Source of the DNA: Syntrophomonadaceae bacterium
Lineage (GTDB): Bacteria; Bacillota; Syntrophomonadia; Syntrophomonadales; Syntrophothermaceae
Reading direction: 5' to 3'
Length of the DNA stretch: 64,000 nucleotides
NCBI GenBank assembly: GCA_012799365.1
Contig: JAAZLJ010000087.1
Span: 393 to 64,392, forward strand
Within the stretch, counting starts at the first letter, position 1; each line of letters starts with the position of its first letter. A program made the translations under genes and the position numbers. Under the pieces are notes generated by a model. That model was not told the origin of the DNA. It was given only the letters and a program-made list of their open reading frames with translations, and ran no database searches. Positions 1-64,000 of this stretch are shown here, piece after piece.

Positions 1-1
1 G

Positions 2-676
2 GAGGAGTATCGGCAGGAACCAGTAGTTGGGGTGTACATTCGGTGGATAAGGATGCTGGCTATTCTGGGCTCCATCCTGGTGACTCCGGTGTGGATGCTT
101 CTGGCTTTGCATCCCGAACTGCTGCCGGAGTCGCTCAAGTTTATCGGGCCGCAGAAGGTAGGCTATGTGCCGCTGTTCCTCCAGTTCATTCTAGCGGAGA
201 TTGCTATTGACATGGTACGGATGGCGGCCATACATACCCCCAGCCCTATGGCCACCGCTCTGGGGGTGGTGGCCGCATTGCTCATCGGGGATCTGGCGGC
301 CCGAATAGGACTGCTGACCCCGGAGGTTATTCTCTATACTGCGGTGGTAGCGGTGGGGATGTACAGCACACCCAGCTATGAACTGAGTATGGCCAATCGG
401 TTGGTCAGGCTATTGCTATTGGTGATGGTGGGCTTTTTTGGTCTGCCGGGACTGGTGGTTGGCCTGATTGCCGTTTCAGTGCTGCTGGTGTTTACTCGCT
501 CTTTTGGAGTCCCTTACCTGTGGCCCCTGGTTCCGTTCAATTGGTCGGCCTTAAAGGGGATCCTGATTCGGGAACCGGTGGCCATACAGAACTGGCGTCC
601 ACAGGCATTGAAACCGTTGGATTCGCGTCGGCAGCCCGGTCCGGCTTATAAAAAAAGAAAGCAGGATAATGATTAG
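2..676 (+). CDS. spoVAF: GerA/SpoVAF-family spore membrane protein, C-terminal part (5' end outside window)
   Basis: Frame is open from the window edge. The TM-rich C-terminus aligns by eye with the GerAA-like protein at 24888-26429 (shared ...SFGVPYLxPLxP). lysA lies downstream as in the Bacillus spoVA-lysA arrangement. Confidence 0.65.
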   Translation, partial: EEYRQEPVVGVYIRWIRMLAILGSILVTPVWMLLALHPELLPESLKFIGPQKVGYVPLFLQFILAEIAIDMVRMAAIHTPSPMATALGVVAALLIGDLAARIGLLTPEVILYTAVVAVGMYSTPSYELSMANRLVRLLLLVMVGFFGLPGLVVGLIAVSVLLVFTRSFGVPYLWPLVPFNWSALKGILIREPVAIQNWRPQALKPLDSRRQPGPAYKKRKQDND

Positions 677-683
677 CCATAGA

Positions 684-813
684 CTTCGATATGCCCGGCA
701 CTCGCCGAAACATCGTCGGCTTCGGCCGGCGCTCAGGCTCCGCCTTCGATACGCCCGGCACTCGCCGAAACATCGTCGGCTTCGTAATTCGCTCGACTCG
801 GTGAATACTCTCC
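684..813 (+). repeat. Intergenic repeat module D, with internal tandem duplication (41-nt unit at 684-724 and 744-784, 60-bp period)
   Basis: CTTCGATAYGCCCGGCACTCGCCGAAACATCGTCGGCTTCG occurs twice. The same module is seen at 11795-11900 (reverse), 21175-21252 and 55925-56000. Confidence 0.9.
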
Positions 814-857
814 TGGACCGCATATTCAATTTTACTGAGCCAAAGAGAGGGATAAGG

Positions 858-1901
858 ATGAAAACAATTGGGATTCCGCGAGGACTCTTCTTTTACTATT
901 ATTACCCCCTGTGGAGAACATTTTTTGAGAAACTGGGGGTACAGGTGGTAGTCTCCGCTCCTACCAACCGGCGTATCGTGGATCAGGGATTGTTGACGGC
1001 GGTTAACGAGGCCTGCCTGCCGGTCAAAGTGTATTACGGACATGTACTGGATTTGTGCCACAGGGGGGTTGACTATATATTTGCTCCCCGGTTGGTGAGT
1101 GTGGAATATAGAGGATATATCTGCCCTAAATTCATGGGCATTCCGGATATGTTACGAGCCCAGATCCCGGATCTGCCCCCTTTGATTGACATCAAGGTGG
1201 ATCTATCACGTGATGAGCGGCAGTTAGAGCGGGATGTATTTGAACTGGGTAAACTTTTTGGTAGTGACCGTTACAAGGTGAAAGCGGCCTGGGCTGCGGG
1301 GCAGCAAGAGCTGGAGGAATTTCGGCGTATAGCAGCAGTGGGCTTTCCGCTGAATCAGGCAGTAACGATCTGGGAGCGAGCCGGGGAAGCCCCAATGGCT
1401 TCTGGTGATAAGACCAGATTGAATCCTGGTGGGGAAAATATACGGACAGGTGGAGAAGCTTCGGAAGCTACTCCCCGATCTTCAGACTTGACTATTGGGG
1501 TGTTGGGTCATGGCTATTCTCTTTGTGACGCCATGGTCAGCATGGGGTTGGTGCGCAAGTTACAGGAACTGGGGGCACGGGTAGTTACGGCAGAAATGCT
1601 GAAAACTGACGAAGTAGAAGCATATGCCAGCACTCTGCCCAAGCGCATGTTCTGGACTCTGGGTAAGAAGAATATAGGCAGTGCTCTATGGATGGATGAG
1701 GAGCCGGCAGTCGATGGCATCATTTATCTGGCCTGCTTTGGATGTGGGCCTGATTCCCTGGTGGGAGAGATAATTGCCCGTCGGGTGGTTAACACTCCTT
1801 TTATGATGATGATAGTGGATGAACATACCGGAGAAGCGGGAGTGGTAACCAGACTGGAAGCATTTTATGACATGGTGGCAAGGAGGAAAAATGCGGTATG
1901 A
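858..1901 (+). CDS. Acyl-CoA dehydratase activase-related protein (DUF2229-like), subunit 1
   Basis: ATG at 858 follows the RBS AGAGAGGGATAAGG. N-terminus MKTIGIPRGLFFYYYYPLW and motifs ACLPVKV and ACFGCGPDS. The track ORF start at 669 runs through repeat DNA. Confidence 0.75.
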   Translation: MKTIGIPRGLFFYYYYPLWRTFFEKLGVQVVVSAPTNRRIVDQGLLTAVNEACLPVKVYYGHVLDLCHRGVDYIFAPRLVSVEYRGYICPKFMGIPDMLRAQIPDLPPLIDIKVDLSRDERQLERDVFELGKLFGSDRYKVKAAWAAGQQELEEFRRIAAVGFPLNQAVTIWERAGEAPMASGDKTRLNPGGENIRTGGEASEATPRSSDLTIGVLGHGYSLCDAMVSMGLVRKLQELGARVVTAEMLKTDEVEAYASTLPKRMFWTLGKKNIGSALWMDEEPAVDGIIYLACFGCGPDSLVGEIIARRVVNTPFMMMIVDEHTGEAGVVTRLEAFYDMVARRKNAV

Positions 1902-2986
1902 AGGTAACCTTTCCCCATATGGGCCGGGCCTGGATCGCTATCAAATCTCTGTTTGAAGGACTAAATCTGGAGGTAGTGGTGCCTCCGCCTTGTTCCCGGC
2001 GGACATTGGAATTGGGGGTGCGCCACTCTCCTGAATTTGCCTGTTTACCGTTGAAAATTAATGTAGGCAACTTTATCGAGGGGCTGAAGGCCGGGGCTGA
2101 TACCATAGTAACAGCTGGAGGCTGGGGACCGTGCCGTTTTGGGTATTATGCTCAGGTACAGCGGGACATCTTAACCGATTTGGGTTACCAGTTTGATCTA
2201 ATCGTACTGGAAGCACCCGATTCGCGTCTAAGTGAACTGGCGAATCAGGTCAGGGCTCTGGGGGTCAATATTTCCTATGCTGGAATGCTTAGAGCTATTT
2301 ACCGGGCCTGGGAAAAACTAAAAGCAGTCGACGAGTTGGAGGAATCTTTGCGCTATTGCCTGCCCCGGGTTACCCGACCAGCAGAAGCTGAGAAGGTGCT
2401 GCATGAGGGGCTGCAGGCCATCGAAGCAGCGGTTACCGCCAGGGAGATTCGCCAGGCGTTGAAAATGGGACGTTCTCGCCTGGAAGGGCTGCCTTATAAT
2501 CGGGAGCCGGTGGCCAGAATAGGGCTGGTGGGCGAGATATATACTCTGCTGGAGCCATCCAGCAATTGCGAAATAGAAAGAAAATTGGGCTATCTCGGGG
2601 CTGAAGTACATCGAGCGGTTTCCATGCCTCAATGGATTAATGACCATCTGTTGGGCGGCATCCTGCGCGTGGATAGTTCTCAAGAAGCACTGGAGTGTGC
2701 CAGTCCCTATCTGAATGATTGGGTAGGGGGGCATGGGCGGGAGACGGTAGGCTATTCAGTGAAATATGGACGAGAGGGTTTTGACGGGGTTATCCAGATC
2801 GGGCCGCTTACTTGTATGCCGGAAATCGTGGCCCAGGCGGTGCTGGGACAGGTGAGCCAAAAAGAGGGTATACCGGTGATGACCATGTATTTTGATGAGC
2901 AGACGGGGGAGGCCGGCGTGATGACCCGACTGGAGGCTTTTCTGGATATGGTGCAGCGCAGGAAACAGTTCGCGGCTGCCAGGTGA
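1898..2986 (+). CDS. Acyl-CoA dehydratase activase-related protein (DUF2229-like), subunit 2
   Basis: ATGA start/stop overlap with the upstream gene. Paralogous motifs FACLPLKINVG, GPCRFGYY and GPLTCMPE. The C-terminus ...TGEAGVxTRLEAFxDMV is shared with subunit 1. Confidence 0.75.
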   Translation: MKVTFPHMGRAWIAIKSLFEGLNLEVVVPPPCSRRTLELGVRHSPEFACLPLKINVGNFIEGLKAGADTIVTAGGWGPCRFGYYAQVQRDILTDLGYQFDLIVLEAPDSRLSELANQVRALGVNISYAGMLRAIYRAWEKLKAVDELEESLRYCLPRVTRPAEAEKVLHEGLQAIEAAVTAREIRQALKMGRSRLEGLPYNREPVARIGLVGEIYTLLEPSSNCEIERKLGYLGAEVHRAVSMPQWINDHLLGGILRVDSSQEALECASPYLNDWVGGHGRETVGYSVKYGREGFDGVIQIGPLTCMPEIVAQAVLGQVSQKEGIPVMTMYFDEQTGEAGVMTRLEAFLDMVQRRKQFAAAR

Positions 2987-3016
2987 CTTTAACAATACAC
3001 TATCTTTGTTTGAATC

Positions 3017-3078
3017 CACAGATGGACACTGATGTACTGCAGTTGGCGAGTCGAGAAGCGAGCGGTTAATACACTTCT
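3017..3078 (+). repeat. Intergenic repeat fragment (modules A/B)
   Basis: CAGATGGACACTGATGTACTGCAGTTGGCGAG...GCGAGCGGTTAATACAC matches 13938-13990, 19390-19440 and 35405-35455 (reverse). Confidence 0.8.
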
Positions 3079-3119
3079 GGGAGAGGGAAATATCGGGGGG
3101 GTGAAAGGGGTCAGGTAAG

Positions 3120-4103
3120 GTGAAATATTATCTGGGAGTAGATATCGGTTCGGTCAGCAGTAATTTTGTACTCACCAATCCGAGAGGTGAGGTGGTAGAG
3201 GCCATTTACCTGAGGACTATGGGAAACCCGGTGCAAGCGGTCAGACAAGGGCTCAGTATGGTAATGAAGAAGTACCCGGAAACGACTATAAGAGGTATTG
3301 GAACTACGGGAAGCGCCCGACGTTTGGCGGCAGTCATCATGGGGGCCGATGTGGTCAAGAATGAGATAACTGCTCACGCAGTAGCGGCGAGCAAGTTTTA
3401 TCCCGAGGTACGGACCGTGGTCGAAATCGGAGGTCAGGATTCCAAAATTATTATCCTGCGTGACGGCATCGTAGTAGATTTTGCCATGAATACAGTGTGC
3501 GCGGCTGGTACTGGTTCATTCTTGGATCAGCAGGCTATGCGCCTGGATATACCCATCGAACATTTCGGCCGTCAGGCGTTAAAATCAAAGCAGTTGGTAA
3601 GAATAGCCGGCCGGTGTGGGGTATTTGCGGAATCGGATATGATACATAAACAGCAGATGGGATATCCGGTAGAGGACATTATCGCCGGTCTGTGTGAAGC
3701 TCTGGCACGCAATTTTTTGAATAATGTGGCCAAAGGCAAGGATATTCAGGAACCGGTAGTTTTTCAGGGTGGTGTAGCTGCCAATATGGGAATGAAGCAG
3801 GCCTTTGAAAAGCTGTTAGGGAAGCCGGTAATGGTGCCGCAGCAGTATCACGTAATGGGTGCTCTGGGTGCTGCCATTCTGGCCTCCGAGTCAATTACCC
3901 ATCGGAAGGGCAGCAGGTTTAAAGGGTGTGGCTTTGTACTGGAGGGCGATTTTACTACTCGGAGTTTTGAGTGTAATGGTTGTCCTAATATGTGCGAGGT
4001 GGTAACCATCAAGCGCGATGAGGAGGTTTTGGCCTATTGGGGTGATCGCTGCCGCCGCTGGGAAGCGTCGCTCACGGAACAGCGCCCGGCTCTGGCCTGG
4101 TGA
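3120..4103 (+). CDS. BadF/BadG/BcrA/BcrD-type ATPase (CoA-substrate-specific enzyme activase, HgdC-like)
   Basis: GTG start. Actin-fold ATPase motifs GVDIGSVSSN, GTTGSARR and EIGGQDSK. Cluster-ligand-like Cys in VCAAGTGSF and GRCGVFAES. C-terminal CNGCPNMC. Confidence 0.85.
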   Translation: MKYYLGVDIGSVSSNFVLTNPRGEVVEAIYLRTMGNPVQAVRQGLSMVMKKYPETTIRGIGTTGSARRLAAVIMGADVVKNEITAHAVAASKFYPEVRTVVEIGGQDSKIIILRDGIVVDFAMNTVCAAGTGSFLDQQAMRLDIPIEHFGRQALKSKQLVRIAGRCGVFAESDMIHKQQMGYPVEDIIAGLCEALARNFLNNVAKGKDIQEPVVFQGGVAANMGMKQAFEKLLGKPVMVPQQYHVMGALGAAILASESITHRKGSRFKGCGFVLEGDFTTRSFECNGCPNMCEVVTIKRDEEVLAYWGDRCRRWEASLTEQRPALAW

Positions 4104-4105
4104 GG

Positions 4106-4125
4106 CGTTATCTGCGGTTTCAAAA
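4106..4125 (-). repeat. Repeat module A core (ATCTGCGGTTTCAA), reverse orientation
   Basis: Exact reverse complement of TTGAAACCGCAGAT at 4110-4123, directly after the activase stop. Confidence 0.8.
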
Positions 4126-4233
4126 ACTATTTCCTTAGCAGTTGTATAACCGAGTTTTGTTTGATAAAATAATGAGCGTTACAATACATCTATATCAGCT
4201 GAGATTAGCTGAGGAGAGGAGAGAGGAGTCAAG

Positions 4234-5595
4234 ATGAGTAAAAACGAACTCACCAAGATCATTCTGCCTGAGGACCGGATTCCGAAATTCTGGTACAATG
4301 TTCAGGCCGACATGCCGAATCCATTGGCACCAGCCCTTAATCCCCAAACCAAAAAGCCGCTTACTGCTGACGATCTATCACCGATATTTCCTATGGGGCT
4401 GATCGAGCAGGAGGTTTCCCAGGAGCGGTATATCGAGATTCCAGAAGAAGTAAGAGAAATATACAAGTTATGGAGACCTTCGCCCCTGTATCGGGCCCGT
4501 CGCCTGGAGAAGGCTCTGGACACCCCCTGCCGTATTTATTATAAATACGAGGGAGTGAGCCCGGTAGGGAGCCATAAGCTAAACAGCGCGCTGCCCCAGG
4601 CTTACTACAATAAAGCCGCGGGGATTAAGCGTCTAACTACGGAAACCGGGGCCGGACAGTGGGGGACGGCGTTGTCACTGGCTTGTAAGATCTTCGGGTT
4701 GGAATGTACTGTTTATATGGTAAAGGTAAGCTATCAGCAGAAACCTTATCGGCGTTCGATTATGGAGACTTATGGAGCCGAGTGTATAGCCAGTCCCAGT
4801 GATACTACGGAAGCCGGGCGCAAGGTATTGGCTGAGACCCCTGATACTCCGGGTACGCTGGCCATAGCTATCAGTGAGGCGGTAGAAGATGCGGTTGGTC
4901 GAGATGATACCAACTATGCTCTGGGTAGTGTTTTAAACCATGTATGTCTGCATCAGACGGTAATTGGCCAGGAGGTTAAGCTGCAGATGGAAATGGTTGA
5001 TGACTATCCGGATATTGTCATCGGCTGTTGTGGAGGCGGGAGCAACTTTGGAGGTATAGCCTTCCCGTTTATTCCAGATAAACTAAAGGGAAGTAAAGTA
5101 AGGTTGATTGGGGTGGAGCCGGGGGCTTGTCCCAGCTTGACCAGGGGAGTTTTTGCCTATGACTACGGTGATGTTGCTGGTTTCACTCCTCTGATGAAAA
5201 TGTATACCCTGGGTCATGATTTTACTCCTCCGGGAATTCATGCTGGAGGACTGCGCTATCATGGTGCGGCTCCATTGTTGAGCCAGCTTTGTCATGACGG
5301 GTTGATTGAGGCCAGAACTGTGCTGCAGAATGACATATTTGAAGCAGCCGTATTGTTCGCTCAGACGGAGGGGATTTTGCCGGCTCCAGAATCTTCGCAT
5401 GCCATCAGGGCCGCCATTGACGAGGCCTTACTGGGTAAGGAAGAAGGAGCAGCCCGTAGTATCGTATTTAATCTGAGTGGTCATGGACATCTTGATTTAA
5501 GTGCCTATGATAACTACCTCAGCGGTAACGTTCAGGATATAGAATTATCTGACCAGGATATTCAGGTTAGTATAAAAAACCTGCCCCAAATATAG
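4234..5595 (+). CDS. trpB: TrpB-like PLP-dependent enzyme (tryptophan synthase beta chain 2, TrpB2 type)
   Basis: Long TrpB2-type N-terminus ([17 protein letters not shown]) and PLP-lysine motif GSHKLNSAL. Stand-alone; no trpA or other trp genes nearby. Confidence 0.85.
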
Positions 5596-5613
5596 AAACA
5601 CAACAGACGATAT

Positions 5614-5643
5614 TTGACATAATTTTTGGGCAAATGATAAGAT
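5614..5643 (+). promoter_or_regulatory. Candidate sigma-A promoter (TTGACA, 18 nt, TGaTAAGAT)
   Basis: TTGACA at 5614-5619; TG at 5635-5636 and TAAGAT at 5638-5643. Confidence 0.45.
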
Positions 5644-5672
5644 TCAAGTAATATTTGCATTATGATCTTAAG

Positions 5673-5704
5673 AGGCTATTGATTACAATAGCCTTTCTTT
5701 ATTT
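5673..5704 (+). terminator. Rho-independent terminator-like hairpin between the candidate promoter and lysA
   Basis: AGGCTATTG-ATTA-CAATAGCCT followed by TTTCTTTATTT. Confidence 0.6.
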
Positions 5705-5724
5705 CAGCATAAACAACAGGGAAG

Positions 5725-7080
5725 GTGAACGATTTGCGGTTTACGGGAACCATAAAAGTTAACTCCCGGGGTCACCTGGAAGCAGGCGGAGTCGATGTAC
5801 TTGATCTGGCGCAGGAGTTCGGAACTCCCCTCTATGTCCTGGATGAGGAAGGGTTTCGCGCCAACTGCCGGGCCTTTCGTGAGGTTTTCCAAAAGTACGG
5901 GGATGCGATGGTGCTTTATGCCAGTAAAACCCTGTGCTGCCTGGCGGTGTGCGTCATGGTGGAGGAAGAGGGCCTGGGGCTGGATGTGGTCTCCGGTGGT
6001 GAACTTTACACTGCCTTGAGAGCCAGTTTTCCTCCTGAGCGTATCTATTTTCATGGTAATAATAAGACCCCGACCGAATTAAAAATGGCAGTGGAGTCCA
6101 GCGTGGGTCGGGTAGTAGTGGACAATTTCTATGAGTTGGAGGTACTGGACCGTATTTGCGAACGGTTGGGGAGAAACCAGGAAGTACTGCTGCGGATAAC
6201 CCCGGGGATTGAGGCTCATACTCACGAATACATCAAGACCGGGCAGATAGATTCTAAATTCGGTTTCACCTTGTCCAACGGTGACGCATTAAAAGCGGTA
6301 CAGCAGGTGCTGACCACCCGGAATCTAAAGCTGGTGGGTTTGCACTGTCACATCGGTTCTCAGATTTTTGATATGGAATCGTATGCCCATGCGGCGGGTA
6401 CGATGATGGATTTTATGGCAGAGATTAAGGAGAACACGGGTCTGGAACTGCCGGAGTTAAATCTGGGTGGGGGTTTCGGCATTTACTACTATGCCGGGGA
6501 CGAGCCTCGCTCTCCGGAAGAATGGGCTCGAGCGGTAATGACAACTGTGCAGAAAAAAGCCGGGGAGAAAGGGTTGAAGATGCCCCGGATTATTGTAGAA
6601 CCGGGTCGAGCTATTGCCGGGCCGGCCGGTGTAACTCTGTACACCATTGGCTCGTATAAGGAGATACCGGGGATACGGAAATACATCGCTGTGGACGGGG
6701 GTATGACCGATAATCCACGACCGGCTATGTATGACTCCCAATATGAAGCAGTCATAGCAGATCGGGTGCAGGCTGAGCCGAATGAGCTGGTTTCGGTAGC
6801 GGGTAAGTGCTGTGAATCGGGGGATATGCTGCTCTGGGATATTAATCTGCCGTCTCCCCGACCAGGAGACATTCTGGTTACTCTGGCTACCGGGGCTTAT
6901 AATTATTCCATGGCCAGTAATTATAACCGCATCGGTAAACCGGCTATGGTGTTGGTGAGGGAGGGCAAGGCTGAACTCATAGTCAGGCGTGAATCCTATG
7001 ATGATCTCATCCGTAATGATATTATCCCGGAGCACCTGGCCCGGGGGAAAGTCATAAAAATTGCTGCAGGTAAAAAGTAA
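5725..7080 (+). CDS. lysA: Diaminopimelate decarboxylase
   Basis: GTG start after GGGAAGG. Motifs TPLYVLDE, LYASKT, GGGFG and CESGD. Lies downstream of spoVAF as in Bacillus. Confidence 0.9.
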   Translation: MNDLRFTGTIKVNSRGHLEAGGVDVLDLAQEFGTPLYVLDEEGFRANCRAFREVFQKYGDAMVLYASKTLCCLAVCVMVEEEGLGLDVVSGGELYTALRASFPPERIYFHGNNKTPTELKMAVESSVGRVVVDNFYELEVLDRICERLGRNQEVLLRITPGIEAHTHEYIKTGQIDSKFGFTLSNGDALKAVQQVLTTRNLKLVGLHCHIGSQIFDMESYAHAAGTMMDFMAEIKENTGLELPELNLGGGFGIYYYAGDEPRSPEEWARAVMTTVQKKAGEKGLKMPRIIVEPGRAIAGPAGVTLYTIGSYKEIPGIRKYIAVDGGMTDNPRPAMYDSQYEAVIADRVQAEPNELVSVAGKCCESGDMLLWDINLPSPRPGDILVTLATGAYNYSMASNYNRIGKPAMVLVREGKAELIVRRESYDDLIRNDIIPEHLARGKVIKIAAGKK

Positions 7081-7234
7081 GAAGCCATGCTGTTGGCAGC
7101 AGGAAGCAATCTTTGAACTCTGAATTACGTGGCATACTCGGGGATGGAATTATTAATCTGCGTCAAATATTTATGACTTCGGCGTGGGCTCAACCGTACA
7201 CTATGGGTATGCTTCCTCACCGAGATTGGCCTGA

Positions 7235-7264
7235 TTGAGGGGTTTTACCAGAGTATGGTATAAT
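7235..7264 (+). promoter_or_regulatory. Candidate extended -10 promoter (TTGAGG, 18 nt, TGgTATAAT)
   Basis: TTGAGG at 7235-7240, TG at 7256-7257 and TATAAT at 7259-7264, about 30 nt upstream of the ATG at 7296. Confidence 0.5.
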
Positions 7265-7295
7265 GCGTTTGTGCAGATAAAATGGGGGAGTATAT

Positions 7296-9944
7296 ATGCA
7301 AATCATAACATCCCATAATTCCCTTGATTTTGACGGCCTGGCGGCGATGGTAGCCGCCGGTAAGCTGTATCCTTCTGCGACCAAGGTTTTTTGTGGTACC
7401 CTATCGACCAACGTAAGGCAGTTCATGAGCCTGTACAAAGACCATGTATTGACAAAATTCCCCAAACAGATTAACCTGCAAGAAGTCGATCACATGGTGG
7501 TGGTCGATACCCGCAGTCCCCAACGTCTGGGAAGCCTGAAGGAGTTATGTCAGCGTTCAGGTGTGGATTTACACATTTATGATCATCATCCTGATGCATC
7601 GGGTGACCTGGTAGGGTCGGTGAATGAGGTGCACGAGGTAGGGGCGGTTACTACTGTATTGGTGGAGAAGATAATAGAAAATGATATACCGATCAGTCCT
7701 TTTGAGGCTACTATTTTCGCTCTGGGTATCTATGAAGACACCGGGAGCCTGCTTTTTTCTTCTACCACTTCCCGGGATGCAGCGGTGGTAGCTTTTTTAC
7801 TGGGACGGGGAGCCAATCTTTTAGTAGTAGCTAACTTTATCGAGGAGCCTTTCTCCGAAGGCCAGCGTCTTATTCTTCAAGATCTGCTGCAGACCTCCCA
7901 GTACCATAGGATTAACAGTCTGGATATCGTAATAGCGACTTCTTATGTCGAAAAGTTTGTCCCCGGGCTGGATTTAGTTACCCATCGTTTAACGGAGATC
8001 GAACCAGCCGATGCTGTGTTTGTAACGGTCATGATGGAAGGCAAGGTTAATATAGTGGCTCGCAGTCGCAGTACCAGTATACCGGTAAACGACATTCTAG
8101 CACCGTTGGGAGGTAGAGGACATGCCCGGGCCGCGTCGGCAGTGGTAAGGGATCGGAGTCTGGAGGAAGTAACAGCGACCATCGTCGCCAACCTGGAACA
8201 AATCGATGGCCCCATCCTGACGGCTGAGAAGATCATGTCCAGTCCGGTGAAAACTCTTTCGATTGATACCAGCATCGGGGAAGCCGGGCGTATCATGTTA
8301 CGTTACGGACATACTGGAATGCCAGTGGTCGATGGTGATAAAATCGTGGGTATTATTTCCCGGCGGGATGTAGATAAGGCTCATATACATAACCTGGCCC
8401 ATGCGCCGGTCAAGGGGTTCATATCTCGTAACGTTATTTTCGTTACGCCTGATACTCCGGTAAGTGAGTTACAGAGGTTGATGGTAGAAAAGGATGTTGG
8501 CCGTCTACCAGTTATTAGTAACGGTAGTTTGGTGGGTATCGTTTCTCGTACCGATATTTTACGTACCTTGCATGGAGATGGTACCCAGCCGGGAATCCAT
8601 GAGGTGCTGTACGAGAGCGATGGGGGCGCCTGGTATGATAACTGTTACGAGCTTTTAATCCGCAGGCTCCCGGTGCGTATTGTATCTATCCTGGAGATGG
8701 CCGGTAAGATCGCTGCTGACATGGGCTATACTGTATATATGGTGGGTGGAGTGGTACGAGATATCTTCTTACAGGTACCCAATTTTGATGTGGACCTGGT
8801 GGTGGAAGGAGATGGTCCAGCGCTGGCTCACAATCTGGCTCGGGCATTAGGGGGAAGGGCCAGGGTTCATGACCGTTTCAAGACTGCGGTGGTGGTTTTG
8901 CCCGAAGGTTTTAAGCTGGATATAGCTACTGCGCGTACCGAGTATTACGAATTTCCGGCGGCTCTGCCGCGGGTGGAGAAATCTTCCATACGAGAGGACT
9001 TATACCGGCGCGATTTTACCATTAATACCATGGCGATTTGTTTGAATCCTGATCGTTTTGGGGAGCTGATCGATTATTTTGGTGGTCGTAAGGATCTGCA
9101 GGCCGGGTTGATAAGGGTGCTTTATAATCTTAGTTTTATCGAGGACCCTACTCGTATATTGCGGGCTATTCGTTTTGAACAGCGGTACCGGTTCCAGATT
9201 GAACCAGAGACCTTGCGGTTTGCGCGGGAGGCGATTGCTCGCAGGCTCTTGGGCAGATTATCATATAATCGCATACAACAGGAACTGGGGTTGATATTAG
9301 AAGAAAAAGACCCGGTACCGGCATTGCGGCGCATGGATGAAATCGGGGTATGGCATTACGTACTCCCCGAGGTTAAACTGGATAATGAGGTCTGGATCAT
9401 GCTGCGCCGCATCCCCCATATTTTGGGATGGTTGGCAGAGCGATGGCTGGAACCCAGCCCTCGCTCTGCCGTGGTTTACATCCTGGCTATCCTATCTCCT
9501 CTAACCGAGGAACAGATAGAGCAGGTTTTGAACCGGTATCAGTTTGATCGGGAGGTTGCTCGTACCATCAGAATGGCCCGGGAGGTGCCGTACCTGGCGG
9601 AAGAGATTGAGGCCAACCCTGGTCTGGCCATGAGCGAACTGGACCACAAGGTAAGGAGACTTTCTATTGAAAATATTGTCTACCTGCTGCTGTGTTTTAC
9701 CAGTACCGAACCCTGGGAAAAGGTGGTTCAGTACCTGGAGCTGCGAGAGGATGTCAGGATACAGGTAAGCGGCTACGATTTAAAGAGATTGGGGATAAAA
9801 CAGGGGCCGGTGTACCAGCAAATACTGGATGAGTTATATGGTGCTTGCCTGGACGGGCTGGTTAACGACTATGAAGACGAGCTTAACCTGGTTCGAACCT
9901 GGATAGCGGAAGGGAGATTTGGTCTTGGCAAATCAGGTGTATGA
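7296..9944 (+). CDS. DHH/DHHA1-CBS pair-polyA polymerase/tRNA nucleotidyltransferase (CCA-adding family) fusion protein
   Basis: N-terminal LDFDGLAAM and YDHHPD (DHH). Two CBS-like segments. GGVVRD...DVDLVVEGD nucleotidyltransferase motif plus RDFTIN. Confidence 0.8.
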   Translation: MQIITSHNSLDFDGLAAMVAAGKLYPSATKVFCGTLSTNVRQFMSLYKDHVLTKFPKQINLQEVDHMVVVDTRSPQRLGSLKELCQRSGVDLHIYDHHPDASGDLVGSVNEVHEVGAVTTVLVEKIIENDIPISPFEATIFALGIYEDTGSLLFSSTTSRDAAVVAFLLGRGANLLVVANFIEEPFSEGQRLILQDLLQTSQYHRINSLDIVIATSYVEKFVPGLDLVTHRLTEIEPADAVFVTVMMEGKVNIVARSRSTSIPVNDILAPLGGRGHARAASAVVRDRSLEEVTATIVANLEQIDGPILTAEKIMSSPVKTLSIDTSIGEAGRIMLRYGHTGMPVVDGDKIVGIISRRDVDKAHIHNLAHAPVKGFISRNVIFVTPDTPVSELQRLMVEKDVGRLPVISNGSLVGIVSRTDILRTLHGDGTQPGIHEVLYESDGGAWYDNCYELLIRRLPVRIVSILEMAGKIAADMGYTVYMVGGVVRDIFLQVPNFDVDLVVEGDGPALAHNLARALGGRARVHDRFKTAVVVLPEGFKLDIATARTEYYEFPAALPRVEKSSIREDLYRRDFTINTMAICLNPDRFGELIDYFGGRKDLQAGLIRVLYNLSFIEDPTRILRAIRFEQRYRFQIEPETLRFAREAIARRLLGRLSYNRIQQELGLILEEKDPVPALRRMDEIGVWHYVLPEVKLDNEVWIMLRRIPHILGWLAERWLEPSPRSAVVYILAILSPLTEEQIEQVLNRYQFDREVARTIRMAREVPYLAEEIEANPGLAMSELDHKVRRLSIENIVYLLLCFTSTEPWEKVVQYLELREDVRIQVSGYDLKRLGIKQGPVYQQILDELYGACLDGLVNDYEDELNLVRTWIAEGRFGLGKSGV

Positions 9945-10545
9945 GCTGCTGATCTGGCTGCCGGCTATATTGATAGCGCTAACCTTTCACGAATATGCTC
10001 ATGCCCGGGTGGCAGATGTACTGGGAGATGATACTCCTTATTACCAGGGGAGGTTGACCCTTAACCCCCTGCCCCACATTGACTGGATAGGGTTTTTGCT
10101 GCTGGTACTGGTCCATTTCGGCTGGGCCAAGCCGGTGCAGGTGAATCCCTTGAATTTTAGAGGAGTAAATATGCGAACCGGCATGATGCTGGTATCCCTG
10201 GCCGGTCCGCTGATGAATATTTTATTGGCAATTATCGGGCTTTTGCTCCTGAAATACCTGCCTCTGGTTATGACCGGAGAAAATTTGTATATGTTGGCCC
10301 GGCTGTTGGAGCCGCTGGTGTGGATAAATGTTATATTAGCCGCTTTCAATTTGATACCTGTACCGCCTTTGGACGGTTCTAAGATCCTGGCCGGGCTGCT
10401 GCCTCCACGTGGGGCGGAATTTTTTGATCGCCTGGAGCCTTATGGCACCATTATTCTTCTACTATTAATTGTGACCGGTACGGTGGGAACCGTGCTGTAT
10501 CCGTTTATTTACGCGATTATGGGTGTTTTACGCCTGGTTGTATGA
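9919..10545 (+). CDS. Site-2 protease family (peptidase M50) membrane protein
   Basis: HEYAH zinc motif and NLIPVPPLDGSKIL. TTG at 9919 or 9925 after GGAAGGGAG. Overlaps the end of the upstream gene. Confidence 0.8.
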   Translation: MVLANQVYELLIWLPAILIALTFHEYAHARVADVLGDDTPYYQGRLTLNPLPHIDWIGFLLLVLVHFGWAKPVQVNPLNFRGVNMRTGMMLVSLAGPLMNILLAIIGLLLLKYLPLVMTGENLYMLARLLEPLVWINVILAAFNLIPVPPLDGSKILAGLLPPRGAEFFDRLEPYGTIILLLLIVTGTVGTVLYPFIYAIMGVLRLVV

Positions 10546-10615
10546 GGAAATTGGGATAGCGGGACATGAACATTAATTAAAACATGGTAATAAAATTCTG
10601 AGGAGATGAGGTAAC

Positions 10616-11602
10616 GTGAAGGGTACGGTAATGAGCGGCATGAGGCCGACGGGAAAACTGCATATCGGGCATTTGAGTGTCCTGGAGAACTGGGTCAGGC
10701 TGCAGGAAGACCACCGGTGTTTTTTTATCATCGTCAACTGGCATGCCCTGACTACCGCTTTTGATGAGACTGAAATCATAGTTGAAAATATACAGGATAT
10801 GGCACTGGACTGGCTCAGTGCTGGCCTGGATCCAGCCAAGAGTACCATCTGTGTTCAGTCGCAAGTTAAAGAACATGCTGAACTGCACCTGCTGCTGTCC
10901 ATGATCACGCCGCTGCCGTGGCTGGAGAGGTGTCCGACCTACAAGGAGCAGGTTCAGGAACTGGGTAAAGCGGGTAAGGATATTTCTACCTATGGTTTTC
11001 TGGGTTACCCTATGCTCATGGCGGCGGATATCCTGGTCTACAAGGCGGATACCATACCAGTAGGCCGTGATCAGCTGCCCCACCTGGAGTTTGCCCGGGA
11101 GGTGGCTCGCCGATTTAATTATCTATATGATAAGAACGTGTTTCCCGAGCCCCAGGCGCTGCTTTCTAACGTTCCCGTGGTTCCCGGTATCGATGGGCGT
11201 AAGATGAGCAAAAGCTATAATAACTATATATCCCTGTCCGAGTCTACCGAGGAGCTTAAAAAGAAGACCAAAATGATGATTACGGATCCGGCTCGCATCA
11301 GGAAGGATGATCTCGGGCATCCCGAGGTCTGTACAGTGTTCGTCTATCAGGGATTGTTTAACCCGGAGGAAGTTGATGAGATCGAACAGAAATGCCGCCA
11401 GGGTGCTATCGGGTGTGTAGCCTGCAAAGCCCGGTTGGCCGAGTGCCTGGATGACGTTTTGGGGCCCATTCGGGAGAAAAGGGAGGAACTGGCCCGCCGA
11501 CCGGATGATATTCGAGATATGTTGGAAGATGGCGCCCGGAAGGCCCGTGCGGCAGCCTCTGCTATTATGGAGGAAGTGCGGGAGGTTATGAATCTCTGCT
11601 AG
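10616..11602 (+). CDS. trpS: Tryptophan--tRNA ligase
   Basis: GKLHIGH (HIGH) and KMSKS motifs; GTG start after GAGGAG. Confidence 0.92.
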   Translation: MKGTVMSGMRPTGKLHIGHLSVLENWVRLQEDHRCFFIIVNWHALTTAFDETEIIVENIQDMALDWLSAGLDPAKSTICVQSQVKEHAELHLLLSMITPLPWLERCPTYKEQVQELGKAGKDISTYGFLGYPMLMAADILVYKADTIPVGRDQLPHLEFAREVARRFNYLYDKNVFPEPQALLSNVPVVPGIDGRKMSKSYNNYISLSESTEELKKKTKMMITDPARIRKDDLGHPEVCTVFVYQGLFNPEEVDEIEQKCRQGAIGCVACKARLAECLDDVLGPIREKREELARRPDDIRDMLEDGARKARAAASAIMEEVREVMNLC

Positions 11603-11606
11603 AAAA

Positions 11607-11950
11607 ATTGAAACCGCAGATGAATGCTGATGGACGCAGATAACTCTGATAATTATGAATAATTAGACGCAGATTAACGCTGATTATTATGATTTACGCG
11701 GATTTCTTTTAAATTATTTTTGACGCTGAGAACGCAGATGGGCGTAGATTTAATAAAAAATAAAAATATACACTGAAAGATGTGGAAATATCAATCCGGA
11801 GAGTATTAACCGAGTCGAGCGACTTACGAAGCCAACGATGTTTTGGCGAGTGCCGGCGGAATCGAAGGCGGAGCCTGAGCGCTGGTCGCAGGCGACGTCG
11901 CAGTACACACGCAGCTCCCGGGCTCGCGAAGCGGAGCGAGGAACAGAGGG
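11607..11950 (+). repeat. Mosaic intergenic repeat: module A (phased GAT array) plus module D (reverse orientation)
   Basis: TTGAAACCGCAGAT at 11608. GAT recurs every 9-10 bp from 11619 to 11701. 11795-11900 is the reverse complement of the 724-813 / 55905-56000 module. Confidence 0.9.
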
Positions 11951-11962
11951 ACTACCAAGATT

Positions 11963-12706
11963 ATGGATTACCAGGTTAGATTGGAGGCCTTTGAAGGGCC
12001 TCTGGATCTACTGCTGCACTTGATTGAAAAGAATAAGGTGGATATCTACGATATTCCGATCGCGGTTATCACTGACCAATACCTGGCATTTATCGCTGAT
12101 TCGGTTGAGGCTGATCTGGAAAACCTGGCTGATTTTTTACTGATGGCGGCCACCCTGGTCAGCATAAAATCAAGGATGCTTTTACCGCGCCGTAAAGTTG
12201 TCGACGAGGATGAAGAAGCGGAAGAGGATCCGCGGGAGCAGTTGGTACAGCGTTTGGCCCTTTATCGCCAATACAAGGAACTGGCCTCTCATCTGGCGGC
12301 TCGGGAAGAGGGAGAAGAGCCCCGGGTTTACTACCGGGAGATACCGGCCGATGAACAGGAGGAAGTAGTTCCGGTCGAGGTAAAGCTGGAGGTTTCTATC
12401 TCTGAGCTGGTTAAGGCATTTCAGGCACTCTGGCAGGAGAAAACGGATGAATTTAGTTACCCACTGCCGCAGGGAGATGTGGATGTGGGTGAGAAGATAG
12501 CGGAGCTTTTACAGCGCCTGCCCGTTCTTCCTGATGCCATGGTGTTTCAGGATTTGTTCTGGGATGTACATTCCCGGCGGGAAGCCCTGGCTCTTTTTCT
12601 GGCTTTGCTGGAACTGGTCAGGCAGCGGCGGGTACGAGCGGTACAGGAGGAACAATTCGGCTGCATAGTAGTAGGGCTGCAGCCAGAGGATGACAGTCCT
12701 GCGTAA
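11963..12706 (+). CDS. scpA: Segregation and condensation protein A
   Basis: N-terminus YQVRLEAFEGPLDLLLHLIEKNKVDIYDIPI; followed by scpB. Confidence 0.9.
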   Translation: MDYQVRLEAFEGPLDLLLHLIEKNKVDIYDIPIAVITDQYLAFIADSVEADLENLADFLLMAATLVSIKSRMLLPRRKVVDEDEEAEEDPREQLVQRLALYRQYKELASHLAAREEGEEPRVYYREIPADEQEEVVPVEVKLEVSISELVKAFQALWQEKTDEFSYPLPQGDVDVGEKIAELLQRLPVLPDAMVFQDLFWDVHSRREALALFLALLELVRQRRVRAVQEEQFGCIVVGLQPEDDSPA

Positions 12707-12808
12707 TGAGCCTGGCAGCAGGTTGATAATCATGGGCGGCCATCTTCGTGTATCTGCGGCTGCATGGTTATTGTCATTTTTTGCGTAGATGATGCGAGGT
12801 GTTATCGG

Positions 12809-13324
12809 GTGTTGTTGAGGCAGGAACTTAAAGCGGCCATAGAGGCGGTACTCTTTACCCGAGCGGAACCCATAGATATAGAGGAGCTCTCTCGAGCCCT
12901 GGGAGTTTCAGTGCAGGATACCAGGGAGATACTGCAAGAACTAATTTCGGAGTATAATAGAAGTGAACACGGAATACAGGTAGTAGAGTCGGATGCCGGG
13001 TACACGATGTGTACCAAGCCCGAATATTTCCGTTACGTTAATAATACTAACCGGTCTGTAACCAGAAGGCTTTCACAGGCCGCCCTGGAGACCCTGGCTA
13101 TTGTTGCGTATCAGCAGCCCGTTACCCGGCCGGAGATCGAGGCCATTCGCGGTGTGCGGGTCGAAGGGGTGCTGAATATGTTGGTAGACCGGGGTTTGGT
13201 GGCAGAAGCCGGGAGGAAAGATGTCCCTGGAAGGCCGCTGTTATACGTCACTACTGCCGAATTTTTAAGGATATTCGGAATTACCAGCCTGGATGACCTA
13301 CCGCGGAAAGACGAGGAGGCATGA
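12809..13324 (+). CDS. scpB: Segregation and condensation protein B
   Basis: LKAAIEAVLFTRAEPI...; QPVTRPEIEAIRGV. Likely GTG start at 12809 after GCGAGGTG (track ORF begins at 12764). Confidence 0.88.
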   Translation: MLLRQELKAAIEAVLFTRAEPIDIEELSRALGVSVQDTREILQELISEYNRSEHGIQVVESDAGYTMCTKPEYFRYVNNTNRSVTRRLSQAALETLAIVAYQQPVTRPEIEAIRGVRVEGVLNMLVDRGLVAEAGRKDVPGRPLLYVTTAEFLRIFGITSLDDLPRKDEEA

Positions 13325-13330
13325 GTAGTC

Positions 13331-13903
13331 GTGGCCGAGGAGAAGTCCCTGGAAGAACAAATTAAGCTCAAGGCTCAGGAAGTTCGTAAAACCGCCAGGT
13401 ACATGGCCGGTATAGATGATCTGGTAGAGGAGCGTATACGTAAGGCGCGGGAACAAGGGGCGTTTGATAACCTCGAGGGGGCTGGAAAGCCTCTGCATCT
13501 CTATGAGAATCCTTTTGAACCGTCAGACATGCGCCTGGCCTTTAAGATGTTAAAAGATGCTGGGTATGCGCCCTACTGGGTAGAATTAGGCAAAGATGTA
13601 GATGCCGAGTTGGCGGCTTTTTGGGAGGATGTAGATAAATTCAAGAACTACATCCGGGTGGTGTTGGATGGACGGATGAGCAAAATGGCGCGGCGTCGTT
13701 TTGTACAGAAAAAGAACAGTTTTTACGAGGATATGCGGCTCAGGCTGACCAAGCTCAACCAGAAGATCGATAACTACAATATACATAACCCCATGTTCTG
13801 GTTGGGGAGAGAGAAATTGGACGAGGAAAAGGAATACGCCAGGATGGTGCAGGAGGTCGAAGAGATTATCGTTGAGGCGGCCAGGAAGGCAGGGTTACGG
13901 TAA
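13331..13903 (+). CDS. DnaJC28-like DUF1992 domain protein
   Basis: IDDLVEERIRKAREQGAFDNLEGAGKPL signature; GTG start. Confidence 0.7.
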   Translation: MAEEKSLEEQIKLKAQEVRKTARYMAGIDDLVEERIRKAREQGAFDNLEGAGKPLHLYENPFEPSDMRLAFKMLKDAGYAPYWVELGKDVDAELAAFWEDVDKFKNYIRVVLDGRMSKMARRRFVQKKNSFYEDMRLRLTKLNQKIDNYNIHNPMFWLGREKLDEEKEYARMVQEVEEIIVEAARKAGLR

Positions 13904-13920
13904 AGTCATTCTGCTGTGAA

Positions 13921-14150
13921 GATTGAAACCGCAGATACACTCTGATGTACTGCAGTCGACGAGTCCGGGAGCGAGCGGGTTAACCACATTCCGTAAATAT
14001 GTAGTTTTCATGTCCCTGATGGTGATACCTCCGGTATCATGGAGGTCTGCTATGAATTTGAAACCGCAGATTAACGCAGATAATACTAAAAATATACATT
14101 AAAGATGCGGCAATCTGCAAGGAGAGTCTTAACCGAGTCAGGGAGAAAGT
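13921..14150 (+). repeat. Mosaic intergenic repeat (A-B-C-A modules) in the 3' region of the DUF1992 gene
   Basis: TTGAAACCGCAGAT at 13923-13936 and 14058-14071 flanks the B+C modules. Hairpin TGATACC-TCC-GGTATCA at 14023-14039. Confidence 0.9.
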
Positions 14151-14171
14151 TGATATCAATAAGTAATTTCT

Positions 14172-14198
14172 GGCGGGGCAGGAGAGGCCCGCCTTTTT
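14172..14198 (+). terminator. Rho-independent terminator
   Basis: GGCGGG-10 nt loop-CCCGCC followed by TTTTT. Confidence 0.65.
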
Positions 14199-14258
14199 GC
14201 TGGGTATAAGCAGGGGGGTGGTCGGGGCAAAATAGGAAAAAACGGGAGCGATTGGTTA

Positions 14259-14930
14259 GTGCTGGCAGCTTATATAGCCATCGGGGGCATACTGGTTATG
14301 GTCTTTCTGCTATTAAATATTGAAGTAGTGGCCAAATACCAGGAAGACGGAGATAAAAATGGCCTTTTTCTGGAGGTTTTCTATCTTAATCGATGGTTTA
14401 AAAAAGAATACAGTTATACCCATACCGGTTTTCGACTGCGGCGTTTCCTGCCTTTTATAGGGGTTAAAAAGGAAGTCGAAGAAGGCTCGGGTGATGACAT
14501 TTATGAGCGGGGTCTGCTCATCGGGCTGCGGGAGGCTGGAGAATACCTGGATAAAGTACTGGATATTAAACGCAAGCTGGATGAAATACCGCTTCTTAAA
14601 AAATTCTATTTTCGCACATTAAAGGTTAAGGAACTCAGGTGGGAGACGTGTATCGGCAGCGTGGATGCCATGCAGACCGGGCTTCTAGCCGGGGGAGCCT
14701 GGAGCATCAAAGGGGTTCTTATGGCCTATATCAGCAATAAAATACCGGTGAGAGAGGTGTTCTTGAATGTTGTGCCCCAATTCAATCGTGAGGGTTTTAC
14801 GACTTCATTTTATTGCATATTCCAGCTAAAAGTAGTCCATATTATTATTACGAGCTTGATTATAAGATTGGCAAGGAGGAGTAAACATGCCGACCAGCGA
14901 TACACAGCCGCCGCAAAACCATCCCATTGA
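14259..14930 (+). CDS. ytfI: DUF2953-like sporulation membrane protein (YtfI-like)
   Basis: N-terminal TM segment. Sits immediately upstream of and overlapping the YtfJ/GerW homolog, as in Bacillus ytfI-ytfJ. Confidence 0.6.
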   Translation: MLAAYIAIGGILVMVFLLLNIEVVAKYQEDGDKNGLFLEVFYLNRWFKKEYSYTHTGFRLRRFLPFIGVKKEVEEGSGDDIYERGLLIGLREAGEYLDKVLDIKRKLDEIPLLKKFYFRTLKVKELRWETCIGSVDAMQTGLLAGGAWSIKGVLMAYISNKIPVREVFLNVVPQFNREGFTTSFYCIFQLKVVHIIITSLIIRLARRSKHADQRYTAAAKPSH

Positions 14931-15312
14931 AGGGTTAATGACTACGGCTATGGAGAATCTTAAACAGATGGTGGACGTAAATACCGTGGTAGGCGACGCA
15001 GTAGAAGCCAACGATGGCACGGTGATAATTCCTCTCTCTCAGGTGGCTTTCGGGTTTGCCGCCGGAGGCGGCGAATATGAGGTGACCGGTGGGGGAAGCG
15101 AGGGGAAATTACCTTTCGGAGGCGGCAGCGGGGGCGGGGTATCTTTGAAGCCTATCGGGTTTCTGGTGGTTCGGCCGAACAATGATATCAGATTGCTCGC
15201 AGTTAAAGGTAACCAGTTGGCTGAGAGGGTTGTGGATTTAGCTCCGCAGCTGCTGGACAAAATCGAGGCGATGCTGAACCGGCCCAACTTCAACCCTAAT
15301 AATGTGGTATAA
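14887..15312 (+). CDS. ytfJ: GerW/YtfJ family sporulation protein
   Basis: ENLKQMVDVNTVVGD...IIPLSQVAFGFAAGGGEY and a Gly-rich loop; RBS GGAGGAG. Confidence 0.85.
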   Translation: MPTSDTQPPQNHPIEGLMTTAMENLKQMVDVNTVVGDAVEANDGTVIIPLSQVAFGFAAGGGEYEVTGGGSEGKLPFGGGSGGGVSLKPIGFLVVRPNNDIRLLAVKGNQLAERVVDLAPQLLDKIEAMLNRPNFNPNNVV

Positions 15313-15436
15313 AAACAATTTCAATTTTATGTTTATGGTCAGCGTGTTGAAAACTAAAGTGCCGAACAGGCTTTGGAATGCCGCCGGCAGCCATAACCTG
15401 GGTTATCAAATTGAGCGATGATCCGTTCGTTTCCGT

Positions 15437-15462
15437 AAGGGTGCATTGAGCACCCTTTTTTT
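15437..15462 (+). terminator. Rho-independent terminator
   Basis: AAGGGTGC-ATTGA-GCACCCTT followed by a T-run. Confidence 0.75.
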
Positions 15463-15530
15463 GTGGCTGGTTCTTATTCCTCACCTTTATTCATAAAACT
15501 TATAAGGGAAAAGCCCGGGGGTGAGGAGAA

Positions 15531-16133
15531 TTGCTAAATGTAATCTGGTTGGTTTTATTGGCTTCAGGAATTATAATTGCGGCCATTAATGGACAGGTAG
15601 AGGTGGCTACCCAGGCGGCCCTGGGGGCGGCTCGGGGAGCGGTGGAGGTCTGTTTTGACCTTATTGGAATAATGGCCTTGTGGTTGGGGATTATGAGAAT
15701 AGGGGAGAGAGCCGGGCTGGTCGAAGCTCTGGCTCGAGCTTTACGGCCGGTGATGAGCAAGTTGTTTCCGTCGGTACCTGCTGAACATCCGGCTATGGGA
15801 GCCATCATTCTTAACCTGTCGGCCAATGTATTGGGGCTGGGAAATGCGGCCACCCCTTTCGGGCTTAGAGCCATGCAGGAACTGCAGAAACTAAATCACA
15901 AGTCGGAGGAAGCCTCCGTGGCTATGTGTACCTTTCTGGCCTTGAACACTTCCTGTATTACCTTGATCCCCGCCACCATTATTGGGGTCAGGGCTTCTTT
16001 TAATTCCGCTGATCCCACTGAAATAGTAGGACCTACCATCTTTGCTACGGCCTGTGCCATGACCCTGGGTGTTACCGTGGACTACCTGTTCCGTACCCGG
16101 AGCCGCTGGGGGAGGGATGACCGTGCTGATTGA
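15531..16133 (+). CDS. spmA: Spore maturation protein A (nucleoside recognition domain)
   Basis: MLNVIWLVLLASGIIIAAINGQ...; paired with spmB; TTG start after GGTGAGGAG. Confidence 0.85.
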   Translation: MLNVIWLVLLASGIIIAAINGQVEVATQAALGAARGAVEVCFDLIGIMALWLGIMRIGERAGLVEALARALRPVMSKLFPSVPAEHPAMGAIILNLSANVLGLGNAATPFGLRAMQELQKLNHKSEEASVAMCTFLALNTSCITLIPATIIGVRASFNSADPTEIVGPTIFATACAMTLGVTVDYLFRTRSRWGRDDRAD

Positions 16134-16659
16134 TGTTTTAACTGTTATTTCCCGTTGGGCGATACCTTTTTTGCTCCTGGTTATACCCGTGTATGGGTTT
16201 TTACGCAAGGTGCCGGTTTATGAGGCTTTTATAGAAGGAGCCGAGGAGGGTTTTACCACTGCGGTGAAGATCATACCTTTCCTGGTGGGGATGCTGGTGG
16301 CCATATCCGTCTTCCGAGCTTCCGGGGCCATGGAATCTCTGTCCCAGCTGTTGGGCCCGGCCCTGAGAACTATCGGCACTCCGGCTGAGGTACTGCCTCT
16401 GGCCATTATGCGGCCGCTATCTGGCAGCGGAGTACTGGGCATGGCCACGGAGCTTATGCGTACCTATGGGCCAGATTCCTTTATTGGGCGTCTGGCTTCT
16501 ACTATGCAGGGTACCACCGATACCACCTTCTTTGTGTTGACGGTCTACTTTGGTTCGGTAGGGATAACCCGCTACCGTTATTCCATTATCACCGGGTTAA
16601 CCGCGGACATCACCGGCCTCCTGGCTTCGATATACATATGTAATCTCCTGTTCCGTTAA
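16117..16659 (+). CDS. spmB: Spore maturation protein B
   Basis: ATG at 16117 after GGGGGAGGG gives MTVLIDVLTVISRWAIPFLLL. Overlaps the spmA end by 17 nt (track ORF starts at 16069). Confidence 0.85.
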   Translation: MTVLIDVLTVISRWAIPFLLLVIPVYGFLRKVPVYEAFIEGAEEGFTTAVKIIPFLVGMLVAISVFRASGAMESLSQLLGPALRTIGTPAEVLPLAIMRPLSGSGVLGMATELMRTYGPDSFIGRLASTMQGTTDTTFFVLTVYFGSVGITRYRYSIITGLTADITGLLASIYICNLLFR

Positions 16660-16685
16660 CTGGTAGTGAGGTGACGGGAAATATT

Positions 16686-16915
16686 TGGAACCGCAGATAT
16701 ACGCAGATGCACGCAGATTAACCACGAAATGGACGTAGAATACACAGAAAACTTATGAAAATAACTTTTATAGGGAATGCGGTAAACCGGGTGGAATAAC
16801 CTACGAAGGCGGTGGTAGTGCAACAGCAAAGCCGAGAGCGGTGAAGCGGAGCGAGCCGGTTAATACTCTTCGAATAATATGCTGTTTTCAGACCGACATG
16901 AGGGTCTACACTCAG
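16686..16915 (+). repeat. Mosaic intergenic repeat (module A array plus degenerate B/C modules)
   Basis: Three exact CGCAGAT at 16692, 16702 and 16712. GCGGAGCGAGCCGGTTAATACTC and GCTGTTTTCAG match other copies. Confidence 0.85.
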
Positions 16916-18111
16916 GAGGCCGGGGGTTGGGGCATGACGATGGAGTAGTAAACTCGTTTGACCGAGGAAACGAAGGAAGCCAGCTCGAAGGTCATTTGTT
17001 TATAACTCTGTTTAAGAAGGGGGAGGGTAGGCTCTCCTTTTTTACGGATCACAGCTACGGCCAATAGAAACCCGAAGAAAACTACGTAGATAATAGAGTG
17101 ATAAACTGGAAGAGTATGGGTGGTAAATTCGAACAGCCGAAAGATATTCGGGAACATCATCAGTGATAATGACACCGCCAGGAGTCCAGTCGGAAGGATG
17201 GTAGACCGGTGGTCTTTGAGGTTAAGGACCTGTGCCAGAATAGATACGGCCAGGTAATAAATTAAGCTAAATCTTACGAAGTTACCGGAAACCCAAATCG
17301 CTACTATGGCTGCTTCTATGCGAGTTATGAATCCACCGATAGCGACCTGGCGAATGGCCGAAAGGACAGAGTCACTAAGCAGAGCACCGTATTCGGTGGG
17401 GAAAACGATTTGGACAGTCGCTACGGTAAGAAATATAACTCCAGTGGTGGTTATTGCATACCCGATACCGGCCTTAAATGCTGATACAGGGGAATCAAGT
17501 TTTTCCAGGATAAAAGCCAGCAAGGCTACCTGGGTTACCAGTTTTAGCTGAATTCCCGTCCCGGCCAATAAAGGCTGCCACCCTTTTTCCAGCACCGGAG
17601 TCAGATTGGAAAAGTCAGCCTGGGGTAGTGAAAAAACTGTAATGGTTGCTACCAAAAGGAACATTAAGACACCAATTAGTTCAGCGGCCCTTCCTATAAT
17701 CGTAATTCCCTGGTAGACCGAGAAGCCAGCTACCAGCAGGGCCAGGCTGGCTACAACAACGATAGGTGTTAGCGGTAGTATGTCGAGAGCTAACAGGTCA
17801 GTAAACTCTCTTACAGCTGTGGCCAGAAGTACCAGCAAGCTGAATACGAAAACCAGGCCCACCATCCGGGCGGGAATGTCCCCCAGGATGATCCCACAGT
17901 ATTGAATTAGATTTTGCCCGGGGAAGCGTAGTCCCGGTAGTACCACCAGAATGGAAAGCGGTAAAGTGATTAAACCAGTTAGAATAACCGATAACCATGC
18001 ATCCCTGCCGGAAGATTGCATTAAGAAGGTAGGGAAGTACAGGATGCCACTGGTGATAACCGAGATACTGAGCATCATCCACGCCTGTCGGGTAGAAACC
18101 CTGTCATTCAT
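16912..18111 (-). CDS. Spore germination protein, GerAB/GerKB (B subunit, APC-permease-like), copy 3
   Basis: About 10 TM permease-like protein. Paralog of 19499-20680 and 23769-24884. Adjacent to a GerxC gene. Confidence 0.85.
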   Translation of the reverse strand: MNDRVSTRQAWMMLSISVITSGILYFPTFLMQSSGRDAWLSVILTGLITLPLSILVVLPGLRFPGQNLIQYCGIILGDIPARMVGLVFVFSLLVLLATAVREFTDLLALDILPLTPIVVVASLALLVAGFSVYQGITIIGRAAELIGVLMFLLVATITVFSLPQADFSNLTPVLEKGWQPLLAGTGIQLKLVTQVALLAFILEKLDSPVSAFKAGIGYAITTTGVIFLTVATVQIVFPTEYGALLSDSVLSAIRQVAIGGFITRIEAAIVAIWVSGNFVRFSLIYYLAVSILAQVLNLKDHRSTILPTGLLAVSLSLMMFPNIFRLFEFTTHTLPVYHSIIYVVFFGFLLAVAVIRKKGEPTLPLLKQSYKQMTFELASFVSSVKRVYYSIVMPQPPAS

Positions 18112-18137
18112 AGCAGTAACTCCTTTGTCATGACAGT

Positions 18138-19289
18138 CTAGTATTTCAGCCTGGTAGTTTGAGACACCAGATTAACTCTCCTTATTTTGGCATCTACTTC
18201 GATCTCCAGTTTGATGGTGGGGAAGATGTCATCCCAGCGGTGGGCCAGCTCGGCCCACTGTCCGGGGTATTTTTTTCTAAGTGCATCACCAAAACCAAAG
18301 ATATCTGAGTTGAGGGTTTGCGCCTGGCGGACGGCCAGCGTAATCTGTTTCTTAATTACCTGTTCGATGTGTTGGTTTAGCACGGGCAGCATTTCCGGAG
18401 TGACCAGCTGGTGCAGGCATCGTTGTTCATAAAAAAAGCCTTCTTCTCTGACCTTGATGTGCATGATGATTTGTCCATCCCGGATTTCCGGCTTGATCTG
18501 GCTTTGGGCTCTGATATTTTCGATCAGTACTGGTTCACCTCCTACCGGACATGAGATGGTAATGGTGCCCCCGGTTACCATTTTAGGTCTTAACCATCGG
18601 TATCCCCGCGATTCTTCTTCGTTCAGCCATCCTACCAGTTTCCCTCTCTTAAAGACTGCGGTTCCCGACAGTTCAAGGTGTTTCTGGTTTTTTTCGCGTT
18701 CCACTATGGCTATCCCCGGTACCGTCGGTTCCATCCCGGGAGCCGCCGTTTTGGAGGTCAGGTCAGATACGGGTGTACGAGTATATATACCGGCCAGACG
18801 ATCCTGCTTCTTAATCATGGAAGCTAGGGCAGTAGCGGGAACCTTGTCTACCTGAGTGGGGACCGACAGGACGTCGGCGGCGGTGGTGTCCCGGGCCATG
18901 AAAACGTCTGCGCTTTCTCTTATATTACGGTTGCGAGCCAGGTAATCCACCAGTCCAGATAACCCTTTTCGTCCCAGATCTTCTCCCAATACCAGTACCG
19001 TAGAATGTTGAAACAGGATGCTGCGCGGGCTTTTGAGTGAGATTTTGCGGGCGGCGGTGGTGTAGGTATCATCGGCCGCAGAAACAGTGACGAAAGCAGA
19101 TTGCATCCCTTCTCCTCCGGGTTGTTCCGTTTGGGGAAATTGGATGGTGTAAAGTATTTGGTCTTGCTGGAAAGAATCCAGCCCCAGCCCAATGGCTACC
19201 GCGGTCTGGTTCACCTCTTTACGATCCCAGCACCCGGCGGTGGGGAGCAGACATAGTATGAGCAGTGATATCAGCAGCCTTTTAAACAA
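18138..19289 (-). CDS. Ger(x)C family germination lipoprotein, copy 3
   Basis: Probable TTG start at 19289 after AGGGGTGAG, giving a signal peptide LFKRLLISLLILCLLPTAGC (lipobox). The track start at 19460 runs through repeat DNA. Confidence 0.85.
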   Translation of the reverse strand: MFKRLLISLLILCLLPTAGCWDRKEVNQTAVAIGLGLDSFQQDQILYTIQFPQTEQPGGEGMQSAFVTVSAADDTYTTAARKISLKSPRSILFQHSTVLVLGEDLGRKGLSGLVDYLARNRNIRESADVFMARDTTAADVLSVPTQVDKVPATALASMIKKQDRLAGIYTRTPVSDLTSKTAAPGMEPTVPGIAIVEREKNQKHLELSGTAVFKRGKLVGWLNEEESRGYRWLRPKMVTGGTITISCPVGGEPVLIENIRAQSQIKPEIRDGQIIMHIKVREEGFFYEQRCLHQLVTPEMLPVLNQHIEQVIKKQITLAVRQAQTLNSDIFGFGDALRKKYPGQWAELAHRWDDIFPTIKLEIEVDAKIRRVNLVSQTTRLKY

Positions 19290-19295
19290 AATCTC

Positions 19296-19498
19296 ACCCC
19301 TACTTGAAAATAACTTTGAAACCGTAGATGCAAGCTGATGGACGCAGACAACGCTAAATATTATGAAAACGCTGAATGAATAGTTAGATGCTGATGTACT
19401 GCAGTCGACGAGCCGGGAAGCGAACGGGTTATCACACTCCGATAAACATGCTGTTTTCATGCCCCTGATGGTGATAGCTTCGCTACCATGGACGAATG
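19296..19498 (+). repeat. Mosaic intergenic repeat (A-B-C modules)
   Basis: TTGAAACCGTAGAT at 19316; CTGATGTACTGCAGTCGACGAGCCGGGAAGCGAACGGGTTATCACAC; hairpin TGATAGC-TTC-GCTACCA at 19472-19488. Confidence 0.9.
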
Positions 19499-20680
19499 TT
19501 ATGTATCTGCGTTGGCATCAATTTCTGAATTGATTGGTGTATCGGGTCGGGAGGGGCGTCCATATTTGATATGGGCCAGTATCAGCAGTATCAGGGGTAT
19601 GAACAGTGAATAGGTCAGGTAATAAGGAGCGATAAACCCCGGGTGGAATAATGCACTGTATTCAAGCACATTATCTCCCAGAAGAAAAGTTGTTACTGTA
19701 ACCACCAGGGCCAGGGGTAGAACCATAGGTTCATAACTGATCAAATTAAAACCCTGCGCCAGTGCCAGTGACGCCCAAATTAACCCCAGAGTAATACTGA
19801 CAAAAATTCCTGCCAGCCAGATCAACACCAGAAGTACCTCAACCCTTTGAATGAAGTCAGCTATATCTATCTGTCGGGCCACAACCAGGCCGGGGTATAT
19901 TAGACCCCGGGCCACATCAATCCCTAAAAACGTTATAACAGAAAAGAGCATTATCAATAAGAATAAAGTGCTGGCCGATACTCCCCATTTAACTATCCTG
20001 GGGGTTTGGGTGGTATTGGTTATAAAGGGGGCAATCATCACTATATTAATTATGTCGGAGAAGAAGGCGATAGGGGTAATACTGTTAAGCACCAGGTGCG
20101 GCAGGCCCCCTGCCATTACCGGCGTAAGATTAGTGAGCCTTACTTGTGGTAAGGCCAGGAAAAACAATATCAATATCAGACTGACTATAACCGGAAACAG
20201 CACCTGATTAACCCGGGCTACCACCTGGTAGCCCCGACGGGCGGCGTAAACCGAGGTCAACATTACTGCACCGATAAGTACGCTGATGGGTGTATCGGGT
20301 AAAAACCCGGTCAAGAAAAAGTCGGAGGAGATCCTCAGACCCAGGGCAGCCATATAAATGTACCACCAGGAGTAAAGAATAGCGATGAGGGTGCCGATAA
20401 AGGGGCCGGTCAGGGTTTTGCTGTATTCGACGATGGTCTTTCGCGGGAAATATTCACCCAGTTTTACAGCAATATTCCCTACCAGCAGGATAGCCGGCGC
20501 TGCCAGAAAAGGTATCAGCCACAGATCGCGGTTGGGATAGGGAGCAGCAGTAAGGGCGGGTAGAGCAACCGCCGCCACGCTGATTTTGGCTGAAATATAC
20601 AGCAGACAGATCTGTACCCAGGATACTTTCATTTTGCTGGTAAGCTTATCCGAACCCATCGCAATCACCCCAGGAGTCAA
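19499..20680 (-). CDS. Spore germination protein, B subunit (permease-like), copy 2
   Basis: Multi-TM paralog of the other two B subunits; an alternative start is M8 at 20659. Confidence 0.85.
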   Translation of the reverse strand: MTPGVIAMGSDKLTSKMKVSWVQICLLYISAKISVAAVALPALTAAPYPNRDLWLIPFLAAPAILLVGNIAVKLGEYFPRKTIVEYSKTLTGPFIGTLIAILYSWWYIYMAALGLRISSDFFLTGFLPDTPISVLIGAVMLTSVYAARRGYQVVARVNQVLFPVIVSLILILFFLALPQVRLTNLTPVMAGGLPHLVLNSITPIAFFSDIINIVMIAPFITNTTQTPRIVKWGVSASTLFLLIMLFSVITFLGIDVARGLIYPGLVVARQIDIADFIQRVEVLLVLIWLAGIFVSITLGLIWASLALAQGFNLISYEPMVLPLALVVTVTTFLLGDNVLEYSALFHPGFIAPYYLTYSLFIPLILLILAHIKYGRPSRPDTPINSEIDANADT

Positions 20681-20682
20681 AA

Positions 20683-20885
20683 TTTTGTAACCGCAGATGA
20701 TACTACTTTAAATTAGACGCAGATGGACGCTGATTATTATGATTCACGCTGATTTCTTAATTACTTTTAACACTGAAAACGCAGGGGAAGCAATAACACG
20801 GAATATTACCAAACGCTGAAAAAACAAGATAACCCCCCCACCGGGTCTTAACCAATCTGCGTTAATCAGCTTCTAATAACTTATT
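20683..20885 (+). repeat. Mosaic intergenic repeat (module A array; inverted A fragment at the distal end)
   Basis: TTGTAACCGCAGAT at 20685. 20711-20760 matches 11661-11710 at 44 of 50 positions. CCAATCTGCGTTAATCAGC near 20860. Confidence 0.9.
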
Positions 20886-20894
20886 GCAGTTAAG

Positions 20895-21098
20895 TCAAGG
20901 TTTGATGGTGAACAGCATTTCCAAACCCTTGACCGGGTTGGGCAGAGGCCAGTGGTAGAATTGACCCAGGCTGTAGACCACCCCAATGATGAATAACACC
21001 GAGAAGGCTGCCAGCTCCCTCCACATGCGCTGTTTTATCAGTGGCGGCACGTCGACCAGGATGATAATGACGAATACCAGTACCAGCAAAACTATCAT
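20895..21098 (-). CDS. Small two-TM membrane protein inside the germinant-receptor cluster (candidate D-type subunit)
   Basis: 67 aa with two hydrophobic helices separated by PPLIKQRMWRE. Same strand as the ger genes. Confidence 0.5.
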   Translation of the reverse strand: MIVLLVLVFVIIILVDVPPLIKQRMWRELAAFSVLFIIGVVYSLGQFYHWPLPNPVKGLEMLFTIKP

Positions 21099-21169
21099 TC
21101 TGCATCCCCCTTTATTTTGCTCTACATTATCTCCCTGCTCGAAACCTCCTGTTTCTCGCTCCCTTTCAC

Positions 21170-21252
21170 CGCCTCCGGCTTCGCCTTTAATTCCGCTAAT
21201 ATTTGCCGAAACATCGTCGGCTTCGTAAGTCGCTTCGCCGGGTTAACACATA
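21170..21252 (+). repeat. Repeat module D copy
   Basis: TTGCCGAAACATCGTCGGCTTCGTAAGTCGCTTCGCCGGGTTAACACA matches the 55971-56030 copy. Confidence 0.85.
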
Positions 21253-21357
21253 TTCTTTAAAAGTTGTTTTGTAATACTCTACCTTCGAAACCCCTTATTC
21301 AAATTGGTAAATATATGGACAAAAGAATAGTAGGTTTGGGTACCTCATGCCTTCTGC

Positions 21358-22491
21358 CTAATTCTTGAAAGTTAGTATCCTGGTGAGCAAACCGCTTCGC
21401 TTTATCTCTGATTGGGCATCGACCTTTACTTCTACGGTGGGGAATATGTGCTCCCAGTCTGGCTCTATCTGTTTCCATTCCCGGGGATAGGTGCGGCTGA
21501 GGGCCAGTCCAAAGCCGAAGATGTCGGAGTCCAGCTCCCGGGCCTTTTTTACCGCGGCCAAAACTTCTTGCTCAATTTGTCGGCTGCCAGCCTGTTCCAG
21601 TCGTTTAAGATTCTCCGGGGTAAGCAGGTTATCAGTATCTCTCTCCTCATAGAAATTGGCTGTCTCCCGGATATCGATAGACATAATTATCCTCCCCTTG
21701 CTATCTATTTCTGGTTTTATTTTGCTCTTAGCTCTCAGGGTTTCCAGTGCTACCGGTTTCCCTCCGACTGGAGAGGGGAGAATTTTTATCCCGCCCCGAA
21801 TTCTTTTGGGTCTTAACCAGCGGTAACCCCGGGATTCCGGTTCATTCAGCCAGCCTACCAACTTCCCTTTTTTAATGACGGCCATTCCTGAGAGCTGAAG
21901 TCTTTTTTTCCCGGGTTGTTCCTCGACTATTTCTATCCCGGGGATAACCGGCTCCACGCCCGGGGCGGCTATTTTGCCCAGGAATTCGCCTATAGTAATC
22001 TCAGTGTACAGGCCGACACCGGGGTCCTGGGTCCTTATCATGGAGACCAGACCCTGGGCCGGTAGTTTTTCGATGGGGGTGGGTACTTCCAGTACCTCAC
22101 GGGCGGTCGCTCCTCGGGCGATGAAGATGTCCCCGGTTTCTCTTATGGTTTCGGCTCTGACCAGAAGGTCTAGCACGTCAGTCAGGTGCCCGGCCATATC
22201 TTCTCCCAGGACATGGACTGTTATGTGATGGGGCAGCTGTTTCCGCGGGGAAAAAAGGGTGGTATTCCTGAAGGCCGCTGAAACGGTATCACCAACCGCC
22301 GTAACCGTAGTAAATGGTTGGTTTGTACTGGCAAGTGCTGTTTGTGCGGTAACCATGATGCGGCCGCTGGTAGCCCGATCCCACCCGCCTCCGATGAGGA
22401 CTGCCGCCTGGTTAACTTCTATTCGTCCCCAGCAGCCGGAAGCCAGGGTGAGGATAATAATTATAAAGATAAGCCAGAATTTTTTCGGCAA
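21358..22491 (-). CDS. Ger(x)C family germination lipoprotein, copy 2
   Basis: Lipobox LTLASGC. Likely TTG start at 22491 after GGAGTG (track ATG at 22527). C-terminal domain is paralogous to the other C subunits (DSDIFGFG, YPREW). Confidence 0.85.
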   Translation of the reverse strand: MPKKFWLIFIIIILTLASGCWGRIEVNQAAVLIGGGWDRATSGRIMVTAQTALASTNQPFTTVTAVGDTVSAAFRNTTLFSPRKQLPHHITVHVLGEDMAGHLTDVLDLLVRAETIRETGDIFIARGATAREVLEVPTPIEKLPAQGLVSMIRTQDPGVGLYTEITIGEFLGKIAAPGVEPVIPGIEIVEEQPGKKRLQLSGMAVIKKGKLVGWLNEPESRGYRWLRPKRIRGGIKILPSPVGGKPVALETLRAKSKIKPEIDSKGRIIMSIDIRETANFYEERDTDNLLTPENLKRLEQAGSRQIEQEVLAAVKKARELDSDIFGFGLALSRTYPREWKQIEPDWEHIFPTVEVKVDAQSEIKRSGLLTRILTFKN

Positions 22492-22570
22492 ACTCTTCAC
22501 TCCTATGATTGATTGATATAGACCCATACAGGACCGATTTCGCGGTTCACCAAGTTAACATATTTCCTTC

Positions 22571-22625
22571 TCAGCATCAATAATAATTGAAAAGAAACCA
22601 GCGTTAATCTGCGTCTGATCTTAAT
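22571..22625 (-). repeat. Repeat module A fragment, reverse orientation
   Basis: AAACCAGCGTTAATCTGCGTCTGATC resembles the reverse complement of GATCAGACGCAGATTAACGCTG-type arrays. Confidence 0.7.
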
Positions 22626-22630
22626 ATTTC

Positions 22631-23815
22631 TTAATACCTGAATTCCAGAGTTCTGGTGGTAAGGTAGCTTCTTCGTACCTCCGATTGGACATCAAGCTCT
22701 ATCTTGACGGTGGGAAAGACTTCCTCCCAGTGTTCTTCCAACCGCGTCCATTCCCGGGGATAGGCAGAGTGCAGGGCTTGGCCGAAGCCGAAAATATCGG
22801 AATCCAGTTCCTGGGCTCTGGTAACTGCCGCCCGGACTTGTTCTGCGATAAGCTGCTCGGCTTCTCGGTTCAGTATCGGGATCATCTCGGGAGTAACCAG
22901 TTGGTGGCGGCACTTTTGTTCATAGAAGTTGCCTTCCTCACGGATCTTTATGTGCATTATGATTTCTCCGTCTTTTATTTCGGCTTTGATTTTGCTGGTT
23001 GAACGCAGGGTGTCCAGCAGGACCGGCTTATCGCATATTGGGCATTTAATAACTTTGGTGCCCCCTATAATCATTGTAGGCCTGAGCCAGCGGTAGCCCC
23101 GGGATTCCTTTTCGTTTAACCACCCCACCAGTTTAGCCTGTTTGAACACCGCGGTTCCGGAGATGCGCAGCCGCTTTTTTCCTCCTTCTTCTACTATCTC
23201 CACCCCGGGGGCCGTGGGTTCTATACCGGGAGTGATGCTCTGACCAAGGAAATCCCCAAGTTTAATCGGGGTATAAATACCCAGGCTGGTGTCCTGATTT
23301 TTTATCATGGATACCAGGGCCACCGCCGGGATTCTTTCCACCTCGGTGGGGACTTTTAAGACTTCTGAAACAGTTGCATTTCTGGTGATAAAAACGTAGC
23401 CAATTTTTCGGATCTGACGGTTTCTCTGTAACCAGTCAATTTCTCCCGCAAAACCCTGCCGGGAAAAGTTTTCCCCAAATACATAACAGGCAGCGTGCTG
23501 CCAGAGGGGGCCGCGGGGGGTGTTTAAATGTACTTTCCGAGCCCCGTCGGTAAAGGTGTCAGCAACCGTGGAAATGGTAACAAAGCTGGGACCGGTGGGG
23601 GCAGTCTTTTCTGTTCGGGTGGCTTTGCCTTTGGCTTCAGGGGGTGGCAGCGGGATTTGCTCGGTAAAACGCAGCTTATTTCCGGGGCAGGTATCCACGC
23701 CCGCCGCAATGGTCACGAAGCTTTCCTCTACTTCCTGGCGGTCCCAGCAGCCGGCCGAGAGGCCAAGGCTAGCTGCAAGTAGTATGGCTGTCCATTTTTT
23801 GAGCACGGTTTTCAC
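22631..23815 (-). CDS. Ger(x)C family germination lipoprotein, copy 1 (gerAC-like)
   Basis: Signal peptide MKTVLKKWTAILLAASLGLSAGC. Overlaps the upstream B gene by 47 nt. Third gene of an A-B-C operon. Confidence 0.9.
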   Translation of the reverse strand: MKTVLKKWTAILLAASLGLSAGCWDRQEVEESFVTIAAGVDTCPGNKLRFTEQIPLPPPEAKGKATRTEKTAPTGPSFVTISTVADTFTDGARKVHLNTPRGPLWQHAACYVFGENFSRQGFAGEIDWLQRNRQIRKIGYVFITRNATVSEVLKVPTEVERIPAVALVSMIKNQDTSLGIYTPIKLGDFLGQSITPGIEPTAPGVEIVEEGGKKRLRISGTAVFKQAKLVGWLNEKESRGYRWLRPTMIIGGTKVIKCPICDKPVLLDTLRSTSKIKAEIKDGEIIMHIKIREEGNFYEQKCRHQLVTPEMIPILNREAEQLIAEQVRAAVTRAQELDSDIFGFGQALHSAYPREWTRLEEHWEEVFPTVKIELDVQSEVRRSYLTTRTLEFRY

Positions 23816-24884
23816 CTCGTTTCCAGAGGGATATTAAGAAAAAAACCAGGGGCAGCACTACGGTAAAGAAAAGCAGAACCAGGTGGAATAGCTGGTCATG
23901 AAAGTTCTGAATTTGCGCTACATTATCAAAAATTAAGATACTTAATGGAGCAACTATCAGGGTCCCGGGCAATACCAGGGGGCGATGGTTTTGCAGGCGT
24001 AACAGGTCGGCACCGGTATGAGCAAAAAGAAATAAGAGTAAACTGGTCTTGATGACAATATTGTTTATCCAGACGGCAATCAACAAGGCATCCAATCGCT
24101 GGATAAACTCCCCCAGGTAGATACCTCTAACCATAGAGAAAGCAGGAAACGTGAATATACCGGCCAGGTAGTGATTGAAATAGGCGGTTATGAGCAGTAT
24201 GAAAGAACTGAACCAGAACATAGCGAATAGCACACTGACCAACAGGGGTATGCCGGCCCGCTTTTTGTCATGTATGAATGGAACCAGCAGTACCATCCAG
24301 AAGGCTTCTGTATAGGGGTACGTGTGCTTCCAGGAGGCCCGAGCCAGAAGCAGAATACCTTCAGGTAGTACTGGCAGGAGGTTATTCCAGTCCACCTGTC
24401 CGGTGACCGCCAGAAGAATTAACAGAGCAAAAATGGAGTTAACCCAGATGAGTATCTGACACAGTTGGGCGAGGGCCGTGATCCCCTGGCGGGCGATGTA
24501 GGCGCTGGCCAGAAGCAAAGCGGCAACCAGTACACTTATCGGTAGAACTACCATTACTACCGAAATGACGAAATCAGTAAACAGCCGGAGGGATAAAGCA
24601 CAGTGGAATAATATAAACACCAGGTAAAGCAGGATAATCAACCGGCCCACCCATTTCCCCATCAGGGACTCGACCAGGGGCACGAATCCGGTTTGACCCC
24701 GCTTTATAAGTTGGGAGTACAACCAGGCCAGGAGCAGTCCCCAGATTCCGCTCAAGAGTACCAGTATCCAGCCATTGCTCTGTGCGATTTCGATAACATG
24801 GCGTGGTTCGTATATAATAGCAGTGGCAAATATTATAAAGATGCTGATAGAGTAGAGCTGAAAGCCAGAGATCTTGTCATTCAT
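23769..24884 (-). CDS. Spore germination protein, B subunit (gerAB-like), copy 1
   Basis: Multi-TM permease-like protein; starts 3 nt after the A-subunit stop. Confidence 0.9.
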   Translation of the reverse strand: MNDKISGFQLYSISIFIIFATAIIYEPRHVIEIAQSNGWILVLLSGIWGLLLAWLYSQLIKRGQTGFVPLVESLMGKWVGRLIILLYLVFILFHCALSLRLFTDFVISVVMVVLPISVLVAALLLASAYIARQGITALAQLCQILIWVNSIFALLILLAVTGQVDWNNLLPVLPEGILLLARASWKHTYPYTEAFWMVLLVPFIHDKKRAGIPLLVSVLFAMFWFSSFILLITAYFNHYLAGIFTFPAFSMVRGIYLGEFIQRLDALLIAVWINNIVIKTSLLLFLFAHTGADLLRLQNHRPLVLPGTLIVAPLSILIFDNVAQIQNFHDQLFHLVLLFFTVVLPLVFFLISLWKRGENRAQKMDSHTTCS

Positions 24885-24887
24885 CCT

Positions 24888-26429
24888 TTATTCCTGCCTG
24901 ACCCGGTTATCAGGGGAAATGTTTTGAGGGCGCTGCCGCATGGCCCACCAGGGTCGGCGTACCAATGTATCGGAGAGATCTCCCTGGTTGGTGGGGGCCA
25001 GAGGAGACAGGTAAGGGACTCCAAAAGAGGTCATGGAGGCCAGACGGACCAGGAGCATGATGAGTCCGATCATGATACCGAAATAACCCAGGAAACCGGC
25101 CAATATGAGCATGGGGAACCGGGCGATGCGTATAGCCATACCAGCGTTATAAGCCGGAAAAATAAAGGAAGCGATACCGGTGAAGGCTACCACCACCACC
25201 ATGGGAGTGGAGACCAGGCCGGCTGAGACGGCTGCATCTCCAATTACCAGGGCTCCTACGATGCTTATCGCGGGACCAATGGCCCGGGGCATGCGAATTC
25301 CGGCTTCGCGGAGGAATTCGAAGGTTATTTCCATCATTAATGCCTCTACCAGGGCGGGGAATGGCACTCCTTCCCTGGAAGCGGCTATGGTTAAAAGCAG
25401 AGGAGTGGGGATCATTTCCTGATGGTAGGTAATGGTAGCCACGTAAAGCGAGGGGAGCAGGAGTGTAATCAGAAAAGCCAATTGCCGCAGCAAACGAATC
25501 AGGCTGGCAGGAACATAACGCGAATAATAGTCTTCTGGAGAAATCCAGAACTGGGGCAGAGTGGCGGGTACCACCATGGCCCAGGGGGAACCGTCCACCA
25601 TCAGGGCCACTCTACCTTCCAGGAGGTGGGCTACCACTCGGTCTGGGCGCTCGGTATGTTCTGCCTGGGGGAAGACGGAATAGTGGTGGTCTTCCATAAG
25701 TTCTTCCAGGTAATTGGTATCCAATACCCCGTCGATATCTATCTTTTCCAACCGATTCTTCACTTCCTGAATTAGTGATTCATCGGCCACTCCTTTTATG
25801 TAACAGATGATGGTATTGGTTTTGGTATACCTACCTATGGAAATGGATTCTATTTTAAAGCAGTTAGTTTTCAGCCGCCGCCGCAGCAGCGCGGTATTGA
25901 TCCGAAGGGTTTCATTAAACCCTTCGTTGGGCCCCTTGACGATAACCTCTTGATCCGGGCTTTCTACCGGTCTTCCCTGCCAGTACCTGATGCCAGCTAC
26001 CAGGCCCTGATTATACCCGTCAATTATCAACACGCCATCACCGGAAGCGATATGTTGCATAACTTCTTCGAAAGTGTCGCACTCCAGCAGGTCAGTTACT
26101 GCCAACAAACGATCTCGGGTGTTTTCATAAATGTTACCTGCTTGCGTTTCGACGGCGTCTTCTATCTGATCCATTTCCAGCATAAGGGGGTAAAGAATCG
26201 AGGCTTCCGCTTCGGTCTTGGATACCAAACCGTCAAAATAGACGAGGAGTGCGTCGGTGTCTCTATCCTTACCGAATTTGAACTTCCTCATCACCGCATC
26301 GGAACAGCCCTGCAGGAGCTGTTCCAGGTATGTATGGTTGGTTTGCAGGTCATAGGCCAGGCTCTGAGTCAGTATCTGAGCATCGGTAAGTGGTTCTTCC
26401 GGCTGTCCCTTTGGGGGTAAGTAGCGCAT
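24888..26429 (-). CDS. Spore germination protein, A subunit (GerAA/GerKA family)
   Basis: Soluble N-terminal domain plus a C-terminal TM domain with ...REGVPFPALVEALMMEITFE...GDAAVSAGL...FGVPYLSPLAP; RBS GGAGGGAAC. Confidence 0.92.
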   Translation of the reverse strand: MRYLPPKGQPEEPLTDAQILTQSLAYDLQTNHTYLEQLLQGCSDAVMRKFKFGKDRDTDALLVYFDGLVSKTEAEASILYPLMLEMDQIEDAVETQAGNIYENTRDRLLAVTDLLECDTFEEVMQHIASGDGVLIIDGYNQGLVAGIRYWQGRPVESPDQEVIVKGPNEGFNETLRINTALLRRRLKTNCFKIESISIGRYTKTNTIICYIKGVADESLIQEVKNRLEKIDIDGVLDTNYLEELMEDHHYSVFPQAEHTERPDRVVAHLLEGRVALMVDGSPWAMVVPATLPQFWISPEDYYSRYVPASLIRLLRQLAFLITLLLPSLYVATITYHQEMIPTPLLLTIAASREGVPFPALVEALMMEITFEFLREAGIRMPRAIGPAISIVGALVIGDAAVSAGLVSTPMVVVVAFTGIASFIFPAYNAGMAIRIARFPMLILAGFLGYFGIMIGLIMLLVRLASMTSFGVPYLSPLAPTNQGDLSDTLVRRPWWAMRQRPQNISPDNRVRQE

Positions 26430-26540
26430 GGTTCCCTCCTTTCTGTGTACAGTTTTGGCGTAAAATGTAAACTATATGCATACAAAGACAGGTATAATGA
26501 TAAGTAGTGGTGCGTGAGGTGGATGGCTTTGATGAATAGA

Positions 26541-26572
26541 TTTGAAACCGCAGATGAATGCTGATGGACGGA
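26541..26572 (+). repeat. Repeat module A copy in the divergent promoter region
   Basis: 26542-26570 is identical over 29 nt to 11608-11636. Confidence 0.9.
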
Positions 26573-26632
26573 TCTGTATAGCACAGCCCAAGAAACCTGT
26601 TCGCACCTGGTTTACGTAGGGAGAAGATTTTC

Positions 26633-27322
26633 ATGAGACCGATTCTACGAAAAATTACCGATGGAGTACCCCTGAAGGCGGGGGAATATGAACGTTTGCT
26701 GGCATACATCGAAGAATTGCGCCAGGTGGGTGGGGATTCTTACCGGGTTTTTCGGGAAAATTATGGTACCAAGCTAGGACGGGATTATGGCTTTTATCTG
26801 AGCCGCTATTCCGCCGGGGGTGCGGATCTGGTGGAATACCTGGCCGCCAACCCATCGGTGGTGAGAGCGATGCAGGAAGAACCGGTACCGGTGGCTAGTT
26901 TTCCTCCCTGGTTGCGGGATTATCTCCTGAACGAATACGGGCTATACCTGAAGGCAGGTCAGATCGGTGACCTCCTGAGTTGGCTGCGGCGGGAGCGGAT
27001 TACGGCGGTCGGCCTGCCTCGGGGACGGGAAGGCGAGGCAGTGCTGGTGTATGAAGAGGGTAATCCCTATAAGGAAACCGGGTTAAAACAGCATTTTGAA
27101 AATATTGCCCGCCGTAGCTTTGTGACCCGGGTGGTAAGTATACGCTACCTGACCAGGAATAAGGCGCGGGCTGATGGCTTTAAGGTTCGAGGTGATGACT
27201 GCTTATCAGGCATTTTTACCAATCGGGAAAAATCGATTTACTACCTGGTCTATTTGACCGAGGCTGATGCCGGTAAAGCGGAAAATGCGTGCAAGCTGCT
27301 GAATCAAGTTTTTTACGGGTAA
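26633..27322 (+). CDS. Hypothetical protein, gene 1 of the Hsp70-associated operon
   Basis: 229 aa; ATG after GGGAGAAG. Long ORF with coding-like composition. No motif I recognise. Confidence 0.7.
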   Translation: MRPILRKITDGVPLKAGEYERLLAYIEELRQVGGDSYRVFRENYGTKLGRDYGFYLSRYSAGGADLVEYLAANPSVVRAMQEEPVPVASFPPWLRDYLLNEYGLYLKAGQIGDLLSWLRRERITAVGLPRGREGEAVLVYEEGNPYKETGLKQHFENIARRSFVTRVVSIRYLTRNKARADGFKVRGDDCLSGIFTNREKSIYYLVYLTEADAGKAENACKLLNQVFYG

Positions 27323-27398
27323 TTCGTTAGTCAAGTATGGAGGTTAAATAATAGTTTTTGCAGTGGGATCAACTAATAAATAATTGGGGTGAAGGCTG

Positions 27399-28871
27399 AT
27401 GTCGTCCGGTATTGCCGGGATTATTGAGAAACTTAATAAGAGCAGTGGAAAAGATATTTTCTTATATTGGGAAGGGGAAATTCAGGCCCGGAAACAGGTG
27501 CGAGAAGCCAGAACCTGGGAAGAACTGAGCGGAATCGAGCCGGAGCGGGAAACCATCGACTTTTTATTTCGCGCTTTTTTCCCTACCGCCCGGCGCAACT
27601 GGTTCTATCGTTATCTGCTGATAAATTCCCATACCATGCCGGTGATTCGCTGGTTGATGTCCTGCCCTCGGGGAATCAAGATGGATTTTCTGACCCGGTT
27701 ACCGCTGCTGCTGCAGGCGATGCCCGGGCAAAATCTGGATTTCCTGATAAATATCTATACCAGTTCTTTACAGGAGGTTTATCGCCGCATTTTGTTGGGT
27801 TTGAATCAGGAAACGGTTTCTCATCTGATGGGACGAACTGCGAACCCGGAGCTGCGGCGGCTGTTGCGTGAACGGCGGGAGCAGCTGCAGGCAGAACGTC
27901 AAAAGGCTCATATGGGTCTGGACCTGGAGGCTATTCGAGTTCCCGGGTGGGAGAGTTTCTATGGTAATAAGGTGGAATTAGGGCAGGAGGTTCTGGCTGT
28001 TTTGCAGGAGGCCAGGGTAGATAATTTCGCCCATCCGTACAGCGGTGAACGCTTGACGGTTTTGGTGCGAGCGGTGGAAGCCCTGTATTGCCTGGGCTGG
28101 GTACAGGACAGCCTGGTACTCCTGGTGGAAACCTACCAGGATTTCATGGCCCGCAGCCGCCTGCCGGATCCAGCGACCGCGCAGGCCTTGTACCGTGACC
28201 TGGATGGGATGGCCCGAATGCTGATCCCCATCTACTGTTTGTTGGAATATCCTACCGAACCGGGGAGACGAGCCCGGGAAATATATCGATGGTCTTTACC
28301 CCAGCTTATGTACGAGGAAGCTTCGGTGGCCTATCTGGATTTTCTGGTGGGGCTGCCGCGGGTGGGTTCTACGGGTGTTTTACACCTGCAGGCGGAGGTA
28401 AGGGGTTTCTGTGAACTGGTGGGCCACTCACGAATAGATGATGAATTTATTCGTATCCTGCAGGCGGAGGAGCTGGACAGTTCTGATTTATCAAGGTTGG
28501 CAGCAATAGCCCGCGAAAGGCTTAAGTCCCGGCCCCATGAGACTTTTGTTATCCTGGAATTGGTTCGGGGCCTGGTGGCTAAAGGCCGGGTGGAAGTCGG
28601 ACCCGGGTGGAGTGAGGAATTGTTCCAGACTTATCTGGAACTGTGGCACTGGATTCCTTCCCGGATATTTCTCAACCAGATTTTGTTGGACAGCCTGACT
28701 CCCGGGCTGGGTGTTGAGTGGCGGCGGCAGGTATCCCAGGTGCGGGAGTGGTTAAGTCGAGAGCCAAACCAGATATTAGAATTCTACCGTGATAAGCCGG
28801 ATCTGGCCAGAACTCAAGGCAGCCTGGTGGCTCTGGAAACGGTGTTTGGTAAACTACTGGGGGTACAATAA
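27399..28871 (+). CDS. Hypothetical helical protein, gene 2 of the Hsp70-associated operon
   Basis: 490 aa; ATG after GGGGTGAAGG. Its stop overlaps the next start (TAATG). No P-loop or HPD motif. Confidence 0.75.
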   Translation: MSSGIAGIIEKLNKSSGKDIFLYWEGEIQARKQVREARTWEELSGIEPERETIDFLFRAFFPTARRNWFYRYLLINSHTMPVIRWLMSCPRGIKMDFLTRLPLLLQAMPGQNLDFLINIYTSSLQEVYRRILLGLNQETVSHLMGRTANPELRRLLRERREQLQAERQKAHMGLDLEAIRVPGWESFYGNKVELGQEVLAVLQEARVDNFAHPYSGERLTVLVRAVEALYCLGWVQDSLVLLVETYQDFMARSRLPDPATAQALYRDLDGMARMLIPIYCLLEYPTEPGRRAREIYRWSLPQLMYEEASVAYLDFLVGLPRVGSTGVLHLQAEVRGFCELVGHSRIDDEFIRILQAEELDSSDLSRLAAIARERLKSRPHETFVILELVRGLVAKGRVEVGPGWSEELFQTYLELWHWIPSRIFLNQILLDSLTPGLGVEWRRQVSQVREWLSREPNQILEFYRDKPDLARTQGSLVALETVFGKLLGVQ

Positions 28872-30523
28872 TGGATGATAAATCACTGTCACAATTAAAT
28901 GAGCATTATGAGCAGATGCTGGAAGCTTTCCTGAAGGAAATTCAGCGGGAATGTGAACGGCAGGCAGTCGAGTTTGGTTACTCTGATCTGACACCGGAAG
29001 GTAGCATTATACCGACCGAGGTGTGGGAAGATTACCTGCATGAGGTTAATTCTTTCTATTATCGTAGTTTTCACCAGGGATTTTTTCCAGCTTACCGGGA
29101 TACGGTTAAAGCGGAAACGGCGGAGATCTACCAGGTCAGTCGGCAGGTGGATACCCTGCGGGAAGAAATAGCCAATAATCTTATCCGCTATGCTCAATTA
29201 TACAACCGCCTGAAGCATTTAATTCAGGTTCTGAGGGGACTGGTGGGAGAGGTTGAAGAACGGCAGGTGGAGTTGGAGCAGTCGCGTGAAGGGGTGTATC
29301 ACTTCCTTTACCAGTCGCTGGTGGAACTGCAGGAAGCGGTGGGGGAATTGCAGGGGTGGTACAGCAGTCTGGAGAAGCTGTGGGCCGAGCCGCATTGTCT
29401 GGAACTGGTCGCACGGTATGTAGAGTTACAGCTCTTGCTGCGTGATAGGGAAGTAGACGAGTCCCCGGATTTGGATACCGGACATCGGGATGCGGTGGGA
29501 CGTTGGTTGGCTGTTATGGCAAATAGTGCGGAGGCTTTGCAGGTTTTAGCGCAGGAAGCGGATGCCATGTTACCGGAGGAAGTGGGTAAAAGCTGGCAGG
29601 CCATAGCTAACGACCTGTTCCGTGTACCGGTGGGAGTACCGGGTTTTGTGGAGGATTTTATCCACTACGGGTTGGTACCCAGACTGCAGGCAGAGGTAGC
29701 ATTGGTAGGATTACGCTTAAAATTAAGGATGTTAGATTCAGACCAGGCTTTGGTAGAAGATGATGAGGAAGGTTTTCTAGAAGTCAGAGATTATGTGGCT
29801 TCTATCCAGCCTGTATTGGAACGTATCCTGGCTTTAAGACGCGACTTGCGGTGCCGGGAGCTGATGGCTCAGCCTGGTTATGTCGAACCGGCGGATATGG
29901 AGAAAATTCAGAGTATGTCCCGGCTGCTGCGCGAATTTGAGTGTGAATTAGGAAATGGGGCAGAAAAGCTGCGCCAGGGCAGGGATTTGAATCCACGAGA
30001 ACTGGAGCAGGTCGCTGAAGCTGCGGTCTTTCGGTTTGAAAAGGAGCTAACTCGACGGATGGGGCGGGCAGAGTTTAAAGTCCCCATGCGATTACAGTTA
30101 GAAAACGAAGGGTTCCGGGGGCGGCTGTCTTTGTTTGCGGTAAAGTTCTGGTATTACCGGGAGCAGTTGGAGCACAGTCTGCAGGAGATAGATCGATACC
30201 GGCATCTAACCGATTTGCTGCGCCGACACGGGGAGATTTTTGATGTTCTTCAGGATGATCTCGAGCTGTTGTTATCTCCACGCAGTCTGCGCCGGGCCTG
30301 GGGAGACCTTACGGTGGAAGTGAATCGGTATCCGCTGATACGGGGAGAGCAGCTGCCGTCGGAATGTGTTCACTTGTTGGAGGAAGGTCGTATCGAACGT
30401 AGACTGGTACCGGAGAAGGAATACCTGACGGTGTTGGAGGAAAAAGGTGATCTGTTTCGGGTGGAGGTAGATGGGCTGGTTCGGTGGGAGATACCTCATC
30501 TGGTGGTAGGAATGAAGGAGTAG
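28871..30523 (+). CDS. Hypothetical coiled-coil-like protein, gene 3 of the Hsp70-associated operon
   Basis: 550 aa, rich in E, L, R and Q. Start overlaps the gene 2 stop. Its stop TAG abuts the gene 4 GTG. Confidence 0.75.
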   Translation: MDDKSLSQLNEHYEQMLEAFLKEIQRECERQAVEFGYSDLTPEGSIIPTEVWEDYLHEVNSFYYRSFHQGFFPAYRDTVKAETAEIYQVSRQVDTLREEIANNLIRYAQLYNRLKHLIQVLRGLVGEVEERQVELEQSREGVYHFLYQSLVELQEAVGELQGWYSSLEKLWAEPHCLELVARYVELQLLLRDREVDESPDLDTGHRDAVGRWLAVMANSAEALQVLAQEADAMLPEEVGKSWQAIANDLFRVPVGVPGFVEDFIHYGLVPRLQAEVALVGLRLKLRMLDSDQALVEDDEEGFLEVRDYVASIQPVLERILALRRDLRCRELMAQPGYVEPADMEKIQSMSRLLREFECELGNGAEKLRQGRDLNPRELEQVAEAAVFRFEKELTRRMGRAEFKVPMRLQLENEGFRGRLSLFAVKFWYYREQLEHSLQEIDRYRHLTDLLRRHGEIFDVLQDDLELLLSPRSLRRAWGDLTVEVNRYPLIRGEQLPSECVHLLEEGRIERRLVPEKEYLTVLEEKGDLFRVEVDGLVRWEIPHLVVGMKE

Positions 30524-32281
30524 GTGATAGGTGTGCACCTGGGTATTGATCTGGGTACCAGCAGTATTAAAATGGGTATGATCGACCGGCAAGGTCGCTT
30601 TATAAATTTATTGGGAGCGGGAAGGATGATTCCTACAGTGGCGGTTTATGTACCCCGCACCGATCGGTTGTATTTTGGGTCAGAGGCTGTGGGCCTGCGC
30701 GAGCCGGGGATGGAAGCAGGGAAGTTCTTCAAGGTGGAGATCAAGCGCAACCCGGGTTACCATCTGGGACCATTTAATTTAACCGAGATTATAACGCAGT
30801 TGCTAAAATGGCTTTACCAGCAGTATGTGGCGAAAAAGGCAGAACCCGTGCAGACGGTTAACATCGGGATACCGAACTATTTTGGGTTAAAAGCGCGCCA
30901 GGTGGTATTGGCGGCGGCCCACACCGTTTTTTCTGGGGTTCCCATCCGGTTGGTGCCGGAGCCTCTGGCGGCTCTGGTAGGGTTGTTACGGGAGTGGGTG
31001 GTAGGGGACCAGGCTTCCTTGATGGGTAACCTGATGGTGGTGGATATTGGCGGTGGTACGGCTGATGTTAGTTTTGTTCATCTGAGCCGGTCGGAGGGAA
31101 CCCGGGCCATTCTGGAGGCTCATTTGCAGAGTGGCAGCGACGTTTTCAGTGGAGCCGAGGTAGATAAGGCTGTTCTGAGGCAGGTGTTGATACCGCGGTT
31201 TGAGTTGGAGACCGGGCAGCGTATTGCCTCCCATCTGAAAAAGGAAAAGGGTATACAGGGTGGGGAGGGGTACCGGTACGCCAGGATGTTGAGCCGGGCG
31301 GAAGAGATTAAAATTGGTTTGGCTGAAAAAGATGAGATACGGGTTGATATACCCGATTTCTATCGAGGCAGGTCGTTGAATACTGTTTTGATGCAGGAAG
31401 ATATGAGACCAGCCCTGGACAGCACGCTGCGTACCCTCAGGCAGTTTATAAAAAGTGAGGTTAGAGACCGTGCCCGGCAGGCGGGTCTCTATAACCGGGG
31501 TTGCTGGCAGTTTGACCAGGTGGTTTTGATGGGAGGTGCTTCCCGGTTGCCGGGCGTAAGGGAGGTGTTGGCGGAATTGGGAGTGAAGATACTGCAGCCC
31601 CGGGAACCCGAGTTTTATGTGGTCCGGGGATTGAGTGCTCTGGTTGGTTCCAGTGACGGTCCGGGTGGTCTGGAGATGAGAGTCATTTTCCCATTCCGTT
31701 TCTATATTGAGAAGCGGAAAACTGGGAAGTTTGATTCCCGTGTCCTGGAAGCTATTTCTTTCGATACCGCGAACCTGGAGCTGGATCCGGACGGAATCTA
31801 CCGCTTATTTTCGGTTCCTTTTGATTCTGCCTACAATCTGGGCCGGGAGGATGAACGGTTCGAAATCAGGGTGTATCAGGGCGAAGAGGGTGGAGAAGAA
31901 GCGGTTGATAGGATCAGAATTGACAATGAATCTCTGGTATTGGACTTTTCTGCCCGTCGGGAAGATATAGAAGGTGAGATGGTAGATATCTACCTGGACC
32001 TGGGGGCTTCCTGCCTGCGTACCAGCCGGGAGAAGGAAGCCGAACAGCCGGGGAAAGTGGAGAGGGATGGTAAGCGCTTATGGCAGGAGGCGCTTGGCCG
32101 TCAGGAGTCAACTACGGCTGCAGCCCGGTATCTGCAGGGGCAAGGTGCCCACCCGGCGCTCAATAATTTTGCCGAACGTCTGCAGGTTTTAAAAGAGGGT
32201 TCCCCCTATCAGAATTACGATGATTTTATGGTGGCCAAACTGCTGGCTTTCTTTGAGGTTCTGACCCATGAAAAGAAGTAG
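30524..32281 (+). CDS. Divergent Hsp70 family ATPase (non-DnaK paralog)
   Basis: GIDLGTSSIKMG, EPLAALVG, VVDIGGGTADVS and LMGGASRLPGV. C-terminal FEIRVYQGEEG...DIYLDLGASCLRTS resembles a degenerate SBD-beta. GTG at 30524 or 30533 after GAAGGAG. Confidence 0.85.
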   Translation: MIGVHLGIDLGTSSIKMGMIDRQGRFINLLGAGRMIPTVAVYVPRTDRLYFGSEAVGLREPGMEAGKFFKVEIKRNPGYHLGPFNLTEIITQLLKWLYQQYVAKKAEPVQTVNIGIPNYFGLKARQVVLAAAHTVFSGVPIRLVPEPLAALVGLLREWVVGDQASLMGNLMVVDIGGGTADVSFVHLSRSEGTRAILEAHLQSGSDVFSGAEVDKAVLRQVLIPRFELETGQRIASHLKKEKGIQGGEGYRYARMLSRAEEIKIGLAEKDEIRVDIPDFYRGRSLNTVLMQEDMRPALDSTLRTLRQFIKSEVRDRARQAGLYNRGCWQFDQVVLMGGASRLPGVREVLAELGVKILQPREPEFYVVRGLSALVGSSDGPGGLEMRVIFPFRFYIEKRKTGKFDSRVLEAISFDTANLELDPDGIYRLFSVPFDSAYNLGREDERFEIRVYQGEEGGEEAVDRIRIDNESLVLDFSARREDIEGEMVDIYLDLGASCLRTSREKEAEQPGKVERDGKRLWQEALGRQESTTAAARYLQGQGAHPALNNFAERLQVLKEGSPYQNYDDFMVAKLLAFFEVLTHEKK

Positions 32282-32395
32282 GAAGTCGAAGATAGTAATA
32301 GAGTGCATAAAATCGATGGTATCAGGGTGTTGGCATGTAAATGGTACATTCCCTTCAGGGTTGTTTTAATTTTTGGCGTTATCATAATATTTAGT

Positions 32396-32432
32396 GTATG
32401 TTGCGTCTAATGGCTCATCTGCGGTTTCAATT
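32396..32432 (-). repeat. Repeat module A copy, reverse orientation, overlapping the rhomboid stop codon
   Basis: ATCTGCGGTTTCAA at 32417-32430, preceded by TTGCGTCTAATGGCTC. Confidence 0.85.
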
Positions 32433-33068
32433 TTCCCGAGGACGGAGGAAGAAACGGTGGAGCAGCATGCCGGCGGCGAAGCCTCCTATGTGGGCCCAGA
32501 AAGCAATTTGGGAGGCGCCTTCGGCAGCGAAGAGTGCCATCGTGCCAGATGCGAGCTGGCTCAAGGCCCAGAATCCCAGGTAGATAACGGCAGGTAGTTC
32601 TACAAAGTAGAAGAATACGAATACGGGTATCAGGGTTAAGACGCGAGCGCGGGGGAAGAGCAGGAGATAGGCACCCATTACTCCCGCCAGGGCCCCGGAA
32701 GCACCTACGGTGGGAATGGTGGAACCGGGATAGACGAAATAATGAGTCAGGGCGGCTACGATACCGCAGAGCAGGTAAAACAGCAAAAAACGTAAAGGGC
32801 CCATGCGGTCTTCTACGTTGTTACCAAAAAGGAACAGGGCCCACATGTTACCGATGATATGCATCCAGCCGCCGTGGAGGAACATGGAACTAAAGATAGT
32901 GGTGAGGTTAAGCCGGGCAGGGATAAGACCATAGGTATAAAAGAGGTTTTCCAATTGGTCGTGGGGAAGGCCCAGTTCGTGGAAGAATACCAGAGCATTA
33001 AGAATGATGATAGTCCACATAATGAGGGGAAAACGTTCCCCGGGAACATTGTCACGCAGCGGGATCAT
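32427..33068 (-). CDS. Rhomboid family intramembrane serine protease
   Basis: HGGWMHIIGNM and GASGALAG motifs; six TM segments. Confidence 0.88.
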   Translation of the reverse strand: MIPLRDNVPGERFPLIMWTIIILNALVFFHELGLPHDQLENLFYTYGLIPARLNLTTIFSSMFLHGGWMHIIGNMWALFLFGNNVEDRMGPLRFLLFYLLCGIVAALTHYFVYPGSTIPTVGASGALAGVMGAYLLLFPRARVLTLIPVFVFFYFVELPAVIYLGFWALSQLASGTMALFAAEGASQIAFWAHIGGFAAGMLLHRFFLRPREN

Positions 33069-33193
33069 ACCATATCCAGCCTTTCATCGTTATAAACCGA
33101 TTATATCATGCCCGGGTGAGACGGCAACTATAACTATTATACGGTTGCGAGTTGGGGACGGTTTTTACCTTAAATGCCAGGCAAGAATCGTCC

Positions 33194-34255
33194 CTAATTT
33201 ACATCAGGAGAGGGGATGCGACGGGATAAGTCTTCTATCCGCTTGAGCACGGATTCCTTCCAACTGCCTTCCAGCAGCTGAGGTTGGGAGTTGGAGATAT
33301 AGACGGGGAGCAATTCGATGTCTTTAACTCCGTCAGGAGTCAGGGTACACTTCATAATCAACCCGGTTTTGGTTTTCTCTCGCTTGAGGTCAAAAACGAA
33401 GTTTCCCAGGCTGTAGAAGATGACTCCGGACTTATATTTCTCTATTCCCTGCAGGCAGTGGGGGTGATGGCCCAGAACCAGGTGGGCGCCGCTGTCTACT
33501 GCCAGACGGGCGGATTCCATCTGAGGCTGACTGGGGAGGTCTTTGTATTCCTGGCCGAAATGGAGGGAGACTACCACTATGTCGGCCATTTTTTTTGCTC
33601 GTTTGATATCTTCGACCAGGTAGTTATTTTCCAGAGGAGCGATGCCGGGTTCGTCAGCTGTGGCTCTGAACATGGGATGAAGCTTGCTCCAAATAAAAGA
33701 GAAGTCACAGTAGGAGAGGAAGGCGATGCGCAGGCCATTTTTGGTGATGATGACTGGTTTACGTGCTTCTTCCAGGTTGGGACCGGCACCGGAATAGAGA
33801 ATTTTGTTCTGCGTAAGGTTTTCGATAGTGTCCAGGAGTACAGGCTTATCGCAGTCACACGCGTGGTTATTGGCCAGAGAAACGATATCGATGCCGGCGT
33901 ATTTCAAGCCTTCGACTGCTTCTGGATTAGGAGCAAACAGGCTATGACGCTGAAATTCTTTATCGGGCAGCCCCAGAGGGGATTCCAGGTTGGCGAAGGT
34001 GATATCGGCTTTTTTCAGGATTTCGGCTGTGTGGACAAATGGGTAGCTGGAACCCTGATTTTGCATGGTTTCGGCAACATTTCTGCCCACCATTATATCT
34101 CCTACTGCTGCCAGGGTTACTTCGTTTTTTCGTGCCAGTCTCAGATTAAACCCCAGGGCCGAGGTAAAGAGTCCGGCTATCAACAGGACGACCAGAACTA
34201 CTCCGCTCACCCGCAGGTAGGTTCGAGGTATATACAAGAAAATCACTGTGCCCAT
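33194..34255 (-). CDS. CapA/PGA_cap family metallophosphatase-like protein
   Basis: N-terminal TM segment; AAVGDIMVGRN, NLESP, SLANNHA and GHHPH motifs. Confidence 0.85.
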   Translation of the reverse strand: MGTVIFLYIPRTYLRVSGVVLVVLLIAGLFTSALGFNLRLARKNEVTLAAVGDIMVGRNVAETMQNQGSSYPFVHTAEILKKADITFANLESPLGLPDKEFQRHSLFAPNPEAVEGLKYAGIDIVSLANNHACDCDKPVLLDTIENLTQNKILYSGAGPNLEEARKPVIITKNGLRIAFLSYCDFSFIWSKLHPMFRATADEPGIAPLENNYLVEDIKRAKKMADIVVVSLHFGQEYKDLPSQPQMESARLAVDSGAHLVLGHHPHCLQGIEKYKSGVIFYSLGNFVFDLKREKTKTGLIMKCTLTPDGVKDIELLPVYISNSQPQLLEGSWKESVLKRIEDLSRRIPSPDVN

Positions 34256-34388
34256 CTCCTTGGTTTTTGTAAATTGTATGGGTGGGGCATAATAATTATG
34301 AACCTGTTATCCCTGGGGTGGGCGAATAAAACATAGAGCTAAAGAAACGGGTAAAAGATATACTTATAAATAAGAGGAGGTGGTTGGC

Positions 34389-35318
34389 ATGAACGGTACG
34401 GAAAGGGAACATTCGGGGATACAAAGGAATGGGGTATTAAGGGTTAGTGGTGTAGCTGTGGCCATTTTTCTGATAGTGGCCGCTATCGGGGTACTGATAT
34501 GGTTGTCTACCGGGTATATCCAGCATCTGGTGATAGCGGGGTTGGTAGCACTGCTTCTGGCCTGGTCGATCAGAATTGCGGACCAGTGGGAGCGGGTAGT
34601 GGTTCTGCGTTTAGGCCGATTTCAGAAACTGGCCGGACCAGGTTTTTTCCTGATTATACCGATTGTCGACGAGACTCCCATCTGGATTGATATGCGTATT
34701 CGTACTACTTTTTTTGCCGCCGAAAAAACCTTAACCCGGGATAATGTTCCGGTTAATGTAGATGCGGTAATGTTCTGGATGGTAAACGACCCTATGAAAG
34801 CGGCTCTGGAGGTGGAGGAATACCAACGGGCAGTCTTCTGGGCGGCGCAGACGGCTTTACGCGATATAATCGGTAAGACCGAGCTGTATGCTATGCTGGC
34901 GGGGAGGGAGCAGCTCGACGAGGAACTGGAACGCATGATAGATCAGCGTACGGAACCCTGGGGGGTAGAGGTACGCTCGGTGGAGATCAGGGATGTGATG
35001 ATACCTACTGAATTACAGGATGCTATGTCGCGGGAGGCCCAGGCAGAGCGGGAGAGAAGAGCGCGCATCATCCTGGGGACGGCGGAGCTGGAGATAGCCG
35101 ACAAGTTTGCCCAGGCGTCTTTGAAGTACCACGATAACCCGGAAGCTTTCAGCTTGCGGGCTATGAATATTTTATATGAGGGGCTCAAGGAAAAGGCGTC
35201 ACTGGTTATCGTTCCCAGTGATATGGTGCATGCACTGAATCCGGGTAATATTCTGGGCTATGTGGCTCATAAGGAAATCACAGATGAGAAAGGGCAAAAA
35301 CCGGAGAGCACATCCTGA
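34389..35318 (+). CDS. SPFH/Band 7 (stomatin-like) membrane protein
   Basis: VVLRLGRFQKLAGPGFFLIIPIVD. Ala/Glu/Arg-rich C-terminal coiled region. ATG at 34389 after GAGGAGGTGG (track GTG at 34380). Confidence 0.88.
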   Translation: MNGTEREHSGIQRNGVLRVSGVAVAIFLIVAAIGVLIWLSTGYIQHLVIAGLVALLLAWSIRIADQWERVVVLRLGRFQKLAGPGFFLIIPIVDETPIWIDMRIRTTFFAAEKTLTRDNVPVNVDAVMFWMVNDPMKAALEVEEYQRAVFWAAQTALRDIIGKTELYAMLAGREQLDEELERMIDQRTEPWGVEVRSVEIRDVMIPTELQDAMSREAQAERERRARIILGTAELEIADKFAQASLKYHDNPEAFSLRAMNILYEGLKEKASLVIVPSDMVHALNPGNILGYVAHKEITDEKGQKPESTS

Positions 35319-35339
35319 ACATGTGCTCTCCGACCAGTC

Positions 35340-35458
35340 GATAGTCTTAGCAGACGTCCATGATACCGTAGGTATCACCATCAGAGAATGAAAACAGCAC
35401 GGTTATGGAGTGTGGTTAACCCGCTCGCTCCCGGACTTGTCGACTGCAGTATATGATA
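35340..35458 (-). repeat. Mosaic intergenic repeat (C-B modules, reverse orientation)
   Basis: Hairpin TGATACC-GTA-GGTATCA at 35361-35377; GGTTAACCCGCTCGCTCCCGGACTTGTCGACTGCAGTAT. Confidence 0.9.
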
Positions 35459-35459
35459 C

Positions 35460-35915
35460 CTATATATTCCCCTGGGGATAGGCGTAGATAGTATTAGGCT
35501 CGGGGGCCCAATTGTAGACCAGTAGTTCATCCAGGACATAGTTCAAGGTTTCTTCATATTCGGGGTATCTCTCATCTTCCGGATCAAATTTCGGTTTGAT
35601 TTCCATCACATAAACCGGGACTTCCATCCAGTTCATATATTTTAGTTCCTGCAGTCCTTCGTTTTCCAGGAACTGCAGTTCATCTATGCGGATGGAAAAG
35701 GGGCCATTGCCGTATCCTTCGCGGTCGCGGGCCACATGTGCCTTGAGTCGATCCAGGAAGGCATTCAACAGGCGTTCTTTTTCTGCACTGACCAGGTATT
35801 GATACAGGATATCGTGAATTTCCTTGATCAGTACCAGGGAAGTGAGATTGGGTAGGGAAAGGTGTTTTTCCTCCCGCAAAAACTTGAGTTCAAACAGGTT
35901 ATCTTTTTTTAGCAT
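35460..35915 (-). CDS. Hypothetical protein
   Basis: 151-aa acidic ORF with ATG start; no recognisable motif. Confidence 0.55.
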   Translation of the reverse strand: MLKKDNLFELKFLREEKHLSLPNLTSLVLIKEIHDILYQYLVSAEKERLLNAFLDRLKAHVARDREGYGNGPFSIRIDELQFLENEGLQELKYMNWMEVPVYVMEIKPKFDPEDERYPEYEETLNYVLDELLVYNWAPEPNTIYAYPQGNI

Positions 35916-36064
35916 GAATGTCAGCTCCTTAGACTGTTTTCCGTATTATTAGTTAGTTGGCGACAAATTATATGGTTCGTCATTCGTGGCGAGAATCCTT
36001 TTTATCCGTCGCCCCAAATAATTGGATAACTTATTGGATAGTTTAATTGAATAGTTCGTGGTAC

Positions 36065-36099
36065 TTGACGATAGCCGGGGATTTATTCTATTATATAAT
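36065..36099 (+). promoter_or_regulatory. Candidate promoter of tRNA-Gly
   Basis: TTGACG at 36065-36070. Overlapping -10 candidates TATTAT (36089-36094, 18-nt spacer) and TATAAT (36094-36099). Confidence 0.55.
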
Positions 36100-36115
36100 G
36101 TGTCGTAAGACTGAT

Positions 36116-36190
36116 GCGGAAGTAGCTCAGTGGTAGAGCATCGCCTTGCCAAGGCGAGGGTCGCGAGTTCGAATCCCGTCTTCCGCTCCA
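36116..36190 (+). tRNA. tRNA-Gly (anticodon GCC), CCA encoded
   Basis: Manual cloverleaf: acceptor GCGGAAG/CTTCCGC, anticodon loop TTGCCAA, T-loop TTCGAAT. There is one A-C mismatch in the T-stem. Confidence 0.9.
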
Positions 36191-36201
36191 AACGAAACTG
36201 T

Positions 36202-36233
36202 ACCTCGGCTCAGGCCGAGGTGTTGTATTTTTG
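36202..36233 (+). terminator. Terminator after tRNA-Gly
   Basis: ACCTCGGC-TCAG-GCCGAGGT followed by GTTGTATTTTTG. Confidence 0.7.
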
Positions 36234-36378
36234 TTGTCTTTAGGGTAAATTCTTAGGAAGGACATTTTCTCTGGTTGTAGAATGTTAATAACACGGGGGG
36301 TTGAGGTATATTTATCTGGGGTTCGTAAAATACCTGGGCATCCTAACATACCATATATTAGAACAGGAGGAAGCATAA

Positions 36379-37713
36379 ATGAAATCGAGGCTGGAAAGAA
36401 TAGAGAAGAATGAGGTGAACCTGGAAATTGAGGTCCCCGTGGAACAGGTGGAGGCAGCACTGGATCGGGCCTATAAAAAGATTCTCCCTCGGATATCTTT
36501 ACCCGGGTTCCGCAAGGGGCGGGTGCCCAGACCGGTTTTGGAATCTTATTACGGGAAGGAAATCTTATATGAAGAGGCTCTGGAAGAATTAATTCCGGAG
36601 GCTTTAGAACATGCAGTAGAAGAAAACGGTATCGAGCCTGTCAGTCAACCGGATCTCGACGTAACCCAGATGGAAGAAGGTAAACCTTTGATATTCAGCG
36701 CCCGGATAGTGGTGAAACCGGAGGTAACTCTGGGACAGATAGAGGGCATAGAAGCAACTATACCGAAAGTGCAGATTACCGACGCTGACGTCGAAAATCG
36801 GCTTGAAGCCATGAGGCAGCGGTATGCCCGTCTGGTAGAGATTGACCCGGATAGCCCGGCTCGGGAGCAGGATGTTCTTACCATTGATTTTAAAGGCTAC
36901 ATAGATGGTGAACCTTTCCCCGGTGGGGAAGGAGAGGACTACTCACTGGAACTGGGTTCCGGAACCTTTATTCCCGGCTTCGAAGAGCAGTTAGTAGGAG
37001 TTAAAATTGGGGAAGAAAAAGAGGTCAAGGTGAGTTTCCCTGATGATTATCATGCCTCGGAGCTGGCGGGAGTGGAGGCGGTATTCAAGGTGAACGTAAA
37101 GGAAGCCAAGCGTCGTGAATTAAGTCCGCTGGATGACGATTTTGCCCAGGAGGTAAGTGATTTCGATACGCTGGAAGAACTACGGGATGATATCCGGCAG
37201 ACCCTGGAGAAGGTGGCTGACGAGCGCAAGAAACAATTTATAAGAGAGGAAGTAGTTAAAAAAGCGGCGGAATCAGCAGAGGTTGACATTCCTAACGAGA
37301 TGATTAATAATCAGGTCGATGTTATGCTGGGCCAGTTTGAGGAGCAACTGATGTACCAGGGCATTAATCTGGAAGGATATTTGCAGGCTACTGGCAGTAC
37401 CTTACAGGCAATTAGAGAGGATTTTAGTGAGGAGGCTGAGCAGGTAGTCCGTAATAACCTGGTTTTGGAGCAGGCGGCCGAACAACTGGATTTAGAAGTA
37501 ACCGAAGAAGATATGCACGAACAGATGAAAAAGGCAGCCGATGATTTTAACCTTAGTGTTGATGAAGTAAAACAAAGGCTGGCCGCTTCTGGAGAACGTA
37601 TTGAGCGTGCCCTGCTGCTGGATAAGGCCCTGGATTATATGGTGGAAAAAGCGGTGGTGGTGGAAAAAGAAGCAGTTGAAGAAGCAGCTGAAGAAACCAA
37701 ACCCGCCGAGTAA
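36379..37713 (+). CDS. tig: Trigger factor
   Basis: N-terminal ribosome-binding region (GFRKGRVP) and FKBP-type PPIase segment DFKGYIDGEPFPGG...GFEEQLVG; synteny with clpP-clpX. Confidence 0.93.
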   Translation: MKSRLERIEKNEVNLEIEVPVEQVEAALDRAYKKILPRISLPGFRKGRVPRPVLESYYGKEILYEEALEELIPEALEHAVEENGIEPVSQPDLDVTQMEEGKPLIFSARIVVKPEVTLGQIEGIEATIPKVQITDADVENRLEAMRQRYARLVEIDPDSPAREQDVLTIDFKGYIDGEPFPGGEGEDYSLELGSGTFIPGFEEQLVGVKIGEEKEVKVSFPDDYHASELAGVEAVFKVNVKEAKRRELSPLDDDFAQEVSDFDTLEELRDDIRQTLEKVADERKKQFIREEVVKKAAESAEVDIPNEMINNQVDVMLGQFEEQLMYQGINLEGYLQATGSTLQAIREDFSEEAEQVVRNNLVLEQAAEQLDLEVTEEDMHEQMKKAADDFNLSVDEVKQRLAASGERIERALLLDKALDYMVEKAVVVEKEAVEEAAEETKPAE

Positions 37714-37755
37714 AATAAAATTATCGAACATGGTTCTGATGAGGAGTGAATAGTT

Positions 37756-38358
37756 ATGTCTTACCTGGTACCGATGGTGGTGGAACAGACTAATCGTGGA
37801 GAAAGAGCTTATGACATATATTCCCGTCTTTTAAAAGACCGGATAGTGTTTTTGGGTAGCCCGATTGATGATCAGGTCGCAAATCTGATAATAGCGCAGT
37901 TCCTATTTTTGGAAGCCGAGGCTCCGGAGAAAGATATCCATTTCTATATCAACAGTCCCGGAGGTTCAATTACGTCTGGAATGGCTATATATGATACCAT
38001 GCAATATATAAGGCCAGATGTTACCACCATCTGTGTGGGTATGGCTGCCAGTATGGGAGCTTTTCTACTGACGGCCGGGGCCCCGGGCAAGAGGTTTGCG
38101 CTGCCTAACAGTGAAATCATGATACACCAGCCGCTGGGAGGCACTCAGGGTCAGGCAACCGATATTGCAATCCATGCCCGTCGGATTATGAATCTCAAGC
38201 AGCGTTTGAACCAGATCCTGGCCGAAAGGACCGGCCAGAAGCTGGCAAAGATAGAAAGGGACGTAGAGCGTGATTTTTTCATGACCGCAGAGGAGGCCAA
38301 AGCATACGGGATCATCGATGACATTTTCCATGAAGCCCAACGCGGAGGGAAGAGGTAG
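37756..38358 (+). CDS. clpP: ATP-dependent Clp protease proteolytic subunit
   Basis: [16 protein letters not shown] and MIHQPLGG catalytic motifs. Confidence 0.95.
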
Positions 38359-38381
38359 CTCTTGTAAAGAGAGGTGAGGTC

Positions 38382-39635
38382 ATGCAGAGGTACAATAGTG
38401 AGGAGAGAGGACAACTGAAGTGTTCTTTTTGTGGTAAGACCCAGGACCAGGTCAGGAAGCTGGTTGCCGGCCCGGGAGTATACATTTGTGACGAGTGTAT
38501 AGAGCTATGTAACGAAATTATCGAGGAAGAACTGGCAGAAGATTTTGGGTTTGACATTGGGGATATTCCTAAACCCCAGGAAATTCGAGATATCTTGGAT
38601 CAATATGTGGTTGGTCAGGATAAAGCCAAAAAGACCCTGTCGGTAGCGGTATACAATCACTATAAGCGTATCAATCTGGGCATGAAGATGGACGATGTGG
38701 AGCTGCAAAAGAGTAATATCCTTATGTTGGGGCCGACCGGTAGCGGTAAGACGTTACTGGCACAGACCCTGGCCAAGATATTGAATGTTCCGTTTGCTAT
38801 CGCCGATGCAACCTCACTAACTGAAGCCGGTTATGTGGGGGAAGATGTAGAGAATATTCTGCTCAAGCTGATACAGGCGGCTGATTATGACATTGAAAAG
38901 GCTGAAAAAGGTATTGTCTACATCGATGAAATTGACAAAATTGCTCGTAAAATGGATAATCCTTCGATTACCCGTGATGTCTCCGGTGAAGGGGTACAGC
39001 AGGCCTTGTTGAAAATCCTGGAAGGGACTGTGGCCAGTGTTCCTCCTCAGGGAGGTAGAAAGCACCCGCATCAGGAGTTTATTCAGGTAGATACCAGCAA
39101 TATTCTGTTTATCTGCGGGGGTGCATTTGAGGGTGTGGATAAGATCATCCTGCAGCGCACGGGACACAAAGGCATTGGTTTTGGGGCTGAGATCAAGACC
39201 CGAAAGGAACGGAAAATAGGAGAGATTTTGGAACAGATTCTGCCACAGGACCTGCTGAAGTATGGTTTGATTCCCGAATTTGTAGGCCGGGTTCCTATTG
39301 TGGTTACCCTGGAGGCTCTGGATGAGCCGGCCTTAATCCGTATATTGACTGAGCCCAAGAATGCGCTGGTGCGGCAGTATCAAAAGCTGTTCGATATGGA
39401 CGGAGTGATGCTGGAATTCACTGAAGAAGCGCTCAGGGCGGTGGCTGAAGAAGCTACACGCAGGAATACGGGGGCTCGTGGATTGCGAGCCATTCTAGAA
39501 GATATAATGCTGGATGTGATGTACGATATTCCTTCCCGGGTGGATGTAACCAAGTGTGTGGTAACCAGGGATGTAGTGCATAAGAAGGAAAATCCCCTGT
39601 TAGTTACCGTAGAACCAAAAAGAAGGGTTAATTAA
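38382..39635 (+). CDS. clpX: ATP-dependent Clp protease ATP-binding subunit ClpX
   Basis: Zinc ribbon CSFCGK...CDEC; Walker A GPTGSGKT. Confidence 0.95.
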
Positions 39636-39638
39636 GAG

Positions 39639-39665
39639 CGGCAGGAAAAACTGCCGTTTTTTTCT
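39639..39665 (+). terminator. Rho-independent terminator after clpX
   Basis: CGGCAG-GAAAAA-CTGCCG followed by TTTTTTT. Confidence 0.75.
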
Positions 39666-39746
39666 TTCCCCCTATCCTGATCAAACTGACGGCTTTGGAT
39701 ATAATATGAACACTGCTATAGATAAGAACTTTACGAAAAGGATGGG

Positions 39747-41429
39747 GTGGATGTCTTGGCAAGTGTAGGTGGATTTTTCTACCTGGTTCAGTTCTTCTTT
39801 GCGGTAGTCATCGGGCTTTACTTCTGGAACCTGCTTAAAAAGGAGAAAGGAAACAAAGCGGTGATTTTGCGGGATTCGGAGAAAGAACGGGATCGTCTGC
39901 GTAGACTTCGCTCAATTTCACTTACCGAGCCGCTGTCCAGTCGAACTCGTCCTACCAGGTTTGAAGATATTGTGGGACAGGAAGAGGGGCTGGAAGCTCT
40001 GAAGGCGGCACTCTGTGGGCCCAACCCACAGCATGTTATAATTTACGGACCGCCGGGAGTGGGAAAGACGGCGGCGGCTCGTCTGGTGTTGGAAGCAGCC
40101 AAAGAAAATTCTTATTCACCGTTCAGCCAGCAGGCACAATTTGTGGAAATGGATGCCACCATCTGTCGATTTGATGAGCGCAGCATTGCCGACCCTCTTA
40201 TCGGTTCGGTTCACGATCCGATTTATCAGGGAGCGGGTGCTCTGGGGTTGGCAGGGATACCCCAGCCTAAACCGGGAGCGGTGACCAAGGCTCACGGTGG
40301 TATTCTTTTTATCGATGAGATCGGTGAACTGCACCCGGTACAAATCAATAAACTGCTGAAAGTACTGGAAGATCGCAAAGTGTTTCTGGAAAGTGCGTAC
40401 TATAGTCCGGAAGAAAAAAACATACCTTCCTACATTCACGATATATTTCAGAATGGTTTACCGGCTGATTTTCGTCTGGTGGGGGCTACCACCAGGAACC
40501 CGGAGGAATTGCCACCTGCTATCCGTTCTCGATGTATAGAAGTGTTTTTTCGTTCTCTGGAAGAGGCCGAGATCTATCTCATCGCTCGTGGGGCGGTGGA
40601 GAAAATCGGTATGGTCATTGAAGAAGGGGCCATACAGGAAATTACCCGGTTTGCTACCAACGGCCGCGAGGCCGTGAATATGGTGCAGTTGGCTGCGGGT
40701 ATGGCGGTTACCGCCGGGTTAAACCAAATCAGTCAGGAAGTCGTAGAGAAGGTTCTCAATAATGGTCGATTTACTCCGCGTCACGAGTTCAAGGTAGCTG
40801 ATAGGCCGCAAGTAGGGGTAGTAAACGGGCTGGCTGTTTATGGAGCCAATCAGGGAAGTGTTATTGAAATCGAGGCTTGTGCCATCCAGGTTAAAAAAGG
40901 TAAAGGCCGGTGGAACGTTACCGGTGTGATTGAAGAGGAAGAATTTACGGGATTAAGCCGCACTTTAAAACGCAAGAGTATGGCCCGGGGCGCGGTGGAA
41001 AATGCCTTAACTGCTTTGCGGCGGGTCTACGGGCTGGATCCATCAAATTACGATATTCATATTAATTTACCGGGTGGGGTGCCCGTGGACGGGCCGTCAG
41101 CGGGAGTGGCAATAGCTACGGCGATTTATTCGTCGATATACGGGGTGTCAGCTGATAACCGGGTGGCTATGACCGGAGAGGTTTCAGTAATGGGCAGAGT
41201 AAAACCGGTTGGAGGGGTTATGACTAAGATCGAGGCTGCGCAGCGGGCCGGAATTGCGAAAGTCATCATACCCAGAGATAATTGGTTAAAAGTTTTCCAT
41301 AAATTCGAGAATATAGAGATAGTATCAGTAGAACATCTGGATCAGGTGATGGAATGTGCCTTGATGCATACCGGAGAAAACGAACAATTTCCTGCCAAAC
41401 TTTATGCCGGCTATTGTGTTCAGTGCTAA
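39747..41429 (+). CDS. lonB: ATP-dependent protease LonB (sporulation type)
   Basis: N-terminal TM segment, GPPGVGKT and DGPSAG. Position between clpX and lon as in Bacillus. Confidence 0.88.
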   Translation: MDVLASVGGFFYLVQFFFAVVIGLYFWNLLKKEKGNKAVILRDSEKERDRLRRLRSISLTEPLSSRTRPTRFEDIVGQEEGLEALKAALCGPNPQHVIIYGPPGVGKTAAARLVLEAAKENSYSPFSQQAQFVEMDATICRFDERSIADPLIGSVHDPIYQGAGALGLAGIPQPKPGAVTKAHGGILFIDEIGELHPVQINKLLKVLEDRKVFLESAYYSPEEKNIPSYIHDIFQNGLPADFRLVGATTRNPEELPPAIRSRCIEVFFRSLEEAEIYLIARGAVEKIGMVIEEGAIQEITRFATNGREAVNMVQLAAGMAVTAGLNQISQEVVEKVLNNGRFTPRHEFKVADRPQVGVVNGLAVYGANQGSVIEIEACAIQVKKGKGRWNVTGVIEEEEFTGLSRTLKRKSMARGAVENALTALRRVYGLDPSNYDIHINLPGGVPVDGPSAGVAIATAIYSSIYGVSADNRVAMTGEVSVMGRVKPVGGVMTKIEAAQRAGIAKVIIPRDNWLKVFHKFENIEIVSVEHLDQVMECALMHTGENEQFPAKLYAGYCVQC

Positions 41430-41609
41430 AATTATTGAAGTGGGGGCGGTTTTTAGTATTTATCGTCCCTATCATCTATTTCTTCCATTATTTTTGTCAT
41501 GACGGTAGACAAATTACCTGGTAAAATACAATAAATGAAGTCAAGGGAGGCCAGCAGGTCTCCTTTCTTTAATGTAACCGTCGATTAATTGCTTCCGACC
41601 GCCGATTTG

Positions 41610-41638
41610 TTGCACCCATCCCTTACATATAGTAGAAT
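41610..41638 (+). promoter_or_regulatory. Candidate sigma-A promoter of lon (TTGCAC, 17 nt, TAGAAT)
   Basis: TTGCAC at 41610-41615 and TAGAAT at 41633-41638. Confidence 0.5.
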
Positions 41639-41671
41639 ATATTTGCGGTTTAGCCGTAGGAGGTGTGTTGG

Positions 41672-44011
41672 ATGCGCGAAGACAATCAACACTACTACCG
41701 TGAGATTCCTTTGCTGCCCCTGAGAGGAGTTTTGGTGTTTCCCTATATGGTGATTCACCTGGATGTGGGGCGGGAAAAGTCGATCAATGCCATAGAAGAA
41801 GCCATGCTGGAGGATAAAAAAATATTTTTAGCTACTCAGATAGAAGCACAAACAGATGATCCAGAAGAAGATGACATATACCAGGTAGGCACATTGGCAG
41901 AGATAAAACAGATACTAAAAATGCCCGGGGGCACGATGAGAGTGTTGGTGGAAGGGCTTCACCGGGCCGAAATTCAGGAGTATGTTAGTTATGAGCCGTT
42001 TTATAAGGTAGGTATCAGGGAGTTCAGGGAGCTCCCGGTGCAAAAGGTTCCTGAAGTCGAGGCCTTGATGAGAACCCTGGTTTATCAGTTTGAACAGTAT
42101 GTAAAATTAAGTAAAAAAATACCTCCCGAAACTGTAGTATCAGTGGTAGCCATTGAAGAACCAGGCTGTCTGGCAGATGTGATCGCTTCCCATCTTTCCC
42201 TGCGTATCAAAGAGAAGCAGTCCATACTGGAAGCGTTTGATCTTAAAAAGCGCCTGGAAATAATCTGTCAGATCCTGGCCAAGGAAATGGAAGTCCTCGA
42301 ATTGGAGAGGAAAATTAACATCCGGGTCAGGAAACAGATGGAAAAAACCCAGAAAGAGTATTATTTGCGGGAGCAGATGAAGGCCATCCAAAAAGAGCTG
42401 GGAGATAAAGATGATCGAGTAGCAGAGGGCCAGGAACTGCGCGAGAAGATCGCTGAGGCCAGCCTTCCCGAAGAAGTGGAGGAAAAAGCTCTCAAAGAGG
42501 TCGAACGGCTGGAGAAAATGCCACCGATGGTGGCTGAAGCCGTAGTAGTACGCAATTACCTTGACTGGCTGTTGTCTCTTCCCTGGTCAGTAGAAACCAG
42601 GGATCGGTTGGATCTGGAGATGGCAGAAAAGATTCTGAATGAGGATCATTATGGGTTGACCAAGCCCAAGGAAAGAATCCTGGAATACCTGGCCATTAGA
42701 AAACTAGCGCGAAAAATGAAAGGCCCTATTATATGTTTCATAGGTCCACCCGGGGTGGGGAAAACTTCGCTGGGTAAATCGATAGCTCGAGCTCTGGGAA
42801 GAAAATTTGTCCGCATGTCTCTGGGGGGCGTTAAAGATGAAGCCGAGATACGCGGTCACCGGCGTACCTACGTTGGATCCATGCCAGGAAGAATAATTCA
42901 AGGTATCAAACAAGCAGGTTCCCGTAATCCAGTATTTTTATTGGATGAAGTGGATAAGATGAACAGCGATTTTCGGGGCGACCCCTCCGCTGCCTTGCTG
43001 GAAGTATTGGATCCCGAACAGAACTATTATTTCAGCGACCATTACCTGGAGGTTCCCTTTGATCTCTCCAAGGTGATGTTCATCACTACCGCCAATGCGC
43101 CTCATAACATCCCCCAGCCTTTGCTGGACCGGATGGAGGTCATCTATATAGCGGGCTACACTGAGGAAGAGAAAACCCGGATTGCTCTGGATTATTTGGT
43201 GCCCAAACAGGTCAAGGAGCATGGGTTGAAGCCCCAGAACATCAAGTTTTCCGAAGGAGCTATTCGTAAACTTATTCGAGAGTACACTCGAGAAGCGGGA
43301 GTGCGCAATCTGGAACGTGAAGTAGCCAGTATTTGCCGTAAGACGGCGCGCGAGGTGGTCAAGGATAGGAACCGCCGTACCAGAGTAACTGTTTCTTCGG
43401 TTCCCGGCTTTCTGGGAGTAGAGAAATATCGCTATGGAGTGGCTGAAAAGGAAGATCAGGTAGGAGTGGCTACGGGTTTGGCCTGGACGGAGAGCGGTGG
43501 GGACACCCTTTCTATCGAGGTGGCTTTGATGCATGGTAAAGGGAAACTGCTGCTGACCGGTAAGTTGGGTGACGTTATGAAGGAGTCGGCGCAGGCCAGT
43601 TTGTCCTATGTACGGAGTAAGATTGAAGCTCTGCAGGAACTGGAGCCTGACTTCTACGAAAAATATGATATTCATCTGCATGTTCCGGAAGGAGCTATAC
43701 CAAAAGACGGTCCCTCAGCCGGTACTGCTTTAGCAACAGCTCTGGCATCCGCTTTAACCAAGCGTGCAGTTCGCAGCGATGTGGCTATGACTGGAGAAAT
43801 AACCTTGCGGGGACGGGTGCTGCCGGTAGGAGGAGTCAAAGAAAAAGTGTTGGCTGCCCATCGGGCAGGCATCGGCACGGTTATTCTGCCGGAGGATAAT
43901 AAAAAGGATCTGGAGGAAATACCCAATAACGTTAAACGAAAAATGGATTTTGTTTTGGTTGACCATATGGACAATGTGCTGGAAACAGCGTTGATCAATA
44001 ATGAAAATTAA
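41672..44011 (+). CDS. lon: ATP-dependent protease La (LonA)
   Basis: ATG at 41672 after TAGGAGGTG; LON N-domain, GPPGVGKTS and KDGPSAG. Confidence 0.95.
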
Positions 44012-44585
44012 AAAGGCCGAATATCAGGGGAGTTTTGTGGATCTTGCTTCATTGCCTGATTCGGGGTTACCGGAAATTGCTATGGCCGGCAGATCCAATG
44101 TGGGGAAGTCATCTTTGATAAATAAACTGGTTAACCGTAAACGCCTGGCTCATACCAGTTCAACTCCGGGCAAAACGAGGACCATCAACCTTTACCTGAT
44201 CGATGATAGCTGGTTTCTGGTGGACCTTCCCGGTTATGGTTATGCGAAAGTTTCCAAACAGGAACAGCAGCGGTGGGGTCAGGTGATCGAGGGATATTTA
44301 CAGACGCGTAGGCAGTTAGCAGGAGTGCTGCATCTGGTTGACCTGCGGCATGACCCGAGCCAAAATGACGTGATGATGAGTGAATGGTTGGAGTACTACG
44401 AAATTCCGTACCGGGTCGTGGCTACCAAAGCAGACAAGATTTCTCGGGGTAGGAGGGCGCAACAGCTGGTTCGCATCCGAAAAATCATGAGATTGAAGCA
44501 CCCGGCCATCAGTTTCTCGGCCATAACCGGGGAAGGTATGGAAGAGGTATATAGGGCAATAAAAGAATTGAAGCAGGGGAAATAA
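44001..44585 (+). CDS. engB: Ribosome biogenesis GTP-binding protein YsxC/EngB
   Basis: [20 protein letters not shown] and TKADK; overlaps the lon end. Confidence 0.92.
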
Positions 44586-44600
44586 AACCCCTGCTTTTTT
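44573..44600. terminator. Terminator between convergent engB and the ykuS-like gene
   Basis: GCAGGGG-8 nt loop-CCCCTGC followed by TTTTTT on the + strand. Confidence 0.7.
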
Positions 44601-44609
44601 GGTGTCTAT

Positions 44610-44864
44610 TTAGCTTTCTAAAACGCGCTTGATGCGCTGATAAATCTGTTCATCGGTTAGTCCGCTGGCGTCTATGACCGGAGCCGTAGTAGAGGTATTC
44701 TGCATGTTGAGGAAATTGTTGCTGTGGCCACTGACTACTACTGCATCGTAGTCGTTCAATGGGGCGGAACCCGGGGAATCAACGATGTTTACTTCGAAAC
44801 CTTTATTTTGGAGATACGAAGCAAAGGCGCTTAAGTTATCTTCTACGGCGATTTTAACGTCCAC
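44610..44864 (-). CDS. YkuS/UPF0180 family protein
   Basis: GTG at 44864 after GGAGGA gives VDVKIAVEDNLSAFASYLQNKGFEV...AVVVSG, resembling Bacillus YkuS. Confidence 0.7.
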   Translation of the reverse strand: MDVKIAVEDNLSAFASYLQNKGFEVNIVDSPGSAPLNDYDAVVVSGHSNNFLNMQNTSTTAPVIDASGLTDEQIYQRIKRVLES

Positions 44865-44933
44865 AGGTTTTCCTCCTTTCAATCTGAAATGTATCAAAGG
44901 TGGATCTTACGACCCACCTTTGTGTGTAAGTAC

Positions 44934-45110
44934 TAGAGTTGGTTCATAACTTGTTGACACGTATTTATACAGTTTTGAATCTGTTGTGCCGACTGCTGTA
45001 GATTAGATTTGGCTGTAGGGTTCTGCACCATATTTGCGGCCTGCTGCATTTCTGACATAGAAGTTTGACACCTCTGAATACACTGCTGGATCAGTTGTTT
45101 AGGTTCCATA
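44934..45110 (-). CDS. Small Gln/Cys-rich helical protein (58 aa, below the ORF-track cutoff)
   Basis: ATG 7 nt after GAGGAGGTG. MEPKQLIQQCIQRCQTSMSEMQQAANMVQNPTAKSNLQQSAQQIQNCINTCQQVMNQL. Hairpin AAAGGTGG...CCACCTTT lies downstream. Confidence 0.55.
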
Positions 45111-45204
45111 CGTAAATCACCTCCTCATCCATATAATTATGATTTGCAATTGAGCAGTAAATTATTCTAAAAAAAGCCCTCCACAGGGAGGGTCTCAAAA
45201 AGGA

Positions 45205-46113
45205 TTAGAATTGAATTTTACACGATTTGCCCGTTTTTTGCAGGTCCTGCTGTAGTGGTCTGGCGGCTTGATTCAGAGCCTCTTGCTGGGAGTGGAAAGA
45301 ACCCAGGTGAACCAACCATCTGCGCCGCAACCCTTTCTTGAGCGGTTGCACAAATAATTTGTATATATCTTTCTCAGGTTTTTCTATCAGGTCAGTCACG
45401 GTCCAAATCTCGGTTATAGGATAATTAAATGGCAGGGTGCAATAGCCGTTCAGGGTACCCCATTTTTTACCCCAGGAGTTAAACCCCACCCAGCGATTAT
45501 CTCGGTTCCAACCTATGATGGTTAAAGCATGAAAACCATACATGTTTTCAGTCAGGGTATCGGGTTGGGACAGGTGTCCCCCTTTATAGAAACTTTCATA
45601 GACGGGAACCACCATCACGACGGGTCCCAGTTCCATCAGAGCTGATTTGACTTCATTTACGGTGTATACCGCTGCATATGAGCTGATACGTCGGGGATAA
45701 GCATCCCGGTGCATGGCTTCGGTTATCATGCCGGCGGTTACCGGGTAAGGATAGATGCCCGGCAGCAGTTCTTCCCGGCAGACTCCGCGTTTGAGCAGGA
45801 GTTCCAGGGCCTCACGGGTGATCATACCTTCTCCATGATAGTGGTTTTCCAGTCGCGCTCCATAGATATAAGCCGCGGATAAGGAGGAGAAGGTGCCATG
45901 CTCCTTGTGTTCCTGGATTTCTTTGATGGCTTTCAGGGCGAAGGCGACACAGGCACCAACTTCACCCTGATCATAGGTCTCCGTAATCCGGGGTTCGATG
46001 ATGAATTCCGGAGGAAAAGCTCGACGGATGCTGATCATACTGGCAATGTGAATATCCCGGTGGTCCTTGGGACTGGGGATGGCCCCCAGTTTACGGGCCT
46101 TATAATTCAACAA
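45205..46113 (-). CDS. Papain-like (C1 family) cysteine peptidase with a short C-terminal extension
   Basis: QGEVGACVAF (catalytic Cys), HALTIIGW (His) and NSWG. The tail WLVHLGSFHSQQEALNQA looks SPOR-like. Confidence 0.75.
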   Translation of the reverse strand: MLNYKARKLGAIPSPKDHRDIHIASMISIRRAFPPEFIIEPRITETYDQGEVGACVAFALKAIKEIQEHKEHGTFSSLSAAYIYGARLENHYHGEGMITREALELLLKRGVCREELLPGIYPYPVTAGMITEAMHRDAYPRRISSYAAVYTVNEVKSALMELGPVVMVVPVYESFYKGGHLSQPDTLTENMYGFHALTIIGWNRDNRWVGFNSWGKKWGTLNGYCTLPFNYPITEIWTVTDLIEKPEKDIYKLFVQPLKKGLRRRWLVHLGSFHSQQEALNQAARPLQQDLQKTGKSCKIQF

Positions 46114-46478
46114 AATTATCCCTCCTTTTGGTGATTTCTTACCTGATTTGAATCAGTTCCCCGCTGCTAAAATTAGATATCAGGAAAGATACGCACTCAA
46201 TTAATAGAGACGGGGGAGGAATAGGCGCTCTTGTTGTCGAATATGACAACATTTAGGGTTATATAATCCAACCTGTAACCCGTAACCTGGATTTTTGGGG
46301 TTACTATATAGTACGGTTTTAGTTCCGGATCGGTCCTACTAAATTAAGCGAATGGAATACCATGGCGCATTTGGAGTAGATCAGGTCGGGAACAGGAGGA
46401 CATTTGTCACAATTGTCGAAGAAGATTGTTCAGGCTCTAATTTTTGCGCTTATTGCCGGGGAGGGGAGAAGACAGCTC

Positions 46479-47660
46479 ATGCTAGAATACCTGGTATTTG
46501 CCTTTCTGGTTTTCGTACCGGTGGCTGGTCTTGGCTTTTACATATTAACTAAAAAAGGAATCAAACGGGAAACCATTTGGATAGGGATACTTACAGCTCT
46601 GGTTTTATTGGTCTTCTTTCCTCCGCTGACAGCCTGGTTGGGAATGTGGGGGGCGGCAGGTTTTGTACTTTTAATCATGGTCGGGGCAGGCGTTTTAATA
46701 AGTCGTTGGTGGGTAAGGACTGAACCGGGAGACCTGGTTGAAACAGCCCTGGTGGTCGACGAGGAGCCGCCAGCAGATGACGCCGCAGTCATATCAGGAG
46801 AAGAAGCATCGGCGGCCGCGGCGGCAGATGAAGCAGCGGAAATAGAGGATACAGATGATGTGCGGTTGGGAGCGGAGGCAGAAGAACCGGCGGAAGAGGT
46901 CTTGAAAGCAGAGGAAGCCGCAGGTTTGGCGGCGGATGAGGATATAATTTCTAACGAACTCGTGGTTGAAACAGCCCTGGTGGTCGATGAGGAGCCGCCA
47001 GCAGATGACGCCGCAGTCATATCAGGAGAAGAAGCGCCGGCGGCCGCGGCGGCAGATGAAGCAGCGGAAATAGAGGATACAGATGATGTGCGGTTGGGAG
47101 CGGAGACAGAAGAACCGGCGGAAGAGGTCTTGAAAGCAGAGGAAGCCGCAGGTTTGGCGGCGGATGAGGATATAATTTCTGACGAACTCGTGGTTGAAAC
47201 AGCCCTGGTGGTCGACGAGGAGCTGCCAGCAGGTGACGCCGCAGTCATATCAGGAGAAGAAGCATCGGCGGCCGCGGCGGCAGATGACATAAACATACTC
47301 ATAGAAAGAGGTTTTGCGGCGAAATTCGGCGAAAACTATGAAGAGGCGGCCCGGCAGTTCAGTCAAGTGTGGCAGCGGATTGACACTCCTGGCTTTTTCT
47401 TCATGGTTGGTATGGAACTGGTCAGCTTGTACAGCCGGTTGGGCTCCTATGATAAGGCCCTGGAGGTGCTGGATAGGCTGGGTGGCGATAGCCGTTTAAG
47501 CCCCACTGAGGTTGATAAAGTTGCTCGGGAGAGGGAGCTTCTCCAGATAACTCAGAGACTATTACAGGAGATTGGTATGCCGGATCTGCCAGCAGCCAAC
47601 GTCCCCCGACTTATTCGATTAAAAGCTGGGCAGGAGTTGGAAGAGCACAGAAATAACTGA
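46479..47660 (+). CDS. Membrane protein with acidic 76-aa tandem repeats and a helical (TPR-like) C-terminal domain
   Basis: ATG at 46479 after GGGGAGGGGAG (track start 46404). Three N-terminal TM helices, then a repeated ETALVVDEEPPADDAAVISGEE... block. Confidence 0.7.
   Translation: MLEYLVFAFLVFVPVAGLGFYILTKKGIKRETIWIGILTALVLLVFFPPLTAWLGMWGAAGFVLLIMVGAGVLISRWWVRTEPGDLVETALVVDEEPPADDAAVISGEEASAAAAADEAAEIEDTDDVRLGAEAEEPAEEVLKAEEAAGLAADEDIISNELVVETALVVDEEPPADDAAVISGEEAPAAAAADEAAEIEDTDDVRLGAETEEPAEEVLKAEEAAGLAADEDIISDELVVETALVVDEELPAGDAAVISGEEASAAAAADDINILIERGFAAKFGENYEEAARQFSQVWQRIDTPGFFFMVGMELVSLYSRLGSYDKALEVLDRLGGDSRLSPTEVDKVARERELLQITQRLLQEIGMPDLPAANVPRLIRLKAGQELEEHRNN
46737..47287 (+). 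repeat. In-frame tandem repeat, 228-bp unit, about 2.4 copies
   Basis: GTTGAAACAGCCCTGGTGGTCGA starts at 46737, 46965 and 47193. Only a handful of substitutions between copies. Confidence 0.95.
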
Positions 47661-47679
47661 TTGAAGGGAGTTTGGATGG

Positions 47680-48401
47680 ATGAAAAAGAGCCAGGAAATC
47701 ATTGGGCTTCCGGTCTTTTCCGTAGTGGATGGACGGGAGGTCGGGCAGGTGAAAGACTTGGTCATCAACCCGGAAGAGGGGGTGGTCGAATACGTCCTGG
47801 TTAATGGAGGCAGTTGGTATGTTGGTGCCAGGGTTCTTCCTTACCGGGCGGTGTTGGGTATCGGTGCCCATGCAGTTACTACTGAAAGCGAAACCCAGCT
47901 TACAACCTGAACGAATCGTCAAATGCCAATGCTCTTTTAGAGCGGAGTATCAAAGTTAAAGGTACTAAAGTTTTAACTCGGAAAGGTAACCTCATCGGGG
48001 TAGTTAGCGAGTACGAGGTCGATGAGAATACGGGCAAGATAACCGGACTGGAGTTCCGGGCTATGGAGGGAGATTCGGAAATTACAGCCATTCAGGCCAG
48101 CCAGGTGCTAACCTTTGGTAAGGATGTGATCGTGGTTCAGGAGAGACTGGGATCGGATCCGAATTCATTCCAAAAGGCGGACGAGTCAAGATCGGAAACG
48201 GGTGTGGCCGCCGAATCGGATGCGGCCAGGCTGTTTATAGAAAAACAGAAGCAATTTCTGTTAGGTAAAAAGCTAATGCAGGATATTAAGGATGATGAGG
48301 GTAATATTCTCATTGCCGCGGGCACAGAAATCGATGACCATGTGTTGGAGGTTGCCGAGGTTAGTGGAAGGCTCAATGATCTCGGTCAGAACGCGAAGTA
48401 A
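47680..48401 (+). pseudogene. Two-domain PRC-barrel protein gene interrupted by a frame change near 47886-47910
   Basis: Frame 1 ends at TGA 47908-47910 after the first PRC domain. The second PRC-like domain (KVKGTKVLTRKGNLIGVVSEYEVDENTGKITGLEF) is open in another frame from 47886. That frame has no ATG/GTG/TTG before 48063. Confidence 0.6.
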
Positions 48402-48431
48402 TCGCTCAAATAGGACGCTCTTCAGGAGGGT

Positions 48432-49784
48432 TTGATGTCGAATAGATATAAGCAGGTAGAACAATGCTTGATCATAGCTCTCTTCATTTTTATTATTACA
48501 ATGGTGTTTACTTCACTGGCTCTGGCGGTAAGGGATGGGGAACGGATACCTCCGGGTTTATCGGTAGCTGGTATTCCACTGGGTGGATTGTCGTATCAGG
48601 AAGCCCAGGAACGGTTGAAAACAGCTTTACCCGACCAATTGGGGAGACATCTAGTTTTTCGACGGGGGGAGCTGTTTGGTTACATATCTTGTGACGATTA
48701 CCAGATATGCTTTGATATGGATGGTTCCCTGAATCGCTGCGTGGGAGGTAACCAGACCGGGCTTAAAGGGTTACTTTTTCATTCCATGGTACGTGGAGGG
48801 GCTCGGGATGTTAGCCCGGTTATCAGCTATGATCCCGGATGTATTCCCGAGATAATGGCGGCGATAGGTCCAACCTTTAACCAGCCAGCCCAGGATGCCC
48901 GGGTCATCTGGAAGGATGATTCCTTGGAGTATATTCCGCATAAGCCGGGCTGTTTATTGGATCTGGATAAGACCGCTGGCCTTCTCCAGCAGGCTTTGAA
49001 CGCTGGGAGTTTGGGGCCGGTAACGGTAGCGGTGCGGGAGTTGTCTCCCCGGGTTAAATTGAATGACGTTGAGAGTGTCAAAGATCTGTTGGCTGTATAT
49101 GTTACCAGCTTTGACCCTGCACAAGAGGCACGAACTGCAAATATGCGATTGGCAGTCCGGGCGGTTAACGGTACGGTGGTAATGCCAGGTCAGGTGTTTT
49201 CCCTGGATGAACTCCTGGGGCCCAGAAGAGAAGAAGACGGCTATCAGAAAGCGCCAGTCTTTGTTAATAAAAGGGTAGTCGAGGGTGTGGGCGGGGGCAT
49301 ATGTCAGGTGGCTACCACCCTGTACAACGCAGTGCTGCAAGCAGACCTCAAGATCGTGGAAAGATGGCCGCATTCACTTCCGATTACATATGCTCCACCA
49401 GGACAGGACGCTACTATTGCTGCCAATGTGCTTGATTTCAAATTCCAAAACCATACTGAATTTCCTATTCTTCTAGCCATGTCGATGGAAGGCGATGAAT
49501 TGGTGGTGCGGATTTTCGGGTGTCAGATGGAGCCGGATAAAAAGGTACAGGTGGTCACAGAGCGGAAGGAAATTGCACCCCGAATCATAGTTAGACACGA
49601 TCCTCGACTGGGTGAAGGTGAGCGGGTAGTTAAGCAAAAGGGGAAAAGCGGGCATCTGATCAGGACCTATCGGGTAGTATCGAAAGGTGGCCAGGAACTA
49701 GAAAAGACACTGTTATCTGAGGATTATTATCGGGCCACTGATACCATCGTAATGGTAGGTGCCAATGCCAGCCAGGTTAAATAA
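48432..49784 (+). CDS. VanW family protein (copy 1)
   Basis: N-terminal TM segment; GGGICQVATTLYNAVLQADLKIVERWPHS VanW core. Confidence 0.88.
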   Translation: MMSNRYKQVEQCLIIALFIFIITMVFTSLALAVRDGERIPPGLSVAGIPLGGLSYQEAQERLKTALPDQLGRHLVFRRGELFGYISCDDYQICFDMDGSLNRCVGGNQTGLKGLLFHSMVRGGARDVSPVISYDPGCIPEIMAAIGPTFNQPAQDARVIWKDDSLEYIPHKPGCLLDLDKTAGLLQQALNAGSLGPVTVAVRELSPRVKLNDVESVKDLLAVYVTSFDPAQEARTANMRLAVRAVNGTVVMPGQVFSLDELLGPRREEDGYQKAPVFVNKRVVEGVGGGICQVATTLYNAVLQADLKIVERWPHSLPITYAPPGQDATIAANVLDFKFQNHTEFPILLAMSMEGDELVVRIFGCQMEPDKKVQVVTERKEIAPRIIVRHDPRLGEGERVVKQKGKSGHLIRTYRVVSKGGQELEKTLLSEDYYRATDTIVMVGANASQVK

Positions 49785-49825
49785 GTCGTAGGCCGCTTCA
49801 CCGGTTTACCACGCTCCCTTTTAGC

Positions 49826-49868
49826 GGATTCATAATATTCGGCGTAATCTGCGTCTAATTTTCATAGC
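49826..49868 (-). repeat. Repeat module A fragment, reverse orientation
   Basis: GGATTCATAATATTCGGCGTAATCTGCGTCTAATTTTCATAG matches reverse complements of the 11640-11680-type arrays. Confidence 0.75.
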
Positions 49869-49882
49869 CGGTCAAAACAACA

Positions 49883-49902
49883 GAAGCCGCTTAAGCGGCT
49901 TC
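49883..49902. terminator. Bidirectional hairpin terminator
   Basis: GAAGCCGC-TTAA-GCGGCTTC. A T-rich run (TGTTGTTTTG) follows on the minus strand; a weaker TTGGTGTT follows on the plus strand. Confidence 0.65.
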
Positions 49903-49913
49903 TTGGTGTTAAT

Positions 49914-50012
49914 CTAGCAGGGCCCGGGCCTATAACCAAAGTCGCAGAAACAAAGGAAGAAGAACAGCAGGAGTATCAGTATAAGCCATTCGCCTCCACA
50001 ATCACCCATCAT
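49914..50012 (-). CDS. Candidate 32-aa hydrophobic Cys-rich peptide
   Basis: GGGAGGAAAGG RBS, ATGATG start, MMGDCGGEWLILILLLFFFLCFCDFGYRPGPC, then the 49883-49902 hairpin. Confidence 0.4.
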   Translation of the reverse strand: MMGDCGGEWLILILLLFFFLCFCDFGYRPGPC

Positions 50013-50290
50013 GGCCTTTCCTCCCTTCCCAGGTATTTAAAAATAGGACGGATGAATATCAAGAAAGCTGTTTTTTACAGATTATTGCTGTTAGGATTCA
50101 TCCCTCCCTTCGTTTTGAACACCCGCCAGGTGTTCAGGGTAACTAACTAAGTAGTTTTCTCTCCGACGCTAATATATGTTATGAAGCAGGCCCCTATCTG
50201 GTTACTCTTTTGATATAATTACTTTAGGCATGAAAGGTGATATTAATTAATAACCGGAGTGTTGGGCAAAAAAAATAGCCGCCTGCACGG

Positions 50291-50659
50291 CTAGTCGTTG
50301 GTGGTGGCAGGTGATTTACCGGGTTCTTCTGGTTTCTTCTTATTGAGATTGGAAAGTAGATTCAGCATCATCATTAAGGTCTGGGGATTTAAATTTGGCT
50401 GGCTGTCTTTATCTCCACTCCTGGTTCCCAGAGAACTTACCAGGCTGGAAAACAGATCTCGGGTTTCCGATGCCGAGCTTTCTACCATGGGCGGTATTGA
50501 CTCATCCGCATGATAGGTATAATATTCAACAATGCCCATTAGATTTACCAGGGAAAGTATACTTACCAGGTTAGGGACGTTGATTTTAGGTGGGGAGTTA
50601 GGTGACGTTAGTTGGAAAAGGATGTTTACAGCCAGCTGGGTTAATTTGCCCTTATCCAT
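50291..50659 (-). CDS. Hypothetical protein co-transcribed with the YbaB-like gene
   Basis: ATG at 50659 after GGGGGGTGA, 7 nt past the upstream stop. 122 aa with a Ser/Asn/Leu-rich, low-complexity C-terminus. Terminator hairpin AGCCG...CGGCT plus a T-run at 50263-50292. Confidence 0.55.
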   Translation of the reverse strand: MDKGKLTQLAVNILFQLTSPNSPPKINVPNLVSILSLVNLMGIVEYYTYHADESIPPMVESSASETRDLFSSLVSSLGTRSGDKDSQPNLNPQTLMMMLNLLSNLNKKKPEEPGKSPATTND

Positions 50660-50666
50660 AGATGTT

Positions 50667-50981
50667 TCACCCCCCGGTATTAAATTGACTGACGACCCTG
50701 GCAGTTTCCTCAATCATTTTGTTGCGAGAGCTGCGTACCGCTTCATTAATGGCTTCAACGACACTGGCTTTAAGCAGGCCGGCTCGAGCCGGGGAGAGCA
50801 AACTATTGTCGATGAACAGGTCCAGCACTTCTTGCTGATGGTTTATGGAAACAGAAACCAGATTGTTTTGCGATGCAACGGTCATACTTCCGTTCTTCAA
50901 GGATTTCTCAACTTCGGCCAGACTTTCCCGGAGTTTATCCATGCCACCTAGCATTTTCATCAGGTCCTGGTTGTTTTGCAC
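50667..50981 (-). CDS. YbaB/EbfC-like nucleoid-associated protein paralog
   Basis: Length and pattern (MKMLGGMDKLRE...VSVSINHQQEVLDLFIDNSLL...EAINEA) resemble YbaB. Not next to dnaX or recR. Confidence 0.6.
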   Translation of the reverse strand: MQNNQDLMKMLGGMDKLRESLAEVEKSLKNGSMTVASQNNLVSVSINHQQEVLDLFIDNSLLSPARAGLLKASVVEAINEAVRSSRNKMIEETARVVSQFNTGG

Positions 50982-51109
50982 GGTATCACCTCCAATATGA
51001 GTTTAAGATTATGGGCTAAACCAGATAACAAAGTATCGAGTCTCTGTAGACAATATATTCACGAATATGTGGTTTATCGATGGAAAATTACGGAAGGGGG
51101 GAAGTTGTA

Positions 51110-51217
51110 ATGGAGGAGTTAAGACAACAGGTGAAGTGGGAGTTAATCCGTACTCTGATCTGGGTAGCTGTATCGGTAACTCTGGCCACAGGAGTAGGGC
51201 TGTTGGCATTTGGGTAG
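51110..51217 (+). CDS. Candidate 35-aa single-TM peptide upstream of trxA
   Basis: GGAAGGGGGGAAG RBS about 8 nt before the ATG. MEELRQQVKWELIRTLIWVAVSVTLATGVGLLAFG. Confidence 0.3.
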   Translation: MEELRQQVKWELIRTLIWVAVSVTLATGVGLLAFG

Positions 51218-51262
51218 ATTAAAGTCAATCAAAGTATATTATAGAAAAAGGGGGAGTTTTAG

Positions 51263-51586
51263 GTGTCAGAAGTAAGAACTTTTGCAGCTGATAATTTTGA
51301 CGATGAGGTTTTACAAGCGGCTGAACCAGTGCTGGTGGATTTCTGGGCTCCCTGGTGTGGCCCTTGCCGTATGGTAGGACCGGTGGTTGAGAAACTCGCT
51401 CGTGATTATGCCGGACGTTTGAAAGTAGGTAAGGTCAATGTAGATGAAAACCGCGATCTGGCTGGCAAGTATGGGATCATGAGTATACCCACGCTGATTG
51501 TATTCAAGGACAGCAATGAAGCTAAACGCATAGTGGGATTCCGGGGAGAGAAAGAACTGGTAGATGCTATTGACCAGGTGTTGTAA
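51263..51586 (+). CDS. trxA: Thioredoxin
   Basis: WAPWCGPCR active site; GTG start after GGGGGAG. Confidence 0.93.
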   Translation: MSEVRTFAADNFDDEVLQAAEPVLVDFWAPWCGPCRMVGPVVEKLARDYAGRLKVGKVNVDENRDLAGKYGIMSIPTLIVFKDSNEAKRIVGFRGEKELVDAIDQVL

Positions 51587-51614
51587 TCGATTATGGATTA
51601 TGAATCGACCTCAG

Positions 51615-51657
51615 GGGCATCCGTTGAGTAAGAGCACGGATGCCCTATTTTTTTTCT
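51615..51657 (+). terminator. Rho-independent terminator after trxA (overlaps the rarA 3' end)
   Basis: GGGCATCCGT-11 nt loop-ACGGATGCCC followed by TATTTTTTTT. Confidence 0.8.
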
Positions 51658-52925
51658 TGACCATTACCAGAAGGTCGGTAAAATTTACGGCCCTGCAGTT
51701 CTGCGGGCAGGTATTCTTGTTCAACCAGACCACCGTAGTCGTGGGGGTACTTGTAGCCAACCCCCTTGCCCAGTAAGTGGGATCGGGGATGAGAACTATC
51801 AGCGATATGAGGAGGAACCGTGATGCCGGAGCTTTGCCGTACGGCGTGAAGAGCTTCATCAATACCAGTTTTACAGGAATTACTTTTGGGGGCCAGGGCC
51901 AGGTAAACCGCAGCTTCGGCCAGGGGAATCCGAGCTTCTGGCAACCCCACCAGTTCCAGAGCATGAGCCGCCGCGGTGGCTACTACCAGGGCCTGAGGGT
52001 CGGCCAGACCTATATCCTCAGCCGCGTGAACCACCAGGCGGCGAGCGATGAAGCGGGCGTCTTCTCCTCCTTCCAGCATTACCGCCAACCAGAATAGAGC
52101 AGCATCCGGGTCGGAACCTCGGATACTTTTAATAAAGGCGGAAATAGTATCATAATGCTGGTCGGCCTTTTTGTCATAATTTATGACCAGCTTACCGTGA
52201 ACGTTGACTACATCCTGGGCGGTAATATGCAAATCTTGACCCTCGTTATACCGGGAAAGGAATATGTGTTCTACCAGGTTGAGGGCCGCGCGGGCATCTC
52301 CTTTGGCAGTGGTGACTATGGCATCCAGGGCCGATTCGGTTATGGTTATCCGGTATTTCCCGAGTCCGCATTCCGGGTCGGTCAACGCCCGGTCAATTAT
52401 GCGAAGGATATCGGACGGATTTAACGGTTGCAGTGTGTAAATACGCATTCTGGATAAGAGGGCGGAATTAACCTCATACAATGGGTTTTCAGTGGTGGCA
52501 CCAATCAGGGTGAGTATGCCCTCTTCTACAAAGGGCAGCAGTACATCCTGTTGAGCTTTGTTGAAGCGATGGATTTCATCCAGGAACAGGATGGTGCGCT
52601 GCTGGTAGAATTTCAAACGTTCCCGGGCATCAGCCGCCATATTGCGGATATCGCGGGTGCTGCTGCTGACCGCTTTGAGATATTGAAAATGAGAGCGGGT
52701 GTGATGGGCGATAATATGGCTCAGGGTGGTTTTACCGGTTCCCGGGGGTCCGAAAAGAATAAAGGAGTGCAGGCGATCCTGTTCGATGATGCGACGTAGG
52801 GGGGCGTTTTTGCCTACCAGGTGCTCCTGACCTGCGATCTCGTCCAGTGTACGGGGACGCATACGGAAGGCCAGTGGTGCTGACTCATTTACAGTGTGGG
52901 CCTGGTGATATGAAAACAGATCCAT
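51645..52925 (-). CDS. rarA: Replication-associated recombination protein A (AAA ATPase RarA/MgsA)
   Basis: GPPGTGKTT Walker A, LFLDEIHRFNK, and the MgsA C-terminal domain (YKYPHDY). Confidence 0.92.
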   Translation of the reverse strand: MDLFSYHQAHTVNESAPLAFRMRPRTLDEIAGQEHLVGKNAPLRRIIEQDRLHSFILFGPPGTGKTTLSHIIAHHTRSHFQYLKAVSSSTRDIRNMAADARERLKFYQQRTILFLDEIHRFNKAQQDVLLPFVEEGILTLIGATTENPLYEVNSALLSRMRIYTLQPLNPSDILRIIDRALTDPECGLGKYRITITESALDAIVTTAKGDARAALNLVEHIFLSRYNEGQDLHITAQDVVNVHGKLVINYDKKADQHYDTISAFIKSIRGSDPDAALFWLAVMLEGGEDARFIARRLVVHAAEDIGLADPQALVVATAAAHALELVGLPEARIPLAEAAVYLALAPKSNSCKTGIDEALHAVRQSSGITVPPHIADSSHPRSHLLGKGVGYKYPHDYGGLVEQEYLPAELQGRKFYRPSGNGQEKK

Positions 52926-53020
52926 GGTTACACCTCACTTTCTGTTCTGCTGCTAATAACCATTATAGACTATTGATTCCACCGGAAAAGCGATAAATAT
53001 GTATTTGCCGTATAATATCG

Positions 53021-53041
53021 GCCAAAGGGACGGTTCTTGTG
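53021..53041 (+). repeat. 21-bp direct repeat, left copy (GCCAAAGGGACGGTTCTTGTG)
   Basis: Perfect match to 53796-53816. Lies 4 nt downstream of a TATAAT hexamer (53011-53016). Confidence 0.95.
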
Positions 53042-53108
53042 ACTTCTGTTAATTAGTGGCGTGCAATTTATGGAAATATTCGGTATAATAAATGCAAGTG
53101 GGGGTGTC

Positions 53109-53504
53109 ATGTTGGATACTAACGAGAAACTAAAATATTGGCTTGAATTAGCCGAGTATGATTTGGAGACGGCTAAAGTGATGCTTGACGGCGGAAGGCA
53201 CTTATATGTTGGCTTTATGTGCCATCAAGTAATTGAAAAAGCCTTAAAGGGGTATTATGTTTCAGTTCTCGCAGATGATCCACCATTTACTCACAACCTC
53301 ACTATATTAGCGAGAAAATCAGGGGTACTTGGAACGCTTTCTGATGAACATAAAGACACTATTGACCTACTTGAGCCACTAAATGTAGAAGCAAGATATC
53401 CTACCGCCAAGGACAAACTATTGAAAGCACTAACCGGGCAAAGATGTATTTCGGTATTGAAAAGGACGGAGGCGTTATTCACATGGATAAAAGCCAGGCT
53501 ATAG
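53109..53504 (+). CDS. HEPN domain protein
   Basis: ATG at 53109 after GGGGGTG. Helical pattern ...AEYDLETAKVML...CHQVIEKALKGY...EARYP typical of HEPN partners of minimal nucleotidyltransferases. Confidence 0.65.
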   Translation: MLDTNEKLKYWLELAEYDLETAKVMLDGGRHLYVGFMCHQVIEKALKGYYVSVLADDPPFTHNLTILARKSGVLGTLSDEHKDTIDLLEPLNVEARYPTAKDKLLKALTGQRCISVLKRTEALFTWIKARL

Positions 53505-53791
53505 AAAAAGCAATAGAGTATTCGAAACTGGTTAATGAAAGAATCAAGGTTCAAAAAATATTGCTATATGGGTCTTATGCTAAAGACAATTGGAACGAAG
53601 AAAGTGACATAGATATTGCCGTAATAGTTGATACGGTGGATGGCGATTTTTTGGACATGGCGTCTATGCTGTATCGGTTGAGAAGACATGTAGATGACAG
53701 AATTGAACCTGTGCTGCTGGAACAAAAAGCGGATCCAAGTGGTTTCCTAAGTGAAATCTTGAAGCATAGCGAAGTAATTTACACAAACTAG
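53483..53791 (+). CDS. Minimal nucleotidyltransferase (MNT) domain protein
   Basis: LYGSYAKDNWNEESDIDIAV (GS...DxD). ATG at 53483 after GGAGG; overlaps HEPN by 22 nt. Confidence 0.78.
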   Translation: MDKSQAIEKAIEYSKLVNERIKVQKILLYGSYAKDNWNEESDIDIAVIVDTVDGDFLDMASMLYRLRRHVDDRIEPVLLEQKADPSGFLSEILKHSEVIYTN

Positions 53792-53795
53792 ACCT

Positions 53796-53816
53796 GCCAA
53801 AGGGACGGTTCTTGTG
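53796..53816 (+). repeat. 21-bp direct repeat, right copy
   Basis: Perfect match to 53021-53041; starts 5 nt after the MNT stop. Confidence 0.95.
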
Positions 53817-53875
53817 TCTGGTACAGGATAAACTGGCAGCAAGGTCTGGACTTACTATCAATGAAATTAAAAAAC

Positions 53876-53920
53876 ATCACCCTCTGCTCAAACGATAGAC
53901 GGGGGTGATTTTTATTTTTT
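53876..53920 (+). terminator. Rho-independent terminator
   Basis: ATCACCC...GGGTGAT stem (with an inner TCT/AGA extension) followed by TTTTATTTTTT. Confidence 0.6.
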
Positions 53921-53953
53921 CGGCGTCCATCAGCGTTCATATGCGGTTTAAGC
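53921..53953 (-). repeat. Repeat module A fragment, reverse orientation
   Basis: CGGCGTCCATCAGCGTTCATATGCGGTTTAAGC is a degenerate reverse complement of TTGAAACCGCAGATGAACGCTGATGGACGC. Confidence 0.75.
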
Positions 53954-54023
53954 CAGGGATAGCGCATTATTTCTGATCGGAGGGCAATACTAATAAAGGC
54001 CTTTTCTGAAAGGAGTAAATTGA

Positions 54024-54488
54024 ATGAACGCCAGGAACCTGCTAGGTATGCCAGTAGTCGTAACCAGTCAGGGAGAATTGATAGGAGAGGTCTGTGATCT
54101 GGTTTTGAAACGAAGCCTGAAGGTGGAGGGCCTGGTGGTGAAGGGGAAGGGCTCACAGAGGTTGGTTAAGTGCCCGGACTTCATTATTGGTGAGGATTCG
54201 GTTTTGGTAACTAACACTGAAGGTTTAAAACCTTACGTAGAGCGGGAAGAATTAAGTTATAAGGGAAACATGGGACAATCGTTACTGGATGTGGAGGGTC
54301 GCGAGGTAGGAATCGTCAGTGACGTGATTCTAGAGCCTGAGACCCGGGAAACCATAGGGGTAGAAATCTCTGAAGGTCTAATTCGGGATTTCCTGGAAGG
54401 TAGGCGTAACCAGGTTTCTCTGGATGACGTTCAGGTCAACGGGATTCGATTGACCGTGTTGACAGGTGAAGGGAGTGCACGTATATGA
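54024..54488 (+). CDS. PRC-barrel domain protein
   Basis: Two PRC-like segments (LLGMPVVVTSQGELIGEVCDLVL and LLDVEGREVGIVSDVILEPETRETIGVEIS). Confidence 0.7.
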   Translation: MNARNLLGMPVVVTSQGELIGEVCDLVLKRSLKVEGLVVKGKGSQRLVKCPDFIIGEDSVLVTNTEGLKPYVEREELSYKGNMGQSLLDVEGREVGIVSDVILEPETRETIGVEISEGLIRDFLEGRRNQVSLDDVQVNGIRLTVLTGEGSARI

Positions 54489-54658
54489 ATTGCCCAGTGT
54501 GTGGTGGAGTTCAGGTGGGTAAGGTGGGTAGTGACCAGTATTACTGCTGGAATTGTTTTATTGAATTTAATACCCGCCGGGGGCAGATGAATTTGTACGA
54601 AGTGGCCGAAGACGGCAGTCTGGTTTCTATGGAAGATTCTTTTGACATCATAAGATAG
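54485..54658 (+). CDS. Small zinc-ribbon protein (57 aa, below the ORF-track cutoff)
   Basis: ATGA overlap with the PRC-barrel stop. MNCPVCGG...YYCWNCF has CPxC and CxxC pairs. Confidence 0.6.
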   Translation: MNCPVCGGVQVGKVGSDQYYCWNCFIEFNTRRGQMNLYEVAEDGSLVSMEDSFDIIR

Positions 54659-54663
54659 AGGGG

Positions 54664-54858
54664 GTGGCTGGTTTAATGGGCAGAAGTTTTTGGTCAGGAA
54701 TGCTAACCGGCGGTATTCTGACGGTTTTGGGTATGATGTATTTTAACGCTTCCCCGGAGGCCCAGAAACAAGTCCGGCAGATGACCGGGCAGGTCCGCAA
54801 CACCGGTAGTATAATTGGTGACATGGGAGGAGAGGTAGCCCGCGTGTGGAAAGACTAG
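54664..54858 (+). CDS. Small membrane protein
   Basis: 64 aa with one hydrophobic helix (SGMLTGGILTVLGMMYF). GTG after GAGGGGG. Overlaps the next gene's start. Confidence 0.45.
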   Translation: MAGLMGRSFWSGMLTGGILTVLGMMYFNASPEAQKQVRQMTGQVRNTGSIIGDMGGEVARVWKD

Positions 54859-55868
54859 GGTCCAAACAATTTCGCTATGTAATATTGTTGTTGGTGGTTT
54901 CGGCCACCATTTATTTTTTATATACGGTTCGGCAAGTTATAACTCCCTTTTTTATTGCGATGGTCTTAGCTTACCTTATAGCTCCGGTGGTAAGCAACAT
55001 AGAGCAGCGGGGATTACGGCGCACCTGGGCTATTCTAATGGTTTATGCGGTATTGGGCCTGGGTCTTTTCTTATTTTTTTGGTATGGAGTACCAGCTATG
55101 GCTGATGAATTGGGCCAGGTCGCCCGGCTGATTCCACATTATGTGGGAGAGGCAGAGAAAATGGCTTATCAGGTGGAGCAGATGACGTTTCCAGCTGACT
55201 CCATCGATAATTTGATTGACGAGACGGTTAACCGATTGCGAGAATATATATATAAGACTCTCAGAGGGTTTTTGGATAGCATTCTGGGATTGGTAAGCAG
55301 CTTGTTTGCAGCAGTTTTTGCTCCTATTTTAGCTTTTTATATCCTTAAAGATTGGGAATTGATCCGAGATAATTTTCTCAACCTGATGACGGTTAAGACC
55401 AGGCAGGAAGTTATCAGGTTGGGACGCAGTATAGATGAAATTTTAAAAGGCTTTATTACCGGGAATCTATTAGTGGCGTTAATAGTGGGGGTGCTTACCG
55501 GGGGGCTGGTGGCCTTGCTGGGGGTAAAGTTTGCCCTGTTGATCGGGCTGATTTGTGGAGTAACCGAGCTGTTTCCTTATTTCGGTCCGATTCTGGGGGC
55601 CATTCCTTCGATTAGTCTGGCCTATGCCCAATCTCCCCGGCTGGCGGTTTACGTGGCTCTGGTTCTGCTGGTGGTGCAGCAGGTGGAAGCTAATCTGCTT
55701 TCCCCTCGTATTCTGGGAGAAAAGGTGGGGCTGCATCCTTTGTTGGTGGTATTTGCTTTATTGGCCGGGGGCAAGCTGTATGGGATCTGGGGGATGCTGC
55801 TGGGGGTGCCGGCAGCTGCAGTTCTCAAGATTCTCAGTTCCCACTTCTACCACCGGATGGTGAGTTAG
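54846..55868 (+). CDS. AI-2E family transporter (UPF0118/PerM-like permease)
   Basis: Multi-TM protein with ...TELFPYFGPILGAIP... signature. Lies upstream of alaS, as with Bacillus yrrI. Confidence 0.85.
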   Translation: MERLGSKQFRYVILLLVVSATIYFLYTVRQVITPFFIAMVLAYLIAPVVSNIEQRGLRRTWAILMVYAVLGLGLFLFFWYGVPAMADELGQVARLIPHYVGEAEKMAYQVEQMTFPADSIDNLIDETVNRLREYIYKTLRGFLDSILGLVSSLFAAVFAPILAFYILKDWELIRDNFLNLMTVKTRQEVIRLGRSIDEILKGFITGNLLVALIVGVLTGGLVALLGVKFALLIGLICGVTELFPYFGPILGAIPSISLAYAQSPRLAVYVALVLLVVQQVEANLLSPRILGEKVGLHPLLVVFALLAGGKLYGIWGMLLGVPAAAVLKILSSHFYHRMVS

Positions 55869-56062
55869 CAGATGTCCATAATACCGGAGGTATCACAGCC
55901 CTCAGCTTTGCTGTGTACTGCGACGTCACTTGCGGCCGGCGCTCAGGCTTCGCCTTCGATACGCCCGGCACTTGCCGAAACATCGTCGGCTTCGTAGGTC
56001 GCTTCGCCGGGTTACCACACTCCCGTATAGAGTTATTTTTATAGCAGCGGTTATAAGCCGCC
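55868..56062. repeat. Mosaic intergenic repeat (C fragment reverse, then module D forward)
   Basis: Hairpin TAATACC-GGA-GGTATCA at 55878-55894. GGCCGGCGCTCAGGCTTCGCCTTCGATACGCCCGGCACTTGCCGAAACATCGTCGGCTTCGTA. Confidence 0.9.
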
Positions 56063-56094
56063 TGGCCGGGTTAACACATTCTTGATAAGATTGA

Positions 56095-58791
<2,697 letters not shown>

Positions 58792-58846
58792 AAAAGGAAT
58801 ATAGGGGCGGAACGTGGAAATATAAACAGTGGGGGGTGGTTGTGAT

Positions 58847-59107
58847 ATGCCTCAAGCACCCGAAGGTACTATGAGTTTTCAGCGCCAGCGGGACGGCCAG
58901 GAGACAGTAAGGTCTATTCTGGAATCTGTGTGTGCAGCGCTGAAGGAGAAGGGATATAATCCTATAAACCAGCTGGTAGGCTATATGATTTCTGGAGACC
59001 CGGCCTATATCACCAGCTACAAGGATGCCAGGAGCCTTATATGCAAAGTCGAGAGAGATGAGATACTGGAGGTACTGCTCTCCGACTATCTGGAAAAACA
59101 AGACTAG
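58847..59107 (+). CDS. ireB: IreB family regulatory phosphoprotein (UPF0297/YrzL)
   Basis: EKGYNPINQLVGYMISGDPAYITSYKDARSLI; ATG at 58847 (track start 58829). Confidence 0.88.
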   Translation: MPQAPEGTMSFQRQRDGQETVRSILESVCAALKEKGYNPINQLVGYMISGDPAYITSYKDARSLICKVERDEILEVLLSDYLEKQD

Positions 59108-59129
59108 CCCATGCCTGCATGGGCTTTTT
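59105..59129 (+). terminator. Hairpin terminator after ireB
   Basis: AGCCCATG-CCTG-CATGGGCT followed by TTTTG. Confidence 0.6.
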
Positions 59130-59160
59130 GTTATGTGTGCAGGTCAATGAGGTGAATTAA

Positions 59161-60105
59161 TTGAGATATAATCGTTTGGGTCGGACAAGCATAATAGTGT
59201 CCCGGCTTTGTCTGGGGGTACTTACTGTTGGTCCGCTGCAGGCTAATCTGCCGGTCGAAGAGGGTGCTCGAGTCATTAAACATGCGTTGGAGGGTGGTGT
59301 AACTTTTCTCGATACGGCTGAGGCTTACGATACTTATCCTTATATAAAAAAGGCCTTGCAGGATACGCAGGTGAGGCCGGTGATTGCCACCAAATCCTAT
59401 GCTTATACTCGTGAGGGCATGAAAGAGAGTTTGGAGCGGGCCCGGGAGGCTCTGGGGCTCAAGACCATTGATATTTTCCTTTTACACGAGCAGGAAAGTG
59501 AATACACCCTCAAGGGACATAGTGAAGCATTGAAATACCTGGTAGAAGCCAAAGACAAAGGACTGGTGCGGGCAGTAGGTATGTCCACCCATTCGGTGCG
59601 GGGGGTGATGGCCGGGGCCCAACATCCTGAGATTGATGTCATTCATCCCCTGATTAATATGGGTGGCCTGGGGATTATGGATGGATCTCGAGAACAGATG
59701 ATGGCCGCTATAATTCTGGCTCATCGCCAGGGAAAAGGTATCTATGCTATGAAGACCCTGGGGGGTGGCAACCTTCTGCCACGGGCGAAAGAAGCTTTTC
59801 GGTTTGTTCGGGATCTGCCGTATGTAGACGCGATGGCTGTGGGGATGAAGACGACTGATGAAGTTGATCTGAACCTGGCCTGGATGGAGGGACGGGAATG
59901 GCCGGAGTTAGAGGTTAAGGTGGGGAGCCAGCGGCGGAGGTTACATATTGAAGACTGGTGCAGTGGCTGCGGCAGTTGTATAGACAATTGCCGCTACCAG
60001 GCTCTGTACCTGGAAGCTGAGCAGGTCAGGGTACAGGCGGATAAATGCATCTTGTGTGGGTATTGTTCACGCTATTGTCCGGATTTTTGTATCAAGGTGA
60101 TATGA
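59161..60105 (+). CDS. Aldo/keto reductase fused to a C-terminal 2x[4Fe-4S] ferredoxin-like domain
   Basis: GVTFLDTAEAYDTY and an AKR core. C-terminal CSGCGSCIDNC ... CILCGYCSRYCP. TTG start. Confidence 0.8.
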   Translation: MRYNRLGRTSIIVSRLCLGVLTVGPLQANLPVEEGARVIKHALEGGVTFLDTAEAYDTYPYIKKALQDTQVRPVIATKSYAYTREGMKESLERAREALGLKTIDIFLLHEQESEYTLKGHSEALKYLVEAKDKGLVRAVGMSTHSVRGVMAGAQHPEIDVIHPLINMGGLGIMDGSREQMMAAIILAHRQGKGIYAMKTLGGGNLLPRAKEAFRFVRDLPYVDAMAVGMKTTDEVDLNLAWMEGREWPELEVKVGSQRRRLHIEDWCSGCGSCIDNCRYQALYLEAEQVRVQADKCILCGYCSRYCPDFCIKVI

Positions 60106-60117
60106 GAGGTATGGTTT

Positions 60118-60528
60118 ATGAGAATATTGGGATTGGATCCGGGGGAAAAGAGAATAGGGGTGGCGATGAGTGATCCGCTGGGGATTACTGCCCAGGCTTT
60201 ACAGGTAATAACCCGAACTGGACTGGAGAAGGATATTGCTCTCATTGGGGATATCTGCCGTAGTTATGGGGTAGAATTAATCGTGATGGGACTGCCCAGG
60301 AATATGGATGGTACTGAAGGCGAGAAGGCTAAAGCAGCGCGGAGATTAGCGGAGAAACTGCAAGAGAGTCTGGGAGTAAGAGTGGTGTTGTGGGATGAGC
60401 GGCTCAGCACCCGGGCTGCGGAGCAAACTCTGCTAGAAGCGGACATGTCCCGGCGTCGGCGCAAGCAGGTAGTGGACAAAATAGCGGCGGCGTATATTTT
60501 ACAAGGATACCTTGATAGCCTGCCTTGA
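60118..60528 (+). CDS. ruvX: Holliday junction resolvase-like protein RuvX/YqgF
   Basis: MRILGLDPGEKRIGVA...; ERLST. Confidence 0.92.
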   Translation: MRILGLDPGEKRIGVAMSDPLGITAQALQVITRTGLEKDIALIGDICRSYGVELIVMGLPRNMDGTEGEKAKAARRLAEKLQESLGVRVVLWDERLSTRAAEQTLLEADMSRRRRKQVVDKIAAAYILQGYLDSLP

Positions 60529-60629
60529 GGGCTCAAAATTTTTGCTAAAAAAATTTGGCTGGTTTGGGAGAGAATGTTTGACAGTGTTGGATCAATAATA
60601 TTAAAATGTCATTAACCTGAAGAATTGAG

Positions 60630-60944
60630 GTGAAAAGATTGAGTAATGAGGATTTCTTTGACGAGGAACTGGCGACTGTCCTGTTGATGGACGAAGAGGG
60701 GAATGAACACTTATTTGAACTGTTAGCTGAGCTGGATATTGAGGGGGACAGTTATAAGGTTCTGGCACCCATGGATGTAGAAGAATATCCGGACGATGAT
60801 GATTTCGAGGTAGAGATAGTAATTCTTAAAACCATAAACGATGAGGAGGGTAACGAATTCCTGTGCAGCATCGAGGAAGATGAGGAATGGGAACGGGTAG
60901 CTGATGCCTGGCAGGAGTTTATGGACGAAGAGGAGATTTATTAG
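60630..60944 (+). CDS. DUF1292 (YrzB-like) protein
   Basis: Acidic protein with FELLAELDIEGDSYKVLAP. Position after ruvX as with Bacillus yrzB. Confidence 0.8.
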   Translation: MKRLSNEDFFDEELATVLLMDEEGNEHLFELLAELDIEGDSYKVLAPMDVEEYPDDDDFEVEIVILKTINDEEGNEFLCSIEEDEEWERVADAWQEFMDEEEIY

Positions 60945-60961
60945 GCGGGTTAACCCCCGCC

Positions 60962-61170
60962 TTCTTCATAGCAGACCACTATGATACCGAAGGTATCACC
61001 ATCAGGGACATGAAACTACATATTTATGGAGTGTGGTTAACCCGCTTATTCCCCGATAAGTCCGGGGACGGTCCCCGGACTTATTTAGCACACTCCCCGT
61101 AAGAGTTATTTTATATTTTTAGTATTATCTGCGTGCATCAGCGTTTATCTGCGGTTTCAGGGTTATTTTC
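60962..61170 (-). repeat. Mosaic intergenic repeat (C-B-A modules, reverse orientation)
   Basis: Hairpin TGATACC-GAA-GGTATCA at 60982-60998; GGTTAACCCGC; ATCTGCGGTTTCAG at 61147-61160. Confidence 0.9.
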
Positions 61171-61210
61171 ATAGTGGTAAGGGAAATCATGGCGGAGGGA
61201 GAAGAAGGGA

Positions 61211-62719
61211 TTGGTACATAGAGGTAGAGCCGGTACAGTGGTGCTCATTGCCGTTCTGGCCGGAGTCCTTGTGGGTGCTGCCATGTGCCTGTTTCAGTAT
61301 TCTTATAATTACAATCGTTTTCCACCACAAGTACATATAGGTGCAGTTGAAGTGGGAGGTCAAGAACGCGAATCCGCCATTCAAGCTCTGGATTCATGGC
61401 TGGCCAAAAGGGGGCAAGCTCCGTTAACGCTGGTGTATAATGATTATTGTCACCAGATAGCTATGGCAGAGGCCGGAGCCGGGGCACAGGTAGAGAAAGT
61501 GGTGGATGAAGCACTGCGGGAAGTGCGGGATTCATTGCCCTGGTGGACGAGGCTAATCGGTCGTGAACAAGAATACCAGACATTCAGGTTTGAGATACCT
61601 ATTGTCTGGGATAAGGAGAAACTTACCGGGGTTTTAGAACAGATCAAGCCTGATCTGGAGTTAGTTCCGCAAAACTGCAAGGTAGGGTGGCAAGGGGGTT
61701 CAACGCTGGGCGTAACCCCAGAAGTAAACGGGAAGAGGGTGAACCTTACCGCTACTCTGGAGAAGATTCCACTCAGGTGGGGGCAAGAATATACGGTTCC
61801 TATCGTGGTTGAGGACGTATTGCCTGATGTGTGCCAGGCTGATTTTGCCGATGTGACCTTGCTGGCTGCTTATACCACGAACTACAACAGTGGGGATGTG
61901 GATCGTTCTTCCAATCTAGCCACGGCTGCCCGGGCATTAAGCGGTACCATCGTGCCGGCTGGGCAGGAATTTTCATTTAATACCGTAGTGGGACCGCGCA
62001 ATTTGGCCACCGGTTATCGGGAAGCGATTGTGATTCAGAATAATGAATTTACGCCGGGAGTCGGGGGCGGGATTTGTCAGGTTTCTTCCACCCTTTATAA
62101 TGCCTGTCTTTTAAGCGGACTGGAGATAGTGGAAAGGCACAATCACAGTGTAGCCATAGCTTATGTCCCGTTGGGATTGGACGCTACCATTAATTACGGT
62201 AGTCTGGACTTTCGTTTTAGAAATAATACCGGGGGGGCTGTCTACCTGCAGAGTTCCATCGGGAATGGTAGGTTGACCATTCGGGTATTCGGACCTAAAA
62301 ACGCGGCGAAAAAGATAAAGCTAGAACGGACCGTGGAGGCGACTAAACCCTTCGAGGTAGTTAAGAAACCAGATGCCACCGTACCGTCGGGGGAAACCCG
62401 GATTAAACAGAAGGGGGTTTCAGGATATACGGTGCGTTCCTGGCGAGTGTTTGCTGATGAAAATGGCACGGTGATAAAACGAGAACCGTTGGGACGTGAT
62501 GTATACAGGCCGCTAAACCAAATGGTGTTGGTGGGCCCAACGGTGCCAGTCAGTGCGGAAATAAATCCTGGTATTGAGGAGGTTGTCCCCCCTGAGCCGG
62601 AATCAGACAATGGGTCGGTTGTTCCAGAACCTGAGAACTTGCCGGTTGAGAGTGATGATAGCATTCTGGACGGAGCAAATCCAATACCTGACGTTGATGG
62701 TATTATCATTGGAGAATGA
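61211..62719 (+). CDS. VanW family protein (copy 2)
   Basis: N-terminal TM segment and GGGICQVSSTLYNACLLSGLEIVERHNHS. Paralog of 48432-49784 with a Pro/Glu-rich tail. Confidence 0.88.
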   Translation: MVHRGRAGTVVLIAVLAGVLVGAAMCLFQYSYNYNRFPPQVHIGAVEVGGQERESAIQALDSWLAKRGQAPLTLVYNDYCHQIAMAEAGAGAQVEKVVDEALREVRDSLPWWTRLIGREQEYQTFRFEIPIVWDKEKLTGVLEQIKPDLELVPQNCKVGWQGGSTLGVTPEVNGKRVNLTATLEKIPLRWGQEYTVPIVVEDVLPDVCQADFADVTLLAAYTTNYNSGDVDRSSNLATAARALSGTIVPAGQEFSFNTVVGPRNLATGYREAIVIQNNEFTPGVGGGICQVSSTLYNACLLSGLEIVERHNHSVAIAYVPLGLDATINYGSLDFRFRNNTGGAVYLQSSIGNGRLTIRVFGPKNAAKKIKLERTVEATKPFEVVKKPDATVPSGETRIKQKGVSGYTVRSWRVFADENGTVIKREPLGRDVYRPLNQMVLVGPTVPVSAEINPGIEEVVPPEPESDNGSVVPEPENLPVESDDSILDGANPIPDVDGIIIGE

Positions 62720-62759
62720 AACCCAGCATGATACAGCCCATTAAAAAGGAGCAAGGAAG

Positions 62760-63794
62760 ATGAGTGAAGTCAAGGTGTCGGGTGAAAAAAGGATGGCAAT
62801 CAGTATAGCTATTCTGGCGGTACTGCTTATTGCCTGGGTAGGTTTTCATCAGATAAGTCAGTTGATGGGACCGGTGGATGCTGGGAATGAGGAACGAATT
62901 GAAGTTACCATTCCGGCGCAGTGTACAACCTCTCAGGTGGCCAGAATACTTTATGAGCATAATTTGATTCAGAACGAAAAGTTCTTTGTCGGTTACTGTC
63001 GAGTAAAGGGATTGGATCAAAATTTGAAGGCCGGGGTTTACAGCTTTAATAGGGCTCAATCTTTAAGCGAACTGGTCGAAGGGCTGGTACAGGGGAAGGT
63101 GGTAACCGTTGGTTTCACCGTACCCGAGGGATACACTCTATCACAGATCGGCGAACTGCTGGTTAAGGAGAATATTTGTACCGCGGAGGAATGGCAGCAG
63201 GCACTGATACAGGACTACGATTATGAGTTTTTGAAAAAAGCCCCCGGTACGGAAAATCATCTGGAAGGATTTTTATTTCCTGCGACTTACCGGGTAGCCC
63301 GGGACGTAACTGCTCAGCAGGTAGTAGACATGATGTTAAAACGGTTTGAACAGGAGTGGAAGGGCGGCCTGGCAGCAGCGGCCCGGGAACAGGGAAAAGA
63401 TGTTTATGAGGTGGTTACTCTGGCTTCGCTCATTGAGAAGGAAGCTCGGGTTGATGAGGAGCGTCCGGTTATTGCCGGGGTGCTGGTAAATCGACTGAAA
63501 AAAGGGATGCCGCTGCAAGTGGATGCTACTGTTCTCTATAGTTTGGGCGAACACAAGCCGGTGGTAACTTATCGGGATCTGGAGGTTGACTCACCTTATA
63601 ATACTTATCGTTATCCAGGTTTACCTCTTGGCCCTATTGCTTCCCCCGGTTCGGCTTCATTGGCCGCGGCTTTACAGCCAGCGCAGCATTCGTATTATTA
63701 CTATGTGTACATGGGTGATGGCCGTCACTATTTCTCCAAGACACATGATGAGCATGTACAGGCCAAGCAGAAGTACCTCAAGAATCGTTCTTAA
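62760..63794 (+). CDS. mltG: Endolytic murein transglycosylase MltG (YceG-like)
   Basis: N-terminal TM segment, LASLIEKEA and YNTYRYPGLPLGPIASPG. Confidence 0.92.
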   Translation: MSEVKVSGEKRMAISIAILAVLLIAWVGFHQISQLMGPVDAGNEERIEVTIPAQCTTSQVARILYEHNLIQNEKFFVGYCRVKGLDQNLKAGVYSFNRAQSLSELVEGLVQGKVVTVGFTVPEGYTLSQIGELLVKENICTAEEWQQALIQDYDYEFLKKAPGTENHLEGFLFPATYRVARDVTAQQVVDMMLKRFEQEWKGGLAAAAREQGKDVYEVVTLASLIEKEARVDEERPVIAGVLVNRLKKGMPLQVDATVLYSLGEHKPVVTYRDLEVDSPYNTYRYPGLPLGPIASPGSASLAAALQPAQHSYYYYVYMGDGRHYFSKTHDEHVQAKQKYLKNRS

Positions 63795-64000
63795 CCGCAT
63801 TTACTGCGTATAGCTGCAGTTTCATTTCAGAATAGGACCTGACTAACCTGAAATAACTCAGGAAACTTTCAGGTTTAAATATGTTTGGCATTTTCAGCGT
63901 ATTCATAAGTTTTCAGTGTATTCTGCGTCAATCCGCGTATCTGCGGTTTCAAACGTTTTTATAGCAGACCTCCATGACCAGCAGAGAATGAAAACAGCAC
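63795..64000 (-). repeat. Mosaic intergenic repeat (A and C modules, reverse orientation; truncated by the window end)
   Basis: ATCTGCGGTTTCAA at 63939-63952. ...GCAGACCTCCATGACCAGCAGAGAATGAAAACAGCAC matches 35351-35400. Confidence 0.85.

Follow-up and report, generated by a model that had tools for sequence, protein, structure and literature searches.

Several kinds of dispersed repeat resemble, in one respect or another, the element that we describe here. The parent transposons of MITEs carry several subterminal binding sites at each end, as at the ends of Mu and Tn7. The BOX repeats of pneumococci and the BIMEs of enterobacteria are mosaic repeats, and both are restricted to their lineages. 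The STRR sequences of heterocystous cyanobacteria are composed of 7-nt tandem units, and we know of no gene partner that has been assigned to them. In Drosophila, the foldback (FB) elements have inverted repeats built from 10-bp-derived units, although these elements are eukaryotic and far larger. Last, PD-(D/E)XK homing endonucleases (e.g., I-Ssp6803I) are encoded by small selfish nuclease genes that reside in non-coding host sequence and spread horizontally.

The repeat considered here, module A, occurs throughout the genome of a Syntrophomonadaceae bacterium (2.24 Mb in 267 contigs, 49% G+C, 91.6% complete). It was noticed in a 64,000-nt stretch of one contig (C4:393-64392), which we refer to as the window. 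Module A begins with a 14-nt head, TTGAAACCGCAGAT, which is the most frequent 14-mer of the whole assembly. Allowing at most one mismatch, there are 252 copies genome-wide, 143 of them exact, and 11 in the window compared with 0.01 expected from window shuffles. As we argue below, module A is best explained as the terminal repeat arm, here mostly solo and without the gene, of a small GxxExxY-nuclease cassette that passes from phylum to phylum, a reading to which we assign a probability of roughly 0.62. Such a cassette with module A ends seems to be undescribed; literature searches with sequence strings and with words found nothing on these arms. The copies of module A in the window, together with the other modules of the spacer in which it was recognized, are as follows.

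4110-4123, minus strand: A head only.
11595-11607, plus strand: K-like leader TCTGCTAGAAAAA, which contains the trpS stop codon TAG (11600-11602).
11608-11641, plus strand: module A arm, made up of the head TTGAAACCGCAGAT, GAATGCTGAT and GGACGCAGAT; BLAST depth about 160 copies.
11642-11650, plus strand: degenerate fourth unit of 9 nt, AACTCTGAT.
11661-11750, plus strand: module J, a second, AT-rich array with cores at 11667, 11677, 11696, 11732 and 11742; there is a copy at 20711-20760.
11797-11946, plus strand: truncated GC-rich T-D-E-F' module; depth at least 40 copies, dropping to 1 at 11947.
13923-13946, plus strand: A head and one unit, joined at GCTGATG to I-t-H (the short form A-I-t-H).
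14058-14081, plus strand: A head and one unit, directly after the H-K end of the preceding copy.
16685-16718, plus strand: full A arm, TTGGAACCGCAGAT, ATACGCAGAT, GCACGCAGAT.
19316-19349, plus strand: full A arm, slightly diverged, TTGAAACCGTAGAT, GCAAGCTGAT, GGACGCAGAC; in the same spacer of the related genome G054 the arm is reversed.
20685-20698, plus strand: A head only, followed by the J copy at 20711-20760.
26542-26570, plus strand: A head and about 1.5 units, identical to 11608-11636.
32417-32430, minus strand: A head only, facing the copy at 26542.
61127-61160, minus strand: full A arm, CTGAAACCGCAGAT, AAACGCTGAT, GCACGCAGAT.
63921-63952, minus strand: A head and irregular units.

All 11 places and strands that an initial annotation of the window had given for the 14-mer (with zero or one mismatch) are correct. 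The same is true of the GAT trinucleotides that it had counted (starts at 11619, 11629, 11639, 11648, 11672, 11682, 11691, 11701, 11737 and 11747, and again at 20722, 20732, 20741 and 20751), of the exact CGCAGAT copies at 16692, 16702 and 16712, and of the similarities between copies (29 of 29 positions for 11608-11636 and 26542-26570, and 44 of 50 for 11661-11710 and 20711-20760). The trpS-scpA spacer (~11590-11946) consists entirely of repeat DNA, and from the A head at 11608 onward the copy number exceeds 20 everywhere. Its T-D-E-F' module is the left part of an element with inverted ends (see below) and stops 16 nt before the scpA start codon. The facing A heads at 26542 (plus strand) and 32417 (minus strand) bracket a four-gene orphan Hsp70 operon (26633-32281), which may be due to chance, given one arm per ~9 kb. 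Elsewhere in the window, a coding region contains near-identical 228-bp tandem repeats (46735-47287; 97-98% identity), and the direct repeats of a HEPN/MNT cassette (53021-53816), considered as a possible relative, proved to be unrelated.

The initial annotation had described the phasing as roughly one helical turn. Counted genome-wide, same-strand pairs of GCWGAT number 282 at exactly 10 bp and 99 at exactly 20 bp, compared with ~2-14 at each other distance (except for shoulders adjoining the two peaks). Phasing is therefore a property of the whole genome, but the repeat unit is an exact 10-bp tandem, NNACGCWGAT, rather than a loose helical repeat of ~10.5 bp. Module A itself is a fixed 34-bp arm comprising the head and up to two NNACGCWGAT units; the array starting at the head has one unit in 89 of the 252 copies, two in 74, three in 88, and four in a single copy. 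Because the number of units is fixed, we regard module A as a defined 34-bp arm with truncated versions and not as a variable minisatellite. Replication slippage producing a functionless minisatellite, which the short tandem unit might bring to mind, is contradicted by this fixed architecture of no more than three units, by the same 14-nt head across phyla and by the specific association with one gene family, and can be set aside. The left boundary of the module is sharp, at TTGAAACC, often with the K motif (G)TCTGCTATGAAAAT directly before it. In the three-unit arm, the central bases of the units read A-T-A (CCGCAGAT, ACGCTGAT, ACGCAGAT), a pattern found in 74 three-unit arms.

Arms are located mainly in the spacers between genes and, as had been reported for the window, in both orientations (53 are co-oriented with both flanking genes and 62 opposed to both). 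Copies are cut off at variable points, and several reading frames terminate within repeat DNA. In the window, the neighbours of the arms are housekeeping genes, and from its spore-germination genes the organism is recognizable as a spore-forming Firmicute. No terminator-like site was found in the repeat, and its AT-rich part gave only weak promoter-like matches. About 6% of the arms in this genome have inverted units within 200 nt; the remaining ~94% have no inverted partner.

Module A is one part of a longer composite whose modules follow the constant order K, A, J, T-D-E-F-G-(X)-I-t, H, K. K has the consensus GTCTGCTATGAAAAT and is found both in front of many A heads and at the end of the H hairpin module. 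J, which is rich in AT, contains additional ACGCWGAW units, and the GC-rich element T-D-E-F-G-(X)-I-t has the inverted ends GGAGTGTGGTAACCC. H is the hairpin GGTGATACC-TCCG-GGTATCA. Many forms with internal deletions exist. The short form A-I-t-H has an identical junction, at a shared GCTGATG, at 15 unrelated loci, and it follows that the composite, in which A forms the left end, has been copied as a unit. The right end of what is propagated is the H hairpin, which is unrelated to module A.

The other modules have features of their own. H is present in ~118 copies (in the window at 14001-14057, 35349-35456 and 60981-61056); it lies inside a longer imperfect palindrome, and the K motif that stands before module A also serves as its right arm. 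The GC-rich element (GGAGTGTGGTAACCC...GGGTTAACCACACTCC, ~260-430 nt, ~50 copies) occurs in the window at 11797-11946, 21130-21250 and 55881-56078, and a full copy is found, for example, at L009 (G000:C40:6000-6905). In its centre are two hairpins with GGA loops, and the element gives a sub-threshold match to TwoAYGGAY (34.7 bits compared with a gathering score of 43). It comprises two subfamilies with compensatory differences at five base pairs, which points to structural constraint. We found no multi-copy transposase in this genome; apparent multi-copy "proteins" all turned out to be spurious frames of the GC-rich repeat. A partial match to the c-di-AMP riboswitch, below threshold (L010, positions 1-123, in G000:C200; 25.8 bits compared with 38), is cut by the contig end.

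The repeats also bear on how this genome was assembled. In public contigs that represent this species in other anaerobic-digester samples, the spacer is either intact, at the same 360 nt, or cut off ~90 nt into the repeat; several digester metagenomes (L185-L191) yield short-read contigs that stop ~90 nt past trpS, within the repeat. Much of the fragmentation of this genome, which is in 267 contigs, is probably due to the repeats.

Beyond this genome, the pattern TTGAAACCGCAGATNNACGCWGAT, scanned in one genome per species, matches at least 103 DNA stretches from ~12 phyla, archaea included (phyla were assigned by record title). Among the matches listed, the holders include Planctomycetota, Pseudomonadota (alpha, beta, gamma and "Muproteobacteria"), Acidobacteriota, Verrucomicrobiota, Nitrospirota, Chloroflexota, Sumerlaeota, Binatia, Stahlbacteria, one Syntrophomonadaceae MAG, Cyanobacteriota (including isolates of Microcoleus, Nostoc and Scytonema) and, from the archaea, two Methanoperedens MAGs. 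There are 4-80 arm copies per holder genome. Phages, plasmids and viral contigs gave zero, three and two matches, respectively, and this near-absence rules out a phage or plasmid feature. Within the phylum, a 20-base arm pattern that occurs 90 times in this genome was absent from all of 300 other genomes (drawn evenly, 222 genera). Comparison with relatives, which the initial annotation had proposed, showed background motif numbers in the close ones, the exception being G054 (also G003), from another genus of the same family, with 16 arms. Three of six spacers syntenic between G054 and this genome are occupied in both. The gerAB-gerAC spacer has an arm in each, but it is inverted and accompanied by other modules, which suggests turnover rather than conservation.

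The arms lead to a particular gene family. PF13366 (TIGR04256, GxxExxY) genes are present in eight of nine arm-holding genomes, and this genome has two, which score 140-149 bits in NCBIfam compared with a cut-off of 35; no PF13366 gene was found in G054. The family is listed as of unknown function, with multiple transfers between Bacteria and Archaea (Steczkiewicz et al. 2012; PMC3424549). Of 17 full-length PF13366 genes, nearly all are flanked on both sides, at distances of no more than 220 nt, by inverted tandem-unit repeats. With a strict C[GA]C-type unit pattern, eight of the 17 have the repeats on both sides and 12 on at least one side. The same strict pattern was absent from 20 control loci of Y1 transposases and almost absent from 30 PF05635 loci.

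Exact A-type arms bracket the gene in six lineages (L198, L200, L199, L194, L033 and L055). In a member of the Terriglobia (L198), the element is ~430 bp long and consists of TTGGAACCGCAGAT-GAACGCAGAT-GAACGCAGAT, the gene, and an exact inverted arm; the 5' arm is in frame with the gene and is read as MEPQMNADERR. The gene lies between A-type arms in Methanoperedens (L200) and Microcoleus (L199) as well, and in G046 (L203) an A-type foldback directly adjoins it. In the genome studied here, one of the two genes (L194, on contig C191) has the arm TTGTAACCGCAGAT-GAACGCTGAT-TAACGCAGAT, with the genome-specific A-T-A cores, ~40 nt upstream of its start codon, and a small A-type foldback after its stop codon. 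The dispersed arms of the genome thus share their A-T-A signature with the gene-bearing copy. The second gene, on C168, has J-type arrays on both sides. Among loci gathered by the arm pattern alone, tblastn recovered two more genes, from a member of the Binatia (L033) and a gammaproteobacterium (L055), and both lie exactly between facing arm heads. Two relatives from the same taxonomic order likewise have bracketed GxxExxY genes, with CACAGAT and CGCGGAC units.

Variation in the proteins parallels that in the arms. On average, two of the 17 proteins are 57% identical if they share an arm type and 43% if they do not (permutation p<0.0002); the overall gene sample is small (17 + 2 + 2), and arm types were assigned by eye. 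Grouping the same proteins by host genome shows no such clustering (47% compared with 45%, p=0.22). The five proteins associated with CGCAGAT units, from a Firmicute, an acidobacterium, a cyanobacterium, an archaeon and an unclassified bacterium, are 50-68% identical to one another, and four of them form one clade with the second GxxExxY protein of this genome. The D...E-x-K pattern of the PD-(D/E)XK fold appears to be kept in these proteins (e.g., VDLLVENKVILEIK in the C191 protein), judging from their sequences; a sequence search returned no solved structure.

In other phyla, the usual form is two facing arms separated by a loop of 7-180 nt (typically ~30 nt), which gives a foldback of ~100 bp in total with very strong folding (z-scores of -11 and -12). 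The statement in the initial annotation that module A is not a REP hairpin is correct for this genome, in which the arm has fold z-scores of +0.5 to -1.7 on both strands relative to shuffled sequence, but these palindromic relatives, and the role of the arms as terminal repeats around a small nuclease gene, had been missed. In 29 of 40 registered foldbacks, each arm consists of the head and exactly two units. Across the 40, mirrored units have the same bases in their variable spacer dinucleotides at 57% of positions, compared with 55±3% for shuffled partners, and the arm-to-arm differences (85 transitions, 64 transversions) have no wobble (G·U) or direction bias. Because the arms do not co-vary, what is conserved is the sequence of each unit and not base pairing. 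This speaks against a role as RNA or cruciform and suggests that each core, 8 nt long and repeated at 10-bp spacing, is read by its sequence, most simply by a protein. In some foldbacks the arms belong to two unit families and so are not complementary: a CACAGAT arm faces a CACGAAG arm in a Sumerlaeota genome (L030, 3700-3900), and a CGCAGAT arm faces a CGCAAAG arm in Methanoperedens (L027). The flanks of the foldbacks contain further arrays of related units (e.g., ACGCAGAG, CACAGAG, CACGAAA), and module J of the present genome resembles these. No direct repeats of the kind expected from target-site duplication were found around 74 foldbacks.

Taken together, we envisage the following. The complete element would be ~430 bp long and consist of an arm, a gene for a GxxExxY protein of ~115 aa with a PD-(D/E)XK nuclease fold, and an inverted arm, where each arm is the head TTGAAACCGCAGAT plus two 10-bp units, each with the 8-nt core ACGCNGAT. 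Most copies everywhere would be gene-less. In other phyla these would be the ~100-bp foldbacks, and in this genome mostly solo arms that open the K-A-J-T..t-H mosaic and have been copied with it, as a unit, into ~250 spacers. The nuclease may bind the three phased cores of an arm on one face of the helix and cut at or near the heads, and could in this way either mobilize its own cassette, and gene-less copies in trans, or home into them. The earlier idea of a short motif presented to a protein on one face of the DNA would then survive in a changed form, with the element's own nuclease as the likely reader. Some observations fit less well. Most copies here are one-armed and the composite ends in the unrelated H, so that a simple two-ended model does not explain the multiplication of solo arms; no target duplication was seen; G054 has arms but no PF13366 gene; and the arm that it shares with this genome in the gerAB-gerAC spacer is inverted and has other modules.

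The explanation that comes closest to this one turns the relationship between gene and arms around, so that the gene could be a lodger in the foldback loop and not the engine. The foldback or arm would be an independent repeat spread by host functions, the GxxExxY gene a homing-type lodger, and the arms its landing site rather than transposon ends. Most of its predictions are common to the two explanations, and co-clustering of proteins with arms is to be expected under homing too. Gene-bearing copies are rare (2 for 252 arms in this genome, and 2-3 per ~108 arms in the cross-phylum sample), and G054 retains arms without the gene. A second orphan family, PF05635 (TIGR02436, 23S-IVS protein), sits likewise between other tandem-unit repeats. 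On the other hand, we know of no host function that would keep a 34-nt sequence near-identical from Firmicutes to archaea, and the 5' arm of L198, lying within the reading frame (MEPQMNADERR...), suggests a tight unit. We consider it unlikely that the gene is a lodger. As a candidate partner of module A, PF05635 was discarded, being absent from this genome and, elsewhere, without C[GA]C-type units. The inverted tandem-unit repeats around PF05635 genes (L153-L176) are of other types, which include G-rich heptamers (e.g., GGGAATA) as well as GGAGATGA, TGCTAAAT and others, and suggest a second gene family with the same end architecture.

It is also conceivable, but distinctly improbable, that the arms are binding sites of a host protein (nucleoid, partition or regulatory) that spread by selection for function. 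Exact 10-bp spacing, and cores that are conserved without co-variation between the arms, would suit such sites well, as would the three of six syntenic spacers that are occupied both here and in G054. Sites of this kind are difficult to reconcile with the lack of preference for an orientation or a class of gene, the variable truncation points, the inverted gerAB-gerAC arm with its different modules, and the absence of the pattern from all 300 same-phylum genomes. Nor is there a recurrent partner gene near the arms: all-against-all BLAST of the at least 103 arm loci found no recurrent neighbour at the threshold used. The genes enclosed by distant arm pairs (recJ and others) are ordinary genes. 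The initial annotation had proposed either a cooperative protein array, iteron-like or nucleoid-protein-like, or intrinsically bent DNA. The conservation of each unit without arm co-variation fits the protein-binding part of the first idea, but the iteron or nucleoid-protein role is not supported, given that the 252 copies are dispersed, that there is no rep or par gene nearby, and that the fixed three-unit arm behaves as the end of a dispersed element.

A REP/REPIN-type element, moved as single-stranded hairpins by a RAYT (Y1/HUH) transposase, is largely refuted and now very improbable. The long hairpins of the foreign relatives (z-scores of -11 and -12) and the Y1 genes in most holder genomes did recommend it. 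However, neither this genome nor G043 has a Y1 gene (PF01797, RAYT/IS200, had no match in this 91.6% complete assembly), and none of 20 Y1 loci elsewhere is flanked by arrays. Furthermore, the arms lack the GTAG or CGTC tag that defines REPs (PMC3733652) and do not co-vary, and the arm of the present genome does not fold. TnpB (PF07282), also considered as a partner, had no match in this genome either.

We give equally little credence to the idea that the spacers are transcribed into an RNA motif that is structured or acts as a protein sponge. It is true that AUGGAC is found in some units and also in the loops of the GC-rich element nearby, which has the sub-threshold TwoAYGGAY match. But the orientation of the arms is random relative to genes, their differences have no compensatory or G·U bias, and units from other phyla do not conserve GGA. 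Module A had no match to an Rfam family, whether in the window, in full-length copies or in foreign foldbacks, the last giving only generic hairpin (miRNA-type) noise.

Returning to module A as the arm of a nuclease cassette, a broader proposal can be made, which we put forward as tentative and would not yet back at even odds. GxxExxY cassettes may represent an unrecognized cross-domain class of minimal mobile element, in which a nuclease gene lies between two three-core arms and each clade of the nuclease reads its own core (CGCAGAT, CACAGAG, CGCCAAG, CACGAAT and others). Tandem-unit foldbacks would be their gene-less offspring, and this genome would be the most extreme expansion among the genomes compared, in the form of a derived, one-armed mosaic. 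The interest of the cassette reading is, in part, that it offers a concrete and testable role for a widespread orphan family (PF13366/TIGR04256), and a possible explanation for the tandem-unit foldbacks that fill the spacers of many environmental bacteria and some archaea. If the nuclease does read three short cores per arm, which vary between clades, it would constitute a very small system of sequence-specific DNA recognition, and also a new end structure for a mobile element. There is a practical side as well: these repeats fragment short-read assemblies, supply stop codons and give rise to spurious reading frames.

How, then, does the element compare with the described systems? Like iterons and partition-centromere arrays, module A is phased, but its 252 copies are dispersed, and their neighbours are housekeeping genes, none of them recurrent. 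It shares with STRR and FB elements the construction of arms or arrays from short tandem units, although its unit is exactly 10 nt and not the heptanucleotide of STRR. The ordered mosaic of short modules with many deletion variants (K-A-J-T..t-H) recalls BOX and BIME, yet the modules are unrelated to these in sequence, and module A is common to many phyla. REP/REPIN sequences with their RAYTs are likewise high-copy, extragenic and often palindromic, with an enzyme gene in single or low copy flanked by repeats (Bertels and Rainey 2011, PMC3116915; Di Nocera et al. 2013, PMC3733652). They differ from the present system, which has no GTAG/CGTC tag, no Y1 gene in this genome, tandem-unit arms that do not co-vary, and conservation across phyla. 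Like the genes for nucleases of the I-Ssp6803I type, the GxxExxY gene is small, apparently selfish, horizontally spread and set in non-coding sequence, but the host sequence here is a multi-copy repeat and not an intron in a conserved gene. The genes for 23S-IVS proteins (PF05635/TIGR02436) are also small orphan genes with inverted tandem-unit repeats, in the same genomes, but the protein fold and the types of unit differ, and this genome has none.

The likeness to MITEs and their parent transposons extends over several features: inverted ends made of repeated short sites, many gene-less and few gene-bearing copies, and an intergenic location. The terminal inverted repeats that characterize MITEs are seen in the foreign foldbacks and are absent from ~94% of the copies in this genome. 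Unlike in MITEs, no target duplication accompanies the 74 foldbacks, and the sites are 8-nt cores at exactly 10 bp. The sole gene encodes a PD-(D/E)XK-fold protein of ~115 aa and not a DDE, HUH, or serine/tyrosine enzyme. As for MITEs, a gene-bearing relative with the same ends is present (L198, L200, L199, L194, L033 and L055).

Follow-up and report, generated by a model that had tools for sequence, protein, structure and literature searches.

The Hsp70 systems DnaK–DnaJ–GrpE and HscA–HscB are among the closest described counterparts of the protein encoded by the last gene of a four-gene operon, which lies in a 64,000-nucleotide stretch of Syntrophomonadaceae DNA (hereafter, the window). Gene 4 shares their three-part architecture and their catalytic residues (D9, K70, the E of PEP, DxGGGT and GG), but its identity to DnaK, BiP and HscA is just ~16–27%, its substrate-binding domain carries a signature of its own (PFDTANLELD) and its ATPase decays in part of its family. 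The operon further differs from canonical Hsp70 systems in that none of its proteins contains a J-domain HPD motif and that family searches found neither GrpE nor DnaJ among the partners or the neighbouring genes, in agreement with the preliminary description, which had set gene 4 apart from housekeeping dnaK. Its partners are instead three orphan proteins, previously undescribed.

CoCoNuT (CnuD/CnuCD) and the DO-GTPase–tubulin–HSP70 systems, which are predicted to act in defence, also encode an Hsp70-like protein alongside an effector-type domain and proteins of coiled-coil and helical-repeat type, and some of their members, like some forms of gene 4, have degenerate ATPase motifs (PMC11090510, PMC7159879). 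The operon differs from both in having no McrB-type GTPase, DUF2357, HEPN, tubulin or other GTPase and in being vertically inherited within one family, outside defence islands; no component of either system was detected as a homologue of gene 2 or gene 3. A further likeness is to the CARF7 'CARF_DUF2103' ancillary proteins of type III CRISPR–Cas: gene 1 residues 138–221 are homologous to the C-domain of one Cas_APE2256/CARF7 fusion protein (36–37% identity, hhalign 97%), although gene 1 lacks a CARF domain and has an unrelated helical domain as its N-terminal half, and no cas genes lie near the operon. As reported for the DUF2103-like domain (PMC12065111), a type of domain also described at the C-terminus of Menshen NsnC, gene 1 yielded no solved structural relative. 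As for the spore gene sets of Firmicutes, the operon adjoins gerA in the window clade or directly follows a pdaA-like gene in most Syntrophomonas, whereas no known family of sporulation proteins includes any of its four products.

Operon layout and conservation

The ORF list bears out the four same-strand genes of the preliminary description (Table 1), and the RBS-like stretches upstream of genes 1, 2 and 4, the overlap of genes 2 and 3 and the abutment of genes 3 and 4 can all be read in the sequence. Genes 3 and 4 share one reading frame. The start of gene 4 is ambiguous, as the GTG at 30524 lies 3 nt past the RBS and an alternative GTG at 30533 lies 12 nt past it; public records hold versions of 582, 567 and 551 aa, of which the latter two lose the GIDLGTS motif.

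Table 1. Positions of operon features in the window
Feature	Position	Strand	Description
RBS-like GGGAGAAG	26619-26626	+	6 nt 5' of gene 1 ATG; read from sequence
Gene 1	26633-27322	+	ORF, 229 aa
Gene 1 C-terminal 'DUF2103-like' domain, residues ~137-228	27041-27319	+	homologous to C-domain of CARF7 (Cas_APE2256) fusion protein
RBS-like GGGGTGAAGG	27386-27395	+	5' of gene 2 ATG; read from sequence
Gene 2	27399-28871	+	ORF, 490 aa
TAATG, overlap of gene 2 stop and gene 3 start	28869-28873	+	read from sequence
Gene 3	28871-30523	+	ORF, 550 aa
AAGGAG (RBS), TAG gene 3 stop (30521-30523), GTG gene 4 start (30524)	30515-30526	+	read from sequence
Gene 4	30524-32281	+	ORF, 585 aa, GTG start
Gene 4 nucleotide-binding domain (NBD), residues 1-375	30524-31648	+	actin/Hsp70 fold, catalytic motifs intact
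Gene 4 beta domain, residues ~383-500	31670-32023	+	degenerate Hsp70 substrate-binding domain (SBD)
Gene 4 C-terminal three-helix 'lid', residues ~516-585, and stop codon	32069-32281	+	AlphaFold model, full-length Hsp70 matches

We found the operon in 83 species-representative genomes, nearly all of them Syntrophomonadaceae, and every locus with enough DNA maintains the gene order and the tight junctions, which upholds the earlier proposal of a coupled four-gene unit. Across related loci, the gap between genes 2 and 3 is nearly always −4, −1 or 0, with an overlap of −1 or −4 in most, and that between genes 3 and 4 is mostly 2–9 nt. The tight four-gene arrangement is far beyond chance: related loci repeat it, with genes that overlap or abut in the same sequence. 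From the conserved start/stop overlaps it follows that synthesis of the four proteins is matched.

Protein searches showed the operon to be absent from Bacillus and Clostridium, and searches of the IMG/VR, plasmid and phage collections returned zero matches. The four proteins co-vary (Spearman 0.67–0.80; 0.29–0.71 against a neighbouring acyl-CoA dehydrogenase), and genes 2 and 3 evolve fast, with a mean identity of 27–30% versus 73% for a neighbouring enzyme. The operon is chromosomal, vertically inherited and specific to Syntrophomonadaceae, which account for nearly all carriers.

The intergenic repeat reported to bracket the unit is present at both flanks as perfectly inverted 16-nt copies (26542–26557 and 32415–32430). 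It is not specific to the unit, however, and is uninformative about it because it is a dispersed intergenic element with 13 copies in the window versus 0.4 expected.

The divergent Hsp70 and its partners

Gene 4 is a complete but atypical, non-housekeeping Hsp70 by sequence and model comparison, and the window copy has an intact ATPase site. The nucleotide-binding signature is present, as previously described, and gene 4 matches Pfam HSP70 (E 3.6e-16; MreB, 1.6e-8) and the DnaK NBD in the PDB (4.5e-13). The anticipated degenerate DnaK-like beta domain is corroborated by hhalign, which aligns residues 1–498 to DnaK/HscA residues 1–455 across the NBD and SBD-beta (99.8%), and by an AlphaFold model that matches full-length BiP and DnaK (Foldseek E 4e-27, 550–680 aligned columns). 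In the model, the beta domain is beta-rich (pLDDT 76–91), and the lid helices correspond to residues 1066–1134 of a single chain fusing genes 3 and 4. NCBIfam scores reach 57–61 bits, versus cut-offs of 650–820 for DnaK/HscA.

Among 36 full-length gene 4 orthologues, D9, K70, E146, DIGGGT and GG are 94–100% conserved. The best-kept motifs of the family lie in the beta domain (IYPFxFYIE and (I)PFDTANLELD) and persist even in pseudo-ATPase forms. One subclade carries gene 4 as a truncated pseudo-ATPase and three species lack it, yet all of these retain genes 1–3, so that the operon cannot be said to be 'built around' the Hsp70, as had been suggested.

The claim that the three partners belong to no recognisable family stands for genes 2 and 3 but not wholly for gene 1. 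The latter has 21 matches among 1.84 billion representative proteins (~16 orthologue clusters), with orthologues in 83 species genomes, and its AlphaFold2 model (pLDDT 89.6) consists of an N-terminal seven-helix domain and a C-terminal alpha/beta domain, with no fold match in the PDB or BFVD. Sequence comparison shows that its C-terminal ~85 aa are homologous to the 'DUF2103-like' effector-type domain that is fused to CARF7 sensors in type III CRISPR loci and counted among effector domains (PMC12065111). This domain matches protein P0078, itself PADLOC CARF7--CARF_DUF2103 (2.6e-92) and Pfam Cas_APE2256, by phmmer (library-wide E 2.4e-5) and BLASTP (36% identity over 85 aa), and the CARF7 fusion C-domain by hhalign (probability 97.2%, E 3e-11); the direct PADLOC match of gene 1 is weak (E 0.0038). 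Pfam DUF2103 matches neither gene 1 nor P0078, the name 'DUF2103-like' stemming from the PADLOC and CARF classifications. Several basic and aromatic positions of the domain are conserved (K147, R160, R166, R171, Y172 and K200).

Gene 2 has no match in Pfam, NCBIfam, PADLOC, PHROG or the PDB, and we infer its helical character from its sequence; an alignment of 41 sequences reveals invariant W24, R153, W418 and P420 and a conserved S-x-PHEAF motif. Gene 3 is an orphan helical/coiled-coil protein, with generic coiled-coil matches only in the PDB and no consistent family in Pfam. Its 45-sequence alignment features an N-terminal motif (NSFYYRSF..FFPAYR, RYAQLYNQVK) and a small conserved C-terminal region (DLERLL.PRNL.R.WKD ... 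EE.GD.F), and its part of the chain fusing genes 3 and 4 is modeled with low pLDDT (35–60) as helical to ~residue 480. A motif scan and hydropathy analysis (highest 19-residue Kyte–Doolittle mean, 1.5) agree with the preliminary description that genes 1–3 have no Walker A motif or transmembrane segment. All four operon proteins are soluble and cytoplasmic.

Gene neighbourhood, proposed role and alternatives

The operon diverges from a GerA/GerAB/GerAC operon in the window, confirming the germinant-receptor neighbour noted before, and the same arrangement occurs in Syntrophothermus and a related MAG. Outside this clade, a pdaA-like cortex deacetylase gene usually precedes the operon (directly upstream on the same strand in 39 of 65 loci, often 14–40 nt away), which strengthens the spore-related option raised earlier. 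It matches TIGR02884 with E 2.2e-84 and 282.6 bits, just below the NCBIfam cut-off of 298. In C. difficile, pdaA is sigma-G dependent (PMC3789822). A divergent NlpC/P60 gene is found in 54 of 65 loci and a downstream glucosaminidase in 19 of 58. Sigma-A-like −10 elements (TAAAAT, TAGAAT or TACAAT) lie 5' of gene 1 in many loci, so vegetative expression could occur; the window has TATAAT at 26493–26498, and no sporulation-sigma promoter could be assigned upstream of the operon. Several cultured Syntrophomonas species are not known as spore formers.

The pdaA-like gene upstream in most species and the divergent gerA operon in the window clade point away from general folding and towards a function in sporulation, dormancy or germination. 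We tentatively favour a lineage-specific cytoplasmic complex tied to the spore cortex or to germination, for which gene neighbourhood provides the spore link and we infer the mechanism. Judging from gene coupling, the four proteins probably form a single complex, in which genes 2 and 3 probably make an elongated scaffold. The Hsp70-like protein probably holds a partner segment via its conserved beta domain, a mode of binding proposed because PFDTANLELD and IYPFxFY survive where the ATPase is dead. In active-ATPase forms, ATP cycles would assemble, release or remodel the complex and would thereby control the effector-type domain of gene 1; since the partners have no HPD motif, nucleotide cycling would fall to the partners themselves or to housekeeping DnaJ/GrpE. 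Because part of the family has gene 4 in degenerate form or not at all, ATP-driven remodelling cannot be a mechanism common to every member. The module is probably made alongside spore-cortex and germination functions.

It seems unlikely that the operon is instead a vegetative envelope or morphogenesis module, in which genes 2 and 3 as a scaffold and gene 4 as an actin-fold ATPase would direct where peptidoglycan-remodelling enzymes sit, or how they act, during growth. Such a reading would take the spore-like neighbours for plain wall enzymes, and it draws on these neighbours, on the sigma-A-like elements, on the MreB match of gene 4 and on the name 'actin-like ATPase involved in cell morphogenesis' given to gene 4 in one source. 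Gene 4 is, however, clearly an Hsp70 and not MreB or FtsA, as it has a full NBD, a substrate-binding domain and a lid and its Hsp70 score is well above that for MreB. The deacetylase scores 282 bits against sporulation PdaA but 96–111 bits against vegetative PgdA types and is thus far nearer to the former, adjacency to gerA in the window clade is spore-specific and all four proteins lack a membrane anchor. We consider rather improbable a fixed conflict, toxin-control or abortive-infection system, in which gene 1 would carry a toxic effector domain, like those joined to CARF sensors and to Menshen NsnC, and would be held or released by the Hsp70-like NTPase and coiled-coil adaptors as in CoCoNuT and other NTP-dependent systems. 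Its inheritance within one family, in synteny and co-diverging with its neighbours, is the opposite of that of a defence island and, with no mobile-element matches, makes the 'conflict module' of the preliminary description a poor fit. The CARF7 homology of gene 1 (PMC12065111), the fast evolution of genes 2 and 3, the repeated occurrence, across predicted defence systems, of Hsp70-like NBD/SBD units, coiled coils and helical repeats (PMC11090510, PMC7159879) and a weak PADLOC match of gene 4 to PDC-M61B would all suit such a system, but this last match spans the generic NBD only and the effector-type domain is the best-conserved part rather than a variable one. McrB GTPase, CARF, nuclease and other defence signatures are absent in and near the operon, and no second copy was met in a genome scan that did not count copies.

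In an RNA- or ribosome-directed reading, the gene 1 domain, which takes the place of RelE in sister CARF7 effectors, might bind the ribosome or RNA, and the Hsp70-like protein and scaffold might act as a ribosome-associated holder, for example in translational shut-down or restart. For the Hsp70-like units of CoCoNuT, binding to RNA or to ribosomes has been argued (PMC11090510). CARF7 proteins hold a RelE or a DUF2103-like domain at the same position, according to PADLOC family names and matches, the gene 1 domain keeps basic and aromatic positions, and tig-clpP-clpX-lon lies ~4 kb from the operon in the window. We find this reading improbable, as it argues purely from analogy, no RNA-binding family was detected, the gene 1 model matches no RelE, BECR or other RNase fold in the PDB and other species do not keep the tig-clpPX neighbourhood. 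Within the unit, terminator-like and promoter-like sites occur at chance level. That unrelated genes cluster here fortuitously, or that the ORFs are mis-called, is effectively refuted by conservation: the four ORFs remain intact, with their order and overlaps preserved, at 20–45% identity in ~80 species, and every protein has invariant residues in its alignment.

Organisation, conservation and distribution of the operon

The four same-strand ORFs of the operon (see the table below) were found again at the positions and with the lengths given in the preliminary description, and direct reading of the sequence upheld the junctions reported there: TAATG joins genes 2 and 3, and gene 3 ends in AAGGAG and TAG, which directly abuts the GTG of gene 4. 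The ATG of gene 1 is preceded at a distance of 6 nt by GGGAGAAG, and that of gene 2 by GGGGTGAAGG. An alternative start for gene 4 exists at GTG 30533, and public records of this gene carry three start versions (582, 567 and 551 aa; positions 30524–30580 of the window), the shorter two of which, without the phosphate-1 motif GIDLGTS, are probably wrong start calls. A motif and hydrophobicity check detected no Walker A motif, HPD motif or hydrophobic segment of membrane-spanning length in genes 1–3, in agreement with the earlier statement that these proteins have neither TM segments nor a P-loop, and no Rfam family was found in the operon region.

Features of the operon and its surroundings (positions in the window)
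Feature	Position	Strand	Remarks
Gene 1 ORF	26633–27322	+	229 aa
Gene 2 ORF	27399–28871	+	490 aa
Gene 3 ORF	28871–30523	+	550 aa
Gene 4 ORF	30524–32281	+	585 aa, GTG start
Germinant-receptor locus	21358–26429	−	GerA, spore permease, two tandem GerAC paralogues (394 and 389 aa)
ORF without family match	35460–35915	−	151 aa
Dispersed repeat, starts of 16-nt core	3010, 4108, 11608, 13923, 14058, 16685, 19316, 20685, 26542, 32415, 53937, 61145, 63937		

We located the contigs that carry exact or near relatives of gene 4 and scanned one genome per species with a gene 1 alignment as query. The scan returned 83 positive genomes, almost all labelled Syntrophomonadaceae, including Syntrophomonas wolfei subsp. 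methylbutyratica, S. zehnderi, S. palmitatica and Syntrophothermus. Profile scans recovered the order gene 1, 2, 3, 4 in every fetched locus with enough DNA, with gaps that are almost always −4, −1 or 0 nt between genes 2 and 3, mostly 2–9 nt between genes 3 and 4, and below 20 nt between genes 1 and 2 in most loci, so that the suggested check on gene order ended with both order and tight junctions kept across related loci. Mean pairwise identities are 0.47, 0.30, 0.27 and 0.41 for genes 1 to 4, respectively, compared with 0.73 for the adjoining acyl-CoA dehydrogenase in the same species, and the divergence of the four proteins is correlated among themselves (Spearman 0.67–0.80) and with that of the dehydrogenase (0.29–0.71). 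An exhaustive phmmer search of gene 1 against 1.84 billion representative proteins yielded 21 matches, about 16 of which are orthologue clusters, and no relatives were present in IMG/VR contigs, PLSDB plasmids or GenBank phages. On account of its conserved order, tight junctions, co-variation and narrow distribution, we conclude that the cassette is a real, vertically inherited operon, which appears to be specific to one family.

The junctions vary in a few loci. Some S. wolfei-like genomes carry a non-coding insert of 90–325 nt between genes 3 and 4 (positions 9677–10000 of fetched locus L006; also L020, L023 and L047). L013 represents the species nearest to the window apart from its own; there, genes 1 and 2 are separated by 1254 nt, gene 2 is truncated to 363 aa, and the operon may be disrupted.

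Architecture of the Hsp70-like protein and its three partners

Gene 4 matches Pfam HSP70 (3.6e-16), the NCBIfam HscA/DnaK models (57–61 bits versus cut-offs of 650–820) and the DnaK/BiP nucleotide-binding domains (NBDs) of the PDB (1e-13 to 1e-11) over residues ~84–370 only. When a profile of 36 gene 4 orthologues was compared with a DnaK/HscA profile using hhalign, residues 1–498 aligned with DnaK/HscA 1–455 at 99.8% probability, an alignment that spans the substrate-binding beta domain (DnaK residues 363–455). We also modelled a gene 3–gene 4 fusion with AlphaFold2, using 16 gene 4 homologues. Its gene 4 part (pLDDT 80–92) comprises an NBD, a beta domain (~383–500) and three terminal helices, the last two at a pLDDT of about 75–90, and Foldseek aligned it over 550–680 columns with full-length BiP, DnaK, Ssb and Hsp110 (best E 4e-27). 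The degenerate substrate-binding domain proposed from the sequence is therefore borne out, and a helical lid is present as well. D9, K70, E146 (the E of PEP), DIGGGT and GG are 94–100% conserved in the 36 full-length orthologues, the window copy included. Gene 4 hence carries the features of the Hsp70 superfamily, that is, an actin-fold NBD with phosphate-1, phosphate-2 and adenosine motifs and the catalytic Lys and Glu, followed by a substrate-binding beta domain and a helical lid. Judging from these residues, the window protein should bind and hydrolyse ATP.

Gene 4 is neither a DnaK nor an HscA orthologue, as the preliminary description held for housekeeping dnaK. In contrast to the DnaK and HscA systems, with their J-domain partner and GrpE or HscB, it scores far below the equivalog cut-offs and has no J-domain or GrpE partner in or beside the operon: the HPD motif is absent from every protein of the operon, and neither the partner proteins nor the neighbouring genes belong to the GrpE or DnaJ families. 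Public records call it 'Hsp70 family protein', 'molecular chaperone-like protein' or 'actin-like ATPase', and the two DnaK entries found in published S. wolfei proteomics tables (Swol_0490 and Swol_1578) are other paralogues.

The operon had been described as built around the Hsp70, a view that did not survive comparison of the loci. One subclade has a gene 4 of only about 420–465 aa that has lost the K70 region together with most of subdomain IIB and in which DIGGGT is degraded, VIQINEAE being one example. Gene 4 is missing from three species, in which gene 3 is followed by a reverse-strand acyl-CoA dehydrogenase; genes 1–3 are present throughout. The beta-domain motifs IYPFxFY and (I)PFDTANLELD outlast the ATPase. 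Since they are kept in full and short forms alike, the constant role of gene 4 seems to be binding via the beta domain, and its motor seems to be an add-on that some lineages have dropped.

Genes 1–3 had been assigned to no recognisable family. This still holds for genes 2 and 3, and gene 1 departs from it through its C-terminal domain. An AlphaFold2 model of gene 1 (19 relatives in the alignment, pLDDT 89.6) shows a seven-helix bundle (residues 1–120) and a C-terminal domain (residues 137–228) made of a strand, a helix, four antiparallel strands and a helix. Foldseek retrieved no relative of this model from the PDB or BFVD (best E 0.07–0.1, TM mostly below 0.25); a RelE/BECR-like fold, considered for the helix and antiparallel sheet topology, was rejected in the same search, as RelE, YoeB and HigB gave no match. 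Residues 138–221 are homologous to the C-terminal domain of P0078, a Cas_APE2256/CARF7 fusion protein that matches the PADLOC model 'CARF7--CARF_DUF2103' end to end (2.6e-92). The homology is detected by phmmer (E 2.4e-5, library-wide), BLASTP (36% identity over 85 aa, pairwise E 3e-12) and hhalign (97.2% probability, E 3e-11, 83 columns), and residues 141–227 also weakly match positions 269–352 of the 353-position PADLOC profile PDLC01930. Gene 1 thus has the C-terminal DUF2103-like domain of the 'CARF_DUF2103' proteins. Li et al. list 'DUF2103-like' among the effector domains of Menshen NsnC and of Cas_APE2256 fusions and report no confident structural homologue for it (PMC12065111). Because of this listing and of the homology to P0078, we conclude that gene 1 carries an effector-position domain of immune proteins and that the helical domain joined to it is unrelated. 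Of the four proteins of the operon, gene 1 is conserved best; it has no name in public records, and its many invariant polar residues include E141, N144, K147, H154, R160, R166, R171, Y172, D181, D189, N197, K200 and E210. Two giant, highly repetitive proteins also retrieved with gene 1, P0075 (3683 aa) and P0079 (6742 aa), were judged artefacts, since their E-values sum many weak repeat matches to residues 14–91.

Word-indexed searches with genes 2 and 3 returned 2–4 close relatives, and their diversity was drawn from the fetched loci. Apart from the weak CARF_DUF2103 match of gene 1, Pfam, NCBIfam, PADLOC and PHROGs gave nothing for genes 1–3, and per-member scans of the deep gene 2 and gene 3 alignments revealed no consistent Pfam family. 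Searches of PDB sequences with single sequences, small profiles and profiles of 41–45 sequences gave nothing useful for either protein, the middle region of gene 3 matching only generic coiled coils (keratin, apolipoprotein A-I and designed bundles). Both proteins, named 'hypothetical protein' in public records, keep motifs despite fast divergence: W24, R153, S-x-PHEAF and YL.LW.W.P...F.N in gene 2, and NSFYYRSF..FFPAYR and RYAQLYNQVK near the N-terminus and DLERLL.PRNL.R.WKD...G..FP...EE.GD.F near the C-terminus of gene 3. In the fusion model, gene 3 is helical and of low confidence, and the modelled gene 3/gene 4 interface is unreliable.

The operon resembles a specialised Hsp70-type system but lacks every defining partner of the described Hsp70-containing defence systems. 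These partners are McrB and McrC in CoCoNuTs (PMC11090510) and a GTPase and tubulin in DO-GTPase systems (PMC7159879). Unlike the CoCoNuT/McrBC-linked Hsp70 CnuD, gene 4 is accompanied by no McrB-like GTPase, McrC DUF2357 or HEPN or other nuclease, as judged from Pfam and PADLOC searches of genes 1–3 and the flanks, and the GTPase and tubulin of DO-GTPase systems are equally missing. Gene 1 differs from the CARF7 'CARF_DUF2103' effectors in having neither their N-terminal CARF sensor (no Cas_APE2256 match) nor their CRISPR-Cas neighbourhood (no cas genes within 10 kb of the window operon). PADLOC models of anti-phage systems are matched only weakly and partially. Targeted literature searches returned no description of the cassette; it pairs an Hsp70 with uncharacterised partners of its own.

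Genomic neighbourhood and proposed function

We took a census of the neighbourhood at 83 distinct loci, with counts over the 65 loci that have enough upstream sequence and over 58 loci downstream. Upstream, a divergent NlpC/P60 gene is found in 54 of 65 loci and a same-strand polysaccharide deacetylase directly precedes the operon in 39 of 65, often only 14–40 nt from gene 1. Among the models compared, the deacetylase scores highest with TIGR02884 of sporulation PdaA (2.2e-84; 282.6 bits, slightly short of the 298-bit cut-off), against 151 bits with PdaB and 96–111 bits with vegetative PgdA types. Downstream, a reverse-strand MerR gene and a long acyl-CoA dehydrogenase gene recur (36–37 of 58 loci). 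A gerA operon and a rhomboid gene take the place of these neighbours in the window, in Syntrophothermus and in a related MAG: the divergent neighbour of the window operon is, as first noted, a germinant-receptor operon (GerA/GerAB/GerAC), and the rhomboid gene lies convergently on the opposite side. The operon is thus linked to known sporulation and germination genes (gerA, pdaA-like), and both neighbourhood types place it beside spore cortex or germination genes. In Bacillus, the gerA operon is expressed in the forespore. The pdaA gene of C. difficile is sigma-G dependent (PMC3789822).

A same-strand ORF of 63–75 aa precedes the pdaA-like deacetylase or gene 1 in at least 28 species or loci (for example L008 5938–6138, L012 5010–5210 and L059 at about 8708). 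It has the RBS AGAGGTG and the consensus ...LEGK.IKKIL.CTE..I.LL.EDG.I..F..LEDE.IFDI..., matches no family, is absent from the window and may be a fifth member of the unit. A conserved promoter-like motif, TGTAAC-N15-17-(C)TATATAAT, lies 5' of this ORF, and sigma-A-like −10 elements lie 5' of gene 1 in many loci; comparison by eye assigned no sporulation sigma factor to these upstream regions, nor any sigma factor to the TGTAAC motif. Directly 3' of gene 4, 23 of 58 loci carry a same-strand ORF of 267 aa (for example L010 11814–12617, L038, L041 and L071), spaced from gene 4 by −13 to +25 nt in several loci, with its start overlapping the gene 4 stop in some (−13, −4 and +1). This ORF contains a GHGSTN motif and a C-terminal CxxCxxxC; neither Pfam nor NCBIfam matches it, and the window lacks it.

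Taken together, the sequences describe four predicted soluble proteins with coupled translation, namely an apparently competent Hsp70, a protein with an effector-type domain and two putatively elongated helical proteins. We propose that the four would form one complex, with genes 2 and 3 serving as scaffold and the Hsp70-like protein clamping a partner segment through its beta domain. Where the ATPase is active, ATP would be used to assemble, release or remodel this complex, and its remodelling would control the domain of gene 1. The module would act in a sporulation, dormancy or germination programme, mainly because both neighbourhood types adjoin spore cortex or germination genes. We hold this scheme, placement included, as quite possible and tentative.

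A vegetative role in the wall or in morphogenesis would fit the sigma-A-like elements, against which stands a deacetylase closest to PdaA; we regard it as unlikely. A fixed conflict or toxin-control system would fit the effector-domain link of gene 1 and the fast evolution of the operon, but its distribution contradicts this explanation, which we regard as rather improbable: anti-phage systems are patchy and mobile, whereas this operon is confined to one family, syntenic, co-diverging and without matches in the viral, plasmid and phage collections. A role directed at RNA or the ribosome, suggested by analogy with CARF7-RelE, finds no support at the level of the fold and has little to recommend it. 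That the four genes are a chance cluster is scarcely credible given their shared order and co-variation.

Hsp70s are usually understood through J-proteins and nucleotide-exchange factors; here, a bacterial family has retained an Hsp70 paralogue throughout its history, and the dedicated partners are instead three proteins of unknown fold. In a bolder version of the complex proposed here, to which we give only a slim chance, the Hsp70 would work with non-J, non-GrpE partners on a dedicated client, the DUF2103-like effector, which chaperone and scaffold would hold inactive and which would be released or re-captured when the cell passes through a developmental switch, for instance spore dormancy or germination. 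If this is true, an immune effector domain would have been domesticated for housekeeping, and the Hsp70 cycle would be regulated in a new way. The lineages in which the ATPase has decayed or gene 4 is lost and the partners are kept are natural 'experiments' and offer a tractable comparison of what the substrate-binding domain does without the motor. The DUF2103-like domain of CRISPR and Menshen proteins gains a second, non-immune context, which may help to reveal its biochemical activity. Should the spore link hold, the module would be a new lineage-specific sporulation or germination component in syntrophic fatty-acid oxidisers, bacteria of key importance in methanogenic digesters that are difficult to work with genetically. 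Its general impact is limited by the narrow distribution within one hard-to-manipulate family.

The dispersed repeat and adjacent genes of the window

A 16-nt inverted repeat lies on both sides of the operon, which the preliminary description had as bracketed by copies of an intergenic repeat, yet the element is dispersed and not specific to the unit. Its core, TTGAAACCGCAGATGA, is usually followed by aCGCTGATGGACGCAGATAA and an A/T-rich tail, and 13 copies with at most 3 mismatches occur on both strands of the window (0.4 expected). The flanking copies were considered as a mark of mobility and rejected as such, the repeat being dispersed and the cassette occupying the same place in Syntrophothermus. 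The repeat resembles a REP-like element particular to this genome or a binding site present in many copies. The receptor set of the germinant-receptor locus is partly duplicated, with a further permease upstream, and the 151-aa ORF has a counterpart with 62% identity near the Syntrophothermus cassette.

Follow-up and report, generated by a model that had tools for sequence, protein, structure and literature searches.

A perfect 21-mer, GCCAAAGGGACGGTTCTTGTG, stands on either side of a two-gene HEPN-MNT cassette in the window, the name used here for the whole 64,000-nucleotide stretch of Syntrophomonadaceae DNA that was analysed. We consider it probable that the two copies are orphan members of a family of REP/TIR-type hairpins that bracket a horizontally acquired HEPN-MNT pair, and that they are relics rather than a duplication made by an integrase. 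The repeat pair is an ordinary kind of mobile-DNA relic, and a new cassette-integration system is not indicated.

Placement and edges of the repeat pair

The 21-mer was found exactly twice, at 53021-53041 and at 53796-53816, both copies being on the plus strand and 775 bp apart from start to start. These positions and this spacing are exactly those of the original prediction, as is the enclosure of a HEPN gene and an overlapping MNT gene by the two copies. The prediction had also held that such a pair could not be due to chance, and indeed none of 100 shuffles of the sequence contained a match, even at up to 3 mismatches. A third copy was absent from the assembly to which the window belongs (2.24 Mb, 267 contigs, 92% complete), again with up to 3 mismatches allowed. 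The absence of a recombinase from the window was likewise confirmed, as the contig encodes neither a tyrosine recombinase nor a Y1 transposase. The features of the locus are as follows.

51645-52925, minus strand: rarA/mgsA, the conserved left neighbour
53021-53041, plus strand: left 21-mer, core portion of a REP/TIR-type hairpin unit, without extended stem arms
53042-53108, plus strand: upstream region of the cassette, conserved in homologous cassettes
53109-53504, plus strand: HEPN gene, putative toxin, 131 aa, PF05168 (E 8e-23)
53483-53791, plus strand: MNT gene, putative antitoxin, 102 aa, PF18765 and PF01909
53793-53825, plus strand: right REP unit, with the 21-mer at 53796-53816 and REP-like arms CCT...TCTGGTACA
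53876-53920, plus strand: terminator-like hairpin ATCACCC...GGGTGAT followed by a T-run, found by eye downstream of the cassette
54024-54488, plus strand: PRC-barrel gene, conserved neighbour on the right, leading a PRC-YrzR-small-AI-2E block

The left 21-mer ends 67 nt before the HEPN ATG, and the right one begins 4 nt past the MNT stop codon. Their identity ends abruptly on both sides: the 5' bases of the two copies are unlike, and beyond the 21-mer position 22 is A versus T, position 23 being C in both. In the left copy the loop core GGGACGGTTCT lies at 53027-53037. REP-like arms extend on both sides of the right copy and on neither side of the left, and those of the right unit match the canonical CCAGCCAAR...GTGGCTGGTA of a Syntrophomonadaceae MAG save for 2 changes. 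The -5/+5 pair, the first position after the 21-mer, is broken in both window copies (C.A and C.T), and the copies fold weakly, not stably (z-scores of -1.2 and +0.9). An Rfam scan of 52800-56300 with E-values up to 5 returned nothing relevant, and a text search of the literature for the core sequence gave unrelated primer matches only.

The HEPN-MNT gene pair

The HEPN protein matches PF05168 alone, with no NCBIfam match. The invariant residues of its subfamily are R30, H39, Q40, E43, K44, H62, N63, R96, Y97 and P98. No R-x4-6-H is found among them and an RX4HXY motif is not visible; as the match is to PF05168 only, identification as a HepT toxin (DUF86, PF01934) was rejected. The MNT protein carries a GS-x10-DID motif. 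Its score against MntA (NF047752) was 44.2 bits, below the cut-off of 60, and its match to PDB 5yep was weak (E 0.0015). The two genes overlap by 22 nt. Upstream of them we found a -10-like TATAAT at 53084-53089 and a GGGGG ribosome-binding site at 53100-53104; the hairpin at 53876-53920 falls outside the loop limit of our scanning method.

The order of HEPN followed by MNT had been regarded as unusual. In all homologous loci examined the HEPN gene comes first, with an overlap of about 22 nt, and this is therefore the normal order for the subfamily. Judging from the protein families and their conservation as an overlapping pair, the two genes form an MNT/HEPN two-gene module (PF01909 or PF18765 plus PF05168), and the putative toxin-antitoxin pair is in itself ordinary. 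If the two proteins behave as in other MNT/HEPN pairs, HEPN would be neutralised by MNT.

Two further observations concern the genes. In three conspecific metagenome contigs (L139, L140, L141), a 10-bp deletion (TACTCACAAC, 53288-53297) in the HEPN gene removes the invariant T-H-N and shifts the frame, while the MNT gene and both 21-mers are intact; the putative toxin is thus a pseudogene in part of the population. In L084/L085, L086 and L135, homologues of the pair (68-70% identity) lie just upstream of a Thioredox_DsbH (PF03190) gene. L084 has a 67-aa PF03190 fragment upstream as well, which gives the impression that the 5' end of the gene was split or duplicated by the pair.

Genomic setting and origin of the cassette

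The pair had been described as sitting between conserved genes, and this was borne out: the synteny of rarA with the PRC-barrel, YrzR and AI-2E transporter genes is kept through the order, without the HEPN-MNT genes. Four relatives (G001, G004, G014 and G049) have an mnmA paralogue in the gap between rarA and the PRC-barrel gene, and in other relatives the gap measures 160-330 bp only. HEPN-MNT genes occupy this position in this species only. The GC content of the cassette is 39.3% versus 49.1% for the genome (1st percentile), and its GC3 is 0.38 versus 0.51-0.55 in the neighbouring genes. The closest HEPN within the class shows 50% identity, and the nearest homologues, with 73-82% identity, are found in other organisms and in unrelated contexts. 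Composition (GC, GC3) and synteny together support the view of the pair as a lineage-specific, compositionally foreign insert between conserved genes. As for the mnmA paralogue, the same gap in G003 (L024) holds a 52-aa remnant of an mnmA-like paralogue, and the window's genome has a single mnmA copy, 48% identical, on contig C109.

An empty site with a single 21-mer had been proposed as a check. About 25 conspecific contigs from several metagenomes all carried the cassette and both 21-mers. Exact 21-mer scans of genome and metagenome collections gave no empty site, the matches being other REP contexts or the same species, and in searches with the exact PRC-barrel protein and with the neighbour protein of L059, every place was occupied. 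The check thus gave no empty site, the conspecifics all being occupied and the relatives too distant. A donor with a near-identical cassette was not found among the HEPN relatives searched in the class and the phylum. The closest genome in that search, G133 (the same locus as L081), had a HEPN of 77% identity and no REP.

One metagenome contig differed from the others. L143 (ERZ2647959 NODE_2586) is 98% identical to the window rightward from about 53066, in an alignment of 53066-54200, through the cassette, the right 21-mer and the PRC-barrel operon. On its left, a 437-aa AAA/FtsH-like gene, which the window's genome does not have, takes the place of rarA, and the left 21-mer is lacking. The contig may be a rearranged relative or a chimera at 3x coverage, and because of the latter possibility we treat it as unexplained.

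A dispersed family of hairpin repeats

The original prediction took the 21-mer for a private duplication of a target or attachment site. Instead, we found it to belong to a dispersed family of REP-type hairpins that is abundant in relatives. The 21-mer motif family was present in 35 of 61 genomes of the same order (up to 3 mismatches), often as inverted pairs 37-50 bp apart. The 12-mer RGGGACGGTTCT occurred in 0-104 copies per genome in the 61 relatives, versus 0-2 for the reversed control. The exact 21-mer was also found in Bacillus, Neobacillus, a Eubacterium MAG and a Syntrophomonadaceae MAG, and same-strand tandem doublets of the identical 21-mer were present in L045 (45 bp apart) and in L048 and G041 (37-38 bp apart).

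We collected 112 distinct units and examined pairing and covariation on an alignment of 64. The 11-nt core is invariant and lies in a loop, and the flanking positions pair -i with +i. On this alignment, stem positions paired in 84% of cells versus 58% in shuffles, and the stem covariation score was 0.647 versus 0.19 in shuffles and at most 0.17 in controls in which the partners were slid. The -5/+5 pair was formed in 94% of the units, with all four Watson-Crick types in use. Since pairing and covariation both exceed the controls, each unit is a hairpin, 23-33 nt in length, in which the stem varies and the loop does not. The predominant stem variant is particular to each genome. Family units also border housekeeping operons, and REPs occupy only a few percent of intergenic regions.

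Some relatives offered observations of their own. In the complete genome of G035 (C1:1.80-2.05 Mb, L148-L151), most of the 97 units are inverted doublets packed into about 250 kb, where they part single genes or gene pairs every 1.5-4 kb; the genes between them include SLH/surface proteins, an efflux operon, a RAYT gene and toxin-antitoxin pairs. In G011 and G038 (L031, L039) the gap between rarA and the PRC-barrel gene contains other palindromes, GGGGACAGTCCCC and GGGACAGTGGACCTGTCCC, which agree with the published GGGGWSAS TIR motif.

In the window's genome the canonical units are the two 21-mers only. A check for further 21-mers beside other cassettes, as originally suggested, revealed neither a copy elsewhere nor a second cassette. 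An inverted doublet that belongs to the REP family but has decayed, TTGGGGACGGTTTTTACC...GGCAAGAATCGTCCCTAA, lies at about 33153-33198 of the window, with a similar copy on contig C88. The genome also holds about seven hairpins of the form ATGCAAGtAGgAACGGTTCTTGaCTTGCAT, also written ATGCAAGtAG(G/A)AACGGTTCTTGaCTTGCAT (C13:1612, C101:12325, C150:1891, C160:6283, C179:3820, C200:6623 and C213:10407), whose loop is 1 base off the REP core and whose stem is another. These hairpins and the doublet are possibly a diverged or decaying relative of the REP family.

Association with Y1 transposase genes

In about 22 of 30 loci of relatives, inverted units flank Y1_Tnp genes. At L090, a 261-aa Y1_Tnp protein (PF01797) has inverted units on either side and scores 81.6 bits against NCBIfam REP_Tyr_transpos (NF047646; cut-off 80). 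Homologues of this protein were found in 43 of the 61 relatives, often in multiple copies (up to 13 per genome), and the number of units correlates with the number of transposase genes across genomes (rho 0.57, p 2e-6). In the Syntrophomonadaceae MAG, the exact 21-mer lies directly downstream of such a gene (L048:5500-6267). Taken together, these sequence comparisons identify the repeat as the putative cognate flank of RAYT/TIRYT-type Y1 (HUH) transposase genes, and as a REP-type unit putatively spread in related bacteria by a RAYT/TIRYT tyrosine transposase. A Y1_Tnp gene is absent from the window's genome, which has lost, or never possessed, the cognate transposase.

Repeats at the edges of other MNT/HEPN cassettes

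We then turned to MNT/HEPN pairs at other loci. Three of 8 close homologues carry the REP family nearby, and five have none. At L059 (82%), two units on the same strand, with one shared stem variant, stand about 290 nt ahead of HEPN and 3 nt past the MNT stop. At L058 (79%), a unit precedes the pair by 110 nt and another, inverted, follows it at 138 nt; L134 (73%) carries a single unit, on the upstream side. An apparent degenerate REP in L059, at the place of the window's left copy, was too weak to use. Unrelated MNT/HEPN pairs are also bracketed. In G035 (L149), a pair (PF01909 plus PF08780) has same-strand single units on each side that share 22 nt, with a MazEF pair past the next unit and a RAYT gene 5 kb from the bracketed pair, and in G052 (L170) an MNT-then-HEPN pair has units on both sides. 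The same-strand single REPs at L059 and at L149 share 22-27 nt.

Bracketing has a low base rate: of the 30 MNT loci ranked highest, 1 was bracketed, and of 15 distant HEPN loci, none. As REPs occupy so little of the intergenic regions, bracketing hints at a mechanism and not at passive hitch-hiking. The right unit meets the MNT gene at different codons in the window's genome (G000) and in L059, indicating that the two junctions arose independently. One of the grounds for rejection named in the original prediction was an abundant dispersed repeat without a link to cassette edges. The dispersal seen in relatives comes near to this; still, the sequences at L059, L058, L149 and L170 show an association of the repeat family with MNT/HEPN cassette edges that is, in part, genuine.

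Origin of the arrangement

According to the explanation that we favour, a Bacillota donor rich in REPs would have supplied the HEPN-MNT module along with REP units, or the module would have arrived at a REP. The 21-mers would then be leftovers of the REP system, probably with no present function save that of allowing rare repeat-mediated deletion. Since one stem variant predominates in any given genome, a donor would be expected to supply two similar units, and passive co-transfer is for this reason the simplest account. It leaves the truncated left unit unexplained. Also against it, identity over exactly 21 nt and a left copy without arms look more like copying than like two full donor REPs, and both copies break the usually conserved -5/+5 pair, with unlike bases. 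The arms bear on several other schemes as well. With Campbell recombination between two full REPs, both copies would have arms; this was rejected because the left has none. Simple target-site duplication was rejected because it predicts arms split between the copies, while the right has both and the left none. Reconstruction of a 'hybrid REP' parent was set aside, as -5/+5 pairing was not restored. The geometry, originally read as that of a target-site or attachment-site duplication, is consequently not upheld, as the arms are not partitioned as predicted and the repeat is generic and dispersed.

A version of that reading in which a conventional recombinase or transposase acted in trans, the 21-mer being a duplicated att core or a target that happened to be a REP, would make the segment CIME-like, without an integrase of its own. 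REPs are known targets of some insertion sequences, a perfect 21-bp direct repeat has the typical length of an attL/attR core, the cassette is foreign, and four tyrosine recombinases are encoded elsewhere in the genome. We nevertheless judge this improbable, since under it the left copy should keep the 5' arm and the right copy the 3' arm, a distribution at odds with the one seen. In addition, cassette-free 21-mers stand in unrelated contexts in Bacillus, Neobacillus, Eubacterium and Syntrophomonadaceae, the genome lacks a second cassette bearing the 21-mer core, and cassette ends vary among homologues. A local origin, in which a tandem REP doublet was already present when the module landed in it, or gene conversion or template switching after insertion produced the left 21-mer from the right REP, seems very unlikely. 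The tandem same-strand doublets of L045, L048 and G041 provide a precedent for it, and the left copy does resemble a partial copy of the complete right unit. A resident doublet, however, is unlikely because the genome is otherwise without canonical REPs, and a conversion tract of one unit is ad hoc. That the repeats are working parts of the toxin-antitoxin operon, such as operators, RNA hairpins recognised by HEPN or MNT, or insulating terminators, we find hardly credible. Their positions just upstream of the promoter and just past the stop codon, and their recurrence near related cassettes, would suit such roles, but most family units adjoin unrelated genes and RAYT genes, five of the 8 close homologues do without repeats, the window copies are not stably folded (see the z-scores above), and a separate terminator-like hairpin is present at 53876-53920.

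Another possibility, which we regard as rather unlikely, is capture by a Y1 transposase. A RAYT/TIRYT enzyme acting in trans, in a donor or an ancestor, would have excised the REP and its cargo as a single-stranded circle and pasted it at a REP, with one same-strand REP hairpin serving as left end and the other as right end, as in an IS200/IS605 element, a scheme that is integron-like with HUH chemistry. Such 'peel and paste' between same-strand hairpins would account for the recurring geometry: the copies are on the same strand here, at L059 and at L149 (22 identical nt); REPs lie 3-4 nt from the MNT 3' end in G000 and L059 as independent events; REPs are otherwise rare near MNT/HEPN loci (the 1 of 30 and 0 of 15 above); and a RAYT gene stands 5 kb from the G035 example. 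On the other hand, the cassette ends are not fixed, the left REP preceding HEPN by 67 nt here and by about 290 nt in L059, and L143 has the same right junction, yet its homology is lost at about 53066 and not at the repeat. REPs are missing at 5 of 8 close homologues and border ordinary housekeeping genes equally, and their orientation relative to the genes is unlike between G000 and G035. Reconstructed 'parent' REPs do not regain stem pairing, the transposase is absent from the window's genome, and no instance was found of one cassette at two sites. The bracketed pairs of G035, L059 and G052 keep capture a minority possibility. The broader proposition, that same-strand pairs of GGGACGGTTCT hairpins delimit toxin-antitoxin cassettes which RAYT/TIRYT enzymes would move as single-stranded circles to other hairpins, as a Bacillota analogue of integrons, appears unlikely. 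If cassette capture were true, the window would represent an orphan cassette in a genome without the enzyme.

On the preferred explanation, orphan REP copies around an acquired module, the 21-mer is a relic of a selfish repeat, and to annotate it as an att site or as a sign of a new integration mechanism would be mistaken. The results add weight to the case for hairpin repeats cognate to the HTH-bearing RAYT/TIRYT branch in Bacillota. Such repeats in Firmicutes were undescribed in the surveys of 2013 and 2018 (PMC3733652, PMC6006769), and Firmicutes are unmentioned in the former (PMC3733652). The MNT/HEPN pairs bracketed on the same strand also pose a testable question, namely whether Y1 transposases can move DNA between two REPs.

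Comparison with known systems

Integron cassettes (an ORF plus attC) resemble the present segment in being small foreign cargo, often toxin-antitoxin genes, with folded hairpins in the same orientation. Unlike them, the segment has no attC structure (R''-L''...L'-R' with GTTRRRY), the window is without attI, array and IntI, as judged from a contig without a tyrosine recombinase, and the repeat belongs to a Y1 transposase system. An integron cassette was therefore rejected, the GGGACGGTTCT-loop hairpin not being attC. IS200/IS605 elements and their cargo derivatives are similar in that two same-strand hairpins bound a segment, without inverted terminal repeats or a classical target duplication. 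This two-hairpin architecture is one moved by Y1 transposases, and mobility here is putative. The present segment differs in having no tnpA or tnpB inside, and its ends are near-identical REP units instead of distinct left and right ends.

With regard to the cargo, other MNT/HEPN pairs (type VII HepT-MntA of Shewanella, PDB 5yep; HI0073/HI0074) likewise have a GS-x10-DxD MNT coupled translationally with HEPN, and the MNT protein gives the weak match to MntA mentioned above (44 bits; PDB 5yep, E 0.0015). In contrast to the type VII system, the present HEPN belongs to PF05168 and not to HepT/DUF86, and the gene order is HEPN then MNT.

The REP/BIME (REPIN) sequences of E. coli and Pseudomonas with their RAYT (TnpA-REP) share with the present family short intergenic palindromic units, often in inverted doublets, a cognate Y1 transposase gene between units, genome-specific variants, and a copy number that follows the presence of the transposase. 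The present family, however, is without a GTAG or CGTC tag, its conserved part is a large loop and not the foot of the stem, and several transposase genes, up to 13, often occur in one genome.

The best-fitting published description is the TIRtron/TIRYT class (Di Nocera et al. 2013, PMC3733652), for which a GGGGWSAS motif was reported. TIRYT have been equated with TnpA_Y1 subclass 2.1, which was reported without REP-like hairpins (Quentin et al. 2018, PMC6006769). The present unit departs from that report, as it is a hairpin whose stem covaries and whose loop is invariant. Moreover, the repeat GGGGACGG fits GGGGWSAS inexactly, and the window has two same-strand orphan units around a toxin-antitoxin pair in place of a transposase. 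In common with the TIRtron/TIRYT class are a RAYT-like Y1 (HUH) transposase, about 255-261 aa long and extended at its C-terminus, with inverted repeats on either side, the membership of these flanking repeats in a moderately abundant dispersed family, and a repeat core that begins with GGGG.
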